NCBI GenBank assembly: GCA_964348725.1
Contig: CAYGDG010000003.1
Coordinates: 30,775 to 94,774 of the forward strand
Direction: 5' to 3'
From: an uncultured Candidatus Saccharibacteria bacterium
GTDB taxonomy: Bacteria; Patescibacteriota; Minisyncoccia; Phycocordibacterales; UBA9973
DNA: 64,000 nt
In this document: in pieces, positions 1 to 64,000 of the stretch
Layout of the letters: every line of letters starts with the position of its first letter
Position numbering within the stretch: position 1 is the first letter of the stretch
The notes under the pieces: model-generated
What the model saw: the letters and a program-made list of their open reading frames with translations, nothing else
Database searches by the model: none
What the model was told of the DNA's origin: nothing
Program-made: the position numbers and the translations under genes

Positions 1-414
1 TGGCCTGTGAAGCGGAGTACGCGAGCTCATTGAAGGCCCCGACGATGAAGGAATCGAATCGATAGCGCGGATTTAAGTTATCTTCTGGGCTGATATAAAG
101 GTCTTTAAGAGGTAATTCTTTATTGATATACGGCTCAGATGGGGTGTGTAGTTCTTGTTTTACCCCTTCAGTCTTAGTGATGACATATTCTACGGCTCGC
201 ATTGTCTCATATGCGTCGGCAATGGTCTTGGTAATGAGCTTATGATACTTATTTTTGAGCCAATCGCGCACAAATTCATTCGGAACCCCTACAAATACGA
301 CCCCCGCTTCCTCTTTTAATATAGATGTATTTTTGAACCAGGTGCTGAAATTGGCCTTTGAAACACTGAGTTCGATTTCTGACAGGCAATTTTTCCAAAG
401 TTGTTTTGTATCCA
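1..414 (-). CDS. dnaA: Chromosomal replication initiator DnaA, N-terminal 138 aa (gene continues beyond window start)
   Basis: Minus-strand translation from ATG at 414..412 reads MDTKQLWKNCLSEIELSVSKANFSTWFKNT...LNPRYRFDSFIVGAFNELAYSASQA; LNPRYxFDxFVVG..N.LA is the canonical DnaA domain II/III junction motif; not in ORF track because truncated by window edge. Confidence 0.85.
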
Positions 415-546
415 TTGCTTCACATTATACTCCCGTTATCCACAGAGGCAAAAGGCCGGAATCTTATTAACTATGTTTACAAACTGTGGATATCTTTTTA
501 GGCTATGAAAGTTGATTTTTTTCAAACAATAATATAAACTGGCAAT
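415..546. promoter_or_regulatory. Candidate oriC / dnaA-rpmH divergent promoter region, AT-rich with two DnaA boxes
   Basis: TTATCCACA perfect at 436..444; TGTGGATAT (rc ATATCCACA, 1 mismatch) at 486..494; AT-rich tract 495..540; located between divergent dnaA and rpmH. Confidence 0.55.
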
Positions 547-681
547 ATGTCACAAACATATCAGCCTAAAAAGAGAAAGCGCGCAAGAACTCACGGATTC
601 CTCTCCCGCTCCAAGACCAAGAACGGACAGAAGACCTTAAAGCGCAGGCTACAGAAAGGACGCAAGAAACTCGCCGTCTAG
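547..681 (+). CDS. rpmH: 50S ribosomal protein L34
   Basis: 44-aa translation [44 protein letters not shown]; highly basic, classic L34; precedes rnpA. Confidence 0.9.
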
Positions 682-687
682 AGCTTT

Positions 688-1050
688 ATGCTGCCAAAGA
701 AAAATAGGGCCGACAAGAAGGCTATTGAAAAAATCTTCAAAGAAGGGAGATTCGTGAATTCCCCGAACCTGACTCTCAAGTTCGTGTACCTGCCCCTTCA
801 TGACTCCCCTCAAGTATCCGCTCTTGTGCCGAAGACTGCGGTAAAGAAAGCTTCAGCTCGCAATCTTCTCCGCCGTCGCGCATATGAAGTATTGAAAAAA
901 TATATACAGCAGCTTCCCGCACAATTTACCGGCGCGCTCGTTTTCGGCAAAAGATCCGCTGCTGTCTTCGGTGGGCGAAAAACTAAAATATATAATCCAA
1001 TTCAAAATCTTGAACATGAACTCACGATCATTCTTAATAAGCTGCATTAA
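688..1050 (+). CDS. rnpA: Ribonuclease P protein component
   Basis: 120 aa basic protein directly after rpmH in conserved rpmH-rnpA-yidD-yidC-jag order. Confidence 0.8.
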   Translation: MLPKKNRADKKAIEKIFKEGRFVNSPNLTLKFVYLPLHDSPQVSALVPKTAVKKASARNLLRRRAYEVLKKYIQQLPAQFTGALVFGKRSAAVFGGRKTKIYNPIQNLEHELTIILNKLH

Positions 1051-1261
1051 TTTCTACCAGAAAAATCTTTCACCCGATCAGGGTTTCTTAAAAAAAATTG
1101 GTCTTTTTCGAAAGTCCGTTTGCGTTTTTTATCCGACCTGCTCAGACTATACTAAACAAGCCATAGAGAAATATGGCGCAACCAAAGGAATATATCTGGC
1201 TATTCGCCGCATCCTGCGCTGCCATCCATGGCAAAAGAATCATATTGATCCGGTACGATAA
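1016..1261 (+). CDS. yidD: Membrane protein insertion efficiency factor YidD
   Basis: Internal Met of ORF 971..1261; MNSRSFLISCINFYQKNLSP...CVFYPTCSDYTKQAIEKYG matches YidD (CxFxPTCSxY motif); overlaps rnpA 3' end as usual. Confidence 0.8.
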   Translation: MNSRSFLISCINFYQKNLSPDQGFLKKIGLFRKSVCVFYPTCSDYTKQAIEKYGATKGIYLAIRRILRCHPWQKNHIDPVR

Positions 1262-1299
1262 TATTTGGAATTTCCGGTGTTTTCGTATAGAATGGGGAG

Positions 1300-2049
1300 A
1301 TGTTAACTAATATCTGGAATACTGTTTTATATCATCCGTTTATAAATCTTATGGCTTTTCTGGTCGATGTTGTCCCTGGTGGAAGTGTCGGCATTGCGAT
1401 TATTATTCTTACTATTTTGGTTAAGCTTGCTCTTTTTCCTCTTTCGCAGCGCTCTATTGAAAATCAAGCAAAAATGAACTTCCTAACTCCGGAAATCAAC
1501 AAAATCAAAGCGTCTGGAGTCAGTAAAGAAGAACAGGCCAAGCAGACTTTTGAACTTTATAAAAAGCATAAAACTAATCCCTTTTCCGGATGTCTCCTGG
1601 TTTTGATTCAGTTTCCTATAATTATCGCACTGTATTCTGTTTTTTTCAGAGGAATTAATTTTAGCCCCGAAATACTTTATTCATTTGTCCATGTTCCTGA
1701 TCAGATAAATAATCTGTTTTTTGGCACAATCGATTTAACTCAAAAAAGTCTCATACTTGCGATACTCGCCAGCGTCTCTCAATTTTTCCAAGCACACTAT
1801 ATGCCAAAGCCCCCTGCTTCCGCAACCAATACAGGATCTTTTCAAGAAAGCCTCTCTAAAAGCATGGCGATGAATATGAAATATTTTTTCCCAATTTTAG
1901 TTTTCGCTTTCCTTTATACAGGTGTACCGGGTATTAAACCTCTTTCTGCCGCGGTCGCATTATACTGGTTAACCAGCAACCTCTTCGCTATCGGCCAGCA
2001 GATATATTCGAACCGGAAGAAATTGACCTTAGTAGAAGTCATTAAGTAA
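1300..2049 (+). CDS. yidC: Membrane protein insertase YidC (short, Gram-positive-type)
   Basis: 249 aa polytopic protein in conserved position; multiple TM segments, no large periplasmic domain. Confidence 0.8.
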   Translation: MLTNIWNTVLYHPFINLMAFLVDVVPGGSVGIAIIILTILVKLALFPLSQRSIENQAKMNFLTPEINKIKASGVSKEEQAKQTFELYKKHKTNPFSGCLLVLIQFPIIIALYSVFFRGINFSPEILYSFVHVPDQINNLFFGTIDLTQKSLILAILASVSQFFQAHYMPKPPASATNTGSFQESLSKSMAMNMKYFFPILVFAFLYTGVPGIKPLSAAVALYWLTSNLFAIGQQIYSNRKKLTLVEVIK

Positions 2050-2059
2050 TTCACATAAT

Positions 2060-2527
2060 ATGAATAAAGCCGATATACAAAATTTGATCAAAGAATTGGT
2101 TGAGAAGACAAATGTCACTGTCCACGGACTGGATATTTCAGACGACAATTCCAAGATGACCTTGTTTTCCTTGGATGTGTCCGAGCCGCATCTTTTTACC
2201 GGGCGCGGCGGCGAAGCATTGTCAGCGCTCAATCACCTGGCCCGCAAGATTGCCGAGAAGAATGCTCCGGAGGGCGGCGAGAACGACGGCTTCCTGATAG
2301 ATATCGGCGGTTTTCAGAAACAGCGCATAGATTCTGTCCGCGCGATCGCTCATATGATGGCCGAGCGCGCCCGCTATTTTAAATCGAATGTGGAAGTGGA
2401 CCCGATGTCGGCTTTTGAGCGTCGCATCATTCACGAATTCCTTTCGGACGCGACCGACCTTAAGACCGAATCAATGGGCGAAGGTCCGTCCCGCCGAGTA
2501 GTCATCAGATATACCGGAGTAATATAA
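2060..2527 (+). CDS. jag: Jag/KhpB RNA-binding protein (KH + R3H domains)
   Basis: 155 aa; C-terminal R3H-like segment ERRIIHEFLSDATDLKTESMGEGPSRRVVIRY; conserved position after yidC. Confidence 0.75.
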   Translation: MNKADIQNLIKELVEKTNVTVHGLDISDDNSKMTLFSLDVSEPHLFTGRGGEALSALNHLARKIAEKNAPEGGENDGFLIDIGGFQKQRIDSVRAIAHMMAERARYFKSNVEVDPMSAFERRIIHEFLSDATDLKTESMGEGPSRRVVIRYTGVI

Positions 2528-2530
2528 AAA

Positions 2531-2553
2531 AACTCCCCACAGGGAGTTTTTTT
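2531..2553. terminator. Rho-independent terminator between jag (+) and T4SS-like operon end (-)
   Basis: AACTCCC-CACA-GGGAGTT hairpin flanked by A-run and T-run. Confidence 0.7.
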
Positions 2554-2568
2554 ATATTACAGATTTTT

Positions 2569-3945
2569 TTATAATGCGATCTCCCAGAGTTTGAAATCTT
2601 TCTTATTAATGAAGAAGAGATATTTCTCAGCTTCGTCGAGAGCGAGCTTGATGCCGTCCGCATCCTCGCCTGCCAGCGTGTAGACATCCGCGATCACAGT
2701 GTATGTGCCGGTCTTTACATCTATCTTCCAGATGCTATCGGAAAAAGATATTTCATCCCGGTACCAGGCGTCCGGATATTCATCATTCAGTACGAACTTC
2801 GGCACGGCGCAATAGAGCGTCTCGGAGAGCTTGCCCCAGACACATTTCTCCGGTAATGTCTTGGCCGGCAGAACTTGCGTGTTTCCGGTGCCTGTATCAT
2901 ATAAGTACAGAGTAAGGTCCCTGTTTCCATAGGCTATGAGGCGTCCGGACGGGCTGGTGAGCGTGGTCAGACCGGGTATTCCACCTAATATCTTATTGAA
3001 ATCTTTCAGGTTCGGGTCTATGCCGTACATATAGCCTGGCACGTTCGCGGAAGGCTTGGTGGTAAGTGTTACCATCCGACTGTTCGGCCACTCAGAGAGC
3101 CACTCAGTGAAAGGAGAATCGAAGAGCTGGATCCTCTTTTCTCCGGCAAGTCCTGCAGAAATGCCCACGGCATTTGTACCGGAAGAGAAGATGTAGAACA
3201 TGCGCGAGGTGTCCCGAGATATGGTCATGTCAGAGATGTTTTCTGGTAAAAAGATTCCCTTCAGAGAAGTGTTTGCCGAATCTGCACCAAGAACTTCCTT
3301 TGGCAGGATACCCGCAAATGTCTCGATGGTCCGTCCGTCTGTTTTCAGATAGCGGAAAATCACTGAATCGCCGTGATTGCCAAAAAATGCTTCATGGATC
3401 TGCGGGATGATAGTGGTGGTGAATTTGCGCTCATCCAGCTTATCAGCAAATGCCTGATAGATATTGCCAGTCGCTCTCTCGGCGTAACGCAGAGCAGGAA
3501 CGAATTCCGTCGGCGGAGCGATAGGTTTTACCACAGCAGCTTGAGAAGCGGTACCTGCGGCATCGGTAGAGGCAGGTTCGATGACCGGAATGATCACCGG
3601 CAGTTCCTTGAATCTTTCTTTCTGGAAGATGATGTATCCGGCGATCGATAGGTCGGAAACTTTTCTCAACTTGGCTGCCGGAGCTTCGGTCGCAGGGGCA
3701 GGTTCAAAGCCGGAAATGTCCGTCGGTTCGGTCGCAGTAGGCAGTTCGTTGTTCGTACCGCCAAAAGGCCATATTTGAGAAAGGAAATTTGTTCCGGCCG
3801 TGCTTCCCACAGTACCGGTCTTGTCAGTGGTATTATAAAAATATAAAAAGCCGAAAGCTATAGCCGTGGCGGCGATGAGGATGATAATAAGAAGTTTTAG
3901 ATTTCGTGGTGACATAATTATTTTCCGTCGTATGACCAGTGCCAA
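2569..3945 (-). CDS. Membrane-anchored protein with C-terminal beta-propeller-like region (last gene of T4SS-like operon); likely true start at Met 3915
   Basis: 458 aa ORF; N-terminal TM (LLIIILIAATAIAFGFLYF), low-complexity linker, repetitive beta-strand-rich C-terminus; alternative ATG at 3915 removes overlap with upstream gene. Confidence 0.5.
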   Translation of the reverse strand: MALVIRRKIIMSPRNLKLLIIILIAATAIAFGFLYFYNTTDKTGTVGSTAGTNFLSQIWPFGGTNNELPTATEPTDISGFEPAPATEAPAAKLRKVSDLSIAGYIIFQKERFKELPVIIPVIEPASTDAAGTASQAAVVKPIAPPTEFVPALRYAERATGNIYQAFADKLDERKFTTTIIPQIHEAFFGNHGDSVIFRYLKTDGRTIETFAGILPKEVLGADSANTSLKGIFLPENISDMTISRDTSRMFYIFSSGTNAVGISAGLAGEKRIQLFDSPFTEWLSEWPNSRMVTLTTKPSANVPGYMYGIDPNLKDFNKILGGIPGLTTLTSPSGRLIAYGNRDLTLYLYDTGTGNTQVLPAKTLPEKCVWGKLSETLYCAVPKFVLNDEYPDAWYRDEISFSDSIWKIDVKTGTYTVIADVYTLAGEDADGIKLALDEAEKYLFFINKKDFKLWEIAL

Positions 3946-5162
3946 GGCTCTGAAGCCAAATTATACATCTTATAAGTGGCCGCGTTATTTTTCAGCCAGA
4001 CGAAACATTTATTGTCTTGCGCCCCGATGCTCTGGCCTTCACAGGTGAAGTCGATGGCGAGGCCCGCTTCGTGCCTGGAAGTGCCGGGGTATGCGGTAGG
4101 CGGATTGCATTTCGCGCTCTGGTTATATATGGCAGATTGCCCGCCGCAGTGCTGGGATCGCAAGGATTCCTGCGCTTGCTTTGATCGGTATGTTCCGCCG
4201 GCCAGCTTGATCTGCGGTGTTGTCGCCCATGCCGCATCTATCAATTTTTTCAGGTTGGCCGAAATGCTCTTGCATGCCCAGAAGGTGCCTCCTGAAGTGC
4301 TGATCTGTTCGAATCCTTGAGTGCATAGTCCGTATGCTCCGCTCGGCGGCGTGCCGCTCGAGCTGGACGTCATACCGTAAATTTCACGTTCGTCCCCTAT
4401 CGTGACTGACGCTTCCGGTAGTTTGCCTAGGCCCACGTCGAGCAGGTCCGAATTCAAGGTGTTGAGGATGGCGTATGCGCCGAGAGCCAAGATGAGTCCG
4501 AGAACGGCATTCGTTATCTTGCTCTTCCCGTCCGCTTTTTCAGACACCAGCTCGCTGGTCATGTATTCTATGCCGCCTACCACTATCATGATCATGGCAA
4601 GGGCCGCGCAAATGCCTATGATCACATTTATCATGATGTTGAGGTATGCCCCGAAGCCGGACGCTGTATCCACCACTCCGTCTTTGCCGACTTTTGGAAT
4701 TGGCGCCAGCAATGTATAGTCCGTCTCGGTGTCTGTCCGTGTCACGTCACCGGAGAGTATGGTCGGGTTCGCTAACCCCCCCACCTTCTGCGCTATAGTT
4801 CCTGTTTTATCCTCCACGACTACTGATACACTGTATGTTTTTCCGGAATCCAGAATGCTGCCGGTATTATATTCGGCATGATTACCCTGTATTTTCTTAA
4901 TTACCGACTGCCCGACCTGTTTGTTCGGTTCCCCTTCTTTTTTTTCATATAAAAATACGACCGCATCTGTGTTGTCCGCTGTTCCTTCGGTGTCTATGTT
5001 CACTACCCAAGTCCACTTCTGGGTGGAAAAATTCTGATTCTGAGCGCCCATGGAAAGATTCACTTTTGTCGTAGCTGCGTTCACGGAAGCGGTAAGCGCT
5101 CCGAAAGCGACCAATACGGCCAGAGAAAAAATAACTATTTTTTTGTTCTTAAAAAGTGACAT
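3918..5162 (-). CDS. Fusion protein: secreted N-domain + VirB2/TrbC-like 2-TM hairpin + C-terminal peptidase M15 (D-Ala-D-Ala carboxypeptidase-like cell-wall hydrolase)
   Basis: Signal peptide; hydrophobic hairpin YLNIMINVIIGICAALAMIMIVVGGIEYM-loop-TNAVLGLILALGAYAILNTL; C-terminal SRHEAGLAIDF and EPWHWSY motifs typical of LAS/M15 metallopeptidases. Confidence 0.6.
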   Translation of the reverse strand: MSLFKNKKIVIFSLAVLVAFGALTASVNAATTKVNLSMGAQNQNFSTQKWTWVVNIDTEGTADNTDAVVFLYEKKEGEPNKQVGQSVIKKIQGNHAEYNTGSILDSGKTYSVSVVVEDKTGTIAQKVGGLANPTILSGDVTRTDTETDYTLLAPIPKVGKDGVVDTASGFGAYLNIMINVIIGICAALAMIMIVVGGIEYMTSELVSEKADGKSKITNAVLGLILALGAYAILNTLNSDLLDVGLGKLPEASVTIGDEREIYGMTSSSSGTPPSGAYGLCTQGFEQISTSGGTFWACKSISANLKKLIDAAWATTPQIKLAGGTYRSKQAQESLRSQHCGGQSAIYNQSAKCNPPTAYPGTSRHEAGLAIDFTCEGQSIGAQDNKCFVWLKNNAATYKMYNLASEPWHWSYDGK

Positions 5163-6117
5163 CGATCTGTTTTTCGCGATTTAAAAATAATCTTTTGAGA
5201 TTTTTGACCGTGAGGCGTATGCGGGCACTGCCTTCGCTGCCTGATTCCGGCTTTATTCCTATCTCGTTCTTCACATCGGAAGAAATGGGAGCTCCGTTCA
5301 GATACCAGGACATCTGAAGGTCCGGAGATTCCAGATCCTTCGGCGAAAAGAAATATGGTTCGGCACTGATTATGGCTCCTCCTTCGGGTATGAAAAATCC
5401 GTTCCCGATGGCGCGTGGCAGATGTTGTCCGGAAATAGGATCTTTGGCATAAAAAGTTATATGTGGTTCGGAGGGGCGGACCGTAGTCGTGCCCGTACCG
5501 ATGCCATTGCCTGCGAGGTCAGATACGGTGACATTGATCTCATTCTCAGTTTCCAAATAGGTATTCTTGAAAGTGTATGAGCTCTTGCCAAAACCGGAAA
5601 AAGTGACTGATGTCTTGCCGTCCTGCTCCCAGCGATAAGCGAAGTTCTTGGCGCTGCCGTTCGCCGGTATTGCCACTATCTTGTATGAGCCTTCGGTGGG
5701 AACAAGCGCTTTGCCTTTATAGAAAGGCGGCACATATGAGTCTACTCCTTGCCAGAGCAGATCTATGGCGGCCGGGCTGATGGCGATCGTCTTCTCGATG
5801 AGAGAGCCGTCCGCCGCTTCTATCCGTGCTTGGAGCAGTGTGCGTGACCCTGCGGCTGGGGCGGTAAAGGAAAAACTTTTCTGCCCGAATGCCTCTATCA
5901 TTACCCGTCCGTCGAGCAGCCACGTGATACGCGCGCGATCAAGATCGGAAGCGTATGTGGAGAGTGCTGCGGACACCGATTCGTTCGGCCGCGGATATCT
6001 CGGAGTGAGCGACAAAGAAACATCGCCGCTCTGTATCTGAGCCAAAGCGGAGAGTATAGGCAATGCGAAAAAAGCGATTGCGAGGACCACGACCGACATT
6101 TGTAACTTGGCGTACAT
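5149..6117 (-). CDS. Secreted/anchored protein, three beta-sandwich-like repeats (possible VirB8-position protein)
   Basis: 322 aa; N-terminal hydrophobic segment VVVLAIAFFALPILSALA; position downstream of VirB4 as in Gram-positive T4SS operons. Confidence 0.4.
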   Translation of the reverse strand: MYAKLQMSVVVLAIAFFALPILSALAQIQSGDVSLSLTPRYPRPNESVSAALSTYASDLDRARITWLLDGRVMIEAFGQKSFSFTAPAAGSRTLLQARIEAADGSLIEKTIAISPAAIDLLWQGVDSYVPPFYKGKALVPTEGSYKIVAIPANGSAKNFAYRWEQDGKTSVTFSGFGKSSYTFKNTYLETENEINVTVSDLAGNGIGTGTTTVRPSEPHITFYAKDPISGQHLPRAIGNGFFIPEGGAIISAEPYFFSPKDLESPDLQMSWYLNGAPISSDVKNEIGIKPESGSEGSARIRLTVKNLKRLFLNREKQIDVTF

Positions 6118-6138
6118 CGGCTATATTATATCACGCTC

Positions 6139-7980
6139 TTACCCTCGAGGCACAGTCTGGGCATCCGCTAATTCCTGCTTGGCCTTCTTGATGGAAAGGA
6201 TCTGCGAGGGGTCAGAGGTGATTATCTGATCTTCAGTGTATGAGGAAATGACTTTGATGGCGACGTGTTTCAGGCCGGCAAAGAATATGCCCTCTCCCAC
6301 GCCGGATTCCAGCAGGAGGTATTTCTCTTCATCGGTCAGATTAAATGTCTTTTGCAGGATGTCGATAGTAGATGGAGACTGCTTGAGGAGTATCTGGATG
6401 CTGGAGTTTGTAACGATCGGCACGCCGTACGGACTCTTCATGAAGTCAGCCGCGTCCTGAGTGATGGTGGCCAGGCCGAGGAAGTATTTGCGTCCGCGCT
6501 TGGCGATGGAGTACAAGAATGACGCAGTATCTTCTGATTTCATCATCCACCACGCTTCGTCCACCACAAGTAATCTTTTCTTCAGATTTTTTCTGACGGC
6601 ATTCCAGATGTAATGCGTGACGATGTACATGGCGATCGGCTTCAATTCATCTTCCATGTCGCGCACGGAGAAGACGACGAATTTCTTGTTGATATCGACG
6701 TTCGAGGGTTTGTTCAAGAATGTAGACCACGAGCCGCGCGTATATTTCACAAGACGCTGCACGACGGAGTCCGAACCTTCCATGCCGGAGAGCACCATCT
6801 CGAAGTCGGAAAGGAGTGGCGGTTCGATATTGGAAAAGTCAGATTCGGGCGTGATGTCTTTTATCGCATACGTTTCTGAAATGGCGCGGTCCACCATGGA
6901 GTCCTCTTCCGGCGTGAGCCCGCCGAGCATGAGACGGAACAGACCCACGAGGTTGATGATGTTCGAGCGGAGCACATCCGCTGCTGTTTCGTCTTCACGC
7001 GGGATCGGCAGGTCAAACGGATTAATGTGGTGTTCGGATGAGAGCGAAATATTGAAATAGCGTCCGCCGACGGCTTCAGCCAGGTATTCGTATTCTCGTT
7101 CCGGGTCGATGACGATGACGTCAGTGTCGAACATGAGCGAGCGTAGGATCTCGAGCTTCGTGGCATAGGATTTTCCGGAGCCGGATTTAGCGAAGGTGAC
7201 AGAGTTGTAGTTCTCCAGAGAGAAGCGGTCAAAAATAACAAGCGAAGAATTGTGCCGATTCACCCCATAGAGGATTCCTTTGTCGGACGTAAGGTCGAAA
7301 GAAACAAATGGAAAGATCGAAGAGAGTGGAGCAGAATTTAATTTCTGATGCACCGCAAGGACGTCGCTGCCGATCGGGATGACGCTCTTGAAACCTTCGT
7401 CCTGCTGGAATAGGGCCGGCTTTATGTATATGAGCTTTGATTCGAGCATGGATTTTATCTCATTCTCTATCTTGAAGAGCTCGAGCTCATTGTCGGCATA
7501 TACGGTGATGTACAGGCCCACATCGAACATTTTTTCCTGCGCTTGCATGAGGCTGTCGCGCAGGTTTTCGAGATCCTGATATGCCGTATCGAGCATCGGA
7601 TCGCGCACCATGCCCTTCCCTTCGCGTACGGCTATCTGGCTCTGCACCTCGGCTACTTTTTTCTGGAACTGGCGCAAGGCAAGCGAAGTGTCTATCGGGT
7701 GTATGAAGATCGAAACATCGAATATCTTATCGAGATTTATGATGGGCGAGAACCAATTGTCTGTCAAAAACCTCGGATACGAAATGATGAAGAATGTACG
7801 GGCTATCTTATCGCCGAGGTTCAAGGACTTTGGTTCGATCTTCAGAGCTGAAGGAGCGATGACATCCTGGAGCTCGAGCGTGGCGGATTCGTAGATTTCT
7901 TCCGGAAGCACGGCCAAGACGGACGCTCGCGCGTCGCTCTCTTTCGGTCTTCTTCCTAAAATTTTATCTAAAAGTGACAT
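6139..7980 (-). CDS. virB4: VirB4/TrbE/PrgJ-like T4SS ATPase, C-terminal ATPase part
   Basis: 613 aa; Walker A FAKSGSGKSYAT, Walker B RLLVVDEAWWMM (DEAW typical of VirB4), ATITQ motif. Confidence 0.8.
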   Translation of the reverse strand: MSLLDKILGRRPKESDARASVLAVLPEEIYESATLELQDVIAPSALKIEPKSLNLGDKIARTFFIISYPRFLTDNWFSPIINLDKIFDVSIFIHPIDTSLALRQFQKKVAEVQSQIAVREGKGMVRDPMLDTAYQDLENLRDSLMQAQEKMFDVGLYITVYADNELELFKIENEIKSMLESKLIYIKPALFQQDEGFKSVIPIGSDVLAVHQKLNSAPLSSIFPFVSFDLTSDKGILYGVNRHNSSLVIFDRFSLENYNSVTFAKSGSGKSYATKLEILRSLMFDTDVIVIDPEREYEYLAEAVGGRYFNISLSSEHHINPFDLPIPREDETAADVLRSNIINLVGLFRLMLGGLTPEEDSMVDRAISETYAIKDITPESDFSNIEPPLLSDFEMVLSGMEGSDSVVQRLVKYTRGSWSTFLNKPSNVDINKKFVVFSVRDMEDELKPIAMYIVTHYIWNAVRKNLKKRLLVVDEAWWMMKSEDTASFLYSIAKRGRKYFLGLATITQDAADFMKSPYGVPIVTNSSIQILLKQSPSTIDILQKTFNLTDEEKYLLLESGVGEGIFFAGLKHVAIKVISSYTEDQIITSDPSQILSIKKAKQELADAQTVPRG

Positions 7981-7986
7981 ATATTA

Positions 7987-8631
7987 TTACGCGTTCGTTA
8001 GGTCTATTTTACCTTCTATTTCTCCCGGATTGAAGACCTTGTAGAAAACTTCCACGATCTCTTCTGTGCCGAGCTCGACGGACTTGATGCCGGCGCTGGC
8101 CAGTCCCTGAGAGATGACCGCTACTCGCTGCTCGAGCTGCGAACGCTTCTCTTCGAAATCCGCGGCCGCGGCCGCTTTGACTTCTTCGCGGTTCTTGCGG
8201 GAAAATATTCCTTTCAGCATGCCGGTGTCGGCGGAAAATTCTTTCGGCGTATACGGCACGACCACGAAGAATGTCTTGGTCATGATATTTACCGTCTCGG
8301 TAAAATTCTTGATGAATTCCATATACTCGCGCGTCTGTACTTTCAGGAGTGGTTCATTCTGCACCTTCATCCTGTTCTCGAGAAGCAGCAAGTATGGCCG
8401 GATGTCGAGCTTCCTCGACTGCACGACTATCTGCACGGAGAAATCGAGCGTGTTCAGGAAGTTCTGGAACTGCATGATGGTGGCCTTCTGTTCATCTTCA
8501 GACTTGAGCGAAAGGTTCACTGAATTCGCGAGGACGACAGAGCGCAGCCCGCCGTCTTTCAAAACGACCACGCCGTCGCGGACTTCTTTGATAGGTACGA
8601 AATCTTGAGTTGCTCTCGCTTGTATGGCCAT
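7987..8631 (-). CDS. VirB4-like N-terminal domain protein (split from ATPase part by in-frame TAA TAA)
   Basis: 214 aa; DFVPIKEVRDGVVVLKDGGLRSVVL... resembles N-terminal domain of PrgJ/TcpF-type VirB4; same reading frame as 6139..7980, separated by TAA TAA TAT. Confidence 0.6.
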   Translation of the reverse strand: MAIQARATQDFVPIKEVRDGVVVLKDGGLRSVVLANSVNLSLKSEDEQKATIMQFQNFLNTLDFSVQIVVQSRKLDIRPYLLLLENRMKVQNEPLLKVQTREYMEFIKNFTETVNIMTKTFFVVVPYTPKEFSADTGMLKGIFSRKNREEVKAAAAADFEEKRSQLEQRVAVISQGLASAGIKSVELGTEEIVEVFYKVFNPGEIEGKIDLTNA

Positions 8632-8635
8632 AGTA

Positions 8636-9061
8636 TTATTCTACCTCATTTTGCGAATCTTTTTTCGTGTCCAGCACGTCCAAGCTCCAAGCCAGATCAC
8701 GCAATCGGCTCGCGCCCAGCTTTGGCGCGGGTATGGCACTTGCAAGAGAGGCCGCTTCTTTGGCTTTCTCACCTTTTTCTTTCCGTCTTCTCTTCCAGAT
8801 GTAGAGCTTGTCCGTGGCGGCGTAGCGGATGCTGGCCTCGAGCATATTTATGAATGGCTTATTGTTCGGACGGTAAAAAGTGAGCGCGAGCGAAAAGCCG
8901 GCAATAATGAGCATAGGAATCAATCCCCAGAAAAAGCCGAGCAGTTTATACAGGATGAAGCAAAGCCCTCCGCCGCCGGCGAGATAGACGAATTGGCGGA
9001 AAGTGAACGGGCCGAAGATCTTATCTTCGATGTCGATGAATTGTGGCACTTTGAATTGCAT
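8636..9061 (-). CDS. PrgI/VirB3-like small 2-TM protein
   Basis: 141 aa; two TM helices (LAGGGGLCFILYKLLGFFWGLIPMLIIAGFSLALTFY) then basic tail; sits immediately upstream of VirB4 as prgI-prgJ. Confidence 0.5.
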   Translation of the reverse strand: MQFKVPQFIDIEDKIFGPFTFRQFVYLAGGGGLCFILYKLLGFFWGLIPMLIIAGFSLALTFYRPNNKPFINMLEASIRYAATDKLYIWKRRRKEKGEKAKEAASLASAIPAPKLGASRLRDLAWSLDVLDTKKDSQNEVE

Positions 9062-9064
9062 ATT

Positions 9065-9835
9065 TTATTGCGGTATTTCTCGATACGGGTCTATTTGTGG
9101 TGCCGGGACGGGAGCTACGGCAGGTGCCTGCGGGCTGACAGAAACCGGCGTCTTGGAAATATTGCTCAAGGAATACTCTGTCTTTACCGTCGGCAGTTGG
9201 AAAGAGCCGGAGAGCTTCGAAATCGGTATGGAAGAGACCGAAGAAAGAATTTTTTCATTTTGTTTTGGCGTGCTTATTGTCTCGGGATGTTCCACTTTTG
9301 TCAGCATGTCTTCACGTTTTTCCATCGGAGCCGCTGCAGATATTTGAGGGGGGAGAACGGGAGATGGGGTAATATTGATGCCGACGGATTTCAATACGTC
9401 TGTCTCAGCTGTTTTCAGATCGGGTCTTGGTATTGTCGCCGCCGCCGGGCGGACAGATGGAATCGGCTCTTCTCTCACCTGAATTTTCTTCTTTTCCGTG
9501 AGCTTCATCAGTTCTTGGCGGATCTTCTTGAAAACGAGCTCGTTCATTTCATTTACCAGCTCGTCAGCCTTGGCACGCGGAATTTTCATTCGAGCCGAAA
9601 GTTCCGCCGGAAAATTTTCCGGTGACAGCAAGCCGCACAGCAATAATTCAGTTTCCACGCCGAGGTCTTCGATCTGTTCGAAGCTGAAGCCCTTTTTCTC
9701 ACGCATCGAGAGGACGATGCCGCGCCAATCTACCGCTTGTATCGCGTCGCGTGTAGCCTCTGGTAAAGCGGCTTTCGCCTTATCTATTTTTATCTGTAGA
9801 AGGTCAAGTTCTGCCATCTTTCTATTATATAACAA
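9065..9835 (-). CDS. Hypothetical protein, paralog A (shared ~90-aa N-domain with next gene, Pro/Ser-rich C-terminus)
   Basis: 256 aa; N-domain LPEATRDAIQAVDWRGIVL...ELVNEMNELVFKKIRQEL aligns with N-domain of 9825..10319 product. Confidence 0.45.
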   Translation of the reverse strand: MLYNRKMAELDLLQIKIDKAKAALPEATRDAIQAVDWRGIVLSMREKKGFSFEQIEDLGVETELLLCGLLSPENFPAELSARMKIPRAKADELVNEMNELVFKKIRQELMKLTEKKKIQVREEPIPSVRPAAATIPRPDLKTAETDVLKSVGINITPSPVLPPQISAAAPMEKREDMLTKVEHPETISTPKQNEKILSSVSSIPISKLSGSFQLPTVKTEYSLSNISKTPVSVSPQAPAVAPVPAPQIDPYREIPQ

Positions 9836-10319
9836 ATTTACTTTTTATGTCTTCTATTTTTGAAGGCGGCACGATGGCTCGTATGGTGTCCGTGAAATCT
9901 TTCGAGACCACGTGTTTTTTCATGAGTACGCCATAGTCTCCGCCGGAGAGGATGAAATCGAGCGATTCGCGCCATGTCCACTCCTTGGCGACTGAATTAT
10001 TTTTTATCGTCTCTCGAATTTTATTCGCGATAGGGACGAATACTTGCGCAAGAAGTTCCTGTGCCACTATCTCCGCTTGGTTTCTCGGGATCCCCACTTC
10101 GTCTTCTATATTCATGGCAATATCCTGCGGATATGCGAGGCCGGTCATTACCAGCACCGTTTCTATTGCCAAGTTATCAATATCTTGTTCCAGTAGACCG
10201 TGAGAATTTCCGACGGCAGTTATTTGTGCGAGCCAGTCAAAAGAATGTACCGCGTCCAAAGACTCCTTTGGTAAGGTCTTGAGCTGTTCGTTGATTTTAT
10301 TTTTTAATTCTTCAGTCAT
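9825..10319 (-). CDS. Hypothetical protein, paralog B
   Basis: 164 aa; LPKESLDAVHSFDWLAQITAV...EIVAQELLAQVFVPIANKIRETI homologous to paralog A; 11-nt overlap with it. Confidence 0.45.
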   Translation of the reverse strand: MTEELKNKINEQLKTLPKESLDAVHSFDWLAQITAVGNSHGLLEQDIDNLAIETVLVMTGLAYPQDIAMNIEDEVGIPRNQAEIVAQELLAQVFVPIANKIRETIKNNSVAKEWTWRESLDFILSGGDYGVLMKKHVVSKDFTDTIRAIVPPSKIEDIKSKFVI

Positions 10320-10324
10320 ATTTT

Positions 10325-12709
10325 TTAGTGATCAGGCGCATGTGCTCCTGCGGGTGCCGGAGCGTGGGCTTCGGCCGGTGCGGCGTGCCCATGATCCCCG
10401 TGGTCATCATCTCCCCCGTGATCTCCATGACCATCCTTCGGCGGCTTCATACCCATCCTGATGTTGTGTGACGCGTTGCGGTCTGAGCTTGCGCTGCCGC
10501 CAGTCATGACACTGATAGTTTGGTGAAGTCCACTGCCCACTCTGTCTGCCTCTTTATCTCTTCTATTGTAGTTCTTGAGCTCGATCGCATGTTCGGCGTG
10601 GTGGACAGACTCTTCCATGTCTTTCAGTGTGTTATCTCCTGACTTATATTCTTTAGCTGAGTAATTTTTGTCGACAGTAATGATATTTCCATCTATATCC
10701 TGATATTCATCTTTGAACGCCTGACCAGTCTTCAGTGCATCTTTCTGTTTCTTGAATACTTTGAGCTGGTCTCCGTATACCGCCAATGCGTCTCTCTTCT
10801 TAGCTTTATCCTCGTCAGTCAGATTCGGCATCAGGTTTGCATCCTTCAGGTTCTGTCGAGCTGCCTCGAGCTGCTTGTCGATTTTCGCCACTTCCGTATT
10901 AGTAGTCATCTGCAAGGCACGTAGATCGGTCTGCAGCTTGTTCAATTCCTGCTTCTCTTTTTCATTATCGCCGACTTCCAAATCCTTTGCTCTCTTCAGG
11001 CGCTTTGCTTCCTGGCGTTCTTTCATGCCGGCAAAGCCTCCTTGCGCCGGCTTGCCTACGCCTTTTACTAGGCCGGTGCCGCGGACATCAAATGAAGCAG
11101 CCCCGAGCGCTCCGCCTGCACCCTGTAATCCTCGTATTGCCCAACCATAGTATTTATTGCTGGACAGATCTTTCAGCTTGCCGCTGTCCGCGGCCATCTG
11201 GCCGAGTCTTCCGATGGTGGAGCGCCCCGCGAGAGCATATGCGCCGAGCGCGCCGCCGACGGCGAGTCCTGCCACGCCGCTGCCGATTTTTGACATTGCC
11301 GCGCCGATCTCACCAGACATTTTCTGGGCTATTTCTTTTGCCTTGGTAAGAAGGATAAAGATGATGGCGAATGGGATGATAGTCTTCATGAATTTATCCA
11401 TGTAATCAGTCGAATTGCCGATGTCGTATGTGATGAGGCTGAAGAAATCTCCGAACAGGATGATGACATACAGGAAGAAGATGAAGACAGGCGCGAGGAA
11501 TGCGTTCTTGAGTAGATTGCTCAGCCACTCTTCCCAGCCGAAACCCGGAATGTGCACGTGAGGCAAAGTTTTGGAAGCGAAAGCGATTGGCGCGAATATC
11601 ATGGAAAGCCACAGGGCGACCACTCGGCCGACAAAGAGCATGGCGACCGAGAAGAATATATATGCCATGAATGCCATGATGGCGGAAGACAGCAAAGTGA
11701 CGAAAATGAACAGCCCGATATTGCCGGCATAGTTATCCTGGGTGATGACGTTCTGAGGGTTGAAAGGTTTGGTGAGTCCGAGGGAGATGGATTTTTCACC
11801 CGCCGAGTTAGCCGGGAGCGGATTTCCATTGCTGTCGACGGCTTTGATGTTGTTGTAAAAAACTTTCGCCAATATGTTCGAGCCGTCTATCAGTACCTGG
11901 GTGAAGAACAGGCTGAAGTTTATGAGCAGCGCCACGATGATGATGGAGCTGATGGCTTTCTTTGCCCCGTGCCCAAGGTTCAGAATGGTCTGTATCGCTA
12001 TATATAGAAGAGATACGATAAAGAATATGTTGGCGATGTCGCGCACTGCTCCCCATGCCTTGCGGATGAATTCGCTCGAATATGAACTGCTGTTCGTGGA
12101 ATAATAGACAAAGAAGTCGAGTATTTTGGCGGCCAGTCTGGCGAATGCGGCCAAAGGTTCCCAGAATATGGTGTAAACTATGGCAGCCAAACAGCCCTTT
12201 ACTCCTTCAATACTGAGCTTACACTCAAAGCTGTAACCGTCCGACGGAATATTCGATGGCATGCTGGTGCCTTCTGCGGCAGCTTGGAATCCTGTATCCG
12301 TCTGTTGCGACCCTGATCCGTCGCCGTTAAAATTTACTGCATTGGATATCGTATTCGAGGGATTAGTGCTCGCGAGGATTCTGTATTTTTTGCTCGCTTG
12401 AAAATTGTATTCTACGAGTAAGCTAACTGTCTGTTCAGTGCCGGCATCGCTCACCTGCGATGTAAAATTGGTATGCTTTACGGAATTGACGAGCCCGGCT
12501 TCATCATATTGGAGAAGATTCAGATCAAACGCGTCTCCCGCTTTTGGACCCAAAATTTTTATTTTGAAAGTTCCGGAATTCGGCGTGATGTCAGCAGGTT
12601 GTATCGGCTGTATTTCCAGAGCGGTGACCGCGTGTGCTGTCCCGATCGGCGCTATGAAAATGCCGAGCGCGATCACCGATATCAAAATGTATGAAAAAAG
12701 CCTTTTCAT
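10325..12709 (-). CDS. VirB6/TrbL-like polytopic membrane protein with N-terminal secreted domain, C-terminal coiled coil and His/Asp-rich tail
   Basis: 794 aa; signal peptide, ~7 TM helices, Gly-rich GSGVAGLAVGGALGAYALAGRSTIGRLG segment typical of TrbL/VirB6, tail HGDHGGDDDHGDHGHAAPAEAHAPAPAGAHAPDH. Confidence 0.5.
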   Translation of the reverse strand: MKRLFSYILISVIALGIFIAPIGTAHAVTALEIQPIQPADITPNSGTFKIKILGPKAGDAFDLNLLQYDEAGLVNSVKHTNFTSQVSDAGTEQTVSLLVEYNFQASKKYRILASTNPSNTISNAVNFNGDGSGSQQTDTGFQAAAEGTSMPSNIPSDGYSFECKLSIEGVKGCLAAIVYTIFWEPLAAFARLAAKILDFFVYYSTNSSSYSSEFIRKAWGAVRDIANIFFIVSLLYIAIQTILNLGHGAKKAISSIIIVALLINFSLFFTQVLIDGSNILAKVFYNNIKAVDSNGNPLPANSAGEKSISLGLTKPFNPQNVITQDNYAGNIGLFIFVTLLSSAIMAFMAYIFFSVAMLFVGRVVALWLSMIFAPIAFASKTLPHVHIPGFGWEEWLSNLLKNAFLAPVFIFFLYVIILFGDFFSLITYDIGNSTDYMDKFMKTIIPFAIIFILLTKAKEIAQKMSGEIGAAMSKIGSGVAGLAVGGALGAYALAGRSTIGRLGQMAADSGKLKDLSSNKYYGWAIRGLQGAGGALGAASFDVRGTGLVKGVGKPAQGGFAGMKERQEAKRLKRAKDLEVGDNEKEKQELNKLQTDLRALQMTTNTEVAKIDKQLEAARQNLKDANLMPNLTDEDKAKKRDALAVYGDQLKVFKKQKDALKTGQAFKDEYQDIDGNIITVDKNYSAKEYKSGDNTLKDMEESVHHAEHAIELKNYNRRDKEADRVGSGLHQTISVMTGGSASSDRNASHNIRMGMKPPKDGHGDHGGDDDHGDHGHAAPAEAHAPAPAGAHAPDH

Positions 12710-12739
12710 TTATTATGTTGTAATTTTAGCACAAAAAAA

Positions 12740-14149
12740 CTATCTTTTGGTGAAATAATACTCGTAACCGTATGCGTTGCGTGTGGTGGAAGTCATCGTC
12801 TGAATGCTTATGATCCTGCTGTAATAATACTCATATACAGTAAGGCGGCCATTCAAGAATGCCAATTGATATGCCGCCACATCCGGCTCGGAGACGCGTA
12901 TTTCTCTGCCCGCGGTATTTATATAGCCGAAGCTGCGCGCATAAAAGTGCGCAAGTGTCCAAGCAAAAGTCTGCAGGTCTTGCCGCCCGTCCCAACCATA
13001 CGCGCGCGCCAAGGCTTCGTTCCCAGCTATTTGTCTCTGAAATACAGTCTCGATTCCTTCGTGGTAGCGGACTACTGCATCTATCGGCGGAATAACATTT
13101 TGTCCCAAGACGAACGGGCCGTTGGGATTCAAATTTCCATTACTTCCGTTATTCCCATTGTTTCCATTGTTCTGATTATTCCCATTTCCTCCCGACGTAG
13201 TATTTCCGCCGCCGTTATTGTTCACTCCCCCGCCTCCGCCATCATTTACTCCGCCGCCATCATTATTTACCGGAGTATCTCCACCCCCACCGATACCTCC
13301 GCCGACATATGTGCCTCCGCCGCCTGTGCCGTTGCAATTTTCATCGTCATCATCACCGCATGGAGCCTGGTACGGCTGTCCGCCGGGCGTTCCTCCGGGA
13401 TTCGTATTTCCCGGTGAAGCGGTAGTGAAGGACAGAACACCTCCGTAATACGTAGTGCCTCCGCTTGCCGCCGCCGCGCGGAATTCATATTGCGTGCCGG
13501 AAGTGAGACTATTGATGAGCGATACCATGTCTCCCGCGCCCGAGCTATGGCTTACGATTGAAGTTTTTTTCCAAGGCTCGCTGATATCGATTAGTAGCCC
13601 CCCAGCAGTCTCCGTCACTGGATTTATTTTTCTGTATTCGAACCACGTCGTCGAGACAGAAGTGGAATTGTAAGAACCGTTCACATACGAAGAGTCAGCG
13701 TCCACCACCAGGGCATCTTCGGTGATGACGGAAGTAGCGAAACAAGAGGCGCATGGAGTGGTGACGAATTCTTTCACATTGCCATAACGTATCTCGGTCC
13801 TACTGGAAGCGATGGCGCAGTAATAATATTTGGTGTTCGGCTCGAGCCCGGTGATTTTTTTAGAGAAGGAGGTGGTGCCGCCAGATCCGATATTCGTCTC
13901 TTTGGTATATTTCATGTCCGAACCGAAAACGTCATTACAGAACACGGGTGGGATATCGAGGGTCGCATAACGGAAATATCCGGAGCTCGGAAATCCTTCC
14001 GGATTAGCGGACCCGGAGAGAATGACCGAATTTTCCGTAATGGATGCAGCATTTCCGGTCAGGACGGAATTTATCGCCAGCGCCGAAAAGGGCATCCAGA
14101 GCAGGGCTGACATCGCTATTATATTTTTTATATTTTTTTGCATCTTCAA
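12740..14149 (-). CDS. Secreted protein: two FN3-like repeats, Gly/Asn-rich low-complexity linker, C-terminal GWDG-motif domain
   Basis: 469 aa; signal peptide; linker GGGGTYVGGGIGGGGDTPVNNDGGGVNDGGGGGVNNNGGGNTTSGGNGNNQNNGNNGNNGSNGN; C-terminal ALARAYGWDGRQDLQTFA. Confidence 0.5.
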   Translation of the reverse strand: MKMQKNIKNIIAMSALLWMPFSALAINSVLTGNAASITENSVILSGSANPEGFPSSGYFRYATLDIPPVFCNDVFGSDMKYTKETNIGSGGTTSFSKKITGLEPNTKYYYCAIASSRTEIRYGNVKEFVTTPCASCFATSVITEDALVVDADSSYVNGSYNSTSVSTTWFEYRKINPVTETAGGLLIDISEPWKKTSIVSHSSGAGDMVSLINSLTSGTQYEFRAAAASGGTTYYGGVLSFTTASPGNTNPGGTPGGQPYQAPCGDDDDENCNGTGGGGTYVGGGIGGGGDTPVNNDGGGVNDGGGGGVNNNGGGNTTSGGNGNNQNNGNNGNNGSNGNLNPNGPFVLGQNVIPPIDAVVRYHEGIETVFQRQIAGNEALARAYGWDGRQDLQTFAWTLAHFYARSFGYINTAGREIRVSEPDVAAYQLAFLNGRLTVYEYYYSRIISIQTMTSTTRNAYGYEYYFTKR

Positions 14150-16711
14150 TTAATATATTTGCAGCGTCCTTTCGAACACGCCGATCGTCTGCGAAGTCTT
14201 GTCTTGCTGCAGGTTAAAGAGATCGCTGACTCGCACATAAGTCGGGCCGCGGGGATTGCCTAAGCTGCCGCATTCTGCCGTATTTGCCAGGCCGAACTGC
14301 TCGTAGAAAGAGCAGAAGCTGGTGATGCTTGAAAGGTTTGCCAATGTCGGGATGGTGAAGACGGTAAATGAACTGGCTGAGAGGAATCCGGGGCCGCCTC
14401 CATTCGCTATGGCCGGCATGTTGTTCGTAATGCCCGCATTAAGCGGATCAGGAATTGCCGCTCCTGCAGCCAAGGTGTTGTAATCATACAATATGTCAAA
14501 AGGATAAGCTGGACGCTTGGTGTCGAGTATCTGCCATGGAGTATTACCAAGGTCATTTTCGCAGCCGGCCGCACCTTTCAGTAGGTCCTTGTAAACGTAA
14601 TTGGTTTTGTCGATTATTTCTCTCCACATGATATCTGCCGCGGCAATGTCATTGCCGGAGACCATGTCTATAGAGAGGCGGCCGAAAGCGCTGGTCCATG
14701 GCTGGAGCGCATTTTCATATGCGTCCTGTGAGAGTGAGCCGGAAGCGAGCTGGCTGTTGAGCGCATCAATTTTGTTCTTGATATTGATAAGTCGCTGCAC
14801 AATGCTTTTTTTGACTGCAATATTTGTCTTGTTGTCTTCGATTATCTTTTTATATCCCTCGGCTCGTAGGAATTCCGCTTCCGCTTCGCTGGCCACTCCC
14901 GGCTGGATGTCGCGGATGAATGTACTATTTACTGCAGTCACATATCGGTCAAATATCTTATCCAATTTTTCAACAACGCTTGAATAAGGAAGCAAGTTGT
15001 CGTCTCGTACTACAGCCAGGCCGGTAATGAGGCCGACGTATGCGGCGTAGAGTTTTTTAGAGTCATTCTCTCCGTCACCTATGCCGAGGGCGACACCTAT
15101 TTGATTTATCGGTCCACCAAATGCACCGGCCAGCTGGTGTACAGTATCCGGTGGAATAGTATCCACGTCCGGTATCTTGCTTTCGGCGGTTTCCAGAGCG
15201 ATCTGCGCTTCTTCTTCCCAATCCGGATGCGGACCAGGGATACAGTAGTCGAGCTGGTAGACTGTTTTAATGAGGTTCGGCAATGCCGCATTCTGCTGTT
15301 CAAGCTTGTCTATATATGTACGCTGCGTGTCTATCACCGCTTGGGAAAAGTCCGTACGGATATTGAAATCCGGATTATCCCGGAGCCAGGAACTTGCATT
15401 CAGCGCGGAGTCGGCAAAATCTTTTTCAGTTTGCCATTTGTCCGAGTCGCTTATGCCGAGCGAATCAAGCGAGAGTCTGTTGTCATTTTCAGTCAATGCG
15501 GCAAGGCCTTCGTTGGTCAGCTGAGCGGTGAATTTTGCGAGTAAGGCGTCAAGCACTGCGGCGATGGCGTCATTCAGATCTTGTGCTTCGAGCAAGGCGT
15601 CCTTTGGATAACCCACGGCATCTGTGGCCAAGCTGGCCACGATGGAGCCTGGTGTTACACTCTCCCATCTTTTACAGAGGCGAGGCGAGCCGGTCGGATA
15701 CATGTTCGAGCTACCGGCGAGAGCCGCATCGTGTTCTTCTTTGGTGACTCCTATCGGATCCGCGCAACGAGAATCTGGCAGCCATCCGCCCGCTGATTGC
15801 AGGCCTTTGTCGATCCATTGTGCGGTAGACATCTCTGTGCCGGCCAACCTGCCACTTAGTTCATTTGAAGCCAAGAGATTGAAACCAAGGGGATTGTTTG
15901 CTGGTATGATGGTCATCGCATTCCACGCTCCCCAGCCCCCTTGCGAAAAATCTTCACTGAAAGCAGCAGCGGTGTATTGCGGCGTAGTGTCGCGGATCAG
16001 CTTGTCTAAAGAAAACTGCGCGTTCTGGGCGAAGTGATTGTTGAAAGCATTGGCTTGTGCATAGAGGAATGCGCGGCCGAAAGGAAACTTATTCGCATCA
16101 TTTATCTCGAGCCCGAAGCCGAGGATCTCTTCTTTTGCGATATCACGGAAATATTTAGTGGATTGGACAAAGAATGACTGACCATTATTTCCGTTCCTGA
16201 TCCATTCTATGGTCGCCAAAGTTATTTTTTGCAGCAGCAATTTTATGACCATGCGGCCGATGGCTTCGGTGCAGGTAATTTTCTTCTTGATGGACTCGGT
16301 ATTTGTGTCGATATTGTCTATAGTTTGTCCTTGTTTTATTACTGCCGTATAGGTGGCCTCATCATGCACTCCGATATCGTCTACTGTGGCGGAACTCTCG
16401 GCAGATTTGCCGGAAAAACTGCCGTCTTCTAATCGAGGACCGATCTCTTTTTTGGCTTTCCTGAACAAGCCCTTTATCCCGCTGCCTATGGCCTTCTGGC
16501 ATTCCGGAAGCTTGGCGATAGTGGGCAAAAGACCTTTTACGTAGCCGTTGATATTTCCGCCGGAACTGGATCCGGTGGCACCGGAAGTGCCGGTCGAATT
16601 GCTACCGAAGACGCCGAATGTCTGAGCACTTACCAAGACAGGCGAAAGCAATATGCCCGCAAGCGTGAATATGACGACTATATTTTTAAAAATTATATTT
16701 GCTTTGCTCAT
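14150..16711 (-). CDS. Large secreted protein of unknown function
   Basis: 853 aa; N-terminal signal peptide IVVIFTLAGILLSPVLVSAQ; stop/start adjacent to neighbours. Confidence 0.5.
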   Translation of the reverse strand: MSKANIIFKNIVVIFTLAGILLSPVLVSAQTFGVFGSNSTGTSGATGSSSGGNINGYVKGLLPTIAKLPECQKAIGSGIKGLFRKAKKEIGPRLEDGSFSGKSAESSATVDDIGVHDEATYTAVIKQGQTIDNIDTNTESIKKKITCTEAIGRMVIKLLLQKITLATIEWIRNGNNGQSFFVQSTKYFRDIAKEEILGFGLEINDANKFPFGRAFLYAQANAFNNHFAQNAQFSLDKLIRDTTPQYTAAAFSEDFSQGGWGAWNAMTIIPANNPLGFNLLASNELSGRLAGTEMSTAQWIDKGLQSAGGWLPDSRCADPIGVTKEEHDAALAGSSNMYPTGSPRLCKRWESVTPGSIVASLATDAVGYPKDALLEAQDLNDAIAAVLDALLAKFTAQLTNEGLAALTENDNRLSLDSLGISDSDKWQTEKDFADSALNASSWLRDNPDFNIRTDFSQAVIDTQRTYIDKLEQQNAALPNLIKTVYQLDYCIPGPHPDWEEEAQIALETAESKIPDVDTIPPDTVHQLAGAFGGPINQIGVALGIGDGENDSKKLYAAYVGLITGLAVVRDDNLLPYSSVVEKLDKIFDRYVTAVNSTFIRDIQPGVASEAEAEFLRAEGYKKIIEDNKTNIAVKKSIVQRLINIKNKIDALNSQLASGSLSQDAYENALQPWTSAFGRLSIDMVSGNDIAAADIMWREIIDKTNYVYKDLLKGAAGCENDLGNTPWQILDTKRPAYPFDILYDYNTLAAGAAIPDPLNAGITNNMPAIANGGGPGFLSASSFTVFTIPTLANLSSITSFCSFYEQFGLANTAECGSLGNPRGPTYVRVSDLFNLQQDKTSQTIGVFERTLQIY

Positions 16712-16723
16712 TTTGCTTTATTT

Positions 16724-17632
16724 TTACTCGGTTATTATACCATTATTTTCCAATATTGCCTGAAGCTCGCGTGCCGCTTTGATGAGGTCATCACTGTATT
16801 TTTGGTATTGCGAGAGTCCGGAGAGGCCGATGATCGGGTCCGTCACCATTTTTTCCATGTTCCGCACCGCGACGCCGGTATTATTCGCGTCATTCATGAT
16901 CTTCAGATGATGCGATACGAGGCTGGATGGCACAGACATCTCGGACATCTTGGAAGCAAATTCTTGGTATGCGTCCGCGATCCCGCTCAAGCGGCTTTCA
17001 GAATTTGTTTCGCCTGTAGAAGAATAAGTAGTAATGTCACCGCTCACCGCTTCGAGCTCGTCGCCGATACCGGCCTCGGCATACTTTTCAAAAAGACCTT
17101 GCAATGTATCATAGTATTTAGCTTGTGCTTGTACCCCGGTCTCTTCCGAGAGTTTGACGTTATTTGAAGTGTAGCGATCAAGGAGCGAAGGATCGGCTAT
17201 TTTCTCGCCGATCGAACCATAGAGATTGTTTATGGTCTTTTCATCGAACTGCCCATTCTGCTTCAAAGCTACAAAGGAAGTGAAAAATTCCTGAGCGAAT
17301 TTTTCCGTCTCTGTACCTTCCATACCAGCCGTGTCTCCGGCCGGCAGAGCTTCTCGCCTTTTCCTGATATATGAGCTGTCTGGTTCGCCGTCGAATGTGA
17401 CGGCCTTGTTCACGTCTGTTCCCCACAGCCCTTCTTCCCAATCCATCACGCCGTCGCCGTCAGTATCTTTCTGCCAAAGATCATTGAGCGTCACTTTTTC
17501 CGCCCGCAATTTCTTTTCCGATATGAATCGGCTGGCGGTGGAGAAACGGGAAATAAGGAAAACGCCGGCAATGACAGCGATGCCTATTCCCATCCATATC
17601 GTGAATTTTTTGCTTGGCAGATATTTATTCAT
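16724..17632 (-). CDS. N-terminally anchored membrane protein (first gene of operon), contains DxDxDG Ca-binding-like motif
   Basis: 302 aa; TM WMGIGIAVIAGVFLISRF; DTDGDGVMDWEEGLWGTD. Confidence 0.5.
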   Translation of the reverse strand: MNKYLPSKKFTIWMGIGIAVIAGVFLISRFSTASRFISEKKLRAEKVTLNDLWQKDTDGDGVMDWEEGLWGTDVNKAVTFDGEPDSSYIRKRREALPAGDTAGMEGTETEKFAQEFFTSFVALKQNGQFDEKTINNLYGSIGEKIADPSLLDRYTSNNVKLSEETGVQAQAKYYDTLQGLFEKYAEAGIGDELEAVSGDITTYSSTGETNSESRLSGIADAYQEFASKMSEMSVPSSLVSHHLKIMNDANNTGVAVRNMEKMVTDPIIGLSGLSQYQKYSDDLIKAARELQAILENNGIITE

Positions 17633-17682
17633 CAGTTGAAGACATTATATCATTAATCCATTTTTTGTGGTATTATTACTGT

Positions 17683-18063
17683 ATGAGTAAAATAACTAAA
17701 GAAATCAGGTTATTGGCCTGCTCTGCTCTGCTTTTGGGAGGTGTTTTCCTCTTCTCCTACTCTTCTGTTTTCGGTGCTGCGGGCGCGATTGATTTTGGCG
17801 GAAATATGATAACGAGCGTGGTGGAATGCACCTGCAGCACCGGTTCTCAGATCTCTGTTACCGGTTATGGACGCAAAAATTCAAAACATACCGGTACATA
17901 TTTATACACTCCAGGGACGATAGTCATCAAAGGAAAGGTGGAGCCCGGCAAAAAAATTATCGGCCAATACACCTCTGGAGGAGGCCAATGTTTGATAACA
18001 GGAACCCCATGTGAAAAATTGCCTATAACTAAAGGCACGTTTAAGATCATCAGCACTAATTAA
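17683..18063 (+). CDS. Small secreted Cys-containing protein, divergent from T4SS-like operon
   Basis: 126 aa from internal ATG of ORF 17614..18063; N-terminal hydrophobic segment LLACSALLLGGVFLFSYSSVFGAAGA; 6 Cys. Confidence 0.45.
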   Translation: MSKITKEIRLLACSALLLGGVFLFSYSSVFGAAGAIDFGGNMITSVVECTCSTGSQISVTGYGRKNSKHTGTYLYTPGTIVIKGKVEPGKKIIGQYTSGGGQCLITGTPCEKLPITKGTFKIISTN

Positions 18064-18883
18064 CAGTTTTTGTTATTTGTATCCAATCTGTAAGCGTGAG
18101 TTCTTCCGCACGGGTATTTATGGGTATATCAGTGGGTAATTTCGCTATATTTTTCAGGTTTCCAGCCAGTATCTTGCGCTTATGTGCAAAGCCGGCGCGG
18201 ACAATAGTCCAAAATTTTTCTTCATCTACTGCTTTTTGCCCAAAAAGCTTGCGGTTTAGGTCTGTAATAGCTATAACCGCCGAATCCACCTTCGGCGCCG
18301 GGGAAAAATACCGCGCCGGCACTTTCATCACCATCTTCGGATTACCATATGCTTTGACCGATATGGAAAGGATGCTTTCTTTACCATCGTTCGCGATAAT
18401 TCTCTGCGCCACTTCCCTCTGTACGAGCAATACCATGCGCTCTGGCTGATTTTTTTCCGTCAAAAACTTTTTCAATATCGCGCCTGTGATGTTGTACGGT
18501 ATGTTTGCTATTACTTTATACCTCACCCCCTGCCCCCTCTCCTTATCAAGGAGAGGGGAAATTTCAAACTCCAAAATATCTTCATTTTTTAAAATTAATT
18601 TTTTATTTTGTATTTCATTCGCAAATTTTTCCTGCAAGTATTCAAAAAGCTCTGAATCTTTTTCCACGGCGATGACTGTCGCCCCTGCGCCAAGCAATTT
18701 TTCCGTCAGCGCACCCTTACCGGGGCCGATTTCAAGCACAATGTCTTTTGCATTCACTTCACCCGCCGAAATAATCGCGGTCAGCGCCGCTTGCGATTTC
18801 AAGAAATTCTGCCCGAGTGATTTTTTTGCTCTGTGTCCAGGCCCGGCCTGGACAGTAGATTTGGTTTTATATTTTTTCATCAT
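18056..18883 (-). CDS. rsmA: 16S rRNA (adenine1518/1519-N6)-dimethyltransferase RsmA/KsgA, carrying two in-frame palindromic repeat insertions
   Basis: GHRAKKSLGQNFL, VLEIGPGKGALT (SAM site), ANIPYNIT motifs; REP-A at 18834..18854 and hairpin repeat at 18520..18558 lie inside the ORF. Confidence 0.85.
   Translation of the reverse strand: MMKKYKTKSTVQAGPGHRAKKSLGQNFLKSQAALTAIISAGEVNAKDIVLEIGPGKGALTEKLLGAGATVIAVEKDSELFEYLQEKFANEIQNKKLILKNEDILEFEISPLLDKERGQGVRYKVIANIPYNITGAILKKFLTEKNQPERMVLLVQREVAQRIIANDGKESILSISVKAYGNPKMVMKVPARYFSPAPKVDSAVIAITDLNRKLFGQKAVDEEKFWTIVRAGFAHKRKILAGNLKNIAKLPTDIPINTRAEELTLTDWIQITKTVN
18520..18558 (-). repeat. 37-39 bp hairpin repeat family C (RPE-like), copy 1, in-frame inside rsmA
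   Basis: rc = CCCCTCTCCTTGATAAGGAGAGGGGGCAGGGGGTGAGGT; encodes SPLLDKERGQGVRY within KsgA. Confidence 0.7.
18834..18854. repeat. REP-A palindrome copy 1 (TGTCCAGGCCCGGCCTGGACA)
   Basis: Perfect 19-21 bp palindrome; 13 bp downstream of RAYT1 stop, inside rsmA N-terminal codons. Confidence 0.8.
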
Positions 18884-19526
18884 ACGTAAGCCAATTTTCT
18901 ATTTCTGCTTTTACTTCATCCGTATTTTGAAAATAATCCGGAAATGGGCTCTTTTCCAGGATCTTTTTCTCCGAGCGTTCCAGATTCAAATAATCCACAT
19001 AGCTTGAAAAATTAAATTTTTTCAAGTATTCTTTCGCGCCGGAAATATTTTTTAAGCCGGCTTCCTTCCATCGCGGCTCTATTATTTTGAGTGGATTGAG
19101 ATGAATATAAGCGTATAAGTATTTTAAATAATTGTCGTTTTCGACATGCTGCGATTTTGTTTTTCCCTGAAAAAGAGATCCGCTCCGGTCATATTTTTTG
19201 TTGAAATATGTGGAATAACTTGTGAGTAATTTTAAAAGAAACTGGCTTGCATCTTTCTCATTTTTGATCCGTACAAGAATATGAAAATGATTCGGCATTA
19301 GGCAATACGCCCCGATATCTACCAAACTCTCCCCTCTTTCCACTGTCCAGGCCCGGCCTGGACTTGTCTCAGCGTCAGAATATTTCGGCGATTCTTTGCC
19401 GTTGCATAAATAAAGTAGCTTATGAAATCGCGCATAATCTTTTTCATCCTTGAAAATCGTCATTTTATTTGTCCCACGATTATACAGATGATAATACTCC
19501 CCTTGGGCAAAAGGTATTTTCCTCAT
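18867..19526 (-). CDS. REP-associated tyrosine transposase / IS200-like Y1 HUH transposase (RAYT1)
   Basis: 219 aa; GEYYHLYNRG, HUH motif CLMPNHFHILV, catalytic Tyr region LLTSYSTYFNKKYDRSGSLFQG; flanked by REP-A. Confidence 0.75.
   Translation of the reverse strand: MRKIPFAQGEYYHLYNRGTNKMTIFKDEKDYARFHKLLYLCNGKESPKYSDAETSPGRAWTVERGESLVDIGAYCLMPNHFHILVRIKNEKDASQFLLKLLTSYSTYFNKKYDRSGSLFQGKTKSQHVENDNYLKYLYAYIHLNPLKIIEPRWKEAGLKNISGAKEYLKKFNFSSYVDYLNLERSEKKILEKSPFPDYFQNTDEVKAEIENWLTYDEKI
19345..19363. repeat. REP-A palindrome copy 2, in-frame inside RAYT1
   Basis: GTCCAGGCCCGGCCTGGAC; encodes SPGRAWT within the transposase. Confidence 0.8.
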
Positions 19527-19539
19527 CCTCCTATTATAC

Positions 19540-19560
19540 TGTCCAGGCCCGGCCTGGACA
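19540..19560. repeat. REP-A palindrome copy 3
   Basis: TGTCCAGGCCCGGCCTGGACA, 14 bp upstream of RAYT1 start. Confidence 0.8.
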
Positions 19561-19648
19561 AGGGTCTGTGATACTTGACTTTTTATTCTCTTGGGTGTAT
19601 AATCTAGAAAATACTGAAATGAACTACACTCTTTAAAAACACAAAACT

Positions 19649-20299
19649 ATGAAAAAACTTATGATCGTCCTCGCACCTTTGGTGATGTTGCTTGCTTCTT
19701 GCGGTATGTCACAGGAAGAAAAATTGCGGTATTCGGCAAAATCCGGCAATGCCGCGGAGGCGCTCTTTGGCGAATCCGCGATAACGCTTCCCACTGCGCT
19801 CAATCTGAACACAATTTCACCGGTAGATTCTTTCACCGTCCCGGCTCTCAAAAAGAGCTTTGATCCGAAAGAATTGATCAATGAGTCCGGCGGCATCGCG
19901 AACTTCTATATTTTTAGCAGTTTTCAAAAAATTCTGGACGATTTCAAGCCCGTGATGCTCGATACATATCCTATGAACATAAAAATATGGGAGACGGTGA
20001 AGAGCACTACTGATCTTGAAATTTTTGCTCAAATCAGGACCGAGCCGATGAGCGAAACGGAATTTGTGAAACTCTTCGTATATCTTATTTCCAAGCAGCC
20101 AAATGGCGAGCCGGGGAAATTGCTTACGAGCGGATACGCGAATATTTTCCATGTCCGCACAAGCTCCGGAGCGTCGGTCGCTCTCTACGCGGGCTGGGGC
20201 TCCGTCAGCGAGCGCTGGTATGTGCACGCGCGCGGCCTCGATTCTTGGGACGGTGGCGAACGCGTCTTTTCCCGGGGCAATGAGCCCTTGGATTCTTAA
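19649..20299 (+). CDS. Lipoprotein of unknown function
   Basis: 216 aa; lipobox MLLASCG; C-terminal ALYAGWGSVSERWYVHARGLDSWDGGERVFSRG duplicated downstream. Confidence 0.6.
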   Translation: MKKLMIVLAPLVMLLASCGMSQEEKLRYSAKSGNAAEALFGESAITLPTALNLNTISPVDSFTVPALKKSFDPKELINESGGIANFYIFSSFQKILDDFKPVMLDTYPMNIKIWETVKSTTDLEIFAQIRTEPMSETEFVKLFVYLISKQPNGEPGKLLTSGYANIFHVRTSSGASVALYAGWGSVSERWYVHARGLDSWDGGERVFSRGNEPLDS

Positions 20300-20347
20300 A
20301 CTCTTGGATTTTGGTTTTTAAAACTTAGATCCTTAGAAACTTATCAA

Positions 20348-20380
20348 ATGCCCTTGCAATTTTTGCAAGGGCATTTTCTA
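20348..20380 (+). terminator. Rho-independent terminator of lipoprotein gene
   Basis: ATGCCCTTGCAA-TTT-TTGCAAGGGCAT 12-bp stem followed by TTTCT. Confidence 0.7.
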
Positions 20381-20453
20381 TGAAATTTTGTATAATACAG
20401 TACACCAGACCTCATGATCGGACGGTCAAGACTTTCCGGCGGGAACGGCAGAA

Positions 20454-20745
20454 TTGAATTTCGAGAGCTTGGCCGGGTATGCCTTGCCGGGGAGTGGGAT
20501 TCATATTCCGAAACAAAAAATATTTTGCCCGTGGCGGGCGCTGGAGGATTTTAGATCCCAGATAAAATACAGCACGATCCCTGATATAAGTTATGCTTGG
20601 GTCGGCAGTGGCGCAGGTGGCGCTTGCCACACAGCGACGGTCGCTCTCTACGCGAACTGGAACTCCGACAACGAGCACTGGAATGTGAACGCGAACGACC
20701 TCGATTCTTGGAACGGAGGCAAACGCGTCTTTTCCCGATGCAGAT
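20454..20745 (+). pseudogene. Truncated paralog/remnant of lipoprotein gene 3' end (no in-frame stop before running antisense into pcrA)
   Basis: ~125 bp direct repeat of 20160..20290 at 20620..20745 (~80% identity); encodes ATVALYANWNSDNEHWNVNANDLDSWNGGKRVFSRC; preceded by extended -10 TGTATAAT at ~20389..20396. Confidence 0.4.
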
Positions 20746-20784
20746 CATTTTTTCCCGCCAGCAAAAGCCGGCGGGATTTTTTTT

Positions 20785-20803
20785 GTCCAGGCCCGGCCTG
20801 GAC
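20785..20803. repeat. REP-A palindrome copy 4
   Basis: GTCCAGGCCCGGCCTGGAC immediately after CCCGCC...GGCGGG hairpin; overlaps pcrA stop codon by 1 nt. Confidence 0.8.
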
Positions 20804-22812
20804 TAGATGTAAATGGTTTTTATGCCGCTGTCTTCCCCTTCTTTCTCCAAAATATCCGCTGGAATATCCTGTAAGAATTCACTCGGCGCATTTATCTGGC
20901 GGGAGCCGAAGATGGTGCGGAAGTTCGCGAATGACAAATGCAGTTTTTTCTTGGCGCGGGTGAGGGCCACATAAAACAGGCGGCGTTCTTCCTCGGCATC
21001 TTCGGCGCTTTTTCTGTCGCCGTCTCTTCTGTGCGGGAACAATCCGTCTTCTAATCCGGTGATGAATACGGTGCCGAATTCCAAGCCCTTTGAAGCGTGC
21101 ACGGTCATCAGGCGCACGGCGTTTTTGTTTTCTTTCTTGGTTTCCGTAATCATCATGGAGTCCTGATCGCTGGCGAGTGATGCATCCTCTAAAAGTTTTT
21201 CCACGCCCGCCCCGGCGGGTAAACCGGCACTGCCTTCCAGGTTGTCATATTTTAAGGCGAGCGTGGCGAGCTCTTTGATGTTCTCCAATCGCTCCACATC
21301 TTCATCCGTGCCGTTTTTCAATTCTTCTTCAATGCCCGAGCGCTTCACGGTGAAACGAATTACTTCGCTTGTTTTTGCCGTCTGGATTTTTTCTTGTATT
21401 TCTTCAAGTGTTTTGTAGAAATTTTGAATTTTGAGTTGCATCTTTATCGGCAGTTCTGCTTTTTGTCCGCTGAAAAGTTTTGCCATCGTCGTCTTGCCGA
21501 TACCACGTGCCGGAAAATTGATGATGCGCTTGATATCCGACAGGCTTTCCGGATTCAAAGCCGCGCGGAGGTATGCCAGGGTATCCTTGATTTCCTTGCG
21601 CTCAAAGAATTTTACGCCGAGCACTTGGTATGGGATGTTGTAGCGGAGGAGTGCTTCTTCCAATGCGCGGGATTGGTAGTTTGCTCTATATAGTACCGCG
21701 ATGTCGGCGAAAGAGTTTTTCTCAGTCGCTCGGTTCTCCTCGCTGTCGCTCGGCCACTCCTTCAAAAAATCTCTTTCACCGACATCGCAGATTTCCAAAA
21801 TTTTCGTCGCCACGAATTCCGCTTCCTCGCCTTCGCTCAACGCTTCATATAATCCGATCTTCTCCCCCGCCGCATTCTTAGTAAAAAGATTCTTGTCCGG
21901 GCGGAATTTATTTTTCTTGATCACATTGTTCGCCGCTTCCAAAATATTCTGCGTGGAGCGGTAATTTTCCTCAAGCAACACTATCTTTGCATTCGGGTAA
22001 TCTTTTTCAAATGATAAAATATTTTTCAAATTTGCCCCGCGCCAGGAATAAATATTCTGGTCAGCATCACCCACTGCTGTAATATTTTTATGCTTCTCCG
22101 ATAGCAGGCGTGTCAGCATATATTGCACCTCATTCGTGTCCTGATACTCGTCTATATGAATGTACTGCCAGCGGTCTTGGTATATCTGGCGTATTCCCTC
22201 ATTCTCTTTTAAAAGCCGCGTCGCTTTCAAGAGCAAGTCATCAAAATCCAGCGAATTTTCTTTCGCTTTTTTCTTTTCGTATGACTGCCATACCTGTGCC
22301 ACGATTTTGGAAAGATAGTCGCTCGCATTTTCAGCATAGACAGCCATATCCGTGAATTTTCCTTTCTCGCGGCTGATGATATTCCGTATCTTTTTCGGTT
22401 CGTATTGCTTTGGGTCCAAGCCGATTTCTTTTAAAGATTCTTTTACCATGGACGCGGTATCTCCCTCATCCAATATCGTAAAATATTTTGTCAGTCCCAA
22501 AGCGCGCGCATTTTCTTTAATAATAAAAACTCCGAGCGAGTGAAAAGTGGAGACGAACGGCACGGTACTCTGCCCCTTGGCATTTTTTTCAATTTCAGCG
22601 ATGACGCGCTCACGCATTTCTTTGGCCGCTTTGTTTGTGAAAGTGACGGCCAAAATATTCTCCGGCGCGATGCCCTGCTTGATGAGGTTCACGATTCTGT
22701 GAGTTATTGTTTTCGTCTTCCCCGCGCCCGCACCAGCCACGATAAGAAGCGGCCCGTCTTTATGCTGGGCCGCTTCTTTTTGTGCGTCATTTAAGCCGTG
22801 GAGGTGTTCCAT
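20803..22812 (-). CDS. pcrA: ATP-dependent DNA helicase PcrA/UvrD family
   Basis: 669 aa; Walker A AGAGAGKTKT, motifs TFTNKAAKEM, DEYQDTN, VGDADQNIYSWRGA, VHASKGLEF. Confidence 0.85.
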   Translation of the reverse strand: MEHLHGLNDAQKEAAQHKDGPLLIVAGAGAGKTKTITHRIVNLIKQGIAPENILAVTFTNKAAKEMRERVIAEIEKNAKGQSTVPFVSTFHSLGVFIIKENARALGLTKYFTILDEGDTASMVKESLKEIGLDPKQYEPKKIRNIISREKGKFTDMAVYAENASDYLSKIVAQVWQSYEKKKAKENSLDFDDLLLKATRLLKENEGIRQIYQDRWQYIHIDEYQDTNEVQYMLTRLLSEKHKNITAVGDADQNIYSWRGANLKNILSFEKDYPNAKIVLLEENYRSTQNILEAANNVIKKNKFRPDKNLFTKNAAGEKIGLYEALSEGEEAEFVATKILEICDVGERDFLKEWPSDSEENRATEKNSFADIAVLYRANYQSRALEEALLRYNIPYQVLGVKFFERKEIKDTLAYLRAALNPESLSDIKRIINFPARGIGKTTMAKLFSGQKAELPIKMQLKIQNFYKTLEEIQEKIQTAKTSEVIRFTVKRSGIEEELKNGTDEDVERLENIKELATLALKYDNLEGSAGLPAGAGVEKLLEDASLASDQDSMMITETKKENKNAVRLMTVHASKGLEFGTVFITGLEDGLFPHRRDGDRKSAEDAEEERRLFYVALTRAKKKLHLSFANFRTIFGSRQINAPSEFLQDIPADILEKEGEDSGIKTIYI

Positions 22813-22837
22813 GAGAACACTATAGCATAAAAATATT

Positions 22838-23128
22838 TTACTGAGCCGCCACTGCTTCTTTTTTAAGATTTTCCGTTTCTTCAGCTGCTATCTGTGAGAA
22901 AGCAGGCACTTTTTCCATGAAAAAATCGAGCACTGCTTCCGGTGATGCGTCGCTGTCCATCAGCTTGTCGTATTCGGACATTGTATTCTCGTCGAAGAGC
23001 GGAAGGATGCGCAGGAGCACTGCCTGGAAAATTATCTTTCCGAGACGGGCCAGCATTTCTTCCTGCTCGGCTTCTGGAAGATCGTTTATCTTGAATACTT
23101 CTACGATGTTTTGTTTTATTGGGTTCAT
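22838..23128 (-). CDS. Small acidic hypothetical protein
   Basis: 96 aa ORF, compact spacing with neighbours. Confidence 0.35.
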   Translation of the reverse strand: MNPIKQNIVEVFKINDLPEAEQEEMLARLGKIIFQAVLLRILPLFDENTMSEYDKLMDSDASPEAVLDFFMEKVPAFSQIAAEETENLKKEAVAAQ

Positions 23129-23151
23129 GATGTGATTATGATTATTAATTT

Positions 23152-25434
23152 TTAATGATCCAATTTATATTTAAGAAGTCGGTTGTAAAAAGTGTCCCAT
23201 GACTCATTGTGCTGGTCCAAAGGTATGATGCCACTTTCCTTCGACATTTCTTTGAGTTGTGCCACGAAGTCTCCCGCTCCTTCTGGTGTCTTGAAACCAG
23301 CTTCGAATATGTAGCTCGCTCGGTAATCCTTGATCTGATTCCATGTATCAGTCTCTATACCCGGAACAAATACCACGCCTGTTTCTCCGAATTCCAGATT
23401 AAGGAGCGTGTCATGGGCTTCCACCAGTGCTTTTTCAGGAGTGAGGTAGCCGGTCGCTACGTCATGCTTTATTATCGCCAAAGCGTCTTCGGGCTTCAGG
23501 TGCCACAATAGGTTTCCGATATGTAGAACGTCATGCGTGATGGGAACTCTTTCCGCGAAGGCATGCAGGTCTTCTTTTCCATCCCAGCCCATGAGCTTTG
23601 CCGCATTACTATCTCCCTCGATCATTTTTTGGATGCTATCTTCCGTCCGTTCGTAAGAACCCGAAATATATTCGGTGGTGACCGGCTTCACTTCCGCCGT
23701 GCTTCCTTCGGCTCCAGCTGGAGCAATTACTGGATGACCGTCGTGCGGCAAGTTCGATGCGCTCGGAGCATGTTCCGCGCTGGTGCTTGCGCCGCCAGCA
23801 GCAGGAGTTCCCTGCGAATGATCCGAGTCAAACATCTTTCCGTGGTATTTTTCTACGGTCTCTCCGGTCGGAGTTCCGTGTATCAGGATCTGGTCGCCGC
23901 CGGCCCGCACGTCGTCGAGCTTCAGGTTGCCCTGGGCGTCAAAGCCGAGATGGGAACCCCTGAGCAACATCGCGCTTTCCGCGCCGTTCGGATTGTTCGG
24001 ATCGAATCCTCCGAGCTCTATGGAAAGCTTCACGTTATCGGTCTTCATAAATTCCTGCACGCTGTGCGGCGCTTTTGAAAAATCATTGCCATAATCATGG
24101 CGCAGCTTTTCTTTGAGGTCTGCAAGGGTCTGAATGAATCCGCGAGAGCTGACTTCAACGCTTTCCTTGAAATCTCCGGAGATATTTTTATCTGAGCCTG
24201 GGAAGTTATGATCTTTGCCCCAGCCCGCAGTTTCCTGTTCTTTGAACGGCACCCCTTGGCCCGCTTCAGATCCGCCTGTACCTCCGCCAGGTATAGGCTT
24301 TGCAGCTGCGTCTTTATCCGCAAAGTCCGCGGCGTGTTCACTGACTGCCGCTACGGTTCCTACGGCTACGCCTAAGGAAAGTACAGCGCCGAGGACTTTC
24401 TTGATCTTCTTTATCTGGCTGGTGTTCTTTACGATCTTGTCGTATTCCTTTTCCATCCATGGAATATTTTCCATCAGCTTGTCCGGATCATAATGCTCTT
24501 TCAAATGCTTCAGTTTCTTTTCATTAGCTTGCAGCGCTCGTTCGGTGAAATAGTCCAAGCTGAGCTTGGATAATCCTCCGAGTCCTCCGACTGCCGCTGC
24601 GGCCCAGCCGCCGGCCATGAAAGAAAGGCCCAAGCCGCCGGCCATAAGCAGGCCGCTCATGACCTTCTGCGTCTTCGGAGAGAATTTCAGTTTTGTCATG
24701 GCGGTGTTCACGCCTGTCGCTATTCCCATCCGCCACAAGAGCTTGCTGCCGATGTTTTGCGTTCCCCCATATCCTAAAGCGCCGGCCGTGAGATACGTGG
24801 CTGCACCCACCAGTCCGGCGGTGACGGCGAATTTGCCCGCTTTGGTCCAGGCATTGTTGTCGAGTCCATCCCATTTCTCTCTGAATTTCTTAAAATGTTT
24901 TCCAAGGCCGGAAGCTTCCGCTTTTGCGAGCTGCTCGGCATCTTTGCGCTCCAGGAATTTCTTCATGGTTTCGCGGGTCTCGGCGGCCGTTTCTTCGGAA
25001 GCCTCAGGGCCATTCTTGAAATCTTCGTAAAATTTCTGATGCATCTCTTCTATTCTGTGCTGATTGCCGGAGAGGAGGACTTCCACCATTTCTTTTTCTT
25101 CCGGCTTCTCCTTTGTGCCAGCCTCTTCTGCTTCTGGGGTAGTGTCTTCTTTGACATCCTCAGTCTCGCCAGTAAGTACCGTCTCTATGTCAGACGTATC
25201 TGTTTCAGGATCTTTTTCTTTTTTGCCGCCGAAGAGTTTTTTGAAAAAGCCGGGGGTGGCTTCGTCTTTGGTGTTTTTTACTATTTTCTTGAATGCCGCT
25301 CCATAGGTCTCCGGATTTTCCTCGGGAATAACGCCCAATTTTCCCGCTGCTTCCAGGGCGGTCATGCTACCTGATTTGGCTTTTAATTTTTCCGCCAGAG
25401 ATTGAACTTTATTCGGATCTATTCCTTCTTTCAT
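23152..25434 (-). CDS. Large hypothetical protein: charged coiled-coil N-region, Gly-rich TM region, C-terminal GWDG-motif domain
   Basis: 760 aa; TM cluster AVTAGLVGAATYLTAGALGYGG...GLLMAGGLGLSFMAGGWAAAAVGGLGGL; C-terminal AAKLMGWDGKEDLHAFA resembles C-domain of 12740..14149 product. Confidence 0.5.
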   Translation of the reverse strand: MKEGIDPNKVQSLAEKLKAKSGSMTALEAAGKLGVIPEENPETYGAAFKKIVKNTKDEATPGFFKKLFGGKKEKDPETDTSDIETVLTGETEDVKEDTTPEAEEAGTKEKPEEKEMVEVLLSGNQHRIEEMHQKFYEDFKNGPEASEETAAETRETMKKFLERKDAEQLAKAEASGLGKHFKKFREKWDGLDNNAWTKAGKFAVTAGLVGAATYLTAGALGYGGTQNIGSKLLWRMGIATGVNTAMTKLKFSPKTQKVMSGLLMAGGLGLSFMAGGWAAAAVGGLGGLSKLSLDYFTERALQANEKKLKHLKEHYDPDKLMENIPWMEKEYDKIVKNTSQIKKIKKVLGAVLSLGVAVGTVAAVSEHAADFADKDAAAKPIPGGGTGGSEAGQGVPFKEQETAGWGKDHNFPGSDKNISGDFKESVEVSSRGFIQTLADLKEKLRHDYGNDFSKAPHSVQEFMKTDNVKLSIELGGFDPNNPNGAESAMLLRGSHLGFDAQGNLKLDDVRAGGDQILIHGTPTGETVEKYHGKMFDSDHSQGTPAAGGASTSAEHAPSASNLPHDGHPVIAPAGAEGSTAEVKPVTTEYISGSYERTEDSIQKMIEGDSNAAKLMGWDGKEDLHAFAERVPITHDVLHIGNLLWHLKPEDALAIIKHDVATGYLTPEKALVEAHDTLLNLEFGETGVVFVPGIETDTWNQIKDYRASYIFEAGFKTPEGAGDFVAQLKEMSKESGIIPLDQHNESWDTFYNRLLKYKLDH

Positions 25435-25502
25435 ATATGTTTGATTGTATCAACTAAATACGTTATTTAATAACCTATTTTTACATTATACACCCAAAAG
25501 CT

Positions 25503-26855
25503 TTACTTGTCAATACTTACCTTTCCTTTCTGCGCCAAGAACTTTTCTCGTTCGGCATCCAGATCTCTGACGAAGCCGGCCATGTTTTTTTCCGAGTTTA
25601 TCTTCCCCCAGTCAGCTTTTTTGAACTTGCCGTCTTCTGGCATAATGAAGAAGAGCATGCTCCCCATACCTCGATACTGATCCCAGATGTATTGGATCTG
25701 ATCGTCGAACATGTTTGTGCAGCCCCAGCTGACTCGCCTGTCCTTCGGATCCTTGCTCATCATCGCTTTTTCTCGTCGTTCCTGCTCTGTTTTGTATATG
25801 GAGTGTATGGACATGCGGTATGCTAGTTTATTTTCTTGGCCGGGGAGTGGTTTCAAGTCATAGCCGAAAATACGGAAGAGGTCCTTGCCATATTCTTCGG
25901 CTGTCTCGTGTTCGTTGCGGATAGTGCTGAGCGTGTATGCGCCCGCGCCGGTCTTGTGTCCGTCGTTCTCATCGCCGACCTCCGTGCCGATGCCCACATT
26001 GTCCGCGCGTACAAATCTGCCGTTCCCGTCATATGTCTCCACTTCCGCTTTTTGTTTGTTCAATATCATCACCGTCTTCCCTTTCACAAAAGGCAGATTC
26101 AGGAAATATTCCCGTGCCGCTTCCATGGATTCAGGGTCCATAGCCTGTTGTTCTGTTTTCTGCCTGAAAGCATCTTGTATCTTCTCAGCATTGTATGCCA
26201 GGACGCCTATGCCTATGGCGACCGGTATGCCAATGCGCATGAGATATTTGCGCAGCTCCGGATCCATCGCGCTCTTGTCTTTTACCTTCACGATCTTTTC
26301 CTTGATATATTTTATTTTCGGAGCTTTCACTTTCTTTCCCTTCACGGATACTTCCGGGCCTACGGCATCTTCTATGATCTGCTGTATGTCCGGCGGCATA
26401 CTCTCAGTCATGACTTGTATGCTAAAGTCCGCGAGATCCTGTTCATCAAGTTCTATACCGATTTCTCTGGCCATTTTCTTCACCGCTTGCGCGCGCTTCT
26501 CTCCAGCAGGGAATTTCATCGCTTCGCTTAAAATTTTCTCCGCCACGCTGCCCCAATCTTCTTCAGGGCTGCCCATCTCTTCTTGTATCAGTTCTCGTGT
26601 TTCCATGTGCTGCTCCGGTGAGCCAAGCTGCTCGAGCATGGTGTCCACGATCCTGTTCACTTCATTTTCTTTTTCCTGGCCGGAGAGGTGGCCGGTCATG
26701 CTTTCCGCGCGCAAAAGAAGCTCGGCTGCGAGATTGTTCCAGTCGTATATATTTTCAAAAGTATTCTCTTTGTTTCGTTCCATAAGCATCAAAATTATAC
26801 CATTAAATAAAAAAAATGGTCTTCTTATAAAGAAGACCATAATGATCGCAAACAT
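25503..26855 (-). CDS. Hypothetical membrane-anchored protein; weak L,D-transpeptidase-like SWGC motif near C-terminus
   Basis: 450 aa; N-terminal TM; ...RRVSWGCTNMFDDQIQYIW (low-confidence similarity to YkuD SHGCIR motif). Confidence 0.45.
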   Translation of the reverse strand: MFAIIMVFFIRRPFFLFNGIILMLMERNKENTFENIYDWNNLAAELLLRAESMTGHLSGQEKENEVNRIVDTMLEQLGSPEQHMETRELIQEEMGSPEEDWGSVAEKILSEAMKFPAGEKRAQAVKKMAREIGIELDEQDLADFSIQVMTESMPPDIQQIIEDAVGPEVSVKGKKVKAPKIKYIKEKIVKVKDKSAMDPELRKYLMRIGIPVAIGIGVLAYNAEKIQDAFRQKTEQQAMDPESMEAAREYFLNLPFVKGKTVMILNKQKAEVETYDGNGRFVRADNVGIGTEVGDENDGHKTGAGAYTLSTIRNEHETAEEYGKDLFRIFGYDLKPLPGQENKLAYRMSIHSIYKTEQERREKAMMSKDPKDRRVSWGCTNMFDDQIQYIWDQYRGMGSMLFFIMPEDGKFKKADWGKINSEKNMAGFVRDLDAEREKFLAQKGKVSIDK

Positions 26856-26862
26856 CTTACGG

Positions 26863-27675
26863 TTAGTGAAAAGTACCGACTTTTCCCAACTGTTTGCCGG
26901 TAACTCCCCGGCTGGCGAGTGCTTTGGCTGCCCACTCGAGGTTGCTTACGCGGCATTCTTTAACCTTTTTTATTTTGCCGGTGAGAGGCACTTTGTTGCC
27001 GCATCCGTCAAAAAATTCAGAACCTCCATCGCAGGTTTTCTTCATGGTCAGTTCTTTACCGGTTTCGGTGATTACAGGCACCTCATCTTTTGGAGTGGTG
27101 GCTTTTGGCAAATACTTCCATTTGATTTCTACGCCGCTGCTTACATACACATCAGGTACCGATGATTTTTTGCTTGCAACAACATCCTTCATGCGCCTTG
27201 GAGCTCCGCTTGTGGCGGGCTCTGTCGCAGGAGGTGTGTTTGCAGCAACATCATTGCTTGCCTGTTCGGTGGGAGTCGGTGCATCGCTGATGGAAGCAGT
27301 TACATCAAGCTTCTGCTCAGGTTCGTCCACGGCGAGTTTACTATGCTCTTCCGCAGTCTTTTTGGCCTGAGCGGAGATGTATTCGCCCACCTGTTTTTGC
27401 ACTTCCTGGTTGATCCGGATCGCTTCCCCCTTCTTGTCCTGATTGTACCTTTCCCGGTCCTCATCGCGAGCTTTTTTCTCAGCGGTGATTTGTCCCTGTG
27501 TTGCAGTCTGTACCGAATCGTACTTCGTCTGCATTTTTTTGTTCTGAGAAGCCAGGTTCTCAACTTCCTGTTTCAGCTGTTTCCTGGTCTGTTTCTTAGG
27601 CTGAGCCGAAGCATCAGAAGTTCCGAGCGCGAAGAGCGCAACCATCGTAAGGATGGCAATGAATGTTTTTTTCAT
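26863..27675 (-). CDS. Secreted coiled-coil protein of unknown function
   Basis: 270 aa; signal peptide MKKTFIAILTMVALFALGTSDASA; lysine/glutamine-rich. Confidence 0.5.
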   Translation of the reverse strand: MKKTFIAILTMVALFALGTSDASAQPKKQTRKQLKQEVENLASQNKKMQTKYDSVQTATQGQITAEKKARDEDRERYNQDKKGEAIRINQEVQKQVGEYISAQAKKTAEEHSKLAVDEPEQKLDVTASISDAPTPTEQASNDVAANTPPATEPATSGAPRRMKDVVASKKSSVPDVYVSSGVEIKWKYLPKATTPKDEVPVITETGKELTMKKTCDGGSEFFDGCGNKVPLTGKIKKVKECRVSNLEWAAKALASRGVTGKQLGKVGTFH

Positions 27676-27852
27676 CGTTTGTGTAATTAAGGTTTATAAA
27701 ATTGATTATTTGTAGCAATCCGCGAAATTGCGGACTGCATTCAAATAACCAATTCAAACCTTGGATTTTAAGGATCAAAAAATACTATGGAAGTATAGCA
27801 AATAAAAGAGCCTTTGTCAAGGCCCTTTCGATGTGTCTATAAGTGGAAGATT

Positions 27853-28794
27853 TTACAGCAATTCCTTGAGCTCTTTCAGCTTCTGCAATTTGTTTCCATA
27901 GAATCCCTGTATTTCAGGCGCACTATATTTTGCCATCATGCTCTCATAGTATTTTTCAAACATACCCATTTCTTCCATGTTCTGATTCGGCATTTCTTTT
28001 TTCAGCGCGGCGACTTTTTTCCGCTTTTCTTTTTCGAGACGGTCTTCTTCCGTTTCTGGCTGTGCCGCGTCTTCCGGTGCGGCTGCATCGGTCTCTTCAG
28101 TCGGCGCCTCTGCGGTTTCTTCTGCATTTGTGTCTACATCATTTGTTTCCGCTTCAGCCTCTTTCTCAGATGCTGTCGATGCTGTGATGATGGGCTCTGT
28201 GCCGCCTTCAGGCAGGACGATATAAACTTCGTTGTTATTGAATTTAGCCGTAAAGTCTTTTGCCGCCATGTCTATGGAGTCCTTCGCATTGTTCACATTT
28301 TCCATCCGAAGCATGGCACCGCTGTTCCTTACCAATCTGTACCGTGTCTTACTCTTCTTGAACATCATTTCCGTGCCGATAGGAACTTCCCTTTTCTTGC
28401 CATCCATAAGGTCGATGAATGCCGGAGGATCTATCTTTACTTTTGGCGCGGCTGCCGGAGCCGGTGCTGGAGTATTTTTCGGCTTAGGTGTTTTGTTCGG
28501 AAAGCCGACTTCCACATCTCCTTTTCCTGTTTTCCAGGTTATCTTCATCGTGTCACCTTCCTCTTTGCTGTCGATCATTTCAAATTTCTCGCGCTCCCCG
28601 CTCTCTGCTTTTGCTTCGATGACGATGCGGCCGCTCTTGCTGGCTTGGATCTTCATGATCTTGAATCCCTGAACTTCATCTCCCCACTTAAGCGTATGTC
28701 CGCCGGGCAATTTTACCTGCTTGAAATTATCAAGCCTGTTCTTCGTGTCTATGCTCGCCCCTGCGTCGCCATTTAAAACTTCTCCTTTAATCAT
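27853..28794 (-). CDS. Hypothetical protein with acidic Glu/Thr/Ala-rich C-region
   Basis: 313 aa ORF; no recognisable motif. Confidence 0.45.
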   Translation of the reverse strand: MIKGEVLNGDAGASIDTKNRLDNFKQVKLPGGHTLKWGDEVQGFKIMKIQASKSGRIVIEAKAESGEREKFEMIDSKEEGDTMKITWKTGKGDVEVGFPNKTPKPKNTPAPAPAAAPKVKIDPPAFIDLMDGKKREVPIGTEMMFKKSKTRYRLVRNSGAMLRMENVNNAKDSIDMAAKDFTAKFNNNEVYIVLPEGGTEPIITASTASEKEAEAETNDVDTNAEETAEAPTEETDAAAPEDAAQPETEEDRLEKEKRKKVAALKKEMPNQNMEEMGMFEKYYESMMAKYSAPEIQGFYGNKLQKLKELKELL

Positions 28795-28955
28795 ATGTTC
28801 TTATTATAAATTAAATTCCGTGAACTGCTAATCGTAAGATCTATTAATTATGTATTTTGAAAATTATTTTGTCAAATCTACCAGTCATATCCGTGACCAG
28901 TAGATTTGCCTGTATCGCTATTTTAACACATTTATTTCTATGCTATTATTTGTGC

Positions 28956-29576
28956 ATGAAACCAAACAGATTCGAACAGCTCTCCGACGGCATCTTCGCC
29001 ATCGTCATGACGATCCTCGTATTTGAAATTCGCGTGCCGGATTTTGCCCTGTATCCTACGAATGCTGACATGGTACATGCCTTCCTTTCCATGGTGCCGC
29101 TTTTTCTGACCTACATCCTGTCTTTCGCCATGCTCTTCACGTACTGGCGCGCGCACCATTTCTTCGTATCAGTGTACGCGCAGAATATAGACATGACGCT
29201 GACAAATATAAATGCCCTCTTTTTCCTGTTCGTCGGTCTCGTTCCCTTTTCCGCATCGCTCCTCGGCGAATACACTGCTATAGAGATGCCGATAATTATT
29301 TTCGCGCTGAACACTATACTTATCGGCCTGTGCTTGTACTGGATGCGCAATTATGTCTTGCATTCGGACCACATAAAAAATATCAAAATAGGTAAAGATG
29401 AAATCCTGCGTGGCACCATCCGCACGCTTGTGCCCGTCTTTTCCGCGCTCATCGCTATTCCTCTGTGTTTTTACAATAAAGAGCTCGCGCTCTCGCTCCT
29501 GACCCTCGCCATCCTCTTTAACTTTTCGCACACGAGCACGCGCTTTCTCTCCACACTCTTCAGCCCGAAAAAATAA
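28956..29576 (+). CDS. DUF1211/TMEM175-like membrane protein (putative K+ channel family)
   Basis: Internal ATG of ORF 28857..29576; RFEQLSDGIFAIVMTILVFEIRVP is the family hallmark; several TM helices. Confidence 0.65.
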   Translation: MKPNRFEQLSDGIFAIVMTILVFEIRVPDFALYPTNADMVHAFLSMVPLFLTYILSFAMLFTYWRAHHFFVSVYAQNIDMTLTNINALFFLFVGLVPFSASLLGEYTAIEMPIIIFALNTILIGLCLYWMRNYVLHSDHIKNIKIGKDEILRGTIRTLVPVFSALIAIPLCFYNKELALSLLTLAILFNFSHTSTRFLSTLFSPKK

Positions 29577-29673
29577 AACAGATAATCCACCGCGCCTCTT
29601 TACATGCTCGTGAGCTCCTGCTACACTAGGAGAATATTTTTAGTTCTTTTAAAGTGCTTGCAGTACCTCTGAG

Positions 29674-29731
29674 TATGAAAAGCGCCAAGGATACCCACTT
29701 TTTCCATCGGGCATCTTTCGCGCTTTTCATA
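29674..29731 (+). promoter_or_regulatory. 12-bp long-range inverted repeat upstream of small Cys-rich peptide gene
   Basis: TATGAAAAGCGC (29674..29685) ... GCGCTTTTCATA (29720..29731), 34-nt spacer. Confidence 0.4.
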
Positions 29732-29804
29732 AATTCCGGCCGGGTTTATGCAAGCTGGGCAAACAACTCCCCCAATCCGGAGTTTTACTTTGAAATAAAC
29801 CACT

Positions 29805-30194
29805 ATGAAAAAATTCATTGGTTTGATTTTTATACTCTGCACGGGATTTCTTCTCGCGCATGCGGATGCTGTAGGTACAACATCTCGCCTTGAATTCACC
29901 GTAGTAAAAGTAAACACGAGTACAGCCGATGCAAACACAGCCGGACTAACAGCCGACCAGTTTCCACCGGGAACGCAGCAGCAGAAATGCCTAGCCGCAA
30001 TCCGGTCCGGAAACAGTATTCCTGTAATCGTAGCTTACCAAACGAAAGACGTAGACAAAAAGCTGGCAGCCCAGAGCCTCAAAGACGGGAAAAACCGTAA
30101 GTTTGCAACGGCGAAAAAAGGAGGTTTGGCGCGAGCTCCTATTGCGTTTAACGCACCTGGTTGTTCATGCGGTGCATGTTCAGCTTACAGTTAA
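29805..30194 (+). CDS. Small secreted protein with Cys-rich C-terminus (GCSCGACSAYS)
   Basis: 129 aa; signal peptide MKKFIGLIFILCTGFLLAHADA; terminal Cys cluster. Confidence 0.5.
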   Translation: MKKFIGLIFILCTGFLLAHADAVGTTSRLEFTVVKVNTSTADANTAGLTADQFPPGTQQQKCLAAIRSGNSIPVIVAYQTKDVDKKLAAQSLKDGKNRKFATAKKGGLARAPIAFNAPGCSCGACSAYS

Positions 30195-30470
30195 CATGCC
30201 GAGGAACACAAACAAAAAAAGCGTGTCTATACAGTAGGCATGCTTTTTTATTTTGCATCCAGCCTTTTTGCTTCCGCCCAGGCGAGCTCGTAAATTTTTT
30301 TCATCGCATCCGCTATTTCGTGCGATTCTATGATAATGCCGAGCTTCTCGCGCCAGGAGGCTATCATCACTTTATTGTCATAAATATTTATTTCCGGAAC
30401 GAAATAATACTTGTCTGCTGGTACGATTTGCCACTTCCTCTTTCTTCTCTTTCGCTTTTTCGCCGAGAGA

Positions 30471-31421
30471 TTAATCCGCGATTATTTTGTATCCATCTAA
30501 AACGGCATTGCAGATGAAAAGCTCTATCGCTTCATATTGCTCTTTGAGCTGGGCTTGCTGGAGAGCTTTGTAATATTCAGGCCTTTTCTTTCTTTTAATG
30601 ATAGCCGGCGGGGTGTTTTTTGCCAGAAGCATTCCAATCAGAAGCAATCTGCCTACCCGGCCGTTACCATCGCTGAATGGATGGATTTTTTCAAAATCAG
30701 CATGAAAATGCGCCGAATCTTTAAGGTAATCATTCGATTTTTTCTGCGCAAATAATTCTTTCATCAAAATTGGAACCTTCAGATAATTTGCGGTAGGTAC
30801 GAAAGAACCTGTGATTCGCACTGGGTGTGTCCTGTATCGTCCGGCATCATCGCGAATACCGGCCATCAGTATTGTATGCAGTTCTTTCGCCAGTAATTCT
30901 TTTACTGGTTGTTTTTTGGATAATGCTTCCAATAAATAGCGGAACGCCCTGTCGTGATTTTTTGCCTCCAATTGCTCATTGAGAGTTTTATTTCCGAGTG
31001 TTTTTTTATCAAAAATAACTGAAGCTGTATCTGCTATAGAGAGGGTGCTTCCTTCTATCGCGTTGGAGTTGTATGTTATTTGGAGGGATAGCTCATCAAT
31101 CAGGTCTTTGCGGGATAGGATTTTTTGCAGGATGTTCTTGTTTTTTTTAGATAGGTCCGAAATAAGGTTTTTTTTGACCTCAAAAATTGAATTTTGATCC
31201 TCAGTCCTGACACCGTAAGAAGAAAGCAGTTTATTTATTCTGGTCTCCGCATCTCTGCGCGGAACAGCTTTGCCTGTCCACCAATTATTAAAAGCGGCAA
31301 AGGATACGACAAGCTCGCTTGCCAGCTGGGTCTGGGTCTTGCCAGAAATATCTTGCAACACTTGTAATTTCTCTGGCACATTCATATCAGCTATCCTATC
31401 AAACTTTATAAAGAAAGTCAA
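30471..31421 (-). CDS. Fic/Doc family protein with N-terminal XRE-like HTH
   Basis: 316 aa; canonical FIC motif HPFSDGNGRVGRLL; N-terminal LQVLQDISGKTQTQLASEL HTH. Confidence 0.8.
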   Translation of the reverse strand: MTFFIKFDRIADMNVPEKLQVLQDISGKTQTQLASELVVSFAAFNNWWTGKAVPRRDAETRINKLLSSYGVRTEDQNSIFEVKKNLISDLSKKNKNILQKILSRKDLIDELSLQITYNSNAIEGSTLSIADTASVIFDKKTLGNKTLNEQLEAKNHDRAFRYLLEALSKKQPVKELLAKELHTILMAGIRDDAGRYRTHPVRITGSFVPTANYLKVPILMKELFAQKKSNDYLKDSAHFHADFEKIHPFSDGNGRVGRLLLIGMLLAKNTPPAIIKRKKRPEYYKALQQAQLKEQYEAIELFICNAVLDGYKIIAD

Positions 31422-31442
31422 ATTCAGAAACTTTATAAAGTT

Positions 31443-32951
31443 TTACTTTCTCACCCCATGCTTCTCATGTAATTTTGCCACCTCCTCTTCTTCCAATTCC
31501 TCTTTCTTTTCTTTTGCCTTTTCGCCGAGAGATTTTAATTCAGTGTCGGAAAGAGTGTCTAGCTCTTTCACGCGTGCATCCAAATACTCCCGCGTGTTTT
31601 TTGCCGGATCGTCCAATACTTCTTCAAGCAACGCATGTAGCATCCAGCCCATGCGGGGCCCTGGTTTTATATTCAATTCTTTCATCAAAATAACGCCGTC
31701 CACTTTCAGTTGGGATACGGATATTGGATCCCGCAGGCATTCTTCTATCATCGCGTGATATTTGCGCAGGCGGTATGGCGCTTCTTTTTTCTTCATGCCC
31801 ACACGGTCGCACTCGCGGATATTCATAAGGGTCCAGATATTGTCCACGCCGATTTTGGTGATGATGCGGCGTACGGCGGAAAGGGTGATCTGCTCCGTGT
31901 CGGAAAAGAACATGTGGTTTCTCACCAATGCAACTATGAGTTCGCTTTCTTTCTTCGGGAATTTCAGCCGAGCCAAAATTTTTTCTGCCATTCGCGCGCC
32001 GACGACTTCATGCCCGTAAAAAGTATAGGCCTTCTTCTCCCCTGGCCTCCTGGTGCGCGGCTTGCCGATATCGTGAAAAAGCGCGGCCAGGCGGATTTCC
32101 AATGACCACTTTTTATCCGCCGCATGCTGGAGCGCCTGGAGGAGGTGCTCATACACATCAAAGAGATGCGCGCCGCCTTGTTCACAGCCTATTCCCTCTT
32201 CTAATTCGGGGACGATATGTTTGAGCAGTCCGAGCTTTTGCAAAAGCACGACGCCATTCGCCGGTGCGGGGGATTCTATGATTTTTATAAATTCATCACG
32301 TATTCTTTCGGCGGAAACTTTAAGCAACAAATTATTTTTTTTGTAAATGCTTTCAAGAGTTTCATGCGAAAGAGTGAAACCGAGCTGTACAGAGAAACGG
32401 ACAGCGCGGAGCATACGCAGGGCATCCTCGGAAAAGCGCTCATCCGGCTCCCCTACTGTCCGTAAGGTTTTATTTTGTATGTCCTTTATACCTTCAAACA
32501 AGTCTATTATCTGTCCTTTAGACTTGTCCGCCGTGGCGGGGTCTAGAGCTAAAGCATTGACCGTGAAATCACGCCTCTTAAGGTCATCTTCCAGCTTTTG
32601 GCTCCATTTTACCTCATCTGGATGCCTGGAATCGCTATATTCTGCTTCAGTCCTATAGGGCGTTACCTCTATAATGTCATATTCCTCAGGGGATGTTCCC
32701 GCCACGGCGGGTAGGTCACGAGGAACACACACCCCTACAGTACCAAAAGTATTTTCATATACTGTCTTTTCAAAAAGTCCGATAATCTGCTCTGGTGTGG
32801 CATTGGTGGTGATGTCCCAATCTTTTGGCTTTCTGTCCATGAGGAGATCACGGACACATCCGCCTACCAGGTACGCTTCAAAACCCGCTTTTTCTAAAGT
32901 CGCTGTTATTCGTGAAACTTCCGGAGGGATTTTTTCTTTGAGGTTATCCAC
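31443..32951 (-). CDS. cca: CCA-adding tRNA nucleotidyltransferase with HD domain (GTG start)
   Basis: 502 aa; LVGGCVRDLLMDRKPKDWDITT polymerase-beta head, HDIGKP HD motif. Confidence 0.8.
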   Translation of the reverse strand: MDNLKEKIPPEVSRITATLEKAGFEAYLVGGCVRDLLMDRKPKDWDITTNATPEQIIGLFEKTVYENTFGTVGVCVPRDLPAVAGTSPEEYDIIEVTPYRTEAEYSDSRHPDEVKWSQKLEDDLKRRDFTVNALALDPATADKSKGQIIDLFEGIKDIQNKTLRTVGEPDERFSEDALRMLRAVRFSVQLGFTLSHETLESIYKKNNLLLKVSAERIRDEFIKIIESPAPANGVVLLQKLGLLKHIVPELEEGIGCEQGGAHLFDVYEHLLQALQHAADKKWSLEIRLAALFHDIGKPRTRRPGEKKAYTFYGHEVVGARMAEKILARLKFPKKESELIVALVRNHMFFSDTEQITLSAVRRIITKIGVDNIWTLMNIRECDRVGMKKKEAPYRLRKYHAMIEECLRDPISVSQLKVDGVILMKELNIKPGPRMGWMLHALLEEVLDDPAKNTREYLDARVKELDTLSDTELKSLGEKAKEKKEELEEEEVAKLHEKHGVRK

Positions 32952-32965
32952 AGATTAAAAAAGTG

Positions 32966-33038
32966 TGCGGCGTAGGAGAATCGAACTCCTGTCTCATCCT
33001 TGGCAAGGACGTGTTCTACCACTAAACCAACACCGCGC
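32966..33038 (-). tRNA. tRNA-Gly(GCC)-like, with two central acceptor-stem mismatches
   Basis: Anticodon arm CGTCC-TTGCCAA-GGATG, T-arm GGAGT-TCGATTC-CTCC; acceptor GCGCGGT vs ACGCCGC gives C:C and G:G at pairs 4:69 and 5:68. Confidence 0.55.
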
Positions 33039-33105
33039 AAAAACAGTATAATATTTTATACCTAGAAATGCAATATATCTATAAATAATGTACTATATTA
33101 AGGAC

Positions 33106-33180
33106 GCACTCGTAGTGAAATGGATATCACGACTGCCTTCGAAGCAGTTATTGGGGGTTCGAATCCCTCCGAGTGCACCA
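33106..33180 (+). tRNA. tRNA-Arg(TCG), CCA encoded
   Basis: Acceptor GCACTCG/CGAGTGC perfect; anticodon stem ACTGC/GCAGT, loop CTTCGAA; T-loop TTCGAAT; 75 nt. Confidence 0.75.
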
Positions 33181-33274
33181 GCGTCAAAAAGCTATTTTAG
33201 TCAATAGTGTCCAATAATATCTCTTTATTTAATCTTTATCACCTATAGGTATAATAGGTAAAAGGGTTGAAAAC

Positions 33275-33283
33275 TGTGGATAA
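33275..33283 (-). promoter_or_regulatory. Perfect DnaA box (TGTGGATAA) in AT-rich tRNA-flanking intergenic region
   Basis: rc = TTATCCACA. Confidence 0.4.
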
Positions 33284-33400
33284 CTATGTTGGAAAGGTGT
33301 ATAACGGACACTTTTCCTGTCTCATATTAGACCCTTATTTTTATAAAATAGCCTTATAAATAAAGCTATAATGTAAAAGACAGCAAAAATAACTGTATTT

Positions 33401-33414
33401 GTTTCACGTGAAAC
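33401..33414. promoter_or_regulatory. Perfect 14-bp palindrome GTTTCACGTGAAAC overlapping start region of yraN-like gene
   Basis: Self-complementary; GTTTCACGTG recurs at 33601..33610 and CATGTGAAAC at ~43031 upstream of pnp. Confidence 0.35.
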
Positions 33415-33419
33415 ATATT

Positions 33420-33833
33420 ATGCCAAAGGTTTTTACTTCAAATACACAAAAAATAGGTGAAATAGGCGAGAATATAGCCTGTGAGTTCCTCATGAAACAT
33501 GGTTTTTCGGTAATTGAACGCAATTATACGAAAAAATGGGGTGAAATTGATATAATTGCCGAAAAAAGCAACAAAATATACTTTATAGAAGTTAAATCTG
33601 TTTCACGTGCAACTTTGCCGGATGTTTCGCATGAAACAAAGGGGAATGACGAATATCGTCCAGAAGACAACATGCACCCTTGGAAATTAAAGCGGCTTTC
33701 ACGGACAATACAAACCTATATTCTGTCCAAGAAGCTGGATGAAAGGGAATGGCAGGTAGACCTATTGGTGGTGTATATGGACATACGGAACCGCACGGCC
33801 AGGGTAAAGGTCATGTCAGATATTATTCTATAG
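33420..33833 (+). CDS. yraN: YraN/UPF0102 family endonuclease-like protein
   Basis: GEIGENIACEFLMKHGFSVIERNY..GEIDIIAEK...IYFIEVK PD-(D/E)xK-like pattern; ATG 33420 preferred over TTG 33399. Confidence 0.6.
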   Translation: MPKVFTSNTQKIGEIGENIACEFLMKHGFSVIERNYTKKWGEIDIIAEKSNKIYFIEVKSVSRATLPDVSHETKGNDEYRPEDNMHPWKLKRLSRTIQTYILSKKLDEREWQVDLLVVYMDIRNRTARVKVMSDIIL

Positions 33834-33843
33834 AATGAAAATG

Positions 33844-33914
33844 TCGGGGCGCTGGGAATCGAACCCAGTCTATCTGTTCCCAAAACAGACGTACTACCGG
33901 TATACTACGCCCCG
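33844..33914 (-). tRNA. tRNA-Pro(TGG)
   Basis: Acceptor CGGGGCG/CGCCCCG; anticodon stem TCTGT/ACAGA loop TTTGGGA; T-loop TTCGATT; 71 nt. Confidence 0.75.
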
Positions 33915-33943
33915 ATGCTTTTTTGTGCCGGGATATGAACGGC

Positions 33944-34017
33944 TGGTGCGGGATAAGGGAGTCGAACCCTTCACCACAGTTTGGAAAACTGTTATTTTAC
34001 CGATAAACTAATCCCGC
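33944..34017 (-). tRNA. tRNA-Gly(TCC), CCA encoded
   Basis: Acceptor GCGGGAT/ATCCCGC; anticodon stem ACAGT/ACTGT loop TTTCCAA; T-arm AAGGG-TTCGACT-CCCTT. Confidence 0.75.
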
Positions 34018-34080
34018 CTTCGGCGGGCAAGCCCGCTTCCGTCTTTACAAGATAGCAAAAAAAGCCTCTATTGGCAAATA

Positions 34081-34122
34081 AAAAGGCCAACTATTGTTTT
34101 GTATAATAGCTGGCCTTTTTTA
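34081..34122. terminator. Bidirectional terminator hairpin between desaturase gene and tRNA cluster
   Basis: GGCCAACTATT...AATAGCTGGCC stem (1 mismatch) flanked by A- and T-runs. Confidence 0.55.
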
Positions 34123-34124
34123 AT

Positions 34125-35189
34125 TTAGGCTTTTCCCATGTACCGTAGATACACGATATGCGCGATAATTGCATCGAGCATAGTCGAGTATTCGTAATAG
34201 GCGATATTCTTTTCCACACAAAGCTTCTTCACGAGTATCCTGATATTTGGATAATGCACGTGGCTGATGCGGGGAAACAAATGATGCTCAATCTGGAAAT
34301 TTAGTCCGCCGGAAAACCAGCGGATCAGCCTGCTCCCTGTGGCAAAATTTACCGTGGCGTCTTTTTGGTGATGATGCCATGCTTGCAGATCTTCGCCTTC
34401 CTTAGGAAAGTTCGCCTTTGGCACGACGTGCGCCAGCTGGAACACGATGCTGATTGTGAGTCCGCACGTGAGCATGATGATCAGGAAGCCGATGCACCAT
34501 TCTAGAAAAGGCATGAAGCACAAAGGTAGGATGATGAAAAAGCCGACATGCACTGCTTTACTGAACCAGAAAATAAAATGTTGCAATCCGTTCATCTTTT
34601 TAAATCGCCGTCCTTCTATTTCTCCGCTGAAATATTTCACAAAATCATTTATGTATACCCAAACAAAATATATCCATGGGTATAAGACTACCCAATAGAT
34701 ATGCTGGTATTTGTGAAACCATTTCCTCGGCTGATCCGGGTGCAGTCGCATAAATGGGCCAACATTGATGTCTTCATCATGATCTTTTACATTTGTAAAT
34801 GTATGATGCAAGACATTGTGTTTGAATTTCCAGAGGTACACATTTGCACCGAGGAAATTCAGCGAGTGACCCATGATCTCATTTACCCATTTTTTGGAAG
34901 AATAGCTTCCGTGGGCGCCGTCGTGCATCACATTGAATCCGATGCTGGCAACGGCGATTCCGAGGCCCACGCATACAAGAAATGCGGGCCACCAGGACAA
35001 GGGCGTGAAAACGAACACATAGTACAAGGCCCAGAAGACCGAGAATAATATGCCGGTTTTCAGGTAGAGTGCAATATTTCCGTTCTCGGAAATATTATTC
35101 AAAGAAAAGTATAATTGTACTCTTCTTTCTATCTCACGCGCAAAGTCATCGCGCGGGGGGAATGTAGGAATTTCTTTTTCCAGTAGCAT
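34125..35189 (-). CDS. Membrane fatty acid desaturase
   Basis: Three His boxes HDGAH, HNVLHH, QIEHHLFP; multiple TM helices. Confidence 0.8.
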   Translation of the reverse strand: MLLEKEIPTFPPRDDFAREIERRVQLYFSLNNISENGNIALYLKTGILFSVFWALYYVFVFTPLSWWPAFLVCVGLGIAVASIGFNVMHDGAHGSYSSKKWVNEIMGHSLNFLGANVYLWKFKHNVLHHTFTNVKDHDEDINVGPFMRLHPDQPRKWFHKYQHIYWVVLYPWIYFVWVYINDFVKYFSGEIEGRRFKKMNGLQHFIFWFSKAVHVGFFIILPLCFMPFLEWCIGFLIIMLTCGLTISIVFQLAHVVPKANFPKEGEDLQAWHHHQKDATVNFATGSRLIRWFSGGLNFQIEHHLFPRISHVHYPNIRILVKKLCVEKNIAYYEYSTMLDAIIAHIVYLRYMGKA

Positions 35190-35280
35190 GTGATTTTTAT
35201 TTATTAAAGAAGTTTAGATATCTGTATTTTTCGTATTTGCTCGTATTATAGCATCTTATATTTGTATTTAGTCCGCCTTC

Positions 35281-36036
35281 ATGTATGATAAAGGGATGTT
35301 TACACCGTACATATATGCATTCGTATCGGTCATCGTCGTGTCACTCGTCTCACTTGTAGGCGTCTTTACGCTGTCCCTTAAAGCAGAAACAATACGGAAG
35401 TATACATTTATTTTTATGAGCCTTGCTGTGGGGGCGCTTCTCGGCGACGCTTTTATTCACCTTATCCCGGAAGCGATGGAGGGGGGAGGGCCTGTGGGTA
35501 TTCTCATCATCGCCGGTATTCTGCTTTTCTTTATTTTGGAAAAATTTCTGCACTGGCATCATCACGGCGAAGATGCGGGCGAGCATCATATTCATCCTGT
35601 CGGCAAATTGGTCCTCCTTTCTGACGGCGTGCACAATCTCTTGGACGGTGTCATCATCGGCGCGAGCTTTTTGGTATCCGTGCCTGTGGGCATCGCCACC
35701 ACGCTGGCCGTCATATTACACGAAATTCCCCAGGAAATAGGGGACTTTGCCGTGCTTCTGCATGCCGGATATTCCAAAGCGCGTGCCTTGTGGCTCAATT
35801 TTCTTTCCGCGCTTCTTTCCATAGCCGGTGTGGTGCTGGTATTGCTCCTCGGCTCTGCCGCTGAAAATTTTTCCGTATATTTTGTGCCTGTAGCCGCAGG
35901 CGGATTTATCTATATTGCTATGGCGGATCTGATACCGGAGCTCCATAAAACAAAAGAAGGAAAAAATTCCTTCTTGCAATTGTTTGCAGTATTGGCGGGC
36001 ATCGGCGCGATGCTCGCGCTCACTTTAGTGGAGTAA
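35281..36036 (+). CDS. zupT: ZIP family zinc/metal transporter
   Basis: HEIPQEIGDFAVLL signature, 8 TM, His-rich loop HWHHHGEDAGEHHIH. Confidence 0.8.
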   Translation: MYDKGMFTPYIYAFVSVIVVSLVSLVGVFTLSLKAETIRKYTFIFMSLAVGALLGDAFIHLIPEAMEGGGPVGILIIAGILLFFILEKFLHWHHHGEDAGEHHIHPVGKLVLLSDGVHNLLDGVIIGASFLVSVPVGIATTLAVILHEIPQEIGDFAVLLHAGYSKARALWLNFLSALLSIAGVVLVLLLGSAAENFSVYFVPVAAGGFIYIAMADLIPELHKTKEGKNSFLQLFAVLAGIGAMLALTLVE

Positions 36037-37101
36037 TTAGTAATTCCAGGACTTATAGGAATTATCGATACCCGGATGGCGCATGTTGCGTACCTCGAAA
36101 TGCAAGTGCGGTCCTGTAGAGCGTCCAGTAGAGCCTACATAGCCGATGACCTGGCCTTGTGCTACCTGTGCGCCTTGTGATACGGCAATGCGTGATTGGT
36201 GGGCGTAATATGTCTTTGTGCCATTCGCATGGTCTATGATGACAAGGTTTCCATATCCGCCGTTGTATCCCGTTCTGGCGAAAGCGACCTTGCCGGCTGC
36301 TGCAGCATATATCGGGGTTCCGGTTTTGGCGGCGTAGTCGTAGCCATAATTATCGTGGAGTCTTTGGCTAATGCGAGAGCCCGGAAGCGGATGTATGAAG
36401 TATCCGTTTGAAGAACCCGAATATGTCTGTCCTTTCTGCGGCTTGGACGAGCTGGAAGCCGGCTTTGCCTCATTGTGCACCATCTGGCCGTCCGGAATAA
36501 AGATCTCTTCGCCTACGGCAAGCTTTTCATTTTCCGCGATGCCGTTGAAGCGGGCGATTTCTTCCGTGTCGCCCTTGTAGAGCTTGGCGATGGAGGCGAT
36601 CGTTTGCCCTTTAGCGACAGTATGCTTTGCGCCGTTTATCGGCATGACGAGCAAGACCTCGCCTACTTTCGGCTTGTCGCCTTTTTTCATATCGTTTGCC
36701 CAGAGGATAGTATTCACGGATACGCCGAACATGTCAGCGATGGCGGAGAGGGAATCACCCTGACGGACCACGTACACTTCTATGTCCTCAGTGGACAGCT
36801 CGGAGTCGGTGCCATCAGATACTCCCAAGGGGCCGGTGGCGGGGAGGAGGGCATTGTCAGAGGTGATGTTCACTTGCGCGTCTTCTTTGATTTCCGGCTC
36901 GGTCTTGCTCTTCTTTTCGTCTATGATGGTAGCAGAAGAGACGTTTGCCTCAAGGAGGGGCATGTTTTGAGAATTCGGTACGGCTTCAGCATTGGCTTCC
37001 TCGGCGGAAGCCTTAGTTCCAAAAATGGCAGAGAAAAAACCCGCTTCAGCGCTGGTCGGGGCCACAAACAGGCCAAACAGCATAGAAAAGGCTACAAACA
37101 A
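36037..37101 (-). CDS. LysM-domain M23 family metallopeptidase
   Basis: Two LysM repeats (YVVRQGDSLSAIADMFGVSVNTILWAN; HTVAKGQTIASIAKLY) and M23 motifs HxxxD...GSTGRSTGPHLHFEV. Confidence 0.8.
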   Translation of the reverse strand: MFVAFSMLFGLFVAPTSAEAGFFSAIFGTKASAEEANAEAVPNSQNMPLLEANVSSATIIDEKKSKTEPEIKEDAQVNITSDNALLPATGPLGVSDGTDSELSTEDIEVYVVRQGDSLSAIADMFGVSVNTILWANDMKKGDKPKVGEVLLVMPINGAKHTVAKGQTIASIAKLYKGDTEEIARFNGIAENEKLAVGEEIFIPDGQMVHNEAKPASSSSKPQKGQTYSGSSNGYFIHPLPGSRISQRLHDNYGYDYAAKTGTPIYAAAAGKVAFARTGYNGGYGNLVIIDHANGTKTYYAHQSRIAVSQGAQVAQGQVIGYVGSTGRSTGPHLHFEVRNMRHPGIDNSYKSWNY

Positions 37102-37857
37102 GCTAAAAATTTTAAAATGAGGTTTTATAAGCCTATTTTTGTGTGTCGTAAGAGTCTTTTTTCCAGCTTATAAAATAAGGATGGAATTTGGACGACCCAA
37201 AATTGTCTTGAAAACAAAAGGTCTTACGACGGTTACGAACGGACGGGATTGTCTGATAGGCTCTTTCGTGCTCCTGTACGGTATGTCTAAAGGGTACCCG
37301 ATAGGCTTCCCGAAGTCAACCCTTTTGGGGATAACTTTTTTTGACAAAAATTCGGAATAAATGTTAAATTATAAAGGTATTTAGCTCTTCAAACATACAA
37401 AACCCTAGCATTTATGGAAAAGTTATATATTCTACTTCGTGCACCCGTATCGGGGAATTGGTTTTTCTTCCTTGTGGCTATGACCGGGGCAGCTTTGTGG
37501 TTTGCTTTGGCTTGGCTATTAATAGAGGAAAATCCTAGAAATAAAAAAAGACCGCCCTAAACGCGGCTTTTTGTTTTTTTGGATAAAAAAACTCCCCCCG
37601 AACCACCAGGGAGAGTTAACCATTAAACAAAACCGACAATTATTTATAGGCTATCGCCTGCGCCGACCTTGATTGGCCGTGAGATTTCTTCCACTACGTC
37701 GTGTACGACGTGAGTACACATAAAATTTTTCTTCATCGGCAATACCTTTTGGCCTGCCAGGTCTAGGGGCTATTTTTTTTCGAATCATAAAGAATAGGTT
37801 TAAAGTTCATTGTAATAATATTCCTGTCTGGGCTGCAAAGCAAGAGGGGATAACTAG

Positions 37858-37939
37858 TGCCGTGGGAGGGATTTGAACCCTCAAGCCCGAAAGCATACGC
37901 TTCTGAAGCGTACGTGTATACCAATTCCACCACCACGGC
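37858..37939 (-). tRNA. tRNA-Leu(CAG)
   Basis: Acceptor GCCGTGG/CCACGGC; anticodon stem TACGC/GCGTA loop TTCAGAA; long variable arm; T-loop TTCAAAT. Confidence 0.7.
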
Positions 37940-37944
37940 ATTAT

Positions 37945-38712
37945 TTATATTTCAATCCACAGCGGGCAATGGTCTGAGCCATAATATTGGTCCAGGATGC
38001 CCGCGCCTTTCACTTTACCAGCAATTTCGGCGGATGCAAAGAAATAATCTATCCGCCAGCCGACATTGCGTTCGCGGGCGGCAGTTTTTTGATCCCAGTA
38101 GGTGTATGCGCCCGTCTTGCCCGGATAGAACTTCCGAAACATGTCCACATAGCCGGAAGCCACCACTTCATCCAGCCAAGCGCGCTCCTCCGGCAGGAAG
38201 CCGGTATTTTCTTCATTCGCTTTCGGACGGGCCAAGTCTATCTCTTCATGGGCGGTGTTTACGTCGCCGCAGAAAATTACTTTCTCACCAGCTTTGCGTA
38301 ATTTCAAAATAAATTTCAAAAATTCATCGTAAAAATCCAACTTGTATTGCAGGCGTACCGGTCCGCCGCCTCCATTTGGGAAATATACATTAATCAGCGT
38401 GAAGTCTTTGTACTTCGCGCCCACGATGCGGCCTTCGTCATCAAAGCGGCTCTGACCCATGCCGTAAAAAACTTCTTTCGGTTTCACTTTAGAGTAAATT
38501 GCCACGCCGCTGTAGCCCTTTTTTACTTTAGAAGAAGAAAAATACGAAGTATGGCCCGGAACATTGCGGGTGGCTTCGTCCAGCTGTTCCATTTCAGCTT
38601 TGGTTTCTTGTAGGCACAAAATATCAGGATCTTCGCCCTGAAAAAGGGGAGTGAAGAAGCCTTGCCTGACTGTGGCCCGGAGGCCATTTGTGTTCCAACT
38701 GATAATTTTCAT
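37945..38712 (-). CDS. xth: Exodeoxyribonuclease III (AP endonuclease)
   Basis: MKIISWNTNGLRA...ILCLQETK...SDHCPLWIEI. Confidence 0.85.
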   Translation of the reverse strand: MKIISWNTNGLRATVRQGFFTPLFQGEDPDILCLQETKAEMEQLDEATRNVPGHTSYFSSSKVKKGYSGVAIYSKVKPKEVFYGMGQSRFDDEGRIVGAKYKDFTLINVYFPNGGGGPVRLQYKLDFYDEFLKFILKLRKAGEKVIFCGDVNTAHEEIDLARPKANEENTGFLPEERAWLDEVVASGYVDMFRKFYPGKTGAYTYWDQKTAARERNVGWRIDYFFASAEIAGKVKGAGILDQYYGSDHCPLWIEI

Positions 38713-38721
38713 TGCTTTACT

Positions 38722-39360
38722 TTATTTTTTTCTAAAGAGGGTTTCTCTATAATATGCATCTTTCGTCGGTATGATTTCGGAAGAGATGATCTCACATGCG
38801 TCGCCGAAAATTTGTCGCATTTCTTCCTCAGTGAAAAAATGATAGTGCACGCCGTATTTTTCAAAGTCTCCGTCAGCAGATGCTTTCGGAGAAAAATCCA
38901 TAAATTTCGGTGTTTCGCGAGAAAGGGAGACATTTAAATAATACCCGCCAGGTTTCAGCACACGAGCCACTTCTTCCGCATACGCGCTCCAATCCGCGGT
39001 GAAAAGATTTTCCATGAGGCCAAAATCCGTCGCACCATCAAAGCTGGCGTCCGCGAAAGGGATTTCCAACGCGTCCGCTTCCATGAATCTTAACTTACCG
39101 GCAAGTCCCCAGTCTTTTATATGAGAGTTCGTTTTTGCCACTGCTCCACTTTCAAAGTCGATGCCAATGACTCGCAGCCCCGAGTCAGCCATGTGCTTGC
39201 CAAAAAGTCCGCGGCCGGAGCCAATGTCGAGCACGAGGGCGTTCGGCTGGAGCTTTTCCATCAGCTTTTTCCCGCGTGCGGGCAGCGGCAGGTGCGTCCA
39301 AGAATCCGAGCCGGTCTTGTATGCTTCTTCAAAATATTTTTTATGCCCGCGGTAATCCAC
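38722..39360 (-). CDS. Class I SAM-dependent methyltransferase
   Basis: LVLDIGSGRGLFGKHMADSGLRVIGIDF motif I. Confidence 0.7.
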   Translation of the reverse strand: MDYRGHKKYFEEAYKTGSDSWTHLPLPARGKKLMEKLQPNALVLDIGSGRGLFGKHMADSGLRVIGIDFESGAVAKTNSHIKDWGLAGKLRFMEADALEIPFADASFDGATDFGLMENLFTADWSAYAEEVARVLKPGGYYLNVSLSRETPKFMDFSPKASADGDFEKYGVHYHFFTEEEMRQIFGDACEIISSEIIPTKDAYYRETLFRKK

Positions 39361-39480
39361 ACACAGAGTATATCACTGTATTGCTTTTTCCGAAAAGAAG
39401 CGTATATTGTAAATCTGTCCTTTCTGTCCGATTTCTTCTTCGTCAAAAAAATATGTACTAACCATCTAAACCATCTCGCC

Positions 39481-39624
39481 ATGATTTTACTCATACTCAC
39501 CGCCATCACTCCAATCTGGAAAATGGGTGTAGCTATCCTGCTGCTCCATTTTCCTATTATCTTTGCCGTCCTACTAGTATTGTTGGCCTTGTGGGAGAAG
39601 CGTCAAAGAAGCTTTAACTTCTAA
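39481..39624 (+). CDS. Putative small membrane protein (47 aa)
   Basis: MILLILTAITPIWKMGVAILLLHFPIIFAVLLVLLALWEKRQRSFNF; internal start of ORF 39121..39624. Confidence 0.3.
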   Translation: MILLILTAITPIWKMGVAILLLHFPIIFAVLLVLLALWEKRQRSFNF

Positions 39625-39656
39625 ATCAAATTGTTTCACCTCTAAACAGACTTATT

Positions 39657-39797
39657 ATGAAAAACACTTCCACTGCGAGCCTCCGCTCTTACTTGTATGT
39701 TTTTATTATTATGGGGTTGATTGCATTTATGTTGCCTAAGCTTTTTCCGTGGCCTGCCACAAAAACAGCTTCTGTATCTTCTGCAGTAAGAAAATAA
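39657..39797 (+). CDS. Putative small membrane protein (46 aa)
   Basis: MKNTSTASLRSYLYVFIIMGLIAFMLPKLFPWPATKTASVSSAVRK; followed by terminator. Confidence 0.3.
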   Translation: MKNTSTASLRSYLYVFIIMGLIAFMLPKLFPWPATKTASVSSAVRK

Positions 39798-39816
39798 AAA
39801 AAGTTTTAATGTTAGA

Positions 39817-39850
39817 AAAATCCCTTCTCTTTTGGAGGGATTTTTTATTT
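39817..39850. terminator. Bidirectional rho-independent terminator
   Basis: AAATCCCT-loop-AGGGATTT followed by TTTTTATTTT. Confidence 0.65.
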
Positions 39851-40813
39851 TCGGCCATGAAATTTCTGATGCACTTCGCGCAGATGCTTATCCGTCACAT
39901 GGGTATATATCTGCGTGGTGGCGATGTTCGCGTGCCCCAGCATTATCTGCACGCTGCGGATGTCCGCGCCATTGCCGAGCAGGTCCGTGGCAAAGCAGTG
40001 GCGGATGACGTGCGGAGTGACTTTTTTTGAAATGCCGGCTTTGATTGCATAGTGTTTTACGATACGCTCCACGCTGTGCCTGTTCAGCGCGCCGGCCGGC
40101 ATGTCCCCGCTTTTGTCTTTTCTTTCGGACGGATTACGCTTCATTTCTTGGCCGATTTGCACAAAGAGCGCTTCCTCCATGTCTTTGCGGATGGCGAGAT
40201 ATGCCCGTACCGCAGCACGTGCCGCTTCAGTGATGAAGATAACCCGCACTTTTCCGCCTTTGCCGCGAATGCTGTATTCGGAAGCGGTCCAATCCAGATC
40301 GCGAGGTAAAGCGCACAGTTCGGATACGCGTAGCCCAGTGGAAAAAAGAAGTTCCAATATCGCCTTGTCCCGCAGGCTTTTCAAGTCCGTACCTTCAGGC
40401 GCTTGCAAGAGGCGTTCCAGCTCCGACGGCGTGATGAGGTCAAGCAGTCGTTCCGGTACTTTGGACAGTTCTATCCGGTCGGGGGAGAGCGACGGTATGC
40501 CACGCTTGCCGAGATATTTCAAAAACATACGGAGCGCGATCAGGTAATAATTTTGTGTTTTTTTAGACATTGTCTTTCCCACGGGCATATTCGGCGAGCG
40601 CTGGCGGTTCAGCCAGAGGCGGAAATTTCTTACCAGGGAATCATCTATGTCGCCCGCGTTTTGTATATTCGCCCATGCCAAAAATCTAGACAGGTAACCT
40701 TCGTAATTTTCTATCGTTCGTAGTGCCGCGCCCTTTTCAATCTCCATGTATTCCAAAAATTCTCGCAGGTGACGGTATATTTCGCTGGTATTCGCTTTTT
40801 CGGTTTCAACCAT
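39845..40813 (-). CDS. xerC: Tyrosine recombinase XerC/XerD family
   Basis: 322 aa; RHCFATDLLGNGADIRSVQIMLGHANIATTQIYTHV catalytic region. Confidence 0.8.
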   Translation of the reverse strand: MVETEKANTSEIYRHLREFLEYMEIEKGAALRTIENYEGYLSRFLAWANIQNAGDIDDSLVRNFRLWLNRQRSPNMPVGKTMSKKTQNYYLIALRMFLKYLGKRGIPSLSPDRIELSKVPERLLDLITPSELERLLQAPEGTDLKSLRDKAILELLFSTGLRVSELCALPRDLDWTASEYSIRGKGGKVRVIFITEAARAAVRAYLAIRKDMEEALFVQIGQEMKRNPSERKDKSGDMPAGALNRHSVERIVKHYAIKAGISKKVTPHVIRHCFATDLLGNGADIRSVQIMLGHANIATTQIYTHVTDKHLREVHQKFHGRK

Positions 40814-40909
40814 AGAGTCATTTTATCATAATATTGTGCGACATCGGTGAAACAGCATCCGGGAGAGGAGCACTTGCATTTTTCTGGGCTTTATGCTAGG
40901 ATATGAAAC

Positions 40910-41173
40910 ATGTTAGCAACCAAGAAAAAGCAGACAATAATCAAGAAACATCAGGTCCACGAAAAGGATACCGGTTCTACCGAGGTCCAAGTGGCCGTGC
41001 TTTCCGTCCAGATAGACGAGCTTGCCAAGCACTTGAAGAAGCACAAAAAGGATAATCACTCCCGCCGCGGCCTCATCAAGATGGTGGCCGATCGCAGGAC
41101 GCATCTGAAGTACTTGCTCCGTAAGGACAAGACTCGCCACGACGCTCTCGTCAAAAAGATGAATCTCGCCTAA
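40910..41173 (+). CDS. rpsO: 30S ribosomal protein S15
   Basis: 87 aa; DTGSTEVQVAVLSVQIDELAKHLKKHKKDNHSRRGLIKMVADRRTHLKYL. Confidence 0.9.
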   Translation: MLATKKKQTIIKKHQVHEKDTGSTEVQVAVLSVQIDELAKHLKKHKKDNHSRRGLIKMVADRRTHLKYLLRKDKTRHDALVKKMNLA

Positions 41174-41177
41174 ATTA

Positions 41178-41214
41178 CCCCCTCTGCTTAATAAGGAGAG
41201 GGTCGGGGTGAGGT
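41178..41214 (+). repeat. Hairpin repeat family C copy 2 (intergenic, after rpsO)
   Basis: CCCCCTCTGCTTAATAAGGAGAGGGTCGGGGTGAGGT. Confidence 0.7.
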
Positions 41215-41219
41215 CAAAT

Positions 41220-41244
41220 CCCGCCTCTGGCGGGTTTTGTTTTA
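41220..41244 (+). terminator. rpsO terminator
   Basis: CCCGCC-TCT-GGCGGG then TTTTGTTTTA. Confidence 0.7.
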
Positions 41245-41270
41245 TCAGTAAAAAAGTTATACTTATATAT

Positions 41271-41783
41271 ATGGCAGTAATCAAACACAAAGAACAGCGC
41301 GTGGGCGTCTTTATCGACACGCAGAATCTCTATCACAGCGCGCGCAATTTATACAAAGCCCGCGTGAATTTCGGTGCAGTGTTGAAAGAAATAGTGGCAG
41401 GCAGGAAGCTCGTGCGCGCGGTGGCCTATGTCATTACCACTGAAGCGGGGGATGAGAAAAACTTTTTCGAAGCATTGGCAAAACTCGGCATTGAGACCAA
41501 GACTAAAGACCTCCAGATATTCGCCGGCGGCGCCAAGAAAGCCGACTGGGACGTCGGCCTCGCCATGGATGCCATCAAGATGGCCAGCCGCTTGGATGCA
41601 GTAGTGATAGTCTCCGGCGACGGGGACTTTATCCCGCTCGTGGAATATTTGCAGACCCTCGGCGTACAAGTGGAAGTGGCATCCTTTGGTAAATCAACTT
41701 CCGGTAAGCTCAAAGAATCCGTGGATGATTTCGTAGATCTCTCTGAAAACCCGAGAAAGTATCTTTTGGGCAGCGGGAAATAA
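41271..41783 (+). CDS. NYN/LabA-like (PIN-like) domain protein
   Basis: VGVFIDTQNLYHSAR...VVIVSGDGDFIPLVEYLQTLGVQVEV. Confidence 0.65.
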   Translation: MAVIKHKEQRVGVFIDTQNLYHSARNLYKARVNFGAVLKEIVAGRKLVRAVAYVITTEAGDEKNFFEALAKLGIETKTKDLQIFAGGAKKADWDVGLAMDAIKMASRLDAVVIVSGDGDFIPLVEYLQTLGVQVEVASFGKSTSGKLKESVDDFVDLSENPRKYLLGSGK

Positions 41784-41875
41784 AACTCCAAAAAAACTTT
41801 ATCTTTTCTTTATCTGCCGTGTTTTATAATATATTTACTCTTTGATTAAAGATAATCGGGGAGTATACTTACAGT

Positions 41876-42622
41876 ATGAAAACAAGTTACACGCTTTCGA
41901 ATTTCGATCTGCTTTTTGAAGAAGGCACTGTGCCTGCTGGCAAGACGTATGACATCTTGAAAATAAAAGACATGCCGAGTGAGGACAAGCCGCGCGAGAA
42001 GCTCGGTAAGTATGGACCGGCAGCGCTCTCGGTGGCCGAACTCATCGCTGTCATCTTGAATACCGGCACCGTGAAAGAAGAAGTTATGATGATGTCTTCG
42101 CGTATTATCAAAGACTATGGCGAGCGCAGTCTGGCTGGACAGACAGATGCGAGCAAGCTTTCCAAAGATATGGATATTCCACTTCATAAGGCGATGCAGA
42201 TCGTCGCCTGTGCCGAGCTCGGCAAAAGATTTTTCGAGCGCAAGGTGCAGGGCATCCAGACCGTGCGCACAGCAAAAGATGTATATGAATATCTGCGCGA
42301 CATGCGAGATTTGCCAAAAGAGCACTTGCGAGGTATTTATCTGAATACGCATCACCGCGTCATTCGCGACGAAGTCATCTCCATCGGCACTATCAATTCG
42401 AATCTCATCCATCCGCGCGAAGTTTTCAAGCCGGCCATCGAGTACGGTGCCGCAGCAGTCATTCTCGCGCACAATCATCCTTCCGGTATACCGACTCCTT
42501 CAGAGGCGGATATTGAAATCACCAAGCACATCATCGCCGCCGGCAAGATGATCGGCATTCCGCTCCTCGACCACGTCATCATCGGAAAAAATAAATTTGT
42601 CAGTATTGAGGCGGATTATTAA
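41876..42622 (+). CDS. radC: DNA repair protein RadC (JAB/MPN domain)
   Basis: HNHPSGIPTPSEADIEITKHIIAAGKMIGIPLLDHVII. Confidence 0.8.
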   Translation: MKTSYTLSNFDLLFEEGTVPAGKTYDILKIKDMPSEDKPREKLGKYGPAALSVAELIAVILNTGTVKEEVMMMSSRIIKDYGERSLAGQTDASKLSKDMDIPLHKAMQIVACAELGKRFFERKVQGIQTVRTAKDVYEYLRDMRDLPKEHLRGIYLNTHHRVIRDEVISIGTINSNLIHPREVFKPAIEYGAAAVILAHNHPSGIPTPSEADIEITKHIIAAGKMIGIPLLDHVIIGKNKFVSIEADY

Positions 42623-42655
42623 TTTACCTGCCCGCGAGGCATTAAAAATATTTTA

Positions 42656-42904
42656 ATGAATGCAGTAAAAAATAAGACATACGATATTTCCAATCACGCG
42701 TCACCATACTTTGGTGAACTCCTGCGCGACGAGCCGCTAACATTGACCAAAGCCGAACTAGCCCTCCATCTTTCCGATCTGCACTATTTGTTTATGAGAA
42801 AGTTCTCCGACCTTGCCGCTTCGTCCCGTGTGTCAGAAGCTGAAGCACAAAAGCTCTTGGCGATGCTCCAAGAGATAATTAAAGTAAAAAAGCTGCTCGT
42901 ATAA
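42656..42904 (+). CDS. Hypothetical small protein
   Basis: 82 aa ORF followed by terminator AGCCCCTTCGGGGGTTTTTT (42906..42926). Confidence 0.35.
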   Translation: MNAVKNKTYDISNHASPYFGELLRDEPLTLTKAELALHLSDLHYLFMRKFSDLAASSRVSEAEAQKLLAMLQEIIKVKKLLV

Positions 42905-43087
42905 AAGCCCCTTCGGGGGTTTTTTGCATTTTATACGCAAAATGCTAGTATAATCTTATAAATTAATAGTTAATCAGGTTCGTCTTTAGATAGAGCTATG
43001 TGTTGCGCATGCACGTTCGTCATGTGAAACAATACTTTATTCTAAAGAGGAATCCCTGCCCGCCTTTGGCGGGTCAAAAATAAACAT

Positions 43088-45202
43088 ATGCAAAAGAAAG
43101 AATACAGCGTAGAGATCGGCGGCAAGAATTTGACCGCGATTTTTACTGACTTAGCAGATCAGGCGCACGGAAGCGTGATGCTGAAATACGGCGAGACGAT
43201 CGTGATGGCGACGGCGTGTATGAGCAAGGATAAACAGCAGGGCCTCGGCTATTTTAATCTCACGGTAGACTATGCGGAAAAGTTTTACGCGGCCGGAAAA
43301 ATTCTCGGCTCGCAGTATGTGCGTCGCGAAGGCAAGCCTTCCACCGAAGCGGTGCTCGCTTCGCGCGTGATTGACCGCACCATCCGCCCGCTTTTTGATC
43401 AGAATATCCGCCATGCAGTGCAGGTGATAGTCACCGTCATCGCTTGCGATGATAATGATCCGGCCATGCTCGCCGTGAATGCCGCATCCTTAGCGCTCGC
43501 TGTTTCAAATATTCCGTGGAAAGGCCCGATCGGCTGTGTACGCATCGGAAAATATGATGATGATACACTCAAAATAAATCCTTCCACTAAATTGCGCGAA
43601 GAAGAATACCCGTACCAATTTGATCTCACTGTGTGCGGCAGGGAGGGCACTATAAATATGATAGAAGCGGCGGCTCGCCAAGCAAAAGAAGAAGAGCTAG
43701 AAATGGCGCTCACTCGCGCAAGCGAAGAGATAACGAAGCTGGAAGATTTTCAGAAAAAGATCGTCACTGAAATCGGCCACCCGAAGCGCGTGATAGAAAA
43801 AGAAACTATTTCCGCCGAGTCAGTCGCGCTTTTCAATTCTGAAATTTTGCAGAAGATGGAAGCCGCTATTTTCTCTGGACCGGGCAAAAAAGAAATTGAT
43901 GCGCTTCATAATGTATGGAATAAAATGGTCCGCGAAAAATTTACAGAACAGAAAGATTTCCAGCTGGAAGACGATTTATTTGACGATACGGAAAATGATT
44001 TGCTTCATGAAAAAGCAATCAAAGAAAATAAGAGAGCCGATGGTCGCGCCATGGACCAGGTACGCGAACTCTACGCACAAGCCGGCGGACTTTCTTCTAT
44101 ATTGCACGGCTCCGGAATTTTTTATCGCGGCGGCACGCATGTACTTTCCGCGCTCACTCTCGGCGGCCCTGAAGACAAGCAGGCGGTGAACGGCATGGAT
44201 GTCACCGCTGAACGTAGATTTATGCATCACTACAACTTCCCGCCATTTTCCGCGGGAGAAACTGGACGCTCCGGATTTACGAATCGGCGTGAAGTAGGAC
44301 ATGGCGCGCTTGCAGAAAAAGCGCTCGCGATGGTGCTCCCAAACAAAGAAGATTTTCCATATACCATTCGCATCGTCTCCGAATCGATGGCTTCAAACGG
44401 CTCCACATCGCAGGCATCCATTTGTGCCTCTACGCTCGCACTCATGGACGCTGGTGTGCCGATCAAAGCGCCGGTCGCGGGCATTGCGATGGGATTGATG
44501 TATGAAAATGACAATGCATATAAAATTCTGACTGACATTCAAGGACCGGAAGATCATCATGGCGATATGGATTTCAAAGTCGCTGGTAGCCGCGACGGCA
44601 TCACCGCTATTCAGCTGGATGTAAAAGTGGACGGCGTGCCGATAAAGATATTGGGCGAAGCCATGAAGCAGAGCAAGCAGGCGCGCCTCACCATCCTGGA
44701 TGCGATTGAAAAAGAAATTTCAAAGCCGCGTGCAGAAATATCTGCCAATGCGCCGAAAATTCTGATCATCAAAATCAAGCCGGACCAGATCGGCATGGTC
44801 ATTGGTGGAGGTGGCAAGACGATCAAAGAAATCCGCGAAAAGACTGGCGCTGAAATTACGATTGAGGATGATGGCACTGTGTATCTCACCGGTAAGGGCG
44901 GCGCCGCTGAAGCGGCCAAAGCGATCGTGGAAGGCATGACGCGTGAATTCAAAGTGGGCGAAATGCTGAAAGGCGAAGTGGTAAAGATCGCGGACTTCGG
45001 AGCCTTCGTACGCTTAAATGAATTTACGGATGGCATGGTACATATCTCCGAACTCGCCCCATTTCGTGTGGAGCGTGTTTCCGATATAATAAAGGAGGGC
45101 ATGATCGTGCCGGTGAAAGTTATTGCTCTTGATCCTCAAAGAGGCAAAATATCTCTTTCTATTAAGGAAGCTGATCCGGAATTTTTCAAACCGAAAGTAT
45201 AA
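43088..45202 (+). CDS. pnp: Polyribonucleotide nucleotidyltransferase (PNPase)
   Basis: 704 aa; two RNase PH domains, KH (IKIKPDQIGMVIGGGGKTIKEI) and S1 domains. Confidence 0.9.
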   Translation: MQKKEYSVEIGGKNLTAIFTDLADQAHGSVMLKYGETIVMATACMSKDKQQGLGYFNLTVDYAEKFYAAGKILGSQYVRREGKPSTEAVLASRVIDRTIRPLFDQNIRHAVQVIVTVIACDDNDPAMLAVNAASLALAVSNIPWKGPIGCVRIGKYDDDTLKINPSTKLREEEYPYQFDLTVCGREGTINMIEAAARQAKEEELEMALTRASEEITKLEDFQKKIVTEIGHPKRVIEKETISAESVALFNSEILQKMEAAIFSGPGKKEIDALHNVWNKMVREKFTEQKDFQLEDDLFDDTENDLLHEKAIKENKRADGRAMDQVRELYAQAGGLSSILHGSGIFYRGGTHVLSALTLGGPEDKQAVNGMDVTAERRFMHHYNFPPFSAGETGRSGFTNRREVGHGALAEKALAMVLPNKEDFPYTIRIVSESMASNGSTSQASICASTLALMDAGVPIKAPVAGIAMGLMYENDNAYKILTDIQGPEDHHGDMDFKVAGSRDGITAIQLDVKVDGVPIKILGEAMKQSKQARLTILDAIEKEISKPRAEISANAPKILIIKIKPDQIGMVIGGGGKTIKEIREKTGAEITIEDDGTVYLTGKGGAAEAAKAIVEGMTREFKVGEMLKGEVVKIADFGAFVRLNEFTDGMVHISELAPFRVERVSDIIKEGMIVPVKVIALDPQRGKISLSIKEADPEFFKPKV

Positions 45203-45219
45203 AAAATTGAAATAAAAAA

Positions 45220-45247
45220 ATCCCCACATGTCCGACATGTGGGGATT
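45220..45247. terminator. Terminator hairpin (strong for minus-strand gene 45270..45686, possibly bidirectional)
   Basis: AATCCCCACATGT-CCG-ACATGTGGGGATT; A-run on plus side upstream. Confidence 0.6.
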
Positions 45248-45269
45248 CCGGTAATCAACTTTTGCATTA

Positions 45270-45686
45270 TCAACGCACTACAAATACTGCGGATACTGTC
45301 TGAAGAGTTTTTCCGTTCAAGCTAAATTCAGCGTTGAACGTACCACGAGTTTCATCTTTTTCATCAGACACAGCAGTACATGATACATCAATATCTGTAT
45401 CCATCGGTGTCACATGGTAGGCTTTACCTGTATGTTCTACACACCATAGATGTTTTTTCTCCCCTTTAAAAAAGAGAAAGGATAATACATGCGCGCAATT
45501 CCACATAGCAAGCATTGAATGAGCAACATTCACATGTCCTCTATCGCGGACACTTGTTTCACTTGAGGGGAAATTCATTTTCCCTGAAATTCTCTTAGCA
45601 TCATCAGATATGACTACGGTCTCCGGAATTAGATAATGAGGAACTGGGGATTTTTTTAAAACCACTGAAATAAGGTTCTTTTTCAT
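45270..45686 (-). CDS. Hypothetical protein
   Basis: 138 aa ORF with terminator; no recognised motif. Confidence 0.4.
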   Translation of the reverse strand: MKKNLISVVLKKSPVPHYLIPETVVISDDAKRISGKMNFPSSETSVRDRGHVNVAHSMLAMWNCAHVLSFLFFKGEKKHLWCVEHTGKAYHVTPMDTDIDVSCTAVSDEKDETRGTFNAEFSLNGKTLQTVSAVFVVR

Positions 45687-45853
45687 TTTCTTTGTATTTA
45701 ATTATCAAGGAACAATTCCCCGACTTCTTATTTTACTTTACGCAAAATTTCAAAAAAATGCCATTAGATGCTGACTTTATAAGGATAAAATTATAAGGAT
45801 AGCCTAAAAGCTTTACAAAATAATAGTATTCTACTAGAATAAAGTGACATAAT

Positions 45854-46630
45854 ATGTCGACACTTTCGCAGATAAATGAGCTTTTAAGAAAATCATCTCT
45901 TTTAAATGAAAAAGAGATTTTAGTATACGAGGCATATATCGGGCAAAAATTTTTGAGTCCGACACAGATTTCCCGCATAACAGGGATAAAACGCACGACT
46001 GTCTACCTTGTATTGGAAGAATTAAAACAAAAAGGTTTATTGATTGAAAAAATAAAAGGCAAAAGAAAAGTGGCCGGCCTTGCTCCGGCTCAAACACTGA
46101 GGCATTTAGTGAATCATGAAGAGGAGAAAGTAAAAGAAAAAAGTAATATGGTGCGCAATATAATTCTTCTTTTGGAAAATTTGCAAAAAAATGCTAACGA
46201 AGAAACTGAAATAGAAATCTTGGAAGGCAAAAATGGAGCTATTGTACTTTTAGAAAAAATTCTAGAACAAAAAGAAAATATTTATTGGCTTGGCTCTTTA
46301 GACACTATTTTGCAAATATTTGAAGAAGAAAAACTGTATAAATTGTTTACTTGGAAGCGAATGGATACAAAAACAGTTTCATATGCCATTACTGATAGGA
46401 AAATATTGAATAATAAAAAATTTGGAGAAAAAATAGAAGGATTTAGGCAATTTCGTTTTTTGCCTGAAAATTTTGATATACCGGCTCTTATTATTTTGTT
46501 TGGAAATTCAGTCGGGTTGATTCGGATTCATAAAAAAGATTTGAAAATAGTATTTGTTCGGGATAAAAATATTTCAGGAATAGTCAAATTTATGCTCGAT
46601 ATTTTATGGAAGTCGCTTCCGGAACACTAA
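45854..46630 (+). CDS. TrmB-like HTH transcriptional regulator
   Basis: N-terminal winged-helix EILVYEAYIGQKFLSPTQISRITGIKRTTVYLVLEELKQKGLL. Confidence 0.55.
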   Translation: MSTLSQINELLRKSSLLNEKEILVYEAYIGQKFLSPTQISRITGIKRTTVYLVLEELKQKGLLIEKIKGKRKVAGLAPAQTLRHLVNHEEEKVKEKSNMVRNIILLLENLQKNANEETEIEILEGKNGAIVLLEKILEQKENIYWLGSLDTILQIFEEEKLYKLFTWKRMDTKTVSYAITDRKILNNKKFGEKIEGFRQFRFLPENFDIPALIILFGNSVGLIRIHKKDLKIVFVRDKNISGIVKFMLDILWKSLPEH

Positions 46631-46710
46631 AATAAAATTGACGCTAAAATTAATAATTTTTTGGTGTACTTATGATACAATAAACGGAACGAGGCATATT
46701 ATGTCCATTA

Positions 46711-46731
46711 GTTAGCGCTTTAGACCCTAAC
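46711..46731 (+). repeat. REP-B copy 1 (GTTAGCGCTTTAGACCCTAAC)
   Basis: 11 bp upstream of RAYT2 start; exact reverse complement at 47401..47421. Confidence 0.75.
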
Positions 46732-46742
46732 TTATATATATT

Positions 46743-47405
46743 ATGCGCAAAGAACCTTTAATAACAGGAGAGTATTATCACATTTATAATAGAGGCGTTG
46801 ATAAAAGAGATATTTTCAACGATCTCCACGACTCGGAGCGTTTCAAGGAAAGCATCAAAGAATTCAATCAAGTAGATATAGTGGGCAGCCTGCAACGACA
46901 GCATAAAGTAGTTAGGGCTTTAGACCCTAACTATTGCAAAAAACCGCTCGTCGCCATCGTTTGTTTTTGTGTTAATCCTAACCATTTCCATTTTGTTCTA
47001 AAACAGTTGGTTGATGGCGGAATAGCAAAATTCATGCAGAAACTTCTTGGCGGGTATACTTCTTTTTTTAATCAGAAACATCAGCGGTCAGGGTCTTTAT
47101 TTCAAGGAACATTTAAATCAAAATTATTGAGCGATGAAGGTTATTTCAGAAAGATTTTCGCTTATGTTAATCAGAATTATTTAGTGCACTCCATACCGGC
47201 AGAGAAATTGAAATTTATTTTTGCCAGCGATGCGGAATACAGCAAAGGGAATTTTGATTTTATTGACGCTCAAGAGGGGAAAGAGATGCTTGAAGTTTTT
47301 GATGGGGAAGCCGGTTTTAAAAATCATTGCAAAGAAATCATAAGTCTCATCAGGGAAGAGCGAGGCGCGCCTTCCTTGAATGAACCGGATGAACTGCCTT
47401 GTTAG
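46743..47405 (+). CDS. REP-associated tyrosine transposase / IS200-like Y1 HUH transposase (RAYT2)
   Basis: 220 aa; GEYYHIYNRG, HUH CVNPNHFHFVL, LLGGYTSFFNQKHQRSGSLFQG; paralog of 18867..19526. Confidence 0.75.
   Translation: MRKEPLITGEYYHIYNRGVDKRDIFNDLHDSERFKESIKEFNQVDIVGSLQRQHKVVRALDPNYCKKPLVAIVCFCVNPNHFHFVLKQLVDGGIAKFMQKLLGGYTSFFNQKHQRSGSLFQGTFKSKLLSDEGYFRKIFAYVNQNYLVHSIPAEKLKFIFASDAEYSKGNFDFIDAQEGKEMLEVFDGEAGFKNHCKEIISLIREERGAPSLNEPDELPC
46911..46931 (+). repeat. REP-B copy 2, in-frame inside RAYT2 (GTTAGGGCTTTAGACCCTAAC)
   Basis: 7-bp arms GTTAGGG/CCCTAAC; encodes VVRALDPNY. Confidence 0.75.
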
Positions 47406-47421
47406 GGTCTAAAGCGCTAAC
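47401..47421 (-). repeat. REP-B copy 3 (inverted), overlaps RAYT2 stop
   Basis: GTTAGGGTCTAAAGCGCTAAC. Confidence 0.75.
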
Positions 47422-47471
47422 CGTAAGGTATTACATTCCACATGCCTGTAAAATAATGCTAGAATATCATC

Positions 47472-48347
47472 ATGCCAGAACCGATACAATCGAATGCCCC
47501 CACTCCTCACGGGGCGGTGAAAACGTATTCCGAGGACATGGCCAAAGCCATAGAAGGCAATGAAGCCGGCCTCATCAAGCAGATAATCAAAGAAGAAGAA
47601 GAGAAAGAACAGGTGAAGAAAAATCTTTCACCCGAAAGCCAGCGGAATAAAACATTCATGCTGATCTCAGTTGTGCTCATTTTCGCCGCATTCATGGCAC
47701 TTGGCGCTATAGTCATAATTGGCAAGCGCATGCACACAGTGGATGTGACGCCGCAATTCGTGCCGCTCATTTTTACCGACAGCATGAAGACGCTGGAAAT
47801 CGCCGGGCTGAATAAAGAAAAAATATTGGAAACGATACATGCCGGAGTTTCCGGAAGCAAAGTAAAGGCAGGCGGCGTGGAAGGAATTTATCTTACTGAA
47901 GGCGGAAAATATATCGGCTTGCGCAGATTCCTGAGTTTACTCAAAGCGAATATAGATCAGGCAAAGCTCACATACGTTTCTGATAATTTTTTCATCGGCG
48001 CCGTAAAGGACGGAGCGAGTGAAAATGCGAACGAGCCGGCAGTCTTGATAAAGACCCGTGCTTTTGAAGACATATTTGAGCCGCTGCAGGCATGGGAAAG
48101 CAAGATGTACCAAGACCTACACATCCTGTTCGGCGATACTATAAATACAGACACAAATTATTTGCTGACCAAGAATTTTGAAGCGGGAGTGATAGAAAAT
48201 AAAGACGCCCGCATCCTATACCGGACGGACGGCACCATCGCTCTGTTTTATCTTTTTGCGGACGATACGTCCGTCATCATCGCCCGTTCCGAAGAAGCGG
48301 CCCGCGAAATCGTCATCCGCCTTGCTTCTTCCAAAGTGAAACGCTAG
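47472..48347 (+). CDS. Hypothetical single-TM protein
   Basis: 291 aa; TM FMLISVVLIFAAFMALGAIVIIG. Confidence 0.45.
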   Translation: MPEPIQSNAPTPHGAVKTYSEDMAKAIEGNEAGLIKQIIKEEEEKEQVKKNLSPESQRNKTFMLISVVLIFAAFMALGAIVIIGKRMHTVDVTPQFVPLIFTDSMKTLEIAGLNKEKILETIHAGVSGSKVKAGGVEGIYLTEGGKYIGLRRFLSLLKANIDQAKLTYVSDNFFIGAVKDGASENANEPAVLIKTRAFEDIFEPLQAWESKMYQDLHILFGDTINTDTNYLLTKNFEAGVIENKDARILYRTDGTIALFYLFADDTSVIIARSEEAAREIVIRLASSKVKR

Positions 48348-48363
48348 GTGATATACTTGTTAT

Positions 48364-48723
48364 ATGACTTTAGACAAGAAACAACTGAAAGAGAAGCTGG
48401 AGGCGGAGCGCGACGTCCTGTTTGAAGAGATGAAAGATATCGGGGTTTTTAATCCGGAGACTAAGACATGGGAAGCTACTCCGGAACCGCAACCTTTTCC
48501 TGAAGCGGATCAAAATGATGCCGCGGACAGATTTGAAGATTTTGAAGAGCGTACCTCACTCCTTCGCGATTTGGAAAAGCGTTTAAAGAGCATCCTGAAT
48601 GCCATTAAAAATTTCGGCAGTTCAGGCTTTGGAAAGTGTAAAGTGTGTAAGAAGGAAATAGAAGCGGCGCGGATGAAAGCAAATCCGGCGGCACGTACGT
48701 GCATGAAGCATTTGAATGATTAA
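48364..48723 (+). CDS. DksA/TraR family C4-type zinc finger protein
   Basis: CKVCKKEIEAARMKANPAARTCMKH. Confidence 0.65.
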   Translation: MTLDKKQLKEKLEAERDVLFEEMKDIGVFNPETKTWEATPEPQPFPEADQNDAADRFEDFEERTSLLRDLEKRLKSILNAIKNFGSSGFGKCKVCKKEIEAARMKANPAARTCMKHLND

Positions 48724-48733
48724 ATAAAAAAAT

Positions 48734-50281
48734 ATGAGTTTCGCTCGCGTATATTCCGCGCAAGTGAGCCTCCTCGAAGGTCAAATAGTTACCATAGAAG
48801 TGGACACCTCCCGCGGTCTGCATTCTTTCTCCGTTGTCGGCTTGCCGGATAAGGCGGTGGATGAGTCTAAAGATCGCGTGTCTTCCGCTATCAAGAATTC
48901 GGGTTACAAATCACCGAAAGCACAGAATCAGAAAATCATCGTCTCCCTTTCGCCGGCAGACCTGAAAAAAGAAGGACCGTTTTTTGACCTGGCCATCGCT
49001 CTTTCTTATATGCTCTCAGCCGGGGATATAAAATTCGATCCGGAGAAAAAAATATTCCTCGGTGAGCTTGGACTCGATGGAGCGCTGCGGCGTACGCGCG
49101 GCGTGTTGCCTATTGTGCAGGAGGCAAAAAAGCGCGGCTTTGAAGAAATTTATCTGCCGATGGAAAATGCCGAAGAAGCAGCTTTAGTTTCTGACATCAA
49201 AATATTTCCAGCCGGCAGCCTACGCGAAGTGGCGGATCATATCAATACGCTGCGCGATATGCCTGAAGGGAAACGCCGACAGATAACCGTGCAGCCGCAG
49301 ACGGAAATAAAATATGAAGCCAAGCGTGGCGGAGAATTTGCCGATATTCGCGGTCAGGAGAGCGCCAAGCGCGGGCTTGAGATCGCCGCTGCCGGCGGGC
49401 ACAATATAGCGATGTACGGCCCGCCGGGCACAGGTAAGACAATGCTCGCTCGCGCTTTTACCGCACTCCTGCCTGATTTGTCGCTTGAAGAAGTGCTGGA
49501 GATAACCGGCATTCATTCGGCCGCAGGTGCAGCGCGTGGGGAGCTCGTGTCCTCACCGCCCTTTCGCGCACCGCATCATACTTCTTCATATGTATCGCTC
49601 ATCGGTGGCGGTACTTTTCCGAAGCCAGGTGAAGTGACCCTCGCCCATCGCGGAGTATTATTTCTTGACGAATTTCCGGAATTTGAAAAGCGCGTGCTGG
49701 AATCTTTGCGTCAGCCGCTTGAGGATAATGTCGTCTCCATCGCTCGCGCCAAAGGCACCGCCATCTTCCCGTCAAATTTTATTCTGGTCGCCGCCATGAA
49801 TCCGTGCCCGTGCGGCAATCAGGGCAACAAACAGAAAGCATGCATCTGCAAGCCGACTGACCTGGACAGATACAAAAGAAAACTTTCCGGACCGATAATG
49901 GATCGCATTGATCTATGGGTGTCGGTAGGAAACATTGATTATAAAAAGCTTGGCGAAGAAGGCGGCGGCGAGCGCACCGAACACATCCGCGCCCGCGTGG
50001 AAAAAGCGCGAGAAAAACAGAAAGAAAGATTTAAAAATGCGGGCCGGAATATCCGCGCGAATAGCGATATGTCAGCCAAAGACCTTTCTGTACTCATCAA
50101 GCTCGCGCCCGAAGTGCGCGAAGTCTTGGATAACAGCGCTGAACGCCTCGCGCTGTCCGCCCGCGCATACCACCGCGTCATCAAACTCGCCCGCACCATC
50201 GCCGACCTGGAAAACAGCGAAGACGTCAAAGAAAATCACATCATGGAGGCGATACAGTATCGGCCAAAAGTTAATTTATAA
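48734..50281 (+). CDS. comM: YifB/ComM Mg-chelatase-like AAA+ protein
   Basis: 515 aa; Walker A GPPGTGKTM, Walker B VLFLDEFPEF, Cys cluster CPCGNQGNKQKACIC. Confidence 0.85.
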   Translation: MSFARVYSAQVSLLEGQIVTIEVDTSRGLHSFSVVGLPDKAVDESKDRVSSAIKNSGYKSPKAQNQKIIVSLSPADLKKEGPFFDLAIALSYMLSAGDIKFDPEKKIFLGELGLDGALRRTRGVLPIVQEAKKRGFEEIYLPMENAEEAALVSDIKIFPAGSLREVADHINTLRDMPEGKRRQITVQPQTEIKYEAKRGGEFADIRGQESAKRGLEIAAAGGHNIAMYGPPGTGKTMLARAFTALLPDLSLEEVLEITGIHSAAGAARGELVSSPPFRAPHHTSSYVSLIGGGTFPKPGEVTLAHRGVLFLDEFPEFEKRVLESLRQPLEDNVVSIARAKGTAIFPSNFILVAAMNPCPCGNQGNKQKACICKPTDLDRYKRKLSGPIMDRIDLWVSVGNIDYKKLGEEGGGERTEHIRARVEKAREKQKERFKNAGRNIRANSDMSAKDLSVLIKLAPEVREVLDNSAERLALSARAYHRVIKLARTIADLENSEDVKENHIMEAIQYRPKVNL

Positions 50282-50285
50282 AAAT

Positions 50286-50672
50286 ATGCAAAAAGATTTT
50301 GATTCTTGGAACAGACTTAAAAAAGAGATTGACCGAAAAGACATTACAAGAGAGAGATTTTTCAACGAACGAGAAATATATTGGGGTTCTTTGGGTTTAA
50401 ATATCGGTTTTGAACAAGACGGCAAGAACGAAAACTTTGAAAGACCGCTTTTAATAATAAGAAAGTTCAATAGAAATATTGTCTGGGCGGTCCCGCTTAC
50501 GAGCGTGGCTAAAGAAAACAAATTTCATTTCAAATTTAAAAATAGCGGTTCTTTTGTGATTCTTTCGCAAATCCGACTCGTAGATACGAAAAGAATGCTC
50601 CGTTTGATAGAAAAAATAAACGAAGAGGAATTCAAAGAAATTGTCTCTAGAATAAAAGCTCTTTTCCCATAA
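50286..50672 (+). CDS. MazF/PemK-like endoribonuclease toxin (no obvious cognate antitoxin)
   Basis: REIYWGSLGLNIGFEQDGKNENFERPLLII ... VWAVPLTS; starts 4 nt after comM stop. Confidence 0.55.
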   Translation: MQKDFDSWNRLKKEIDRKDITRERFFNEREIYWGSLGLNIGFEQDGKNENFERPLLIIRKFNRNIVWAVPLTSVAKENKFHFKFKNSGSFVILSQIRLVDTKRMLRLIEKINEEEFKEIVSRIKALFP

Positions 50673-50681
50673 AAAGCGAAA

Positions 50682-50699
50682 CCCCGCCGTGAGGCGGGG
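50682..50699 (+). terminator. GC hairpin after MazF-like gene (no clear T-run)
   Basis: CCCCGCC-GTGA-GGCGGGG. Confidence 0.4.
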
Positions 50700-50776
50700 A
50701 ATCTCGGGGGACTTACGTCCATTTACCTTTATAGTATATACCTATTAAAAACTAAAGTCAAGCATCTCATATAGAT

Positions 50777-50995
50777 TTAATGATTTAAAAGCCGTTTTTC
50801 AAATTTCTCCGCTATGATAGAAATTCCGCCGGAGGCGACAATAACTAAAAGACCCATAAAGACACCGCCCGCAATGTCATCGTCGGGCCGAACTATGAAT
50901 AAGTATGCTTCCCCGGTAAGAATAAGAGCAAGGACGGCTCTCGCGCAGTATTTTATAGTTCGCGCTATGAGAAGAAATGTTTTTGTTCGTTTCAT
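50777..50995 (-). CDS. Small membrane protein
   Basis: 72 aa; two hydrophobic helices. Confidence 0.4.
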   Translation of the reverse strand: MKRTKTFLLIARTIKYCARAVLALILTGEAYLFIVRPDDDIAGGVFMGLLVIVASGGISIIAEKFEKRLLNH

Positions 50996-50996
50996 G

Positions 50997-51194
50997 TTAT
51001 TTATATTCCAAGATATCGCCGGGCTGGCACTCTAAAGCTTTGCAGATGGCTTCCAATGTCGGCAGACGAACAGCTTTTGCTTTTCCGTTTTTCAAGATAG
51101 AAAGGTTCGCCATCGTTATGCCCACTTTTTCTGAAAGCTCGGTCAGACTCATTTTTCTTTTCGCCAGCATTACATCTAGGTTTATGATAATCAT
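50997..51194 (-). CDS. XRE-family HTH transcriptional regulator (Cro/CI-type)
   Basis: MSLTELSEKVGITMANLSILKNGKAKAVRLPTLEAICKALECQPGDIL. Confidence 0.7.
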   Translation of the reverse strand: MIIINLDVMLAKRKMSLTELSEKVGITMANLSILKNGKAKAVRLPTLEAICKALECQPGDILEYK

Positions 51195-51198
51195 ATAT

Positions 51199-51702
51199 TT
51201 ATACAGTTAAGTCGTTCTCATTTTTCATATCAATCGCATTTTGCAAGAGCCGCTCCAGCACTTCGGCGCATATGCCGACAGTTATCGGTACGCAGGCGAA
51301 GACAAAACCGAACAAGAGAAGGCCCGGCGCATCATCCGCATCGGCGATAGGGTAGAGGAGGGGCAAGCCGGAGAGATATATGATACCGATGATGACCGCC
51401 GCGTATTTTATTTTTTTCAAAGCCCGCATAGATTCGTCCGAAAAAGTTTTCCCTTTATCAATATAGCGGAGTAATTTCAAAATCTGCCACAGTCCGAAGA
51501 AGAAAGGTATCACGGTGGCATAGAGGCCCAGCACGAGAGGAGGGAACACATAATAAAGCCCCGGAAATTCTATCGGACCGTCTTTCCAGATGCTTGGAAA
51601 TACAAAAATGCAAAAAAGAACCACAATTCCTACTATCACGAACAAAGCTACTTTTAATATGAGCGTCGCGCCCTTTCTCACTATAAGATTATTTTCTTTC
51701 AT
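51199..51702 (-). CDS. Polytopic membrane protein (DUF2975-like partner of XRE regulator)
   Basis: 167 aa, 4 TM; adjacent to XRE regulator. Confidence 0.45.
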   Translation of the reverse strand: MKENNLIVRKGATLILKVALFVIVGIVVLFCIFVFPSIWKDGPIEFPGLYYVFPPLVLGLYATVIPFFFGLWQILKLLRYIDKGKTFSDESMRALKKIKYAAVIIGIIYLSGLPLLYPIADADDAPGLLLFGFVFACVPITVGICAEVLERLLQNAIDMKNENDLTV

Positions 51703-51864
51703 ATCTTAAATATAGCATATTATTATCGTATTGCAATACTTTCTTATCGTTTAACGATATATTTATTACATAGGCCAGGGATACGATGTATGTGGCCTCA
51801 AAAATTACAAATCAGGGTGAATTCATCGTTGTTAGACTTTCTGCTATCACAGAGTTTCTAACAT

Positions 51865-52632
51865 TTATTTCTGGAGCGCTTTTGCCCCCAGCCAAGCCAG
51901 TTCAAATATCTTTCTCTGCGAACTAGAGATTTCTTCGCTCTCAATAATTACGGCAAATTTTTCTCTCCAAGAAACTGCCAGGACTTTATTGTTGTAAATA
52001 TTAGTTTCCACTGAAAAGTAAAATTTATCTTTCGGGATTAGTACCGATTCGCGCAATTCTTCTTTATCGTGGGCGACGACTGCGCGGCTCTCGGCGTCAT
52101 CCGGAGCGATGACTCTCACTCTGATACCTTCTTCAATTTTTCTTTTTGTATAATCTTTAAAATACTCTCGGCTGATTGCTCTAAACATATCAGTACCGAC
52201 AGCGTACGCTAAAATTTCTCCTTTTGCCGTCAAAGTATCTTCAAAAGCCTCTTTCATCCTATCAACTCCCTCATAAAATTTCACTTTAGGTTTTTCTTTC
52301 ACATTATATACAGACAAAAGCTCCGGCATTAAATTTTGCACCAGTCGGATTTTTTCTTTGTCCTGTTTTATCTTATTTTCCAAAAAAGAAATAACCTTCT
52401 CCGGGTTTTCCGGCGCGAATTTCTGGATTTTACTTTCCCCGACAAAATTTACCAATCCTTTATTCGCCAGAGATTCTAAAATAGGGTAGCCGGTAGTCCT
52501 GTTTATCTGTGCCGCCCTGGCTATTTCTGTCATCGTGGAAGTGCCGAGCTCTAAAAGGGCAAGATATACGCCCGCTTCTTTATTGCTCAATCCTAAATCT
52601 TCTAATTGTTTTTCGCTGACCATATTAAGCAA
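51865..52632 (-). CDS. TrmB-like HTH transcriptional regulator
   Basis: NKEAGVYLALLELGTSTMTEIARAAQINRTTGYPILESLANKGLV. Confidence 0.55.
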   Translation of the reverse strand: MLNMVSEKQLEDLGLSNKEAGVYLALLELGTSTMTEIARAAQINRTTGYPILESLANKGLVNFVGESKIQKFAPENPEKVISFLENKIKQDKEKIRLVQNLMPELLSVYNVKEKPKVKFYEGVDRMKEAFEDTLTAKGEILAYAVGTDMFRAISREYFKDYTKRKIEEGIRVRVIAPDDAESRAVVAHDKEELRESVLIPKDKFYFSVETNIYNNKVLAVSWREKFAVIIESEEISSSQRKIFELAWLGAKALQK

Positions 52633-52873
52633 GTATATACCTAAGTATAAATTGTGTCAATCTCTTTCAACAAATTATGTTAATAATTTTAATCTTATAA
52701 ATTAAGATTATTTATGAATAAGTAGGGACTATTTTAAATAAATTGTCTAAATAACTTGACAAATAGGAAAACTCTTGCTAAACTACCAAGCAAGAAAGGT
52801 TATTTGAAAAATGATTTGATTGGTTGCCCGGGGCGATTCTAGAAGCCCCGACCAACCAATTAATCTACATAAC

Positions 52874-53584
52874 ATGAAAAAAATACAATTAAACAATGAA
52901 TCTTATTTATTCCACATGGGATGTAAATACAACCCCGATTCAAAAAAAGCAATATTGATAGTACCAAGTGGTGCTGGATACTATGCTGAAAATGAAACAT
53001 ATGGAAAATTCAGCAACCATATTGATAACTTCGTCTTGAGTTTGAGTGATACACACAATGTTTACTACTTAGTTCTTCCTGGGCAGGACCCAAGTATTAA
53101 CGAAGGGTCATATTCATGGGAAGCAAGTGTGCGCGCAACAGCAGAAGCGGTAAAACTTATACAAAAAAATCATTCTCTTATAGGAATCGTCGGAATGTGT
53201 ACCGGTGGAGTGATTGCTGTGGAAGCGTTAGCGTTTCTTGGCTTAAGTTCTTTGCCAATTGTCCTGTACAACAGTTCGTATTGGGTAGGTTGGCAGAAAC
53301 CCAAAATTCAGGATGATTTTCATAATGATTATCCTCATGTGCGCTTGGACCGGCAATCTCTTCTAAGAGCGCCAAATCCTGTTGATATTATTCCTAAACA
53401 TAGAGGAAGAATATTTCAGATACTGTGTCGTGTTTCACGCTATCCTGTAGGATTTCAACAAAAAATGAAAGACAAAAAGAAAGACATTGAACAGGTACTT
53501 TTCGATAATCTTGGAGATGTTCCTGATTCGGAAGCGTATGAGTATCAAGGAATGATTAGTATAATAACTCATTTCTTTTCTTAA
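52874..53584 (+). CDS. Alpha/beta-hydrolase-like protein (GxCxG nucleophile elbow)
   Basis: Internal ATG of ORF 52820..53584; IGIVGMCTGGVIAVEA resembles dienelactone-hydrolase-type Cys nucleophile. Confidence 0.45.
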   Translation: MKKIQLNNESYLFHMGCKYNPDSKKAILIVPSGAGYYAENETYGKFSNHIDNFVLSLSDTHNVYYLVLPGQDPSINEGSYSWEASVRATAEAVKLIQKNHSLIGIVGMCTGGVIAVEALAFLGLSSLPIVLYNSSYWVGWQKPKIQDDFHNDYPHVRLDRQSLLRAPNPVDIIPKHRGRIFQILCRVSRYPVGFQQKMKDKKKDIEQVLFDNLGDVPDSEAYEYQGMISIITHFFS

Positions 53585-53638
53585 CTCAAAATTAATTAAA
53601 TTTTTGAAAGCGCCGGGAGGTTATTATCCTGGCGCTTT

Positions 53639-54295
53639 TTAATTTTCTAAACTTCTAAAATGTTCTAGAGTGAATTCCTTGAGAGATGCGAGCGTGAGGT
53701 CGGCGATGCCGAATCGTTTATCATTGAATACAGTGGAATCCGGTACGGCGACACATTTCATTTTTGCGGCTTTAGCGGCCAATACGCCATTCGCAGAATC
53801 TTCAAATACCAGGCATTCGCCCGTCGGAACCCCCAGCTTTTCAGCAGTGGTGATGAATACGCCCGGATGCGGCTTGCCGTACGGTTCATGTTCTGCGGAA
53901 TGAATCACTTTCATTTTGTCTTTAATAGAGACCCGTTCAAGCACTGCATCAATGACGGCCATAGTGGAAGATGAAGCGATGGCCATTGGGATTTTCTGCG
54001 AAGCGAACAAGCTGATAATTTCTTCTACGCCAGGCATCGCTTTTCCTTCAGCGCGAATCAGGCTTATTACTTCTTGCAGAATATCTGAAACCATTTTTTC
54101 TTTTGTCACCGGTAAAGCGTACCTGCCTGCCCAATATTCCACGACTTCATCTATCCGCATACCCATCGTCTGCTTACACATGTCTATGGTAAGGGGAATA
54201 CCCATGCCGTTATATACCTTTACTAAAGACCTGCGCCAGACAGGCTCCGAATCAATCAGCAGTCCGTCCATATCAAATATTACAGCTCGTATCAT
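53639..54295 (-). CDS. HAD-IA family hydrolase (beta-phosphoglucomutase-like)
   Basis: MIRAVIFDMDGLLIDSEPVW motif I; VFEDSANGVLAAKAAKM motif IV. Confidence 0.75.
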   Translation of the reverse strand: MIRAVIFDMDGLLIDSEPVWRRSLVKVYNGMGIPLTIDMCKQTMGMRIDEVVEYWAGRYALPVTKEKMVSDILQEVISLIRAEGKAMPGVEEIISLFASQKIPMAIASSSTMAVIDAVLERVSIKDKMKVIHSAEHEPYGKPHPGVFITTAEKLGVPTGECLVFEDSANGVLAAKAAKMKCVAVPDSTVFNDKRFGIADLTLASLKEFTLEHFRSLEN

Positions 54296-54342
54296 CGGTA
54301 GAGTATAGCAAATAAAAGATAGATTTTAAAAGGATTATTCGG

Positions 54343-54351
54343 TTATCCACA
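54343..54351 (+). promoter_or_regulatory. Perfect DnaA box TTATCCACA upstream of small ORF 54429
   Basis: exact 9-mer. Confidence 0.35.
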
Positions 54352-54428
54352 CATTTCCTTTGACAGTGAACGAGCGTTCACTTATACTATATACATAACA
54401 AATTATTAGCGATAAGAAATATAAACCT

Positions 54429-54626
54429 ATGTCACAAGCACAATACTTAAAGATGTTGGAAAGGGAAATACAGAGGATTAACAAGGTCATAGACCATAAG
54501 ATCCTCCAGGGCCAGAATTATATGAAAGAAGCCTCTGAGCATAAACTCTTGCTCCGCAAAGTGCGCTATCATTCCCGCCGCGGAATCTTAAGCAAATTTT
54601 TTCCATCTCTCGCATTTCAATTCTAA
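54429..54626 (+). CDS. Hypothetical small basic protein
   Basis: 65 aa ORF upstream of lexA. Confidence 0.3.
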   Translation: MSQAQYLKMLEREIQRINKVIDHKILQGQNYMKEASEHKLLLRKVRYHSRRGILSKFFPSLAFQF

Positions 54627-54633
54627 GATACCT

Positions 54634-54699
54634 GTCCCGTTAGAAATTCTACTGACGGGAATAAAGATAGAAAATTATTATTTTAAATTTCTGACGGGA
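54634..54699 (+). promoter_or_regulatory. Candidate LexA operator(s) upstream of lexA
   Basis: Inverted repeat TCCCGT-N14-ACGGGA (54635..54660) containing TAGAAATTCTA; CTGACGGGA repeated at 54652..54660 and 54690..54698. Confidence 0.35.
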
Positions 54700-55265
54700 T
54701 GCGATCAATACACCAGGCTCAAATTGAAGAGTTCTACAAAGAGAACAAGCGCATGCCGACGTATTCGGAGATGATGAAGCTTTTCTCCTTCAAGTCAAAG
54801 AATGCGGTCTTTAAGATAGTGGATAAATTAGTGGAAGCGGGCATAGTAGCCAAAGACCATCTTGGCCGGCTCATCCCATCGGATTCCTTCGGCGAAATCC
54901 CGAAGCTCGGTTTTGTGACTGCTGGCTTTCCGGCGAGCGTGGAAGAAGAATTAGTGGATACTATTAATTTGGACGATATGCTTATCAAAAGAAAATCGCT
55001 TACCTATATGCTGGAGGTGGATGGGGACTCTATGATAGACGCGCACATTGCAGACGGGGACATGGTGCTGGTAGAAAAGACTAATCAGGCAAAAGACGGG
55101 GACATCGTGATAGCAAATGTGGACGGCGAATTCACGATGAAATATTTCAGGAAGAAAGGGGAGAAAGCGTGGCTGGAACCAGCGAATAAAAACTACAAGC
55201 CTATCTACCCCACGCAGTCTTTAGAAGTGATCGCTATATTGAAAGCGGTAGTAAGGAAATATTAG
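54699..55265 (+). CDS. lexA: LexA repressor (S24 peptidase)
   Basis: N-terminal wHTH; C-terminal LEVDGDSMIDAHIADGDMVLVE (Ser) ... FTMKYF (Lys) catalytic region. Confidence 0.8.
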   Translation: MRSIHQAQIEEFYKENKRMPTYSEMMKLFSFKSKNAVFKIVDKLVEAGIVAKDHLGRLIPSDSFGEIPKLGFVTAGFPASVEEELVDTINLDDMLIKRKSLTYMLEVDGDSMIDAHIADGDMVLVEKTNQAKDGDIVIANVDGEFTMKYFRKKGEKAWLEPANKNYKPIYPTQSLEVIAILKAVVRKY

Positions 55266-55355
55266 TCGCTCCGCCGAAATAAGAATTTTGTCGCTTTACC
55301 CGCAAGCGGGCTCCGACACGCCAAAATTCTTTATTCCGGCTGCGCTTACAAAAAC

Positions 55356-55392
55356 AAAAACCGCCCATAAGGCGGCTTTCGCTTTTTCTCTC
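55356..55392. terminator. hup terminator (bidirectional)
   Basis: CCGCC-CATAA-GGCGG flanked by A-run and T-rich run. Confidence 0.65.
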
Positions 55393-55403
55393 GAGAGAAA
55401 AGA

Positions 55404-55676
55404 TTATTTGACTGCGTCCTTCAACGCCTTTGCGGCGCGGAATTTTGGAACCTTAGTCGCTGGCACTTTGACCGCTTCTCCAGTCTTTGGATTGCGAGCC
55501 ATGCGTGCGGCGCGAGGCTTTACGGAAAAGATTCCGAAGCCGGCGATTGAAACTTCACCGCCCTTCTTCATGGTGCCGACGATAGCTTCAAACATTCCGT
55601 CTACGATCTCTTCAGCTTGTACCTTGGTGCCACCGAGCTTTGCGTGTACCCATTCTGCCAATGCTTGTTTGTTCAT
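55404..55676 (-). CDS. hup: DNA-binding protein HU
   Basis: 90 aa; GFGIFSVKPRAARMARNPKTGEAVKVPA arm. Confidence 0.9.
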   Translation of the reverse strand: MNKQALAEWVHAKLGGTKVQAEEIVDGMFEAIVGTMKKGGEVSIAGFGIFSVKPRAARMARNPKTGEAVKVPATKVPKFRAAKALKDAVK

Positions 55677-55833
55677 AGTATTGTATTGAAATTTATTTTT
55701 AAATCTATTTCGACCGTACCCGTCGAAACGGGCCTTTAAAATAGTACCCTTATATTATATAGCAAGGGTTTTTTAAGGCAAGCTTTTCAAGGGTATTTTA
55801 GAACTCTTTCAATAAGCCAAAAAAACCTTTATT

Positions 55834-56802
55834 TTATAAGGCTTTTTCCTCTTCAAATGCCACTTCCATGATTTCCGTGAAACGATCCCAAGGGATAGCG
55901 GTCGCTTCCGTGGAATCTATGTTTACTCCGCCATTTTGGATGGAATTTGTAGCCGGATCATAATACCAGTTCGGAACTTCTTTTATTTTTGCCGGCGCGG
56001 CGAGAACATCATACTCTATCTGGGGATTTTCGCCGGTCCTTGTCAGGAGTTCTGTACCTCTGATGATGGCAGCCAGACGGCCGAGAGGTATTTTTTCATT
56101 TTTCTGCGGCCTGGAAAGTATATTTACATGCCCGCTCGATCTTCTTTGCACCACGATGTCATATCTCCCACCGGCTTGGGCACGCAAGTATCCCGGCAAG
56201 CTTATGTTGTCCGATTCTATGAGTACGGCTCTCAGGTTTCCGAGCCGCATTTCGATGGCCTTGCCCTCTTTTTTCAGATCTTCGTATGCTTTTGGCAGTT
56301 CATAAATACGGCGGACTTCTTCCATATGATGCGCTTCCATAAGGGGAATCACGACATTTACTACTTTCGAAGGATCGCTCGGAAATTGCTTATTCAATGA
56401 ACCAATCAGGCCTGAAAGACCAAAGGCTTTGTTCAGAGGATCTTTGGATAATGTGCCTAATCCGAATTTATCATCACGTTCGGCATATCGGAGGAGCTTG
56501 CTCAAGGCCGGGTCGTTCTCGATCCTGAGATATCTCGCTACCAAGAAAGATGCTGTGGTCGACTCGCCGGTGCCATGGTGATTGAAAGGGCCTTCGCCGA
56601 CGTCTATGAGCAGCTCTCCCTTTTTGATGTGATCTTCGAACTTCTCTTTGTCAGCATTCGGATTAAGGGAGATGTCTGCTTTGTCCGCTCCGGGGAAGTC
56701 CTTGCCACCAAAATGACGCAAGAGGTAAATGGCTAAGATGGTGTCTGGCTGAGGCCTGACCGGCAGCACGATGCGGGAAATTTGCATAAAATCATTATAC
56801 AT
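55834..56802 (-). CDS. Hypothetical protein
   Basis: 322 aa ORF, no recognised motif. Confidence 0.45.
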   Translation of the reverse strand: MYNDFMQISRIVLPVRPQPDTILAIYLLRHFGGKDFPGADKADISLNPNADKEKFEDHIKKGELLIDVGEGPFNHHGTGESTTASFLVARYLRIENDPALSKLLRYAERDDKFGLGTLSKDPLNKAFGLSGLIGSLNKQFPSDPSKVVNVVIPLMEAHHMEEVRRIYELPKAYEDLKKEGKAIEMRLGNLRAVLIESDNISLPGYLRAQAGGRYDIVVQRRSSGHVNILSRPQKNEKIPLGRLAAIIRGTELLTRTGENPQIEYDVLAAPAKIKEVPNWYYDPATNSIQNGGVNIDSTEATAIPWDRFTEIMEVAFEEEKAL

Positions 56803-56972
56803 TTTAACCCTTTTCTAAGCACTTGACAAGTTACATATAATTTGCTATACTGTATATATAGTTCTTTACAAGAGTTGTTGTCGGCAGCCTAGTTATAAGA
56901 TACAAGCCTCTGAGCCTTTGGCGGCTTATATCTTATAACTATCGCTACTTAACTTCTAAAAACAACTCACAA

Positions 56973-57317
56973 ATGAATAACATCGGAAAAAAGATCGTAA
57001 CACACATGGGCAATATTTTGTTCTGTGTGGAAATCAATGGTAAAGAATTCTATGGTGCAATGACCAGCCTTGGTCACCGGTTCGCTTTCAAGCATGAGCT
57101 CGTCAGGGGTAAATACCTGGACCACCGGGAGTGGGATAACGCTCTCGAGAAATGGAACGGACCAAATGGTGGCCGTGCTCAAGCGGAAACCATGACCCCC
57201 GATGAGCTTGCCCTGGCGAATCTGCTTGCCCATAACATGGCAAAAGATTTCACCTATGACATGACCAACGCGCAAAAACATAAGTTGCGTCACAAGCATG
57301 TCCTGAGCTTCCAGTAA
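56973..57317 (+). CDS. Hypothetical protein
   Basis: 114 aa ORF with strong downstream terminator. Confidence 0.4.
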   Translation: MNNIGKKIVTHMGNILFCVEINGKEFYGAMTSLGHRFAFKHELVRGKYLDHREWDNALEKWNGPNGGRAQAETMTPDELALANLLAHNMAKDFTYDMTNAQKHKLRHKHVLSFQ

Positions 57318-57337
57318 GAAGCAAAGATTAAAACATT

Positions 57338-57379
57338 CAGCCTTTGAAATAATATATTTCAAAGGCTGCTTTTCTTTTT
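57338..57379 (+). terminator. Rho-independent terminator
   Basis: CAGCCTTTGAAAT-AATAT-ATTTCAAAGGCTG then TTTTCTTTTT. Confidence 0.8.
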
Positions 57380-57441
57380 ATATGGCAATTTTAATAAAAA
57401 AATCCCGTACTATTTCCAGTACGGGATTTTTTGTGCGCAAT

Positions 57442-58974
57442 TTATCTCGCGTATTCGGTAATCCTGGTCTCGCGGATCATGGTGACTTTGATTTCGCCTG
57501 GATATTTGAGCTCCTGCTCTATCTTGATGGCGATATCACGCGCCATCAGCTTCGCTTCGGCATCGGAAATCTTGTCTGGGGTGACGAAGATGCGGATTTC
57601 ACGGCCGGCGGAGAGGGCGTAGGATTTTTCGACTGCCGGGAAAGCATTTACGAGGGCTTCGAGTTCTTGCAAGCGCTTCAAGTAATTTTCCACTGAATCG
57701 CGGCGCGCACCCGGGCGTCCGCCGGAGATGGCGTCCGCAGTCTGCACGATGACCGCTTCCACGGTCTCATACGGATAGTCTTCGTGGTGGGATTTCATCG
57801 CGGTGATGATGCGCTCATCCGCGCCAAATTTCTGGAGGATACGGATACCGATCTCGATATGCGTGCCCTGCACTTCGTGATCGAGCGCTTTACCGATGTC
57901 ATGTACCAGGGCTCCGGCCTTGGCGATGGCCACATCCGCGCCGAGCTCTTCGGCTAGCATGCCGGCGATGTGCGCCATTTCAATAGAGTGCTGGAGCACG
58001 TTCTGCCCGTAGCTGGTGCGGAAGTACAGGCGGCCGATGATGGCCACAATGCGCGGATCAAAGTTGAATATGCCGCATTCGTACACTGCTTGCTCTCCCT
58101 TTTCTTTGATTATTTTGTTGATTTCTTCTTTGGCTTTCTCTACCAATTCTTCAATCTTTGCCGGCTGGATGCGTCCGTCGAGAATGAGGTTCTCGAGCGC
58201 GAGGCGGGCTACCTGGCGACGTACTGGATCAAAAGAAGAGATGACGATAGTGCCTGGGGTATCATCCACGATGAGCTCTACGCCGGAAGCGCGTTCGAAA
58301 GCGCGGATATTGCGGCCTTCTTTTCCGATGATCTTGCCTTTGATGTCATTGTTCGGAATGGCGACGATGGTGGTCATCATGTCACTCGCAGTGCTGGAAG
58401 CGAGGCGTTGGATGGAAGTGGAAAGGATATCCTTGGCGCGGCGATCAAGCTTTTCTTCATTGGAATTTTCAAGCTTCTGGATGCGCACGAGGATGTCTTC
58501 CTCATACTTCTTCTCAATATCGGCAAGCAGAGCTTCTTTTGCTTCAGCTTCCGTCAGGCGAGCGACTCGTTCGAGTTCGACACGCTTTACTTCTTCCATA
58601 CCTGCCACTTTTTCCTGCACTTTTTTCACTTCTTCTGTCTTGATCTTGATATTCTCGATCTCTTTATCTATCTCGTGCTGACGCGCGTCGAGGAGCTCAT
58701 CTTTCTTGATGAGTCTTTTTTCCGTCTCTTTAAATTCTTCCACGCGCTTCTTCTCTTCTTCGCGCAGTTCAGCGAGTTTTTCTTCGCTCTTTGTTTTCGC
58801 TTCGTCGAGGATGCGCTGCGCTTCTTCCTTGGCGCCGACCATCATGTCCTTGATGTCGATCTCGATGCTTCGCTTCTTGCCGAGCGCGATCAAAAAGCGC
58901 AGGTAATAGCCGATGCCCGCGCCTAAGAGGAGCGCTCCGGCTCCTATCAAAAGTATTGTTACTGTTAAGCTCAT
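57442..58974 (-). CDS. rny: Ribonuclease Y
   Basis: 510 aa; N-terminal TM, coiled coil, KH domain, HD domain (HDIGKALDHE). Confidence 0.85.
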   Translation of the reverse strand: MSLTVTILLIGAGALLLGAGIGYYLRFLIALGKKRSIEIDIKDMMVGAKEEAQRILDEAKTKSEEKLAELREEEKKRVEEFKETEKRLIKKDELLDARQHEIDKEIENIKIKTEEVKKVQEKVAGMEEVKRVELERVARLTEAEAKEALLADIEKKYEEDILVRIQKLENSNEEKLDRRAKDILSTSIQRLASSTASDMMTTIVAIPNNDIKGKIIGKEGRNIRAFERASGVELIVDDTPGTIVISSFDPVRRQVARLALENLILDGRIQPAKIEELVEKAKEEINKIIKEKGEQAVYECGIFNFDPRIVAIIGRLYFRTSYGQNVLQHSIEMAHIAGMLAEELGADVAIAKAGALVHDIGKALDHEVQGTHIEIGIRILQKFGADERIITAMKSHHEDYPYETVEAVIVQTADAISGGRPGARRDSVENYLKRLQELEALVNAFPAVEKSYALSAGREIRIFVTPDKISDAEAKLMARDIAIKIEQELKYPGEIKVTMIRETRITEYAR

Positions 58975-59172
58975 AGACCTTTGTGCGGCCTACAAGAACA
59001 CGCCTATATTAGGGTTTTGTTTCGATACGCTGCGTCAAATTTGTATCCTCTGCTGTCCATATATGGAATATTCTTATAAACCGATTGAAATAAAAATTAT
59101 AAAATCTAACATCTCCACTATATCAGATAGAGGAGGGCTTTGTCTAATTATGAGGCTGGAAGGGCTTTGTAG

Positions 59173-59778
59173 CTAGGTAGTTGGTTTTGCGACCGGAGCT
59201 TTGGATTTGGTGACGATTTCGTCTATGATGCCGTACTTTTTTGCTTCTTCGGCGTCCATGAAGAAGTCGCGCTCTACGTCTTTTTCTATCTGGGCTACTG
59301 ATTTGCCGGTATTTTTCGCGAGGAGCTTGTTTAGATTATCGCGGGTTTTCAGAATATGCTTCGCAGTGATGGCGATGTCGGATGCCTGGCCTTCCACGCC
59401 GCCGAGGGGCTGGTGAATCATCACTTCGGCATTCGGCAATATGTAGCGCTTGCCTTTCTTTCCTGCGGACAGGATGATGGCGCCGCCGGAAGCAGCGAGG
59501 CCGACGCAAAAAGTGGCGACGTCTGGGCGGATATGATTCATTGTGTCTACGATGGCCATAGTGGAAGTCACCGAGCCGCCAGGGGAGTTCACATACAAGA
59601 AAATGTCTTTCTTGGAATCTTCATTTTCCAAAAACAGCAGCTGGGCGATGATGATATTCGCGTTGTTGTCATCTATCGGTCCGCCGAGGAAGATGATGCG
59701 CTCGCGGAGGAGGCGGGAATAGATGTCGTACGCGCGCTCACCGAACTGTGATTTTTCTATTACGGTTGGAATTAACAT
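59173..59778 (-). CDS. clpP: ATP-dependent Clp protease proteolytic subunit
   Basis: 201 aa; catalytic Ser context GLAASGGA, His (MIHQP), Asp; downstream of tig. Confidence 0.9.
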
Positions 59779-59898
59779 CTTTTAATAATAGCTCTTTTAG
59801 ACGTTTTTGCAAGTTATCCCCATTGTTCTTGGATTTCAAATAGTGCATAATAAGCCTTTAGAGCTACTCCTTTATATAAATAAAAAAACAAAAAAGAG

Positions 59899-60078
59899 AT
59901 GATAACTACCTTATTCTGTCCTGCCTGTCAGCAAGATACTGAACACGGCATCACTGACGGCAAGTTCAAGATCTGCTATCCGTGCCTTGGGCGAGAAGGC
60001 GCGAAACACAAGCTGAATGTACAGAAAGAACTTTCAGCAGAAGAAAAACAAAAAATCTTTACAGAACTCAAGACCTAG
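59899..60078 (+). CDS. Putative small zinc-ribbon protein (59 aa)
   Basis: MITTLFCPACQQDTEHGITDGKFKICYPCLGREGAKHK... CxxC-N17-CxxC; followed by terminator. Confidence 0.35.
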   Translation: MITTLFCPACQQDTEHGITDGKFKICYPCLGREGAKHKLNVQKELSAEEKQKIFTELKT

Positions 60079-60099
60079 TGGACTTGAGTTTTTATTTTT
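60066..60099. terminator. Bidirectional terminator
   Basis: ACTCAAG-loop-CTTGAGT then TTTTTATTTTT. Confidence 0.65.
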
Positions 60100-61135
60100 G
60101 GCTTTCGAGAAAATTGAAAACTTTCTCATTCGTCAGCACGTTCTCGGCATGGGCGCGGGCGCGTTCTGGGTCGGCATCTTTATAATGTTCTAAAATATGC
60201 TCGACTTCGTGGTTCACCTGTTCTTCATCGGCTTTGATATTTTCAGTTTCAGAGATCTTGTGCAACACGAGAGAGAGCTTTGCTTTCTTTTCGCCGTCGC
60301 CGCGGAAGTCCTTACGGATCTCTTCGCGGGTCTTTTTGAGGTGCACTAAATAATCCTCGAATTTGAGGCCCATCTGAGTGATGTCGCTTTCCATGCGGTG
60401 CATGATCTTGTCGAGCTCCACTTCGATTAGGATTTCCGGCAAGTCTGCTTCTGTTTCGTCGATGATCTTCTCGATAGTCTTCAGGCGGTTTTTCTCCTTG
60501 AGCTGATTCTCTTTTTCGAGCTTGATATTGGCGCGGAGTTTTTCCTTGAAGTCTTCGACGTTCGTAAACGGCCCGAGCGCCTGCACGAATTCGTCATTTA
60601 ATTCCACGATGTCTTTTTCTTCGACTTCTTTCGGCTTACCGTCGGCATCTTTGTTCTGCGGAGAGCGGGACTTCCTGATATCGAGCAAAGTTTTTTCAAA
60701 TTCTTCGTCCGTGACGGCAAGATCCTTTTCCTCATCCTTCATCTCCATATTTATTTTTGCCGCGATCTTTTTATAATCCGGCAGTTTTACTTCGGGTAGT
60801 ACGGCGGTCTTGATGATGAAGCCGAGGGGATTGTTGCGCACGAGCTTGGTGATCGTTATTTCCGGACGGCTGATGGCGTCTATCTTCTCATCCATCAATA
60901 TTTTTGGATAATGTTCGCTTATAGCAAGTGAGGCCATTTCTTCGAGGATGCTCATCTCTGGCACGCGTGACAGCAGAATATTCTCAGGCACTTTGCCTTT
61001 GCGGAAGCCGTCCATCTCTATATGCGCGCCGATATTCGCCAAAGCCTTTTGGAAATATGTTTCAAAGTGCTCTGTCGGCAGTTCGCCGCTGATTTCCACT
61101 TCGCTTTTTGGTAGTTTCTTTGTTGTGATTTGCAT
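60092..61135 (-). CDS. tig: Trigger factor (short form)
   Basis: 347 aa; N-domain signature MDGFRKGKVP; tig-clpP order. Confidence 0.8.
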   Translation of the reverse strand: MQITTKKLPKSEVEISGELPTEHFETYFQKALANIGAHIEMDGFRKGKVPENILLSRVPEMSILEEMASLAISEHYPKILMDEKIDAISRPEITITKLVRNNPLGFIIKTAVLPEVKLPDYKKIAAKINMEMKDEEKDLAVTDEEFEKTLLDIRKSRSPQNKDADGKPKEVEEKDIVELNDEFVQALGPFTNVEDFKEKLRANIKLEKENQLKEKNRLKTIEKIIDETEADLPEILIEVELDKIMHRMESDITQMGLKFEDYLVHLKKTREEIRKDFRGDGEKKAKLSLVLHKISETENIKADEEQVNHEVEHILEHYKDADPERARAHAENVLTNEKVFNFLESQK

Positions 61136-61225
61136 TCCGGTATCTTATATCAAAAAGGGAATTTTATCAATTAGCATATATTAATAAGTTGCAAAGGTAT
61201 TATTATATGTTAACATAAAGAAATT

Positions 61226-62548
61226 ATGAAGAATTCGGAGGACCTTTTTATCTCTACTACTGAAGCGGCAAAACTGCTCGGCATCTCCGGTGTAGCGGTT
61301 TTTCATAAGATAAAGAAAGGTATAATCAAGGCGCAGAAAGTCGGGCGCAACTATCTGATACCGCAGAAAGAAATAGAATCTATGTTAGGAAAAAATATTT
61401 TTCCTGTTTCTTCTTCCAAACCGGGGGATGAGAAGTTATTCTCCGAATTCAAGAAGCTTGAAAAAAAGATCCTGAGCAATCCAAAGCACTCAATTTCATT
61501 GCGCGAAGCGAAAGAAATATTCTTGTCGCACGAAGAGCTCTTCAATACGGACATAGACCTCGGCGGCAGAGACATCATCATAGGCTTCAACGAGCCAGCA
61601 TTCAAGAAATCAGAAGAAAATTCCGAGCCCGACTTGGATTCTCCGGTAAATGCCCGCCTTCTTTCCTATTTCCTCCCGGCGGTCCTCTTGGCAAAGATGC
61701 AGAAAGAGCGCCCACGCCTCATACTGGTGAGCGGAATCAATGCCGCCCTCAAATGGAATGCAAATACTGATAATGAGCGAAGAAGAATGATGATAAATAA
61801 TGCGCTGAAGATGCGATTTATTACGGACGCCCTGCAGACTTTCTTTCCCGATGCCTTTTCCCTGGTGGAGACGAGGGCTTCATATGACTTCCTGAAGATT
61901 TCCGAGCGCAAACTGGAAATGCTCTGGAATATTTTTGAAAAGGAATATCCGGATAAAATAGCAGGATTAAAGACGCATCTTCTGCGTTTCAAGAAACCGA
62001 AGCTCTTCGCGGAAGATTTGTCGGAAAAAGACATTGAGAAATTAGTGAATCTGAATCAGGCGGAGCTGAAAGACGCATTCAAATACGCGATGGTACACTT
62101 GTTCTGCCTGGGGGACATAAATTTGAGCTACGACTTTGCCCATAATCCGAAAGGATATTGTTCAGTAGGCGAATACAATGAAGCTATCTTCAATGTGGTT
62201 CGGAAAATAGGATATGAAATATTGAAAAACGTGGGAGAGGCGGTCTTTGACCAAGAGGTCTATTGTTTTAATAATTCAAAAATAGTTCTGCAAGACGAAG
62301 TGAAATCTCCGCCGCCGTACAACGGAGCTTTTCGCGCCACCAGAGGAATCACCAGCTTGGATGAAGCTACCTTTGAGAACGGACGCCCGCTTTCTTATTA
62401 CGATGAGCGCCCTCGGCTGAAGCCGAGTATGGATTTCTTTTATAAAATAATTCCGAAAGAAACTTTTGAAAAATATTGGGATTCTTATAAGAAAAAATAC
62501 TTAGATTTGAAAGCGAGATACGAAGAAGCGTATCAGATGGAGAAATAA
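61226..62548 (+). CDS. Hypothetical protein with N-terminal excisionase/MerR-like HTH
   Basis: ISTTEAAKLLGISGVAVFHKIKKGIIKAQKVGRNYLI; remaining ~380 aa unrecognised. Confidence 0.5.
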   Translation: MKNSEDLFISTTEAAKLLGISGVAVFHKIKKGIIKAQKVGRNYLIPQKEIESMLGKNIFPVSSSKPGDEKLFSEFKKLEKKILSNPKHSISLREAKEIFLSHEELFNTDIDLGGRDIIIGFNEPAFKKSEENSEPDLDSPVNARLLSYFLPAVLLAKMQKERPRLILVSGINAALKWNANTDNERRRMMINNALKMRFITDALQTFFPDAFSLVETRASYDFLKISERKLEMLWNIFEKEYPDKIAGLKTHLLRFKKPKLFAEDLSEKDIEKLVNLNQAELKDAFKYAMVHLFCLGDINLSYDFAHNPKGYCSVGEYNEAIFNVVRKIGYEILKNVGEAVFDQEVYCFNNSKIVLQDEVKSPPPYNGAFRATRGITSLDEATFENGRPLSYYDERPRLKPSMDFFYKIIPKETFEKYWDSYKKKYLDLKARYEEAYQMEK

Positions 62549-62586
62549 AAAAGGACCGGCGCTTCTGCACCAGTCCTTTTTTCATG
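62549..62586 (+). terminator. Putative terminator
   Basis: AAAAAGGAC...GTCCTTTTTTC with structured loop. Confidence 0.45.
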
Positions 62587-62596
62587 AGGATACTTT

Positions 62597-63340
62597 TCAC
62601 TCTCCATTCACAAACACTGAGGCTGTATTCCAGAACTTGGACATATCCATAGAGTCCGAAATAAAGATACTCATTATTTTCATGCGGCCATTGTAGATGT
62701 TTTTGAATTCACCTACTGCTTGCATGACAGGATACGCACAGGTAGCTGGAATGAAAGCCACCATTCGCTCAAAGCCTTTTTTCTCGCATGCATCAAAAAG
62801 AGGCATGAATTCCTGGGCACATCCGTTCTTCAGCGAACAAGACTTATAGCGAGCATGATTATCAAATTTATTTCTCAGTATTGTTTCACTGAAGAAATAG
62901 CTGTGATGGTACGTCATTTCTGGCGGCGGGTTGAAAACCTTGCTCACAAGATTTAATTCTTGTTTCATCGCTCTTTTTGCAAAAGAAGGAGGGATTTCCG
63001 ATGCGCGATAGAATTCCTTCCTAGCTTCGCTTTTCGGTTGCGTTGTTTTTTCCACATGTTGCCAGTCATTTGCGAGGAGCAGAACTTTTGCTCCCACAGT
63101 CTTCTTTACAAGTTCAGCAGTGATAGAAAATGTTTCTGTTGGGAAATGAGACATATAAGGATGTTTCTTAACCCAGTCAGAAGTTTTTTTATTCTTGCAG
63201 TCCTCAAAGATGCCCGGAACAAGAATGTCAGAGCCGGGCGTTTCGTGGACGAGCGAGAAATGTCCTCCTAGAATTACGGAGGCGGAGCTTTCAGAAAGGA
63301 AATCCAGTGAAGTTTGGCGGATGGCGTCTTTATTTTTCAT
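62597..63340 (-). CDS. Hypothetical protein
   Basis: 247 aa ORF. Confidence 0.45.
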   Translation of the reverse strand: MKNKDAIRQTSLDFLSESSASVILGGHFSLVHETPGSDILVPGIFEDCKNKKTSDWVKKHPYMSHFPTETFSITAELVKKTVGAKVLLLANDWQHVEKTTQPKSEARKEFYRASEIPPSFAKRAMKQELNLVSKVFNPPPEMTYHHSYFFSETILRNKFDNHARYKSCSLKNGCAQEFMPLFDACEKKGFERMVAFIPATCAYPVMQAVGEFKNIYNGRMKIMSIFISDSMDMSKFWNTASVFVNGE

Positions 63341-63428
63341 GGTGCGTTTGTTCAGGTTAGTGTTGTGTTTTATTGTTTTGTTTTTACAAATTATAGTATA
63401 TTTTTATGATAAAGTCAAAAAACACAAA

Positions 63429-63464
63429 CCCCTCTCCTTTTCAGGAGAGGGGTAGGGGTGAGGT
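63429..63464 (+). repeat. Hairpin repeat family C copy 3 (intergenic)
   Basis: CCCCTCTCCTTTTCAGGAGAGGGGTAGGGGTGAGGT. Confidence 0.7.
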
Positions 63465-63480
63465 GTATTCTCTTATTCCT

Positions 63481-63729
63481 TTATTCTAAATCCTTATCCA
63501 GAGAATCAAATTCCGCATTTGTGCCGAGGTCGGCTTCTATGTCGGAGATGTCATCCGAAGATGAAAGGGTGTCAGCGGCAGTTCCCGTTCCTGTGTCCTG
63601 CACATTGCTTCTTTCGAAGCGGCCCTGCTTCGCGTTGCTGATGAGGTATACACCTCCGATGACGAGCAGGATGATAATGATGACCGAACCTACGAGCGCA
63701 CCGTTTGATTTTTTGTTGGTGGGTTCCAT
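63481..63729 (-). CDS. Small membrane protein with acidic C-terminus
   Basis: 82 aa; TM ALVGSVIIIILLVIGGVYLI. Confidence 0.4.
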   Translation of the reverse strand: MEPTNKKSNGALVGSVIIIILLVIGGVYLISNAKQGRFERSNVQDTGTGTAADTLSSSDDISDIEADLGTNAEFDSLDKDLE

Positions 63730-63753
63730 ATGTTTTATTTTTTTATTTATAAA

Positions 63754-64000
63754 TTATTGAACGGTGGTTGTGGTGGAAGTGCCTGTGGAAGTATTGACAG
63801 AAGTATTCTGCGAAGCGCGGTATGCTTCAGCTTTTGCTTTCAAATCTTTTACCGCTTCGGACAGGTATGTGTGCGCCTGCTTCAATGAATCCTTTGCAGA
63901 AGCGAGGTTCGCTTTTATTTCGTCCAATGAGCCGTCCGCTTCAGCGATCGCTTTTGCTTTCGCGCCGGAAGTTTCAGCGGCCATGATGGATGCTTCAGCT
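63754..64000 (-). CDS. Hypothetical Ala/Lys-rich protein (5' end may lie beyond window)
   Basis: ORF 63754..63984 with open frame continuing to window edge. Confidence 0.3.
   Translation of the reverse strand, partial: AEASIMAAETSGAKAKAIAEADGSLDEIKANLASAKDSLKQAHTYLSEAVKDLKAKAEAYRASQNTSVNTSTGTSTTTTVQ

Follow-up and report, generated by a model that had tools for sequence, protein, structure and literature searches.

A VirB2-like membrane hairpin joined to exchangeable wall-active domains in a chromosomal type IV secretion operon of Patescibacteria

A gene in the 64-kb window (the whole stretch of DNA that was analysed) joins a pilin-type two-helix hairpin to a VanY-like peptidase domain, and closely related genes carry other enzyme domains on the same hairpin. 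With moderate confidence, we propose that it encodes a VirB2-family subunit of an origin-proximal chromosomal type IV secretion system (T4SS) of the Paceibacteria type, and that it supplies the VirB1-like wall cutting that the operon otherwise lacks. An interchangeable wall-cutting tool thus appears to be part of the secretion machine itself.

The open reading frame (3918-5162, minus strand) starts with ATG and encodes 414 amino acids (aa). An earlier sequence-only reading of this DNA had quoted the hairpin (aa 181-236) and the peptides SRHEAGLAID (aa 362-371) and EPWH (aa 405-408), all of which were located in this frame. The protein has five parts, namely a signal peptide, an FN3/Ig-like beta-sandwich, the two-helix hairpin, a linker and the peptidase (Table 1). 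Hydropathy reveals three hydrophobic segments (window starts at aa 3-14, 167-188 and 214-220), and the AlphaFold2 model (mean pLDDT 85.9) contains a signal helix at aa 7-22, a beta-sandwich at aa 33-126, a disordered linker at aa 131-143 and helices at aa 169-202 and 206-236, after which another linker leads into a C-terminal domain of compact shape. In the last linker, confidence drops to mean values of 64 and 53 in the blocks covering aa 241-260, and to less than 50 at aa 251-255; a conserved L-x-x-LP-x-A motif at its start is the point at which related genes switch to other C-terminal domains. The signal peptide has a K-rich n-region and a VNA-A motif, as read off the sequence, and would be cleaved after aa 29. 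Based on hydropathy, the model and the analogy with VirB2, the protein most probably begins with a cleavable signal peptide and then forms a true helical hairpin rather than a lone signal-anchor. A simple signal-anchor combined with the lack of an M15 match, which the earlier reading had named as the outcome that would overturn it, is not what was found: hydropathy and the model give a hairpin, and Pfam gives a VanY match. The secreted domain that it had placed N-terminal to the hairpin and peptidase is likewise borne out by the model.

Table 1. Positions of the hairpin gene, its parts and the neighbouring operon features in the window.
Feature	Position	Strand	Basis or remarks
Terminator-like hairpin, 19-bp stem	2519..2560	.	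between convergent jag and g458
g458, 458 aa, N-terminal transmembrane segment	2569..3945	-	no family match; downstream of hairpin gene
Hairpin gene: VanY/M15B (LAS) zinc peptidase domain, aa 276-414	3921..4337	-	
Hairpin gene: low-confidence linker, aa 243-275	4338..4436	-	low pLDDT, junction alignments
Hairpin gene: conserved VirB2/T4SS_pilin-type module, aa 149-242	4437..4718	-	Pfam, homologue alignments, model helices
Hairpin gene: variable N-terminal extracytoplasmic FN3/Ig-like beta-sandwich (aa 33-126) and disordered linker (to aa 148)	4719..5075	-	
Hairpin gene: signal peptide, aa 1-29 (MSLFKNKKIVIFSLAVLVAFGALTASVNA, putative cut before ATT)	5076..5162	-	hydropathy, model helix 7-22
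g322, 322 aa, secreted	5149..6117	-	weak Ig-like matches; upstream of hairpin gene; in 62/63 loci
VirB4-type secretion ATPase, 613 aa	6139..7980	-	Pfam TraG P-loop E 8e-25, AAA_10, DUF87; in 61/63 loci
TrsD-like protein, 214 aa, resembles VirB4 N-terminal part	7987..8631	-	NCBIfam TrsD and N-terminal region of VirB4 models
PrgI/VirB3-like protein, 141 aa	8636..9061	-	Pfam PrgI E 8e-10
g256	9065-9835	-	no family match; synteny in 47/63 loci
g164	9825-10319	-	no family match; synteny in 39/63 loci
g794, polytopic membrane protein, ~7 hydrophobic segments	10325..12709	-	hydropathy; no Pfam match

The hairpin belongs to a pilin family. Pfam T4SS_pilin (PF18895) matches aa 179-235 with an E value of 1.6e-6 and 28.5 bits (cut-off 26.6), while the match to TrbC/VirB2 (PF04956) is weak (E 0.023, 15.3 bits against a cut-off of 27.9), as is a match to the NCBIfam model for Mbov_0395, a pilin-like conjugal transfer protein. 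T4SS_pilin is matched by 56 of 60 homologues and by 116 of the 120 library representatives in a Pfam census, and TrbC/VirB2 by 18 of the 60 homologues (E <0.01; best 1.1e-6); the pilin-type hairpin proposed in the sequence-only reading holds up on these matches. Within the module, a Y-x-LLAP-x-P motif is followed by helix 1, a short charged loop, helix 2 and an N-(P/S)-x-LL motif, and the lysine K209 of the interhelix loop is invariant in the family alignment. By hydropathy and the model, the layout is that of the pilin family, with a signal peptide, two hydrophobic helices and a short charged loop. The protein is not, as pilins are, a small one consisting essentially of the hairpin, for its 414 residues include about 120 before the module and about 170 after it. 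Short tail-less forms do occur elsewhere (L045, L054, P0121 and P0122), and a hairpin-only search of a word-indexed protein database, which missed the query's own protein, recovered two short stand-alone pilins. In the closely related pair of loci L004 and L022 the hairpin is 97% identical, with a dN/dS of 0.05, and in the alignments its conservation far exceeds the needs of a simple anchor. Comparison of the hairpin profile with PDB sequences gave no match even at an E value of 10, and hence no sequence-level link to solved pilus structures. No second hairpin was found among all six-frame ORFs of the window with the family hairpin HMM, which is narrow enough that a very divergent pilin could escape it, and Pfam found no pilin match in ten further ORFs of the window, nine of them with hydrophobic segments. 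The family hairpin profile detects exactly one such ORF in each of 63 loci.

The C-terminal domain has the LAS fold and matches Pfam VanY (PF02557) at aa 298-413 (E 2.1e-12, 47.4 bits, cut-off 25), as do all 60 homologues. It contains the motifs S-x-H-x-x-G-x-A-x-D and E-x-x-H, which align to those of VanY, and H364, D371, E405 and H408 are invariant among 60 sequences, in agreement with the earlier assignment to the M15/LAS peptidases, here the M15B branch. From this alignment we propose H364, D371 and H408 as zinc ligands and E405 as the catalytic residue; R326 and Q331 are noted beside them. Six cysteines (C280, C297, C339, C352, C374 and C386) are also conserved in the domain. Its closest structural matches are VanYB and LdcB. 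The protein is not an equivalog of VanY, VanXY or LdcB, because its NCBIfam scores lie far under the respective cut-offs (vanXY 22.6 against 250, vanY_BG 19.3 against 400, LdcB 17.7 against 275). In public annotations it bears the name 'D-alanyl-D-alanine carboxypeptidase family protein'.

The gene lies in a chromosomal Patescibacteria T4SS operon adjoining rnpA/yidC, where genes for VirB4, TrsD-like and PrgI/VirB3-like proteins lie close to it, in line with the secretion role suggested for it on sequence alone. Its reading frame overlaps those of both neighbours: the end of g322 overlaps its start by 14 nt, and the start of g458 overlaps its end by 28 nt. Precomputed Pfam TraC-like matches in two other loci (L002 and L003) support the TrsD-like gene. 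From its position and topology, g794, which is syntenic in 43 of the 63 loci (many loci end before reaching it), is a candidate VirB6 analogue, and the terminator-like hairpin beyond g458 probably marks the 3′ end of the operon. The gene order VirB4, g322, hairpin gene, g458 is common to the 63 loci, 60 of which come from a species-representative genome collection and which were collected by a genome scan seeded with a single sequence; g458 adjoins the hairpin gene in 60 of them, whichever enzyme domain the latter carries. No wall-hydrolase domain was found in the eleven other operon proteins scanned. The description of the fusion as an unusual arrangement is not supported in that form, and the suggestion that the protein is tethered within the channel stands as a hypothesis. 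At least 360 database proteins match the full length; of the 120 full-length matches listed, every one has VanY, and roughly half have a precomputed T4SS_pilin match as well. The fusion is not rare. The sole detected hairpin gene fills the same slot in 63 related loci.

What varies between loci is the material on either side of the hairpin. An architecture census, which combined an exhaustive search of representatives with Pfam on 120 sequences, found VanY, NlpC/P60, SLT (SLT_2, SLT_3), lysozyme-like, YkuD, M15_4, amidase and CHAP domains C-terminal to the same hairpin. All of these belong to wall-active families, and a published table of phage endolysin domains lists the same ones (PMC5017753). 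The enzyme domain can differ even where operons share 93-94% of their DNA sequence; the switch then lies just after the hairpin, and DNA identity is regained where g458 begins. In related genes the N-terminal Ig-like domain is likewise replaced, and both ends are exchanged between operons of 85-94% DNA identity, as junction alignments of the pairs L004/L022 and L009/L016 show; in L004/L022 the dS of the N-terminal domain is 1.08, compared to 0.15-0.32 in neighbouring genes. On the VirB4 tree the enzyme-domain classes are intermixed. In L045 and L054 there is almost no C-terminal tail, and the enzyme is therefore dispensable for the hairpin's own role. No downstream immunity gene was found to vary with the cassette (in 60 of 63 loci g458 belongs to one and the same family). 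The enlarged L006 locus, inspected for immunity genes and for orphan cassettes, yielded neither; its insertions comprise AAA ATPases and one toxin-antitoxin pair. One further class of tails, marked by a 'DHWHV' motif, has invariant H, D and H-x-H residues that are suggestive. Its assignment as a LAS peptidase was rejected after a profile search against the PDB and an hhalign comparison with the VanY family both proved negative. In the literature searched, this modular build, a constant hairpin with exchanged ends, was not found described, an absence that is no proof of its being unpublished, and no mention was found of a VanY, carboxypeptidase or pilin-hydrolase fusion for the Patescibacteria T4SS.

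We propose that the protein is exported by the Sec pathway and that its signal peptide is then removed. The two conserved helices would form a membrane hairpin with the short K-containing loop on the cytoplasmic side, a topology that would place both the Ig-like N-terminal domain and the C-terminal enzyme outside the cell. The hairpin would engage the VirB4/VirB3/VirB6-like machine, and would either remain a membrane-proximal channel subunit or be extracted into a short stalk or pilus. Tethered in this way, the VanY/M15B zinc peptidase is predicted to be catalytically active and to cleave the stem peptides of peptidoglycan where the machine is located, and the producer's own wall would be its primary target. 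By doing so it would provide the VirB1-like opening of the wall that monoderm secretion systems need. The enzyme is an exchangeable module on a common hairpin. Three observations argue against this explanation. The YkuD variants are nominally transpeptidases and fit 'wall cutting' poorly; rapid exchange of the flanks between near-identical operons is more in keeping with proteins that face a different organism than with a housekeeping factor for assembly; and orthologues of the L045/L054 type exist nearly without a C-terminal tail.

A serious though on balance improbable possibility is that the hairpin polymerises like VirB2 into an enzyme-armed filament, which would display an Ig-like adhesin and a lysin on its surface and be directed at the wall of a host or prey. 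Cassette exchange would then follow the wall chemistry of the host or variation of its surface. No VirB2 homologue other than the hairpin gene was detected in the operon, and filament subunits are expected to combine, as this protein does, a constant core with exposed ends that are hypervariable. Both the N- and C-terminal domains are replaced at 85-94% operon DNA identity, and the L004/L022 N-terminal domain has a dS of 1.08. The domain set equals the repertoire of phage lysins. The invariant lysine of the interhelix loop also favours a filament, since in conjugative-pilus structures a basic loop residue binds lipid in the lumen. In addition, Southlakia cannot grow as an epibiont without its pilins and the secretion system (PMC10633639). 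Yet some 300 extra residues per subunit would be unprecedented among VirB2-type pilins, some cultured Paceibacteria parasitise archaea without peptidoglycan (PMC10936435), no cell-wall-binding module was seen by Pfam on the homologues or in the census, and the exposed wall of the producer would itself be at risk although no immunity gene varies with the cassette. A related scenario, which we advance tentatively and regard as rather unlikely, has the sole VirB2 homologue polymerise into a stalk or pilus in which each subunit bears an exchangeable lysin and an Ig-like adhesin that is exchangeable too; it would clear the producer's own wall during growth and then breach that of the host upon contact, with cassette swapping by recombination tuning it to host wall chemistry. 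If true, no T4SS pilin bearing an enzyme would have preceded this self-drilling filament, which would explain in concrete mechanistic terms how ultra-small episymbionts open their hosts.

The exchange of a C-terminal enzyme among close relatives at a fixed junction, behind a constant N-terminal part, is also the hallmark of polymorphic toxins, and the known T6SS antibacterial effectors include types that attack the wall with NlpC/P60, lysozyme-like or YkuD-type domains. The hairpin and N-terminal region might accordingly be a trafficking module, from which the enzyme is cleaved near the N-P-x-LL/LP-x-A junction, to be set free or handed over as a weapon against competitors or hosts. We consider this unlikely, as the defining partner is missing: no cassette-matched immunity gene lies downstream, where g458 is of one family in 60 of 63 loci, and no orphan cassettes were found, the insertions in L006 being only ATPase and toxin-antitoxin genes. 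Less probable still is an ordinary membrane-anchored wall-maturation enzyme, a carboxypeptidase of the LdcB/DacB or VanY kind, whose anchor merely resembles a pilin and whose proximity to secretion genes is incidental. The public annotation and the top structural matches, VanYB and LdcB, point that way, but this explanation has to contend with a gene order that is fixed, and reading frames that overlap, among the secretion genes of more than 60 loci, with the pilin models matched by the hairpin in 56 of 60 homologues, with NCBIfam vanY and LdcB scores of 17-23 bits against cut-offs of 250-400, and with a slot that alternatively holds SLT, NlpC/P60 or YkuD domains, which are unable to replace a specific carboxypeptidase step. 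A prophage lysis module of the holin or SAR-endolysin type was ruled out by the pilin-model matches, the conserved chromosomal secretion operon and the lack of phage genes around the locus.

Patescibacteria account for a large share of uncultured bacterial diversity, and their T4SS is essential in the one species tested. A 2025 survey found that most genomes with VirB2-like pilins are without a VirB1-type hydrolase and left unanswered how the wall is crossed (PMC12102498). A machine subunit that opens the producer's own wall, the reading we prefer, would offer a direct answer for the Paceibacteria-type operon, in which the hydrolase is built onto the pilin. Recombination among very close relatives replaces both exposed ends, and the protein is therefore likely to be a point of contact with the outside world. 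Its orthologues amount to a natural catalogue of lysin domains on one common scaffold.

Publications of 2023-2025 had already described the secretion system of Patescibacteria together with its VirB2-like pilins and, in Saccharibacteria, an adjoining LAS peptidase (PMC10633639, PMC12102498), and VirB2-like pilins have been described near virB4, usually without a VirB1 homologue (PMC12102498). The hairpin gene shares with VirB2/TrbC and T4SS_pilin (PF18895) proteins the signal peptide, the two hydrophobic helices, the short charged loop, membership by HMM and a VirB4/VirB3 operon near the replication origin. In Southlakia the pilins SEML1_0014-0019 form an essential array of small proteins of about 125-185 aa, and pilins often occur in such arrays (PMC10633639), whereas the gene described here is single and encodes 414 aa, its hairpin being preceded by a folded Ig-like domain and followed by an enzyme; for both kinds of protein, polymerisation is putative. 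SEML1_0007 of Southlakia epibionticum is an essential gene directly 3′ of VirB4 with a Hedgehog/DD-peptidase (LAS) domain at its end, which like SEML1_0006 is required for epibiotic growth (PMC10633639 Table S2; also PMC12102498). That both are essential lends indirect support to the idea that a wall-active protein of this kind may be needed by the secretion system. SEML1_0006 and SEML1_0007 resemble the hairpin gene in being wall-active genes directly downstream of virB4, and SEML1_0007 shares its LAS superfamily. SEML1_0007, however, encodes 1113 aa, stands apart from the pilin genes and is not reported to carry a hairpin fusion.

The monoderm VirB1-type hydrolases PrgK (pCF10), TraG (pIP501), TcpG (pCW3) and CD419 are membrane-tethered wall-degrading enzymes inside Gram-positive-type secretion operons (PMC12102498, PMC4027160), and a wall-degrading domain inside a secretion operon is what the hairpin gene also provides. 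It differs in that its catalytic domain is an M15B/LAS zinc peptidase alone, with no lytic transglycosylase, CHAP or NlpC domain homologous to VirB1, TrsG or CD419, and in that its tether is a VirB2-like hairpin instead of a single transmembrane segment; sister genes in the same slot do carry the classical VirB1-class SLT, NlpC/P60 or CHAP domains. Compared to VanY/VanXY, LdcB and the phage L-Ala-D-Glu endolysins Ply500 and LysB4, of none of which it is an equivalog, the domain has extra conserved cysteines and is fused to the pilin hairpin. In polymorphic toxin systems (Rhs, CdiA-CT, LXG), a constant N-terminal part bears a C-terminal cassette that is exchanged between close relatives, and exchange at a conserved junction is also seen in the hairpin gene (L004/L022, L009/L016). 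In contrast to those systems, it has no cassette-varying immunity gene and its constant part is a T4SS pilin module, which to our knowledge has not been described as a carrier for polymorphic toxins. Flagellinolysin flagellins, in which a conserved helical polymerisation core bears a variable, surface-exposed and sometimes enzymatic domain, belong to a different filament family and serve solely to illustrate, by analogy, the way in which a filament subunit with an enzyme might function.

The hairpin gene opens with ATG and encodes a 414-aa protein with three hydrophobic segments by hydropathy; the peptides quoted in the sequence-only reading (the hairpin, aa 181–236; SRHEAGLAID, aa 362–371; EPWH, aa 405–408) are all present. 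Its claim of a pilin-type hairpin joined to an M15-type C-terminus was borne out in Pfam by T4SS_pilin (PF18895, E 1.6e-6; score 28.5 bits, cut-off 26.6) and VanY (PF02557, E 2.1e-12; score 47.4 bits, cut-off 25), with TrbC/VirB2 (PF04956) falling under its cut-off (E 0.023). An AlphaFold2 model made with 60 homologues as input (mean pLDDT 85.9) has a signal helix, a β-sandwich N-domain of the generic FN3/Ig adhesin type, a disordered linker and two long hairpin helices, followed by a low-confidence linker and a compact C-terminal domain. Given a cleaved signal peptide and the hairpin, the N-domain and the enzyme are both predicted to lie outside the membrane, as in VirB2 topology, and an extracytoplasmic location would fit the conserved cysteines of the enzyme domain. 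By sequence, this domain matches VanY-type D-Ala-D-Ala carboxypeptidases of solved structure: the R/Q, S-x-H-x-x-G-x-A-x-D and E-x-x-H motifs align, and R326, Q331, S362, H364, D371, E405 and H408 do not vary in 60 homologues. Its best structural matches are VanYB and LdcB (comparison values: VanYB, 11.4; BaLdcB, 10.9; VanXYc, 10.5; VanXYg, 10.4; the phage L-Ala-D-Glu endopeptidase Ply500, 9.9; the phage endolysin LysB4, 9.5). NCBIfam scores far under the cut-offs rule out an equivalog of vanY, vanXY or LdcB. We predict an active LAS zinc peptidase, which may either trim the ends of stem peptides or cut inside them.

The combination of hairpin and peptidase in a single protein had been called an unusual arrangement, whereas in this lineage it proved to be the norm. 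A search with the full-length protein gave at least 360 database matches; VanY was found in all 120 of the matches listed, a precomputed T4SS_pilin match in about half of those, and every source name that states a taxon is patescibacterial. Among 60 aligned homologues, VanY was detected in 60, T4SS_pilin in 56 and TrbC in 18. Conservation peaks in the hairpin module (consensus Y-x-LLAPLP ... YLN ... IG-x-CAVLAVIMIV-x-GGIEYMTSEL-x-S-x-KE-x-GK ... AILGLLLALGAY-x-ILNTINP-x-LL) and in the enzyme domain, and the N-domain differs in length and type (fn3, TIG, Big_1 and Pur_ac_phosph_N among them). Public annotations name such proteins either 'VirB2 pilin' or 'D-Ala-D-Ala carboxypeptidase'.

The gene is part of a co-directional, partly overlapping run closed by a strong terminator-like hairpin ahead of jag, yidC, yidD and rnpA. 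Neither a coupling protein nor a relaxase was detected among the window ORFs scanned, and the other large ORFs scanned that had a family match are chromosomal, mostly housekeeping and in no case secretion-related. The window operon is the Patescibacteria T4SS known from two papers, Wang et al. 2023 (PMC10633639) and that of Quinonero-Coronel et al. from 2025 (PMC12102498), which report a system of Gram-positive type sited near dnaA, rnpA and ksgA, with VirB2-like pilins near virB4, widespread TrsD and PrgI, and usually neither a relaxase nor a VirB1 homologue. Between L004 and L022, two related loci with near-identical operons, g794 is the most divergent conserved operon gene (86% aa identity; dN/dS 0.29 versus ≤0.12 for the others), and its C-terminus is low-complexity and rich in His/Asp/Gly/Ala/Pro. 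Three more co-directional genes upstream of it have no clear family match and are conserved only sporadically in related loci; they may encode variable surface proteins belonging to the secretion operon. Separate YkuD and LysM + Peptidase_M23 enzymes elsewhere in the window indicate that the source organism clearly maintains peptidoglycan.

Features of the window and of the hairpin protein (gNNN, unnamed operon gene and its protein length; aa, residues of the hairpin protein)
Feature	Position	Strand	Length (aa)	Remark
g794, run member 1	10325–12709	−	794	polytopic membrane protein, candidate VirB6
g164, run member 2		−	164	
g256, run member 3		−	256	
PrgI/VirB3, run member 4		−		
TrsD, run member 5		−		
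VirB4, run member 6		−		
g322, run member 7		−	322	secreted, weak Ig-like matches
Hairpin gene, run member 8	3918–5162	−	414	
g458, run member 9 (last)		−	458	
Signal helix	aa 7–22			AlphaFold2 model
β-sandwich N-domain	aa 33–126			AlphaFold2 model
Disordered linker	aa 131–143			AlphaFold2 model
Hairpin helices	aa 169–202, 206–236			AlphaFold2 model
Three genes upstream of g794	12740–17632	−	469, 853, 302	469: weak fn3/Pur_ac_phosph_N matches; 853, 302: hydrophobic segment at start
ksgA	18056–18883			
IS200/Y1-transposase-like ORF	18867–19526	−	219	overlaps ksgA start, just past secretion operon
YkuD-domain enzyme	25503–26855	−	450	secreted wall enzyme
Fic-domain protein	30471–31421	−		
LysM + Peptidase_M23 enzyme	36037–37101	−	354	secreted wall enzyme
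XerC/D-type tyrosine recombinase	39845–40813	−		
DUF2975 membrane protein	50777–51702	−		small paralogous fragment adjoins

In 63 related loci (60 found by scanning a single genome of each species and 3 from exact-protein look-ups), a profile of the family's own hairpin found exactly one hairpin ORF per locus and matched all 63 equally well (E between 1e-29 and 1e-42), with the neighbours VirB4, g322 and g458 retained in 61, 62 and 60 loci, respectively. When the sequence after the hairpin was clustered and one representative per cluster scanned with Pfam, VanY tails accounted for only 13 of the 63 loci. The remainder carry NlpC/P60 (also Amidase_5; 12), SLT_2 (6), YkuD (5), SLT_3 or lysozyme-like (4) or Peptidase_M15_4 (3) tails, a class with invariant H/D/H-x-H residues and no family name (6), a short Cys-rich tail of 57–111 aa (4), singletons (8, that of L054 being a 50-aa tail only) or a tail of <40 aa (2: L045 and L038, the latter cut by a contig end). 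The H/D/H-x-H class (L021, L023, L046, L050, L059 and L062; ~160 aa, with invariant E, H, H, D and H-W-H and several cysteines) had no match in Pfam, PDB or by hhalign, and its sequence suggests a metallopeptidase. Other unclassified tails on the same hairpin are the short Cys-rich ones (L030–L033) and singletons L013, L019, L057 and L063; L019 and L057 have, by eye, E-S / G-x-FQI-type lysozyme-like motifs. Insertions in L006 (2273–3418 and 4663–6503) flank the hairpin gene with two genes for AAA-type ATPases and a small gene pair that, by eye from translations, resembles a RelE/DinJ toxin-antitoxin, interrupting a g322–hairpin–g458 order that is tight in other loci. A MAG titled 'Burkholderiales bacterium' (L040; JAMPXW010000001.1, a 276,871-bp contig), probably mis-binned or mislabelled, holds a Paceibacteria-type T4SS operon that is complete and has a hairpin-SLT_2 gene.

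An independent sample confirmed this variety of tails: 1.84 billion representative proteins were searched with the hairpin profile, giving 35,964 matches at E ≤1e-3, 10,975 at 1e-10 and 447 at 1e-30. T4SS_pilin matched 116 of the top 120 single-hairpin representatives, in which the extra domains were VanY (17), NlpC/P60 and SLT_2 (7 each), YkuD (6), M15_4 (5), Amidase_5 and SLT_3 (4 each), and Amidase_2, SLT, SLT_4 and CHAP (1 each); a domain-sized tail (150–249 aa) was present in 90 of 121 single-hairpin representatives. Judged by family, peptidoglycan is the expected substrate of every recognised tail domain, and PMC5017753 tabulates these families as phage endolysin domains. Some single predicted proteins bear tandem VirB2-like hairpins (P0123–P0132, P0135, P0140, P0142, P0143, P0154 and P0159; 17 matched stretches in the 1775 aa of P0123, 4 each in P0125 and P0130) and may be fused pilin arrays, or else gene-calling or genetic-code artefacts.

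Enzyme classes are thoroughly intermixed on a neighbour-joining VirB4 tree. At the DNA level, L004 (VanY) and L022 (YkuD) are 93.4% identical as far as nt 8322 and 94% identical from nt 8820 on; what lies between cannot be aligned and corresponds exactly to the C-terminal domain encoded by the hairpin gene (the whole gene spans 7671–8804). In L009 (VanY) and L016 (NlpC/P60), the flanks are 85–87% and the hairpin 84% identical in DNA alignment, and the N- and C-domains are both unalignable. Protein identity persists through the hairpin and ends after an N-P-x-LL ... L-x-x-(I/L)P-x-A motif. This exchange of domains is recent and cassette-like. Between L004 and L022, VirB4, TrsD, PrgI, g322 and g458 have 96–100% aa identity (dS 0.15–0.25, dN/dS 0.01–0.10) and the hairpin 97% (dS 0.32, dN/dS 0.05), as against 52% for the N-domain (dN/dS 0.38); because its dS is 1.08, compared with 0.15–0.32 in the hairpin and neighbours, the N-domain was imported from a divergent allele and is not merely fast-evolving. 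The hairpin gene is a mosaic, a constant pilin core flanked by two recombining modules that are predicted to be exposed.

The most economical reading would make the hairpin a T4SS subunit and the enzyme its accessory. The operon yielded no VirB2 homologue besides the hairpin, whose conservation goes far beyond an anchor's needs; the hairpin would therefore be the functional subunit, presumably docked to the machine, and the enzyme would provide local cleavage of its presumed target wall, i.e. the VirB1 role. To our knowledge, every characterised monoderm secretion system needs this role, and no other candidate for it was found among the operon proteins scanned. Our comparisons show the domains, their conservation, the synteny and the swapping of cassettes, and from these we infer the topology, the docking, the enzymatic activity and which wall is the target. 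Filament subunits share a conserved core and variable exposed ends, which makes a stalk or pilus decorated with enzyme and adhesin, acting on the host wall, a serious rival, if an unlikely one. Two points lean its way: enzymes of the VanY/LdcB and YkuD types would not be an obvious choice for making holes, and the fast replacement of both exposed domains resembles selection where one organism meets another. A polymorphic toxin fails on the feature that defines such systems, since no immunity gene changes with the cassette, and a housekeeping carboxypeptidase conflicts with the domain swaps and the synteny.

The secretion system, its VirB2-like pilins and a LAS peptidase beside virB4 in Saccharibacteria are already published. 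In the literature searched (main texts and text-form supplements), neither the fusion of pilin and hydrolase nor its fixed place in the operon nor the cassette exchange is mentioned; our case for them is entirely comparative. An enzyme in the VirB1 role would agree with the finding that most patescibacterial genomes with VirB2 are without VirB1 (PMC12102498), and with the domains of two Southlakia proteins (PMC10633639): SEML1_0006, which has lysozyme-like and cysteine-protease domains, and the essential SEML1_0007, which is encoded directly downstream of VirB4 and ends in a Hedgehog/DD-peptidase (LAS) domain. Like the hairpin gene, SEML1_0007 encodes a LAS peptidase domain downstream of virB4 in a patescibacterial T4SS locus.

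What the first reader, a model, noticed from the sequence alone, without database searches (positions are those of the whole stretch)
6139..8631. VirB4 split at the domain boundary by two consecutive in-frame TAA codons
The N-terminal VirB4 domain (7987..8631) and the ATPase domain (6139..7980) are in the same reading frame. They are separated only by TAA TAA TAT, followed by an ATG. This is not a frameshift and not a UGA recoding issue. It is either a natural two-subunit VirB4, a recent nonsense mutation, or a sequencing artefact. The ATG right after the stops and the intact downstream ORF favour a functional split.
Basis: seen in the sequence. Interest (0 to 1): 0.6.

Follow-up and report, generated by a model that had tools for sequence, protein, structure and literature searches.

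The report
Natural two-gene VirB4 (TrsD-like + ATPase)
The "broken" secretion-system ATPase is an ordinary, anciently conserved two-gene arrangement, already described in these ultra-small bacteria and in staphylococcal conjugative plasmids; the shared reading frame and double stop codon are coincidences.

Summary
The sequence facts hold. On the minus strand, ORF1 (8631..7987, 214 aa) ends in TAA TAA, followed by TAT and the ATG of ORF2 (7980..6139, 613 aa), all in one frame.

It is not a mutation, an artefact or recoding. In 78 of 80 species-level relatives an ORF1 homologue lies directly upstream of an ORF2 homologue, always separated by a stop. Spacers range from -4 to 497 nt and fall in all three relative frames (22 same, 34 +1, 22 +2). 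Three species carry a whole extra gene between the two ORFs. Both ORFs are under strong purifying selection.

ORF1 is a TrsD/TraD-like protein (Pfam "TraC-like") covering the first ~180-210 residues of a VirB4. ORF2 starts at position 183 of the fused-VirB4 profile, the same position as TrsE of Staphylococcus plasmid pSK41. A sister CPR clade (Colwellbacteria-like) encodes the colinear fused ~790-aa protein.

The break lies in a low-confidence linker inside the VirB4 N-terminal domain, not at the boundary with the ATPase domain.

The TrsD-plus-VirB4 pairing in Patescibacteria was published in 2025 (PMC12102498). The finding is real but already known, so interest is low.

The parts
8636..9061 (-). 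PrgI-family (VirB3-like) small membrane protein, 141 aa, immediately upstream. Its TAA stop at 8638-8636 lies 4 nt before the ORF1 ATG.
   Evidence: Pfam PF12666 PrgI, E 8.3e-10, 39.5 bits against a cutoff of 27. The same gene order PrgI -> ORF1 -> ORF2 is seen in L081, and PrgI -> fused VirB4 in L082.
7987..8631 (-). ORF1, 214 aa: a stand-alone TrsD/TraD-like protein (Pfam 'TraC-like') equal to the first sub-domain of the VirB4 N-terminal domain. The coordinates include the TAA stop at 7989-7987.
   Evidence: NCBIfam places it on the N-termini of VirB4 models (CD1110 positions 2-122 of 752; TIGR00929 positions 3-179 of 792) and on TrsD NF041427 at E 2.6e-6. PF26593 TraC-like is precomputed for it. 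It is 41% identical to residues 1-213 of the fused P0357. hhalign against pSK41 TrsD gives E 7.3e-5 over 167 columns. The AF2 model has pLDDT 75.6, and its top 12 PDB matches are all TrwK/VirB4 chains.
7981..7986 (-). 6-nt spacer TAATAT between the ORF1 stop and the ORF2 ATG. Its first triplet happens to be a second in-frame TAA.
   Evidence: Relatives have spacers from -4 to 497 nt, of which 42 of 78 are 10 nt or shorter, and AT-rich TAATAA-type spacers recur. No SD-like motif and no correctly spaced -10 box precede the ORF2 ATG.
6139..7980 (-). ORF2, 613 aa: a TrsE-like short VirB4, comprising the second N-terminal sub-domain plus the P-loop ATPase domain. The coordinates include the TAA stop at 6141-6139.
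   Evidence: NCBIfam conju_CD1110 scores 374.6 bits (cutoff 325), with residues 33-574 on profile positions 183-733 of 752. Pfam P-loop_TraG gives E 8.3e-25. The solved VirB4 C-terminal domain 4AG5 gives E 2.9e-39. Homologues are 88-94% identical and 596-638 aa long.
7873..7980 (-). ORF2 residues 1-36: an N-terminal extension lying before the conserved DVIAP motif. It replaces the ~16-residue linker of fused homologues. The start motif M-(S/G)-(I/L)-(F/L)-D is conserved in relatives.
   Evidence: The BLASTP alignment to the fused P0357 starts at ORF2 residue 37, matching P0357 residue 230. Conserved ATG contexts are ATGGGAATTTTTGAT, ATGTCAATATTTGAT and similar.
7285..7872 (-). ORF2 residues 37-232: the second sub-domain of the VirB4 N-terminal domain.
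   Evidence: This stretch aligns to P0357 residues 230-~425 and to TrsE residues 36 onward. In the AF2 model of the fused homologue the equivalent alpha/beta sub-domain spans ~235-415.
6217..7284 (-). ORF2 residues 233-588: the VirB4 C-terminal ATPase domain. Walker A (AKSGSGKSY) is at 7165-7191 and Walker B (LLVVDEAW) at 6550-6573.
   Evidence: phmmer to 4AG5_A aligns residues 233-588 to chain residues 8-388.

Best explanation
This is a natural, anciently fixed two-gene VirB4 in the chromosomal type IV secretion system of a Paceibacteria/Nomurabacteria-type CPR bacterium.

ORF1 is a stand-alone TrsD/TraD-like protein. It is the first alpha/beta sub-domain (about 200 residues) of the VirB4 N-terminal domain. 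ORF2 is a TrsE-like short VirB4, made of the second N-terminal sub-domain plus the P-loop ATPase domain.

Shown here:
- The two ORFs tile a full-length VirB4 without overlap.
- The break sits at the same profile position as the TrsD|TrsE break of Staphylococcus plasmid pSK41.
- It coincides with a low-confidence linker in the model of a fused homologue.
- Both genes are conserved as separate genes in every close relative examined.
- Both genes are under strong purifying selection.

Inferred, not shown:
- The two polypeptides reassemble non-covalently into a VirB4-like unit. By analogy with R388, where VirB3 wraps the VirB4 N-terminal domain and the N-terminal domains alone make the central-outer dimer contact, ORF1 would supply the membrane-proximal surface contacted by PrgI/VirB3, which is encoded immediately upstream.
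- In this genome ORF2 is most likely translated by termination-reinitiation or by AU-rich, non-SD initiation 6 nt after the ORF1 stop.

The shared reading frame and the second TAA are by-products of a short AT-rich spacer and have no function.
For: Tiling: ORF1 maps to CD1110 profile positions 2-122 and TIGR00929 positions 3-179. ORF2 maps to CD1110 positions 183-733, above the curated cutoff.

Fused relative: P0357 (797 aa; locus L082 reads PrgI -> fused VirB4) is colinear with the window genes. ORF1 residues 1-206 match P0357 residues 1-213 at 41% identity, and ORF2 residues 37-602 match residues 230-796 at 56%. P0357 matches TIGR00929 in one stretch, 17-750. Its model superposes on full-length TrwK/VirB4 with TM 0.62-0.66. 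Model pLDDT dips to 59-60 at residues 211-230, exactly where the window genes separate.

Same break as a known system: pSK41 TrsE begins at CD1110 position 183 (residue 30), as ORF2 does (residue 33). TrsE aligns to ORF2 from residue 36 to residue 39. The pSK41 gene order is PrgI-like, trsD, trsE.

Conservation: ORF1 has more than 7,900 homologues, and the top 120 are 211-222 aa long. Of the best 150 representatives at 50% clustering, 149 are not full-length fused VirB4; some are shorter and may be partial gene calls. Every one of 260 aa or more ends its homology to the fused P0357 at residues ~208-244 of that protein. All 78 species with an ORF1 homologue upstream on the same strand (of 80 loci) are split, in all three frames. 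A 23S_rRNA_IVP gene is inserted between the two genes in L055, L057 and L066.

Selection: pN/pS is 0.17-0.34 for ORF1 and 0.06-0.18 for ORF2, with synonymous sites saturated.

Literature: TrsD shares remote homology with the VirB4 N-terminus. There are 2,272 TrsD homologues in Patescibacteria, 1,664 of them next to virB4, and the homologue in S. epibionticum is essential (PMC12102498). VirB3 wraps the VirB4 N-terminal domain, and the dimer interface is made by the N-terminal domains (PMC9259494).
Against: No physical interaction between ORF1 and ORF2 (or PrgI) was tested, and no multimer prediction was available.

The link from ORF1 to TrsD is remote. It scores 27 bits against a family cutoff of 200, and pairwise BLASTP finds nothing.

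Structural support for ORF1 alone is specific but weak (Foldseek E 0.02-0.1, TMq 0.34-0.45).

Translational coupling cannot be general. Thirty-six of 78 relatives have spacers longer than 10 nt, many containing TATAAT boxes, and one (L037) has ORF1 on the opposite strand. Fixed 1:1 co-translation is therefore not required.

No function has ever been assigned experimentally to TrsD/TraD.
Confidence: 0.93

Rival explanations
1. A recent nonsense mutation or an incipient pseudogene: a formerly fused VirB4 was interrupted in this lineage.
For: The two ORFs are in the same frame, separated by only 9 nt. Fused ~790-aa homologues exist in another CPR clade.
Against: All 78 close relatives are split, in all three frames, with spacers up to 497 nt. 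The homologues of ORF1 and of ORF2 are uniformly short proteins. The ORF2 start motif is conserved. Both ORFs are under strong purifying selection. The closest fused proteins share only 41% and 56% identity with the two ORFs.
Confidence: 0.01
2. A sequencing or assembly artefact created the stop codons.
For: None beyond the general error rate of metagenome assemblies. Read data were not available.
Against: A Logan assembly from run ERR3094292 shows the identical junction. The same gene boundary occurs in 78 independent genomes.
Confidence: 0.005
3. Stop-codon readthrough or reassignment yields a fused protein alongside, or instead of, the two products.
For: The in-frame arrangement would allow it. 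Some CPR lineages recode UGA (general knowledge).
Against: The stops are TAA, which terminates 39 of 48 long ORFs in this window. Two consecutive stops make readthrough very unlikely. Fifty-six of 78 relatives are out of frame, and others have long spacers or an inserted gene, so a fused product cannot be a conserved feature.
Confidence: 0.01
4. ORF1 is an extra accessory paralogue of the VirB4 N-terminus that works alongside a complete VirB4, rather than being the missing piece of ORF2.
For: The literature treats TrsD as a separate T4SS component of unknown function. In Gracilibacteria, TrsD homologues are not linked to virB4.
Against: ORF2 lacks the region ORF1 supplies, since it begins at profile position 183 of 752. 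Fused homologues contain one copy of each part in the same order. No second ORF1-like region is detectable in ORF2: hhalign of the ORF1 family against ORF2 residues 37-232 gives E 0.3.
Confidence: 0.04

Closest known systems
TrsD + TrsE (TraD + TraE) of the pGO1/pSK41/pIP501 subclass of MPF_FATA conjugation systems
   Same: Both have a stand-alone protein of ~215-227 aa followed directly by a short VirB4 (613 vs 672 aa) and preceded by a PrgI/VirB3-like gene. The break point relative to fused VirB4 is identical: both ATPase genes start at CD1110 profile position 183. ORF1 is remotely homologous to TrsD over nearly its full length.
   Different: Sequence similarity is very low. ORF1 scores 27 bits against the 200-bit TrsD cutoff, and ORF2 is 23% identical to TrsE. 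The known systems are plasmid-borne conjugation systems of Bacillota. This one is a chromosomal, vertically conserved CPR system next to yidC/jag and ksgA, and no relaxase was identified among the gene products scanned near the cluster.
Patescibacteria T4SS as described by Quinonero-Coronel et al. 2025 (PMC12102498), with essentiality shown in Southlakia epibionticum (Wang et al. 2023, as cited there)
   Same: The component set matches: VirB4, a TrsD homologue adjacent to virB4, PrgI/VirB3 and VirB2-like pilins, in a location near housekeeping genes such as KsgA and RnpA. This window is one instance of that arrangement.
   Different: [quoted passage not shown] In the passages I read it does not state that the CPR VirB4 lacks that portion, that the break matches the TrsD|TrsE break, or that a CPR clade has the fused form.
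Full-length (fused) VirB4, e.g. TrwK of R388 (PDB 7O43, 8RTD), and the Colwellbacteria-type CPR VirB4 (P0357 family)
   Same: ORF1 and ORF2 together are colinear with these proteins. The fused CPR model matches TrwK over its whole length.
   Different: Those are one polypeptide; here there are two genes. A midpoint-rooted NJ tree places the fused CPR clade inside the stand-alone diversity, which suggests secondary fusion (tentative).
VirB3-VirB4 fusions (e.g. Campylobacter pVir; general knowledge, mentioned in PMC12102498)
   Same: They show that the covalent connectivity of the VirB3/VirB4 module varies between T4SSs.
   Different: The direction is opposite: fusion of neighbouring genes rather than fission. 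No such fusions were found in Patescibacteria.

Membership tests
VirB4-family T4SS ATPase (ORF2) | P-loop ATPase C-terminal domain with Walker A and Walker B motifs, homologous to solved VirB4 C-terminal domains | tested here: met
   Pfam P-loop_TraG E 8.3e-25. 4AG5 E 2.9e-39 over residues 233-588. GSGKS and DEAW motifs located.
VirB4-family T4SS ATPase (ORF2) | Score above the curated cutoff of a VirB4 family model | tested here: met
   NF045971 conju_CD1110 scores 374.6 bits against a cutoff of 325. It is below cutoff for TIGR00929 (109.8 vs 643).
VirB4-family T4SS ATPase (ORF2) | Complete N-terminal domain on the same polypeptide | tested here: not met
   ORF2 starts at profile position 183 of 752. 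The first ~180-210 residues are supplied by ORF1.
VirB4-family T4SS ATPase (ORF2) | Encoded next to a VirB3/PrgI-like gene and other T4SS genes | tested here: met
   PrgI at 8636..9061. A T4SS_pilin-VanY protein at 3918..5162.
TrsD/TraD family (NCBIfam NF041427) (ORF1) | HMM score above the curated cutoff (200 bits) | tested here: not met
   27.4 bits, E 2.6e-6, residues 7-125 on profile positions 14-142 of 201. This makes ORF1 a remote homologue, not a member of the staphylococcal/enterococcal subfamily.
TrsD/TraD family (NCBIfam NF041427) (ORF1) | Stand-alone protein of ~200-230 aa, immediately upstream of a short VirB4 and downstream of a PrgI-like gene | tested here: met
   Window gene order compared with pSK41.
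TrsD/TraD family (NCBIfam NF041427) (ORF1) | Homology to the N-terminal part of fused VirB4 | tested here: met
   plus (the top 12 fold hits are all TrwK/VirB4). The fused P0357 N-terminus also hits the TrsD model at E 8.5e-8.
Pfam PF26593 'TraC-like' (ORF1) | Match to the Pfam model | tested here: inconclusive
   The match is precomputed for the identical protein P0001 and for all listed homologues. My own scan of the local Pfam copy returned no family, apparently because that model is not in it.
Pseudogene / recent nonsense allele | Orthologues intact and fused; relaxed selection on the interrupted copy | tested here: not met
   78 of 78 orthologous loci are split. pN/pS is 0.34 or lower with pS saturated.
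Programmed readthrough / stop-codon recoding | Conserved in-frame relation of the two ORFs and a leaky or reassigned stop | tested here: not met
   Frames are 22/34/22. TAA is the main stop codon in the window. The stop here is tandem.
Functional two-subunit VirB4 complex | Physical association of the two polypeptides | not testable with these tools
   Needs co-purification, two-hybrid assays or multimer structure prediction.

The most novel reading that the evidence does not exclude
The VirB4 N-terminal domain has a hot spot for gene fission and fusion at one inter-sub-domain linker. The same break is used in CPR chromosomal T4SSs and in pGO1/pIP501-type plasmids, and it has been re-fused in a Colwellbacteria-like clade. 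Under this reading, releasing the first sub-domain as a free subunit is functionally exploited. It could set its stoichiometry independently of the ATPase (for example, only 'central' VirB4 positions carry it), or make it an assembly or regulatory adaptor between PrgI/VirB3 and the motor. Three observations hint at this: ORF2 appears to have its own promoter in many relatives, foreign genes are inserted between the two genes, and other lineages add long disordered P/Q-rich tails to the stand-alone subunit.
Probability: 0.2. Interest if true: 0.4.

Novelty: already known. Interest (0 to 1): 0.15.

Why it matters
For annotation, the pair should not be flagged as a pseudogene or merged. ORF1 ("hypothetical protein" in most records) can be named a TrsD-like VirB4 N-terminal subunit.

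For T4SS biology there is a small added point. TrsD plus the short VirB4 are complementary pieces with one conserved break point, shared by CPR and pGO1/pIP501 systems. Natural fused and split versions both exist within CPR. That offers a ready-made comparison for asking what the first VirB4 sub-domain does, which is still unknown for TrsD/TraD. None of this changes current understanding much.

Tried and rejected
- The local Pfam scan of ORF1 returned no family. The precomputed PF26593 model is evidently absent from that copy.
- The PDB sequence search with ORF1 gave only chance-level hits.
- Pairwise BLASTP of ORF1 against pSK41 TrsD found nothing. Only the HMM and profile methods see the relation.
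- I tested whether the two N-terminal sub-domains are a tandem duplication, which would make the split fall between repeats. hhalign of the ORF1 family against ORF2 residues 37-232 gives E 0.3, so this is unsupported at sequence level.
- A true dN/dS could not be computed because synonymous sites are saturated (pS 0.77-0.99). Only pN/pS bounds are given.
- I checked whether ORF1-family members of 260-443 aa represent an alternative split at the N-terminal domain/ATPase boundary. They do not. Most carry low-complexity P/Q/T-rich C-terminal tails, a few carry N-terminal extensions, and homology to the fused protein ends at its residues ~208-244 in all of them.
- The 600-aa proteins P0409 and P0505 inside the fused clade are not clean splits. 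Their loci have a deleted or frameshifted N-terminal region.
- The papers on pELF (PMC13492992) and pNP40 (PMC8194271) were irrelevant: their TraD is a VirD4, or no TrsD-like gene is discussed.
- Guglielmini et al. 2014 (PMC4027160) does not mention TrsD by name in its main text.
- One paper search failed on syntax.
Full report
1. THE OBSERVATION

On the minus strand, ORF1 runs 8631..7987 (214 aa) and ORF2 runs 7980..6139 (613 aa). The junction reads AAC GCG TAA TAA TAT ATG TCA. The stops are at 7989-7987 and 7986-7984, and the ATG is at 7980-7978. Translating 8631..6139 as one frame gives 831 codons interrupted only by the two adjacent stops. The coordinates, the double TAA, the TAT, the ATG and the shared frame are therefore exactly as described. 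An independent assembly of sequencing run ERR3094292 (Logan, locus L081) carries the identical ORF1 and the identical junction gcgTAATAATATATGtca.

2. WHAT THE TWO ORFS ARE

ORF2 is a VirB4-type ATPase.
- Pfam P-loop_TraG gives E 8.3e-25; AAA_10 and DUF87 also match.
- NCBIfam conju_CD1110 scores 374.6 bits against a cutoff of 325.
- The solved VirB4 C-terminal domain of Thermoanaerobacter (4AG5) gives E 2.9e-39, aligned to ORF2 residues 233-588.
- Walker A lies at residues 264-272 and Walker B at residues 470-477.

About 230 residues therefore precede the ATPase domain on ORF2 itself.

ORF1 has no hit in the local Pfam copy and no hit in the PDB by sequence. Other evidence identifies it:
- NCBIfam places it on the extreme N-terminus of full-length VirB4 models: CD1110 positions 2-122 of 752, VirB4_plasma positions 102-233 of 894, and TIGR00929 positions 3-179 of 792.
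- It also matches the stand-alone TrsD/TraD family NF041427 at E 2.6e-6, on positions 14-142 of 201.
- The database's precomputed annotation for the identical protein is PF26593 "TraC-like".

ORF2 begins at CD1110 position 183. The two ORFs thus tile one VirB4 with no overlap. The gene immediately upstream (9061..8636) is a PrgI-family, VirB3-like protein.

3. IS THE SPLIT REAL AND CONSERVED?

ORF1 has more than 7,900 database homologues. The best 120 (73-81% identical) are all 211-222 aa long. The best 120 homologues of ORF2 (88-94% identical) are all 596-638 aa long.

A scan of one genome per species found at least 590 relatives of ORF2. I examined the best 80 loci, which come from Nomurabacteria, Paceibacteria and Minisyncoccia MAGs.
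- In 78 of them an ORF1 homologue lies directly upstream on the same strand, and in all 78 a stop separates the two genes.
- Of the other two, L075 is cut by a contig end and L037 has ORF1 on the opposite strand.
- The spacer ranges from a 4-nt overlap to 497 nt. It is 10 nt or shorter in 42 loci, 11-100 nt in 29, and over 100 nt in 7.
- The relative frame is the same in 22 loci, +1 in 34 and +2 in 22.
- ORF1 ends in TAA in 58 loci, TAG in 15 and TGA in 5.
- A second in-frame stop follows directly in 10 loci.

In three species (L055, L057, L066) a complete 23S_rRNA_IVP gene sits between the two genes (PF05635, E 2e-19 to 2e-38).

Between the window and twelve relatives, synonymous sites are saturated (pS 0.77-0.99). 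Non-synonymous differences remain low: pN is 0.14-0.30 for ORF1 and 0.06-0.15 for ORF2.

In the window itself TAA terminates 39 of 48 long ORFs.

Together these results exclude a recent nonsense mutation, an assembly artefact, and readthrough or recoding. They also show that the shared frame and the TAA TAA pair are what a short AT-rich spacer yields by chance.

4. WHERE THE BREAK FALLS

An exhaustive HMMER search of 1.84 billion cluster representatives with ORF1 found 2,205 proteins at E <= 1e-3.
- Of the best 150, reaching down to 35% identity, 149 are not full-length VirB4.
- The 38 that are 260-443 aa long share homology with the fused protein P0357 only up to its residues ~208-244. Most then continue as low-complexity P/Q/T-rich tails; a few instead carry an N-terminal extension.
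- The single exception, P0357 (797 aa), is a fused VirB4.

P0357 aligns with the window genes as follows. ORF1 residues 1-206 match its residues 1-213 at 41% identity. ORF2 residues 37-602 match its residues 230-796 at 56% identity. It sits directly after a PrgI gene (L082). It matches TIGR00929 in one stretch, 17-750, and its N-terminus also hits the TrsD model.

Searching with P0357 shows that this fused form (775-807 aa) is the rule in a Colwellbacteria-like CPR clade: 116 of the 118 best non-self hits are fused.

An AlphaFold2 model of P0357 built on 118 sequences has pLDDT 74.8. It shows:
- a first alpha/beta sub-domain at residues 1-207, with a disordered loop at 131-156;
- a confidence dip to 59-60 at residues 211-230;
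- a second alpha/beta sub-domain at ~235-415;
- the ATPase domain after that.

The model superposes on full-length TrwK/VirB4 of R388 (8RTD, 7O43) with TM 0.62-0.66 over ~830-880 alignment columns.

A model of the window's ORF1 alone has pLDDT 75.6, and its last 12 residues are disordered. Its 12 best matches among 350,542 PDB chains are all TrwK/VirB4 chains. The scores are weak, however: E 0.02-0.1, probability 0.72-0.98, TMq 0.34-0.45.

The break is therefore in a linker between two sub-domains inside the VirB4 N-terminal domain. It is not at the boundary between the N-terminal domain and the ATPase domain. No sequence similarity between the two sub-domains was detectable.

5. COMPARISON WITH KNOWN SYSTEMS

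Staphylococcus plasmid pSK41 encodes, in order:
- a PrgI-like protein (25492-25899);
- trsD (227 aa, 25886-26569);
- a DUF87 protein, TrsE/TraE (672 aa, 26584-28602).

TrsE aligns with ORF2 from TrsE residue 36 to ORF2 residue 39. TrsE begins at CD1110 profile position 183, exactly as ORF2 does. The ORF1 family profile aligns with TrsD over 167 columns at E 7.3e-5, although pairwise BLASTP sees nothing. The window's arrangement therefore has the same architecture and the same break point as TrsD/TrsE, the TraD/TraE of the pGO1/pSK41/pIP501 subclass.

The literature already covers the CPR case. Quinonero-Coronel et al. [quoted passage not shown] They count 2,272 homologues, 1,664 of them associated with virB4. 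They assign it no function. They also note that the homologue in S. epibionticum ML1 is essential. They describe the T4SS as lying near housekeeping genes such as KsgA, RnpA and DnaA. That fits this window, where YidC and the R3H/Jag protein lie at 1300-2527 and KsgA at 18056-18883.

6. HOW IT MOST LIKELY WORKS

Shown: two separately encoded, separately conserved polypeptides that together make up one VirB4.

Inferred: they associate non-covalently to rebuild the N-terminal domain. [quoted passage not shown] The ORF1 subunit, encoded between PrgI/VirB3 and the motor, is therefore the likely membrane-proximal adaptor.

Expression (inferred): ORF2 has no SD-like motif and no correctly spaced -10 box, and its ATG lies 6 nt after the ORF1 stop. 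In this genome that points to reinitiation or AU-rich non-SD initiation. In relatives with longer spacers, TATAAT-like boxes appear upstream of ORF2, so coupling is not obligatory.

Evolution (tentative): a midpoint-rooted NJ tree of 114 N-sub-domain sequences puts the fused clade 10 nodes deep inside the stand-alone diversity. That suggests secondary fusion rather than an ancestral fused state.

7. VERDICT

The favoured interpretation, a functional split, is correct. The arrangement is ordinary for this lineage and already published, so novelty is "already known" and interest is low. The modest additions here are:
- explicit evidence that TrsD-like protein plus short VirB4 are complementary halves;
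- the shared break point with pSK41 TrsD/TrsE;
- the existence of a fused CPR clade;
- genes inserted between the two halves in three species.

Noticed in passing
window-wide, e.g. 6118-6138 upstream of the 322-aa gene 6117..5149 (GTGATATAATATAGCCG-ATG): Of 48 long ORFs, 14 have a -10-like hexamer ending 5-9 nt before the start codon, 8 of them TGn-extended. Control offsets give 0-6. Only about 6 of 48 have an SD-like motif. This suggests widespread leaderless or non-SD translation in this genome.
   Followed up: partly
L055:2999-3382, L057:3619-3990, L066:3565-3963: A 123-132-aa 23S_rRNA_IVP (four-helix-bundle) gene is inserted between the ORF1 and ORF2 homologues in three species. In L057 and L066 it is flanked by inverted repeats, so it looks like a small mobile insertion.
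   Followed up: partly
spacers of L014, L018, L026, L054, L045, L020 (about 50-80 nt upstream of position 4000, or the equivalent position): Several relatives have ORF1-ORF2 spacers made of short repeated or palindromic units (GGCnCTAGGC..., AGCTAAAAGCTA...). These resemble hairpin-forming repeat elements. Their function is unknown.
   Followed up: no
L037:2858-3923 vs 4001-5824: In one MAG (DALYDA010000004.1) the PrgI and ORF1 homologues lie on the opposite strand from ORF2, in the order ORF1 then PrgI. This is either a rearrangement or a misassembly.
   Followed up: no
window 3918..5162 (-): A 414-aa protein combines a T4SS_pilin (VirB2-like) segment at residues 179-235 with a C-terminal VanY D-Ala-D-Ala carboxypeptidase domain. 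This is a pilin/cell-wall hydrolase fusion two genes downstream of ORF2 (the 322-aa gene lies between).
   Followed up: no
proteins P0274, P0285, P0314, P0349, P0355 and others: In other CPR lineages the stand-alone TrsD-like protein carries disordered P/Q/T/N-rich C-terminal tails of up to ~230 residues.
   Followed up: partly
L084:1282-1775 and L085:1362-2178: Two MAGs of the otherwise fused (Colwellbacteria-like) clade have the N-terminal sub-domain region deleted or frameshifted around the disordered loop, which leaves 600-aa gene calls. These are either degraded copies or assembly errors.
   Followed up: partly
window 8624..9625 (+): A 333-aa ORF lies antisense to the PrgI gene and the 256-aa gene. 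It is almost certainly a spurious shadow ORF.
   Followed up: no
window 9065..16711 (-): Five consecutive minus-strand genes upstream of PrgI (256, 164, 794, 469 and 853 aa) have no family hit above a curated cutoff; only sub-threshold fn3 and Pur_ac_phosph_N matches appear in the 469-aa protein. They are presumably the uncharacterised CPR-specific part of the T4SS cluster.
   Followed up: no

Follow-up and report, generated by a model that had tools for sequence, protein, structure and literature searches.

Patescibacteria depend on other cells, and their chromosomal T4SS-like system is regarded as a key part of this way of life. The conjugative T4SS of Gram-positive bacteria have surface adhesins such as PrgA, PrgB and PrgC of pCF10, in which a variable ectodomain is joined to a conserved C-terminal LPXTG anchor. 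A different kind of C-terminal element is found in the T4SS effectors of Xanthomonas, where the XVIPCD is a VirD4-interacting C-terminal domain (PDB 7mu9). For the Patescibacteria themselves, a survey describes a T4SS cluster made up of VirB4, PrgI/VirB3, TrsD/TraC-like, VirB6-like and VirB2-like pilin components (Quinonero-Coronel et al. 2025, PMC12102498). Within its account of these components no adhesins were detected, PrgB-type ones included, and VirB1 homologues were scarce, so that the surface parts of the Patescibacteria T4SS are a gap in the picture that this 2025 survey gives (PMC12102498).

The window, by which we mean the whole 64,000-nucleotide stretch of DNA that was analysed, contains such a cluster. 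The protein that we call A is encoded inside it, and genes for a VirB4-like protein, PrgI and pilins lie no more than 10 kb away on the same strand. A preliminary description of the window had pointed out that the C-domain of A resembles that of a second large protein, B. Our analysis indicates that this by-eye resemblance of 34 residues is a true remote homology, which could be proved only through intermediate sequences from related genomes. The domain to which it belongs, X, can be described as a new domain family that is absent from the databases and confined to a narrow taxonomic range within the ultra-small Patescibacteria/CPR bacteria, and not as a new kind of system. It marks two surface-protein families that are genetically tied to the T4SS-like machine, and neither these A and B families nor X are among the components catalogued in the survey (PMC12102498).

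In its layout A is like PrgA, PrgB and PrgC: it is encoded in a T4SS operon, and a predicted signal peptide is followed by modules of repeat or Ig-like type, then by a flexible linker and at the C-terminus by a conserved element. It differs from them in that it lacks an LPXTG motif and is not similar to them in sequence, in that its C-terminal element appears to be a folded domain of ~115 aa, and in that its adhesin role is putative. The conserved anchor and variable ectodomain of the Gram-positive T4SS adhesins would be the closest functional analogy for A, without homology. X is also like the XVIPCD in that it takes up the C-terminal ~100-120 residues common to otherwise unrelated T4SS-linked proteins. 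Finally, the tethering of variable surface proteins that we propose below for X is a property of the monoderm wall anchors LysM, SH3b/GW, SLH and choline-binding repeats, but X has no Pfam, NCBIfam or fold match to these and the 'GW' of its GWDG is not conserved.

The resemblance between A and B

Protein A is the 469-aa product of the ORF at 12740..14149 and protein B the 760-aa product of the ORF at 23152..25434, both on the minus strand, and the peptides quoted for them in the preliminary description were located in these ORFs. An ungapped BLASTP alignment pairs A363-396 with B594-627 at 14/34 identities (35.4 bits, pairwise E 5e-6), and BLASTP finds no further alignment between the rest of A and the rest of B. 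The Smith-Waterman score of A against B is 77, which 0/1000 shuffles of A reach (42.6 +/- 5.7, maximum 73), and when the C-domains are taken alone their score is reached by 0/2000 shuffles. In an all-vs-all BLASTP of the 70 non-overlapping ORFs of the window the A-B pair ranks third with an E-value of 1.2e-4, and it lies ~9 bits above the top score for unrelated ORF pairs (26.6 bits). The motif 'G[WFY]DG' is present at just two sites in the six frames of the whole window, one in A and the other in B. The resemblance is real, and a chance origin is unlikely.

What had been described as a likeness of the C-domains is thus borne out, over a span of ~34-37 residues that is less than the whole C-domains. 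The pattern proposed for it, G(N/D)..A....GWDG(R/K).DL..FA, misplaces the Ala by one position, since the Ala common to A and B comes fifth after G(N/D) and not fourth. At the DNA level the two segments have 47% identity and use the same codon at 4/14 of the identical residues, which rules out a recent copy, duplication or gene conversion between A and B.

Protein A and its X domain

All features of A lie on the minus strand. As judged from its sequence, the protein starts with a Sec signal peptide (MKMQKNIKNIIAMSALLWMPFSALA, 14075..14149), with hydrophobic residues 7-31 and then A-L-A. This is followed by a variable N-terminal region (residues ~26-245, 13415..14074) of fn3-like or Pur_ac_phosph_N-like repeats. 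The Pfam scores of this region are both below the gathering threshold (Pur_ac_phosph_N 24.4 bits against a cut-off of 30, fn3 17.5 bits against a cut-off of 25), and its resemblance to Ig-like repeats is suggestive. A repeat motif, GYFRY...CN..YG...YYYCAI, is also found in the orthologues of loci L002 and L003. The translation then shows a Gly/Asn-rich low-complexity linker (residues ~246-345, 13115..13414), the equivalents of which in L002 and L003 are interrupted by assembly gaps.

The remainder of the protein is the X domain (residues 357-469, 12743..13081), a conserved C-terminal domain predicted to be alpha/beta, with three helices and then five strands. Its motifs are EGIETVFxRQI, YG[YW]xxG, LQTFA, FGY, GxEIRVSxPD, LTVYEYY and YEYYF. 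With the family alignment as input, the AF2 model of the domain has a pLDDT of 77.7 and a pTM of 0.74 and is the source of this secondary structure, the helices being at model positions 38-48 (IETVFQRQIAG), 50-55 (EALARA) and 64-78 (LQTFAWTLAHFYARS). The stretch that resembles B (residues 363-396, 12962..13063) takes in the first two helices, the YGWDGRQD loop and the beginning of the third helix.

When the C-terminal 129 residues of A were used as the query for the family search, 13 homologues were found with E-values of ~1e-23 to ~1e-43, most of them truncated gene calls, and the nearest relatives of A come from Nomurabacteria/Paceibacterota MAGs. When species-representative genomes were scanned, 44 A-type loci were found, nearly all of them labelled Patescibacteria, Nomurabacteria or Paceibacterota. 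The A-type ORFs are 215-1024 aa long and differ in their N-terminal repeat and linker regions, while X ends 0-2 residues before the end of the ORF in 47/47 of them. Their genes are always directly upstream of a gene for a polytopic protein of ~800 aa, with PrgI, a TraC-like gene and VirB4 further downstream. A itself scores 209 bits against the A-family HMM.

The loop is YGY..G in 45 orthologues, and YGWDGRQD is unique to the A of this genome. The loop of the B-type proteins described below has the form 'GWDGKE(N/D)LH.FA'. The exact match of A to B at 'GWDG' is therefore partly luck, a lineage-specific coincidence on top of a true homology.

Protein B and the B family

The features of B are likewise on the minus strand. 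A charged N-terminal region without a signal peptide (residues 1-200, 24835..25434), presumed to be cytoplasmic, is followed by a membrane region (24337..24831) in which a Kyte-Doolittle scan gives hydrophobic segments at residues 202-220, 258-280 and 344-366. From this topology we infer that the N terminus is inside and residues 367-760 are outside. The outer part starts with a domain that we call 'mid' (residues 425-545, 23800..24162), which has 55% identity to the database protein P0015. Further on is X' (residues 593-629, YERTEDSIQKMIEGDSNAAKLMGWDGKEDLHAFAER, 23548..23658), which appears to retain the helical front of X in degenerate form, and then the rest of the C-terminal region (residues 630-760, 23155..23547), which is common to residues 962-1090 of another protein, P0016. 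The last ~70 residues of B have the weak look of a C-terminal module that we call Y, with weak collinear BLAST similarities, and the score of window B against the Y HMM is below threshold. For B416-760 an AF2 model was made from an alignment of two sequences; it has a pLDDT of 38.7 and is unusable, so that the X-like helix pattern it has at 598-629 carries no weight.

Database relatives of B are few. Among the matches listed by a word-index protein search with full-length B are B itself and P0015 (962 aa), which has only the 'mid' domain in common with B. An exhaustive phmmer search of 1.84 billion representatives with B582-760 yielded a single genuine relative, P0016 (1090 aa, E 5.6e-12), with B595-760 aligned to P0016 924-1090; P0017 and P0018 were discarded as tandem-repeat artefact ORFs. 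As with B, a DUF5663 gene comes after the genes of P0015 and P0016.

The layout of the B family consists of a charged N-terminal region, three hydrophobic segments, either a full X or 'mid', a variable linker and usually the C-terminal Y module, which ends ...EMGKLDKVKL. A full X is present in the B-type proteins of L016, L042 and L044 and in P0016; 'mid' takes its place in B, in P0015 and in 17/17 metagenome loci (L050-L066). P0016 has the full X and then a second, weaker [X'-Y'] unit. The order in B is 'mid', X' and a Y-like tail, with 131 residues after X', and L056 has a helical remnant similar to the X' of B ('AEALKGLGYTGDPNDRQAVEEFF').

Intermediate sequences connect A and B

Compared directly, the two families are hardly connected, as the A-family HMM gives B a score of 2.3 bits and hhalign a probability of 5%. 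This poor score can be put down to the GWDG loop of A being lineage-specific, the orthologues having YGY..G. The connection is made by the intermediates. In three genomes with an A locus, the protein at the syntenic position of B contains a complete X with LGWDGKENLHHFAQ. In L042 and L044 this protein is the ORF at the upstream edge, which carries 'DAIIHKGEGIENAFIRQIEHNTEMAKSLGWDGKENLHHFAQHEAHALAIKEGYVDGNGNEIRVNVADKVGYEIKMENGHATVFE...YEY', and its full-length X domains have the B-type loop 'GWDGKENLHHFAQ' and score 79 and 73 bits against the A-family HMM (positions 23-135). The B-type copy in L016 is more diverged, at 26.8 bits. By BLASTP, the X domain of L042 matches that of A with 78.2 bits and an E-value of 2e-24 (114 aa aligned, 38% identical) and the segment of B with 37.4 bits and an E-value of 1e-8 (35 aa aligned, 46% identical). 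Taken together, the four B-type domains match the A family in hhalign with a probability of 99.2% and an E-value of 7e-20.

P0016 adds a further step. The A-family HMM matches its residues 569-655 with 22 bits (HMM positions 28-110) and weakly matches residues 924-961, the region orthologous to the GWDG segment of B. Additionally, the X' of B matches the middle X copy of P0016 by BLASTP at 30.8 bits and E 1e-5.

An HMM was also built from the four foreign B-type domains without any sequence from the window (XB). In a search of the 837 window ORFs this profile gives A an E-value of 6e-16 and B 16.2 bits with an E-value of 4.6e-4, and the next ORF has an E-value of 5.9. A second profile, X1, gives B 15.2 bits and E 0.003 among ~4600 ORFs. 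A matches X over its full length, as seen from its 54.7 bits against the foreign B-type HMM and from the E-value of 2e-24 with the L042 domain. For window B a full-length match was not found: its helical front (B593-629) aligns at HMM positions ~13-52 or 34-70 with 14-16 bits, and profile searches did not detect the beta half of X in B. What B contains is best described as a partial, degenerate copy of X and not as a complete domain. Across the A and B types the invariant or near-invariant residues are E364, E367, R372, Q373, E416, E440, Y409, Y427 and Y462.

Because these B-type X domains from related genomes bridge A and B, we consider the homology of the module in the two proteins to be established with high confidence, with the understanding that for B itself the claim rests on ~37 residues together with the intermediate sequences. 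The idea of a common module on both proteins has thus held up, and more than 45 further carriers were found. The profile search and the shuffle check that the preliminary description had suggested point the same way, the one by finding further members and the other by scores that exceed the shuffles.

The T4SS-like operon and its neighbourhood

The genes downstream of A (2569..12709, minus strand) form a T4SS-like operon, as identified by the Pfam families PrgI, P-loop_TraG, T4SS_pilin and VanY and by hydropathy. The co-directional order, starting upstream of A, is a 302-aa anchored protein, an 853-aa secreted protein, A, a 794-aa polytopic membrane protein recognised by its hydrophobic segments (10325..12709, minus strand), two small proteins, a PrgI/VirB3-like protein (Pfam PrgI, 8636..9061, minus strand), a 214-aa protein, a VirB4-like ATPase (Pfam P-loop_TraG, 6139..7980, minus strand), a 322-aa protein and a pilin-VanY fusion (Pfam T4SS_pilin and VanY, 3918..5162, minus strand). 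L002 and L003 have the same operon gene order as the window. None of the operon genes that were scanned gave a match to a coupling-protein domain. In terms of the clusters described in the survey, the operon is an MPF-FATA-like chromosomal T4SS-like system of Patescibacteria (PMC12102498).

Going upstream from A to B, the conserved genes on the minus strand between 14150 and 23128 encode the 853-aa secreted and 302-aa anchored proteins, KsgA, UvrD and DUF5663, with homologues in 25-45 related loci. In this window the conserved run is broken by an IS200-like insertion. B is encoded 9 kb upstream of A, and the genes that come after it are those of DUF5663, UvrD and KsgA; B-family genes in general always adjoin DUF5663-UvrD, ~9 kb upstream of A. 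The preliminary description had assigned B to a second unknown cluster. This view has to be given up, as the B-like gene, DUF5663, UvrD, KsgA and so on to the A-like gene and the T4SS genes are one neighbourhood, and the flanking genes recur in ~40 or more related loci. Several wall enzymes are found nearby, namely the pilin-VanY fusion, a YkuD-like protein upstream of B and, in the case of P0016, an adjoining LysM-M23 protein.

X compared with known domains

No match to X was found in Pfam or NCBIfam. The best hit among PDB sequences was an exochitinase at E 0.27, which is not significant, and a Foldseek search with the fold gave nothing at E <= 0.001. Against LysM, SH3b/GW, SLH, SLT/VirB1, NlpC/P60 and M23 there was no profile match at curated thresholds and no clear fold match. 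Similarity to the XVIPCD fold was not found, and no relatives of X were found in viral contigs.

Possible role of the X domain

The explanation that we favor is that A and B share the front of a domain with a docking or binding role outside the cytoplasm. The shared stretch is the N-terminal helix, helix, G[YW]xxG loop and helix of an alpha/beta domain of ~115 residues that is predicted to be extracytoplasmic. This domain is the invariant C-terminal end of the A proteins, which are predicted to be Sec-secreted and have variable fn3-like repeats and low-complexity linkers. In its complete form it is also found in some of the membrane-anchored mosaic proteins of the B family, where it is the ectodomain that comes directly after the final membrane segment. 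We infer that both copies of X lie outside the cytoplasmic membrane; the signal peptide predicted for A and the three hydrophobic segments that precede X' in B are consistent with this, both as read from a hydropathy scan only. X could then act as the conserved 'foot' of variable surface proteins, holding them to a common envelope partner near the T4SS-like apparatus, and their variable parts would project outward. The partner might be a cell-wall polymer, the polytopic membrane protein or another X domain.

As a whole this explanation is moderately probable. The docking or anchoring function, taken by itself, is more tentative and falls somewhat short of an even chance. It is suggested because the terminal domain is conserved, because the outward parts vary in length and repeats, and because the domain is shared with a membrane-anchored protein that is genetically linked. 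Should it be correct, X would be a candidate anchoring module and the A family a candidate adhesin. The profile of X also lets the A and B families be found, which can aid the annotation of CPR genomes.

Three other explanations need to be weighed against this one. The resemblance of A and B could be due to chance or convergence of two short helical segments with no common ancestry. The aligned stretch is indeed only 34 residues long, the direct profile comparison of the A family with B is weak in both the HMM score (2.3 bits) and hhalign (5%), part of the pairwise score is coincidental given that the 'GWDG' of A is unique among 45 orthologues, and on the scale of a whole genome the pairwise E-value would be near 1. 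Against this stand the full-length X domains at the syntenic position of B in L042 and L044 (73-79 bits, E 2e-24), the presence in P0016, which is flanked by DUF5663 like B, of both a full X and a B-like remnant, and the fact that a profile made without either window protein retrieves both of them and nothing else. With these observations a chance origin becomes very improbable. We give hardly any more weight to X being a C-terminal signal for translocation or targeting that the T4SS-like apparatus would recognise, comparable to the XVIPCD or to the signals of Gram-positive T4SS substrates. A secretion or targeting signal had been suggested for the shared module in the preliminary description. 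Such a substrate would be cytoplasmic, with no Sec signal or anchor, whereas A has an N-terminal Sec-type signal peptide and B has hydrophobic segments that put its copy on the predicted outer side of the membrane. Nor is X C-terminal in every carrier: it is internal in L042, L044, L016 and P0016, with >200 residues after it in B-type proteins, and no gene for a coupling protein was recognised among the scanned operon genes. A role as a substrate-recognition signal for secretion is unlikely because A has its own predicted Sec signal peptide and the copy in B is internal and, by prediction, outside the membrane.

The main rival to docking is an enzymatic or sugar-binding domain. X could be a small enzyme or a carbohydrate-binding domain acting on the cell's own wall or that of the host, perhaps standing in for VirB1, with the copy in B as an inactive remnant. 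Glu, Arg, Gln and Tyr residues that are invariant or nearly so in the A and B types would be in keeping with this, as would the richness of the strands of X in aromatic residues, the many wall enzymes in the neighbourhood (pilin-VanY, YkuD-like, LysM-M23) and the scarcity of VirB1 homologues among the Patescibacteria covered by the survey (PMC12102498). Several of the strictly conserved residues, which are acidic or aromatic, might just as well line a pocket for catalysis or for sugar binding. On the other hand, X has no sequence or fold similarity to a hydrolase, a lysozyme or a carbohydrate-binding module, the exochitinase match at E 0.27 is not significant, and the domain has only ~115 residues. 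We therefore see this as an unlikely explanation, though one with an appreciable probability.

A more specific form of the docking explanation assigns X to the missing 'adhesin layer' of the machine as its docking domain. X would then keep the secreted, fast-evolving A proteins at the cell surface, where A would bind either the X or X-derived ectodomain of B or the polytopic protein at the VirB6 position. This is speculative and rather unlikely. If true, the two proteins would form a two-part exchangeable device for contact with the host, which would explain the linkage of B to the T4SS operon across Paceibacteria. A general pairing of A and B through X would require 'mid' to be a diverged X, because most B-family proteins carry 'mid' in place of X. 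A comparison of 'mid' with X by hhalign gave E-values of 0.025-0.6 over 22-25 columns, a range at which 'mid' is not established as a diverged X. The columns that align are those of helix 3 and the next Gly turn. 'Mid' occupies the position that X has in other B-family proteins, and a few residues are spaced alike in the two.

Modules of the B-family ectodomain

The ectodomains of the B family, named for the 760-aa membrane-anchored protein B (23152..25434, minus strand), are mosaics made up of at least four modules, as in L050-L066, L004 and L049 among the related loci. These are the X domain of about 115 residues, the 'mid' domain (residues 425-545 in B), the C-terminal module Y with its signature …EVTGL.P…ET…EMGKLDKVKL, and a fourth module with the signature MQF.YD.NG…YEYKF.H…MQK.II..YG.VLNPEKL. 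In L018 (1..1239) the 'mid' domain has its halves in swapped order, which suggests a duplication or permutation.

Database entries for the A family, that of the 469-aa secreted protein of the T4SS-like operon, are systematically truncated. Runs of N, which mark assembly gaps, coincide with the low-complexity linkers of A orthologues (L002 at ~3770..3870; L003 at ~9400..9500 and ~9880..9980), and gene callers therefore give only the C-terminal X domain; P0005 and P0009 are this domain alone, called as short stand-alone proteins. The sensitivity of the word-index protein search also has to be considered, as the C-terminal 179 residues of B missed its own entry, P0014, which full-length B retrieved, and a null outcome of this search does not amount to absence.

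Gene neighbourhood of B

The DUF5663 gene directly upstream of UvrD (22838..23128, minus strand) codes for a small protein with a single hydrophobic segment. Since the B-family gene is tightly paired with it, being followed by a DUF5663 gene in 25 related loci, the pairing suggests that this protein is a functional partner of B. Immediately upstream of B lies the gene for a 450-aa protein (25503..26855, minus strand) in which a hydrophobic segment (residues 205-223) precedes a YkuD (L,D-transpeptidase) domain (residues 264-393); its counterparts in the related loci come down to one weak match, in L054, whereas the genes downstream of B do have counterparts there.

The UvrD/KsgA junction of the window holds an IS200-like Y1 transposase (Pfam Y1_Tnp; 18867..19526, minus strand), together with a lipoprotein-like ORF and a truncated look-alike of its C-terminus (19649..20299 and 20454..20963), both on the plus strand and sharing the ending ...LDSW[DN]GG[EK]RVFSR. 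Because the junction is unbroken in L003, L004 and L042, these three genes look like an insertion into a conserved neighbourhood. A second, paralogous Y1_Tnp transposase of the IS200-like type (46743..47405, plus strand) is 39% identical to the first.

Other genes

The window also encodes a Fic/DOC-domain protein (30471..31421, minus strand) and two TrmB-type HTH paralogues (45854..46630, plus strand; 51865..52632, minus strand), which match each other at E 1e-6. The cell-wall enzyme domain carried on a T4SS pilin domain varies by genome, being VanY (D-Ala-D-Ala carboxypeptidase) in the window (3918..5162, minus strand) and YkuD in L002 (12148..13098).
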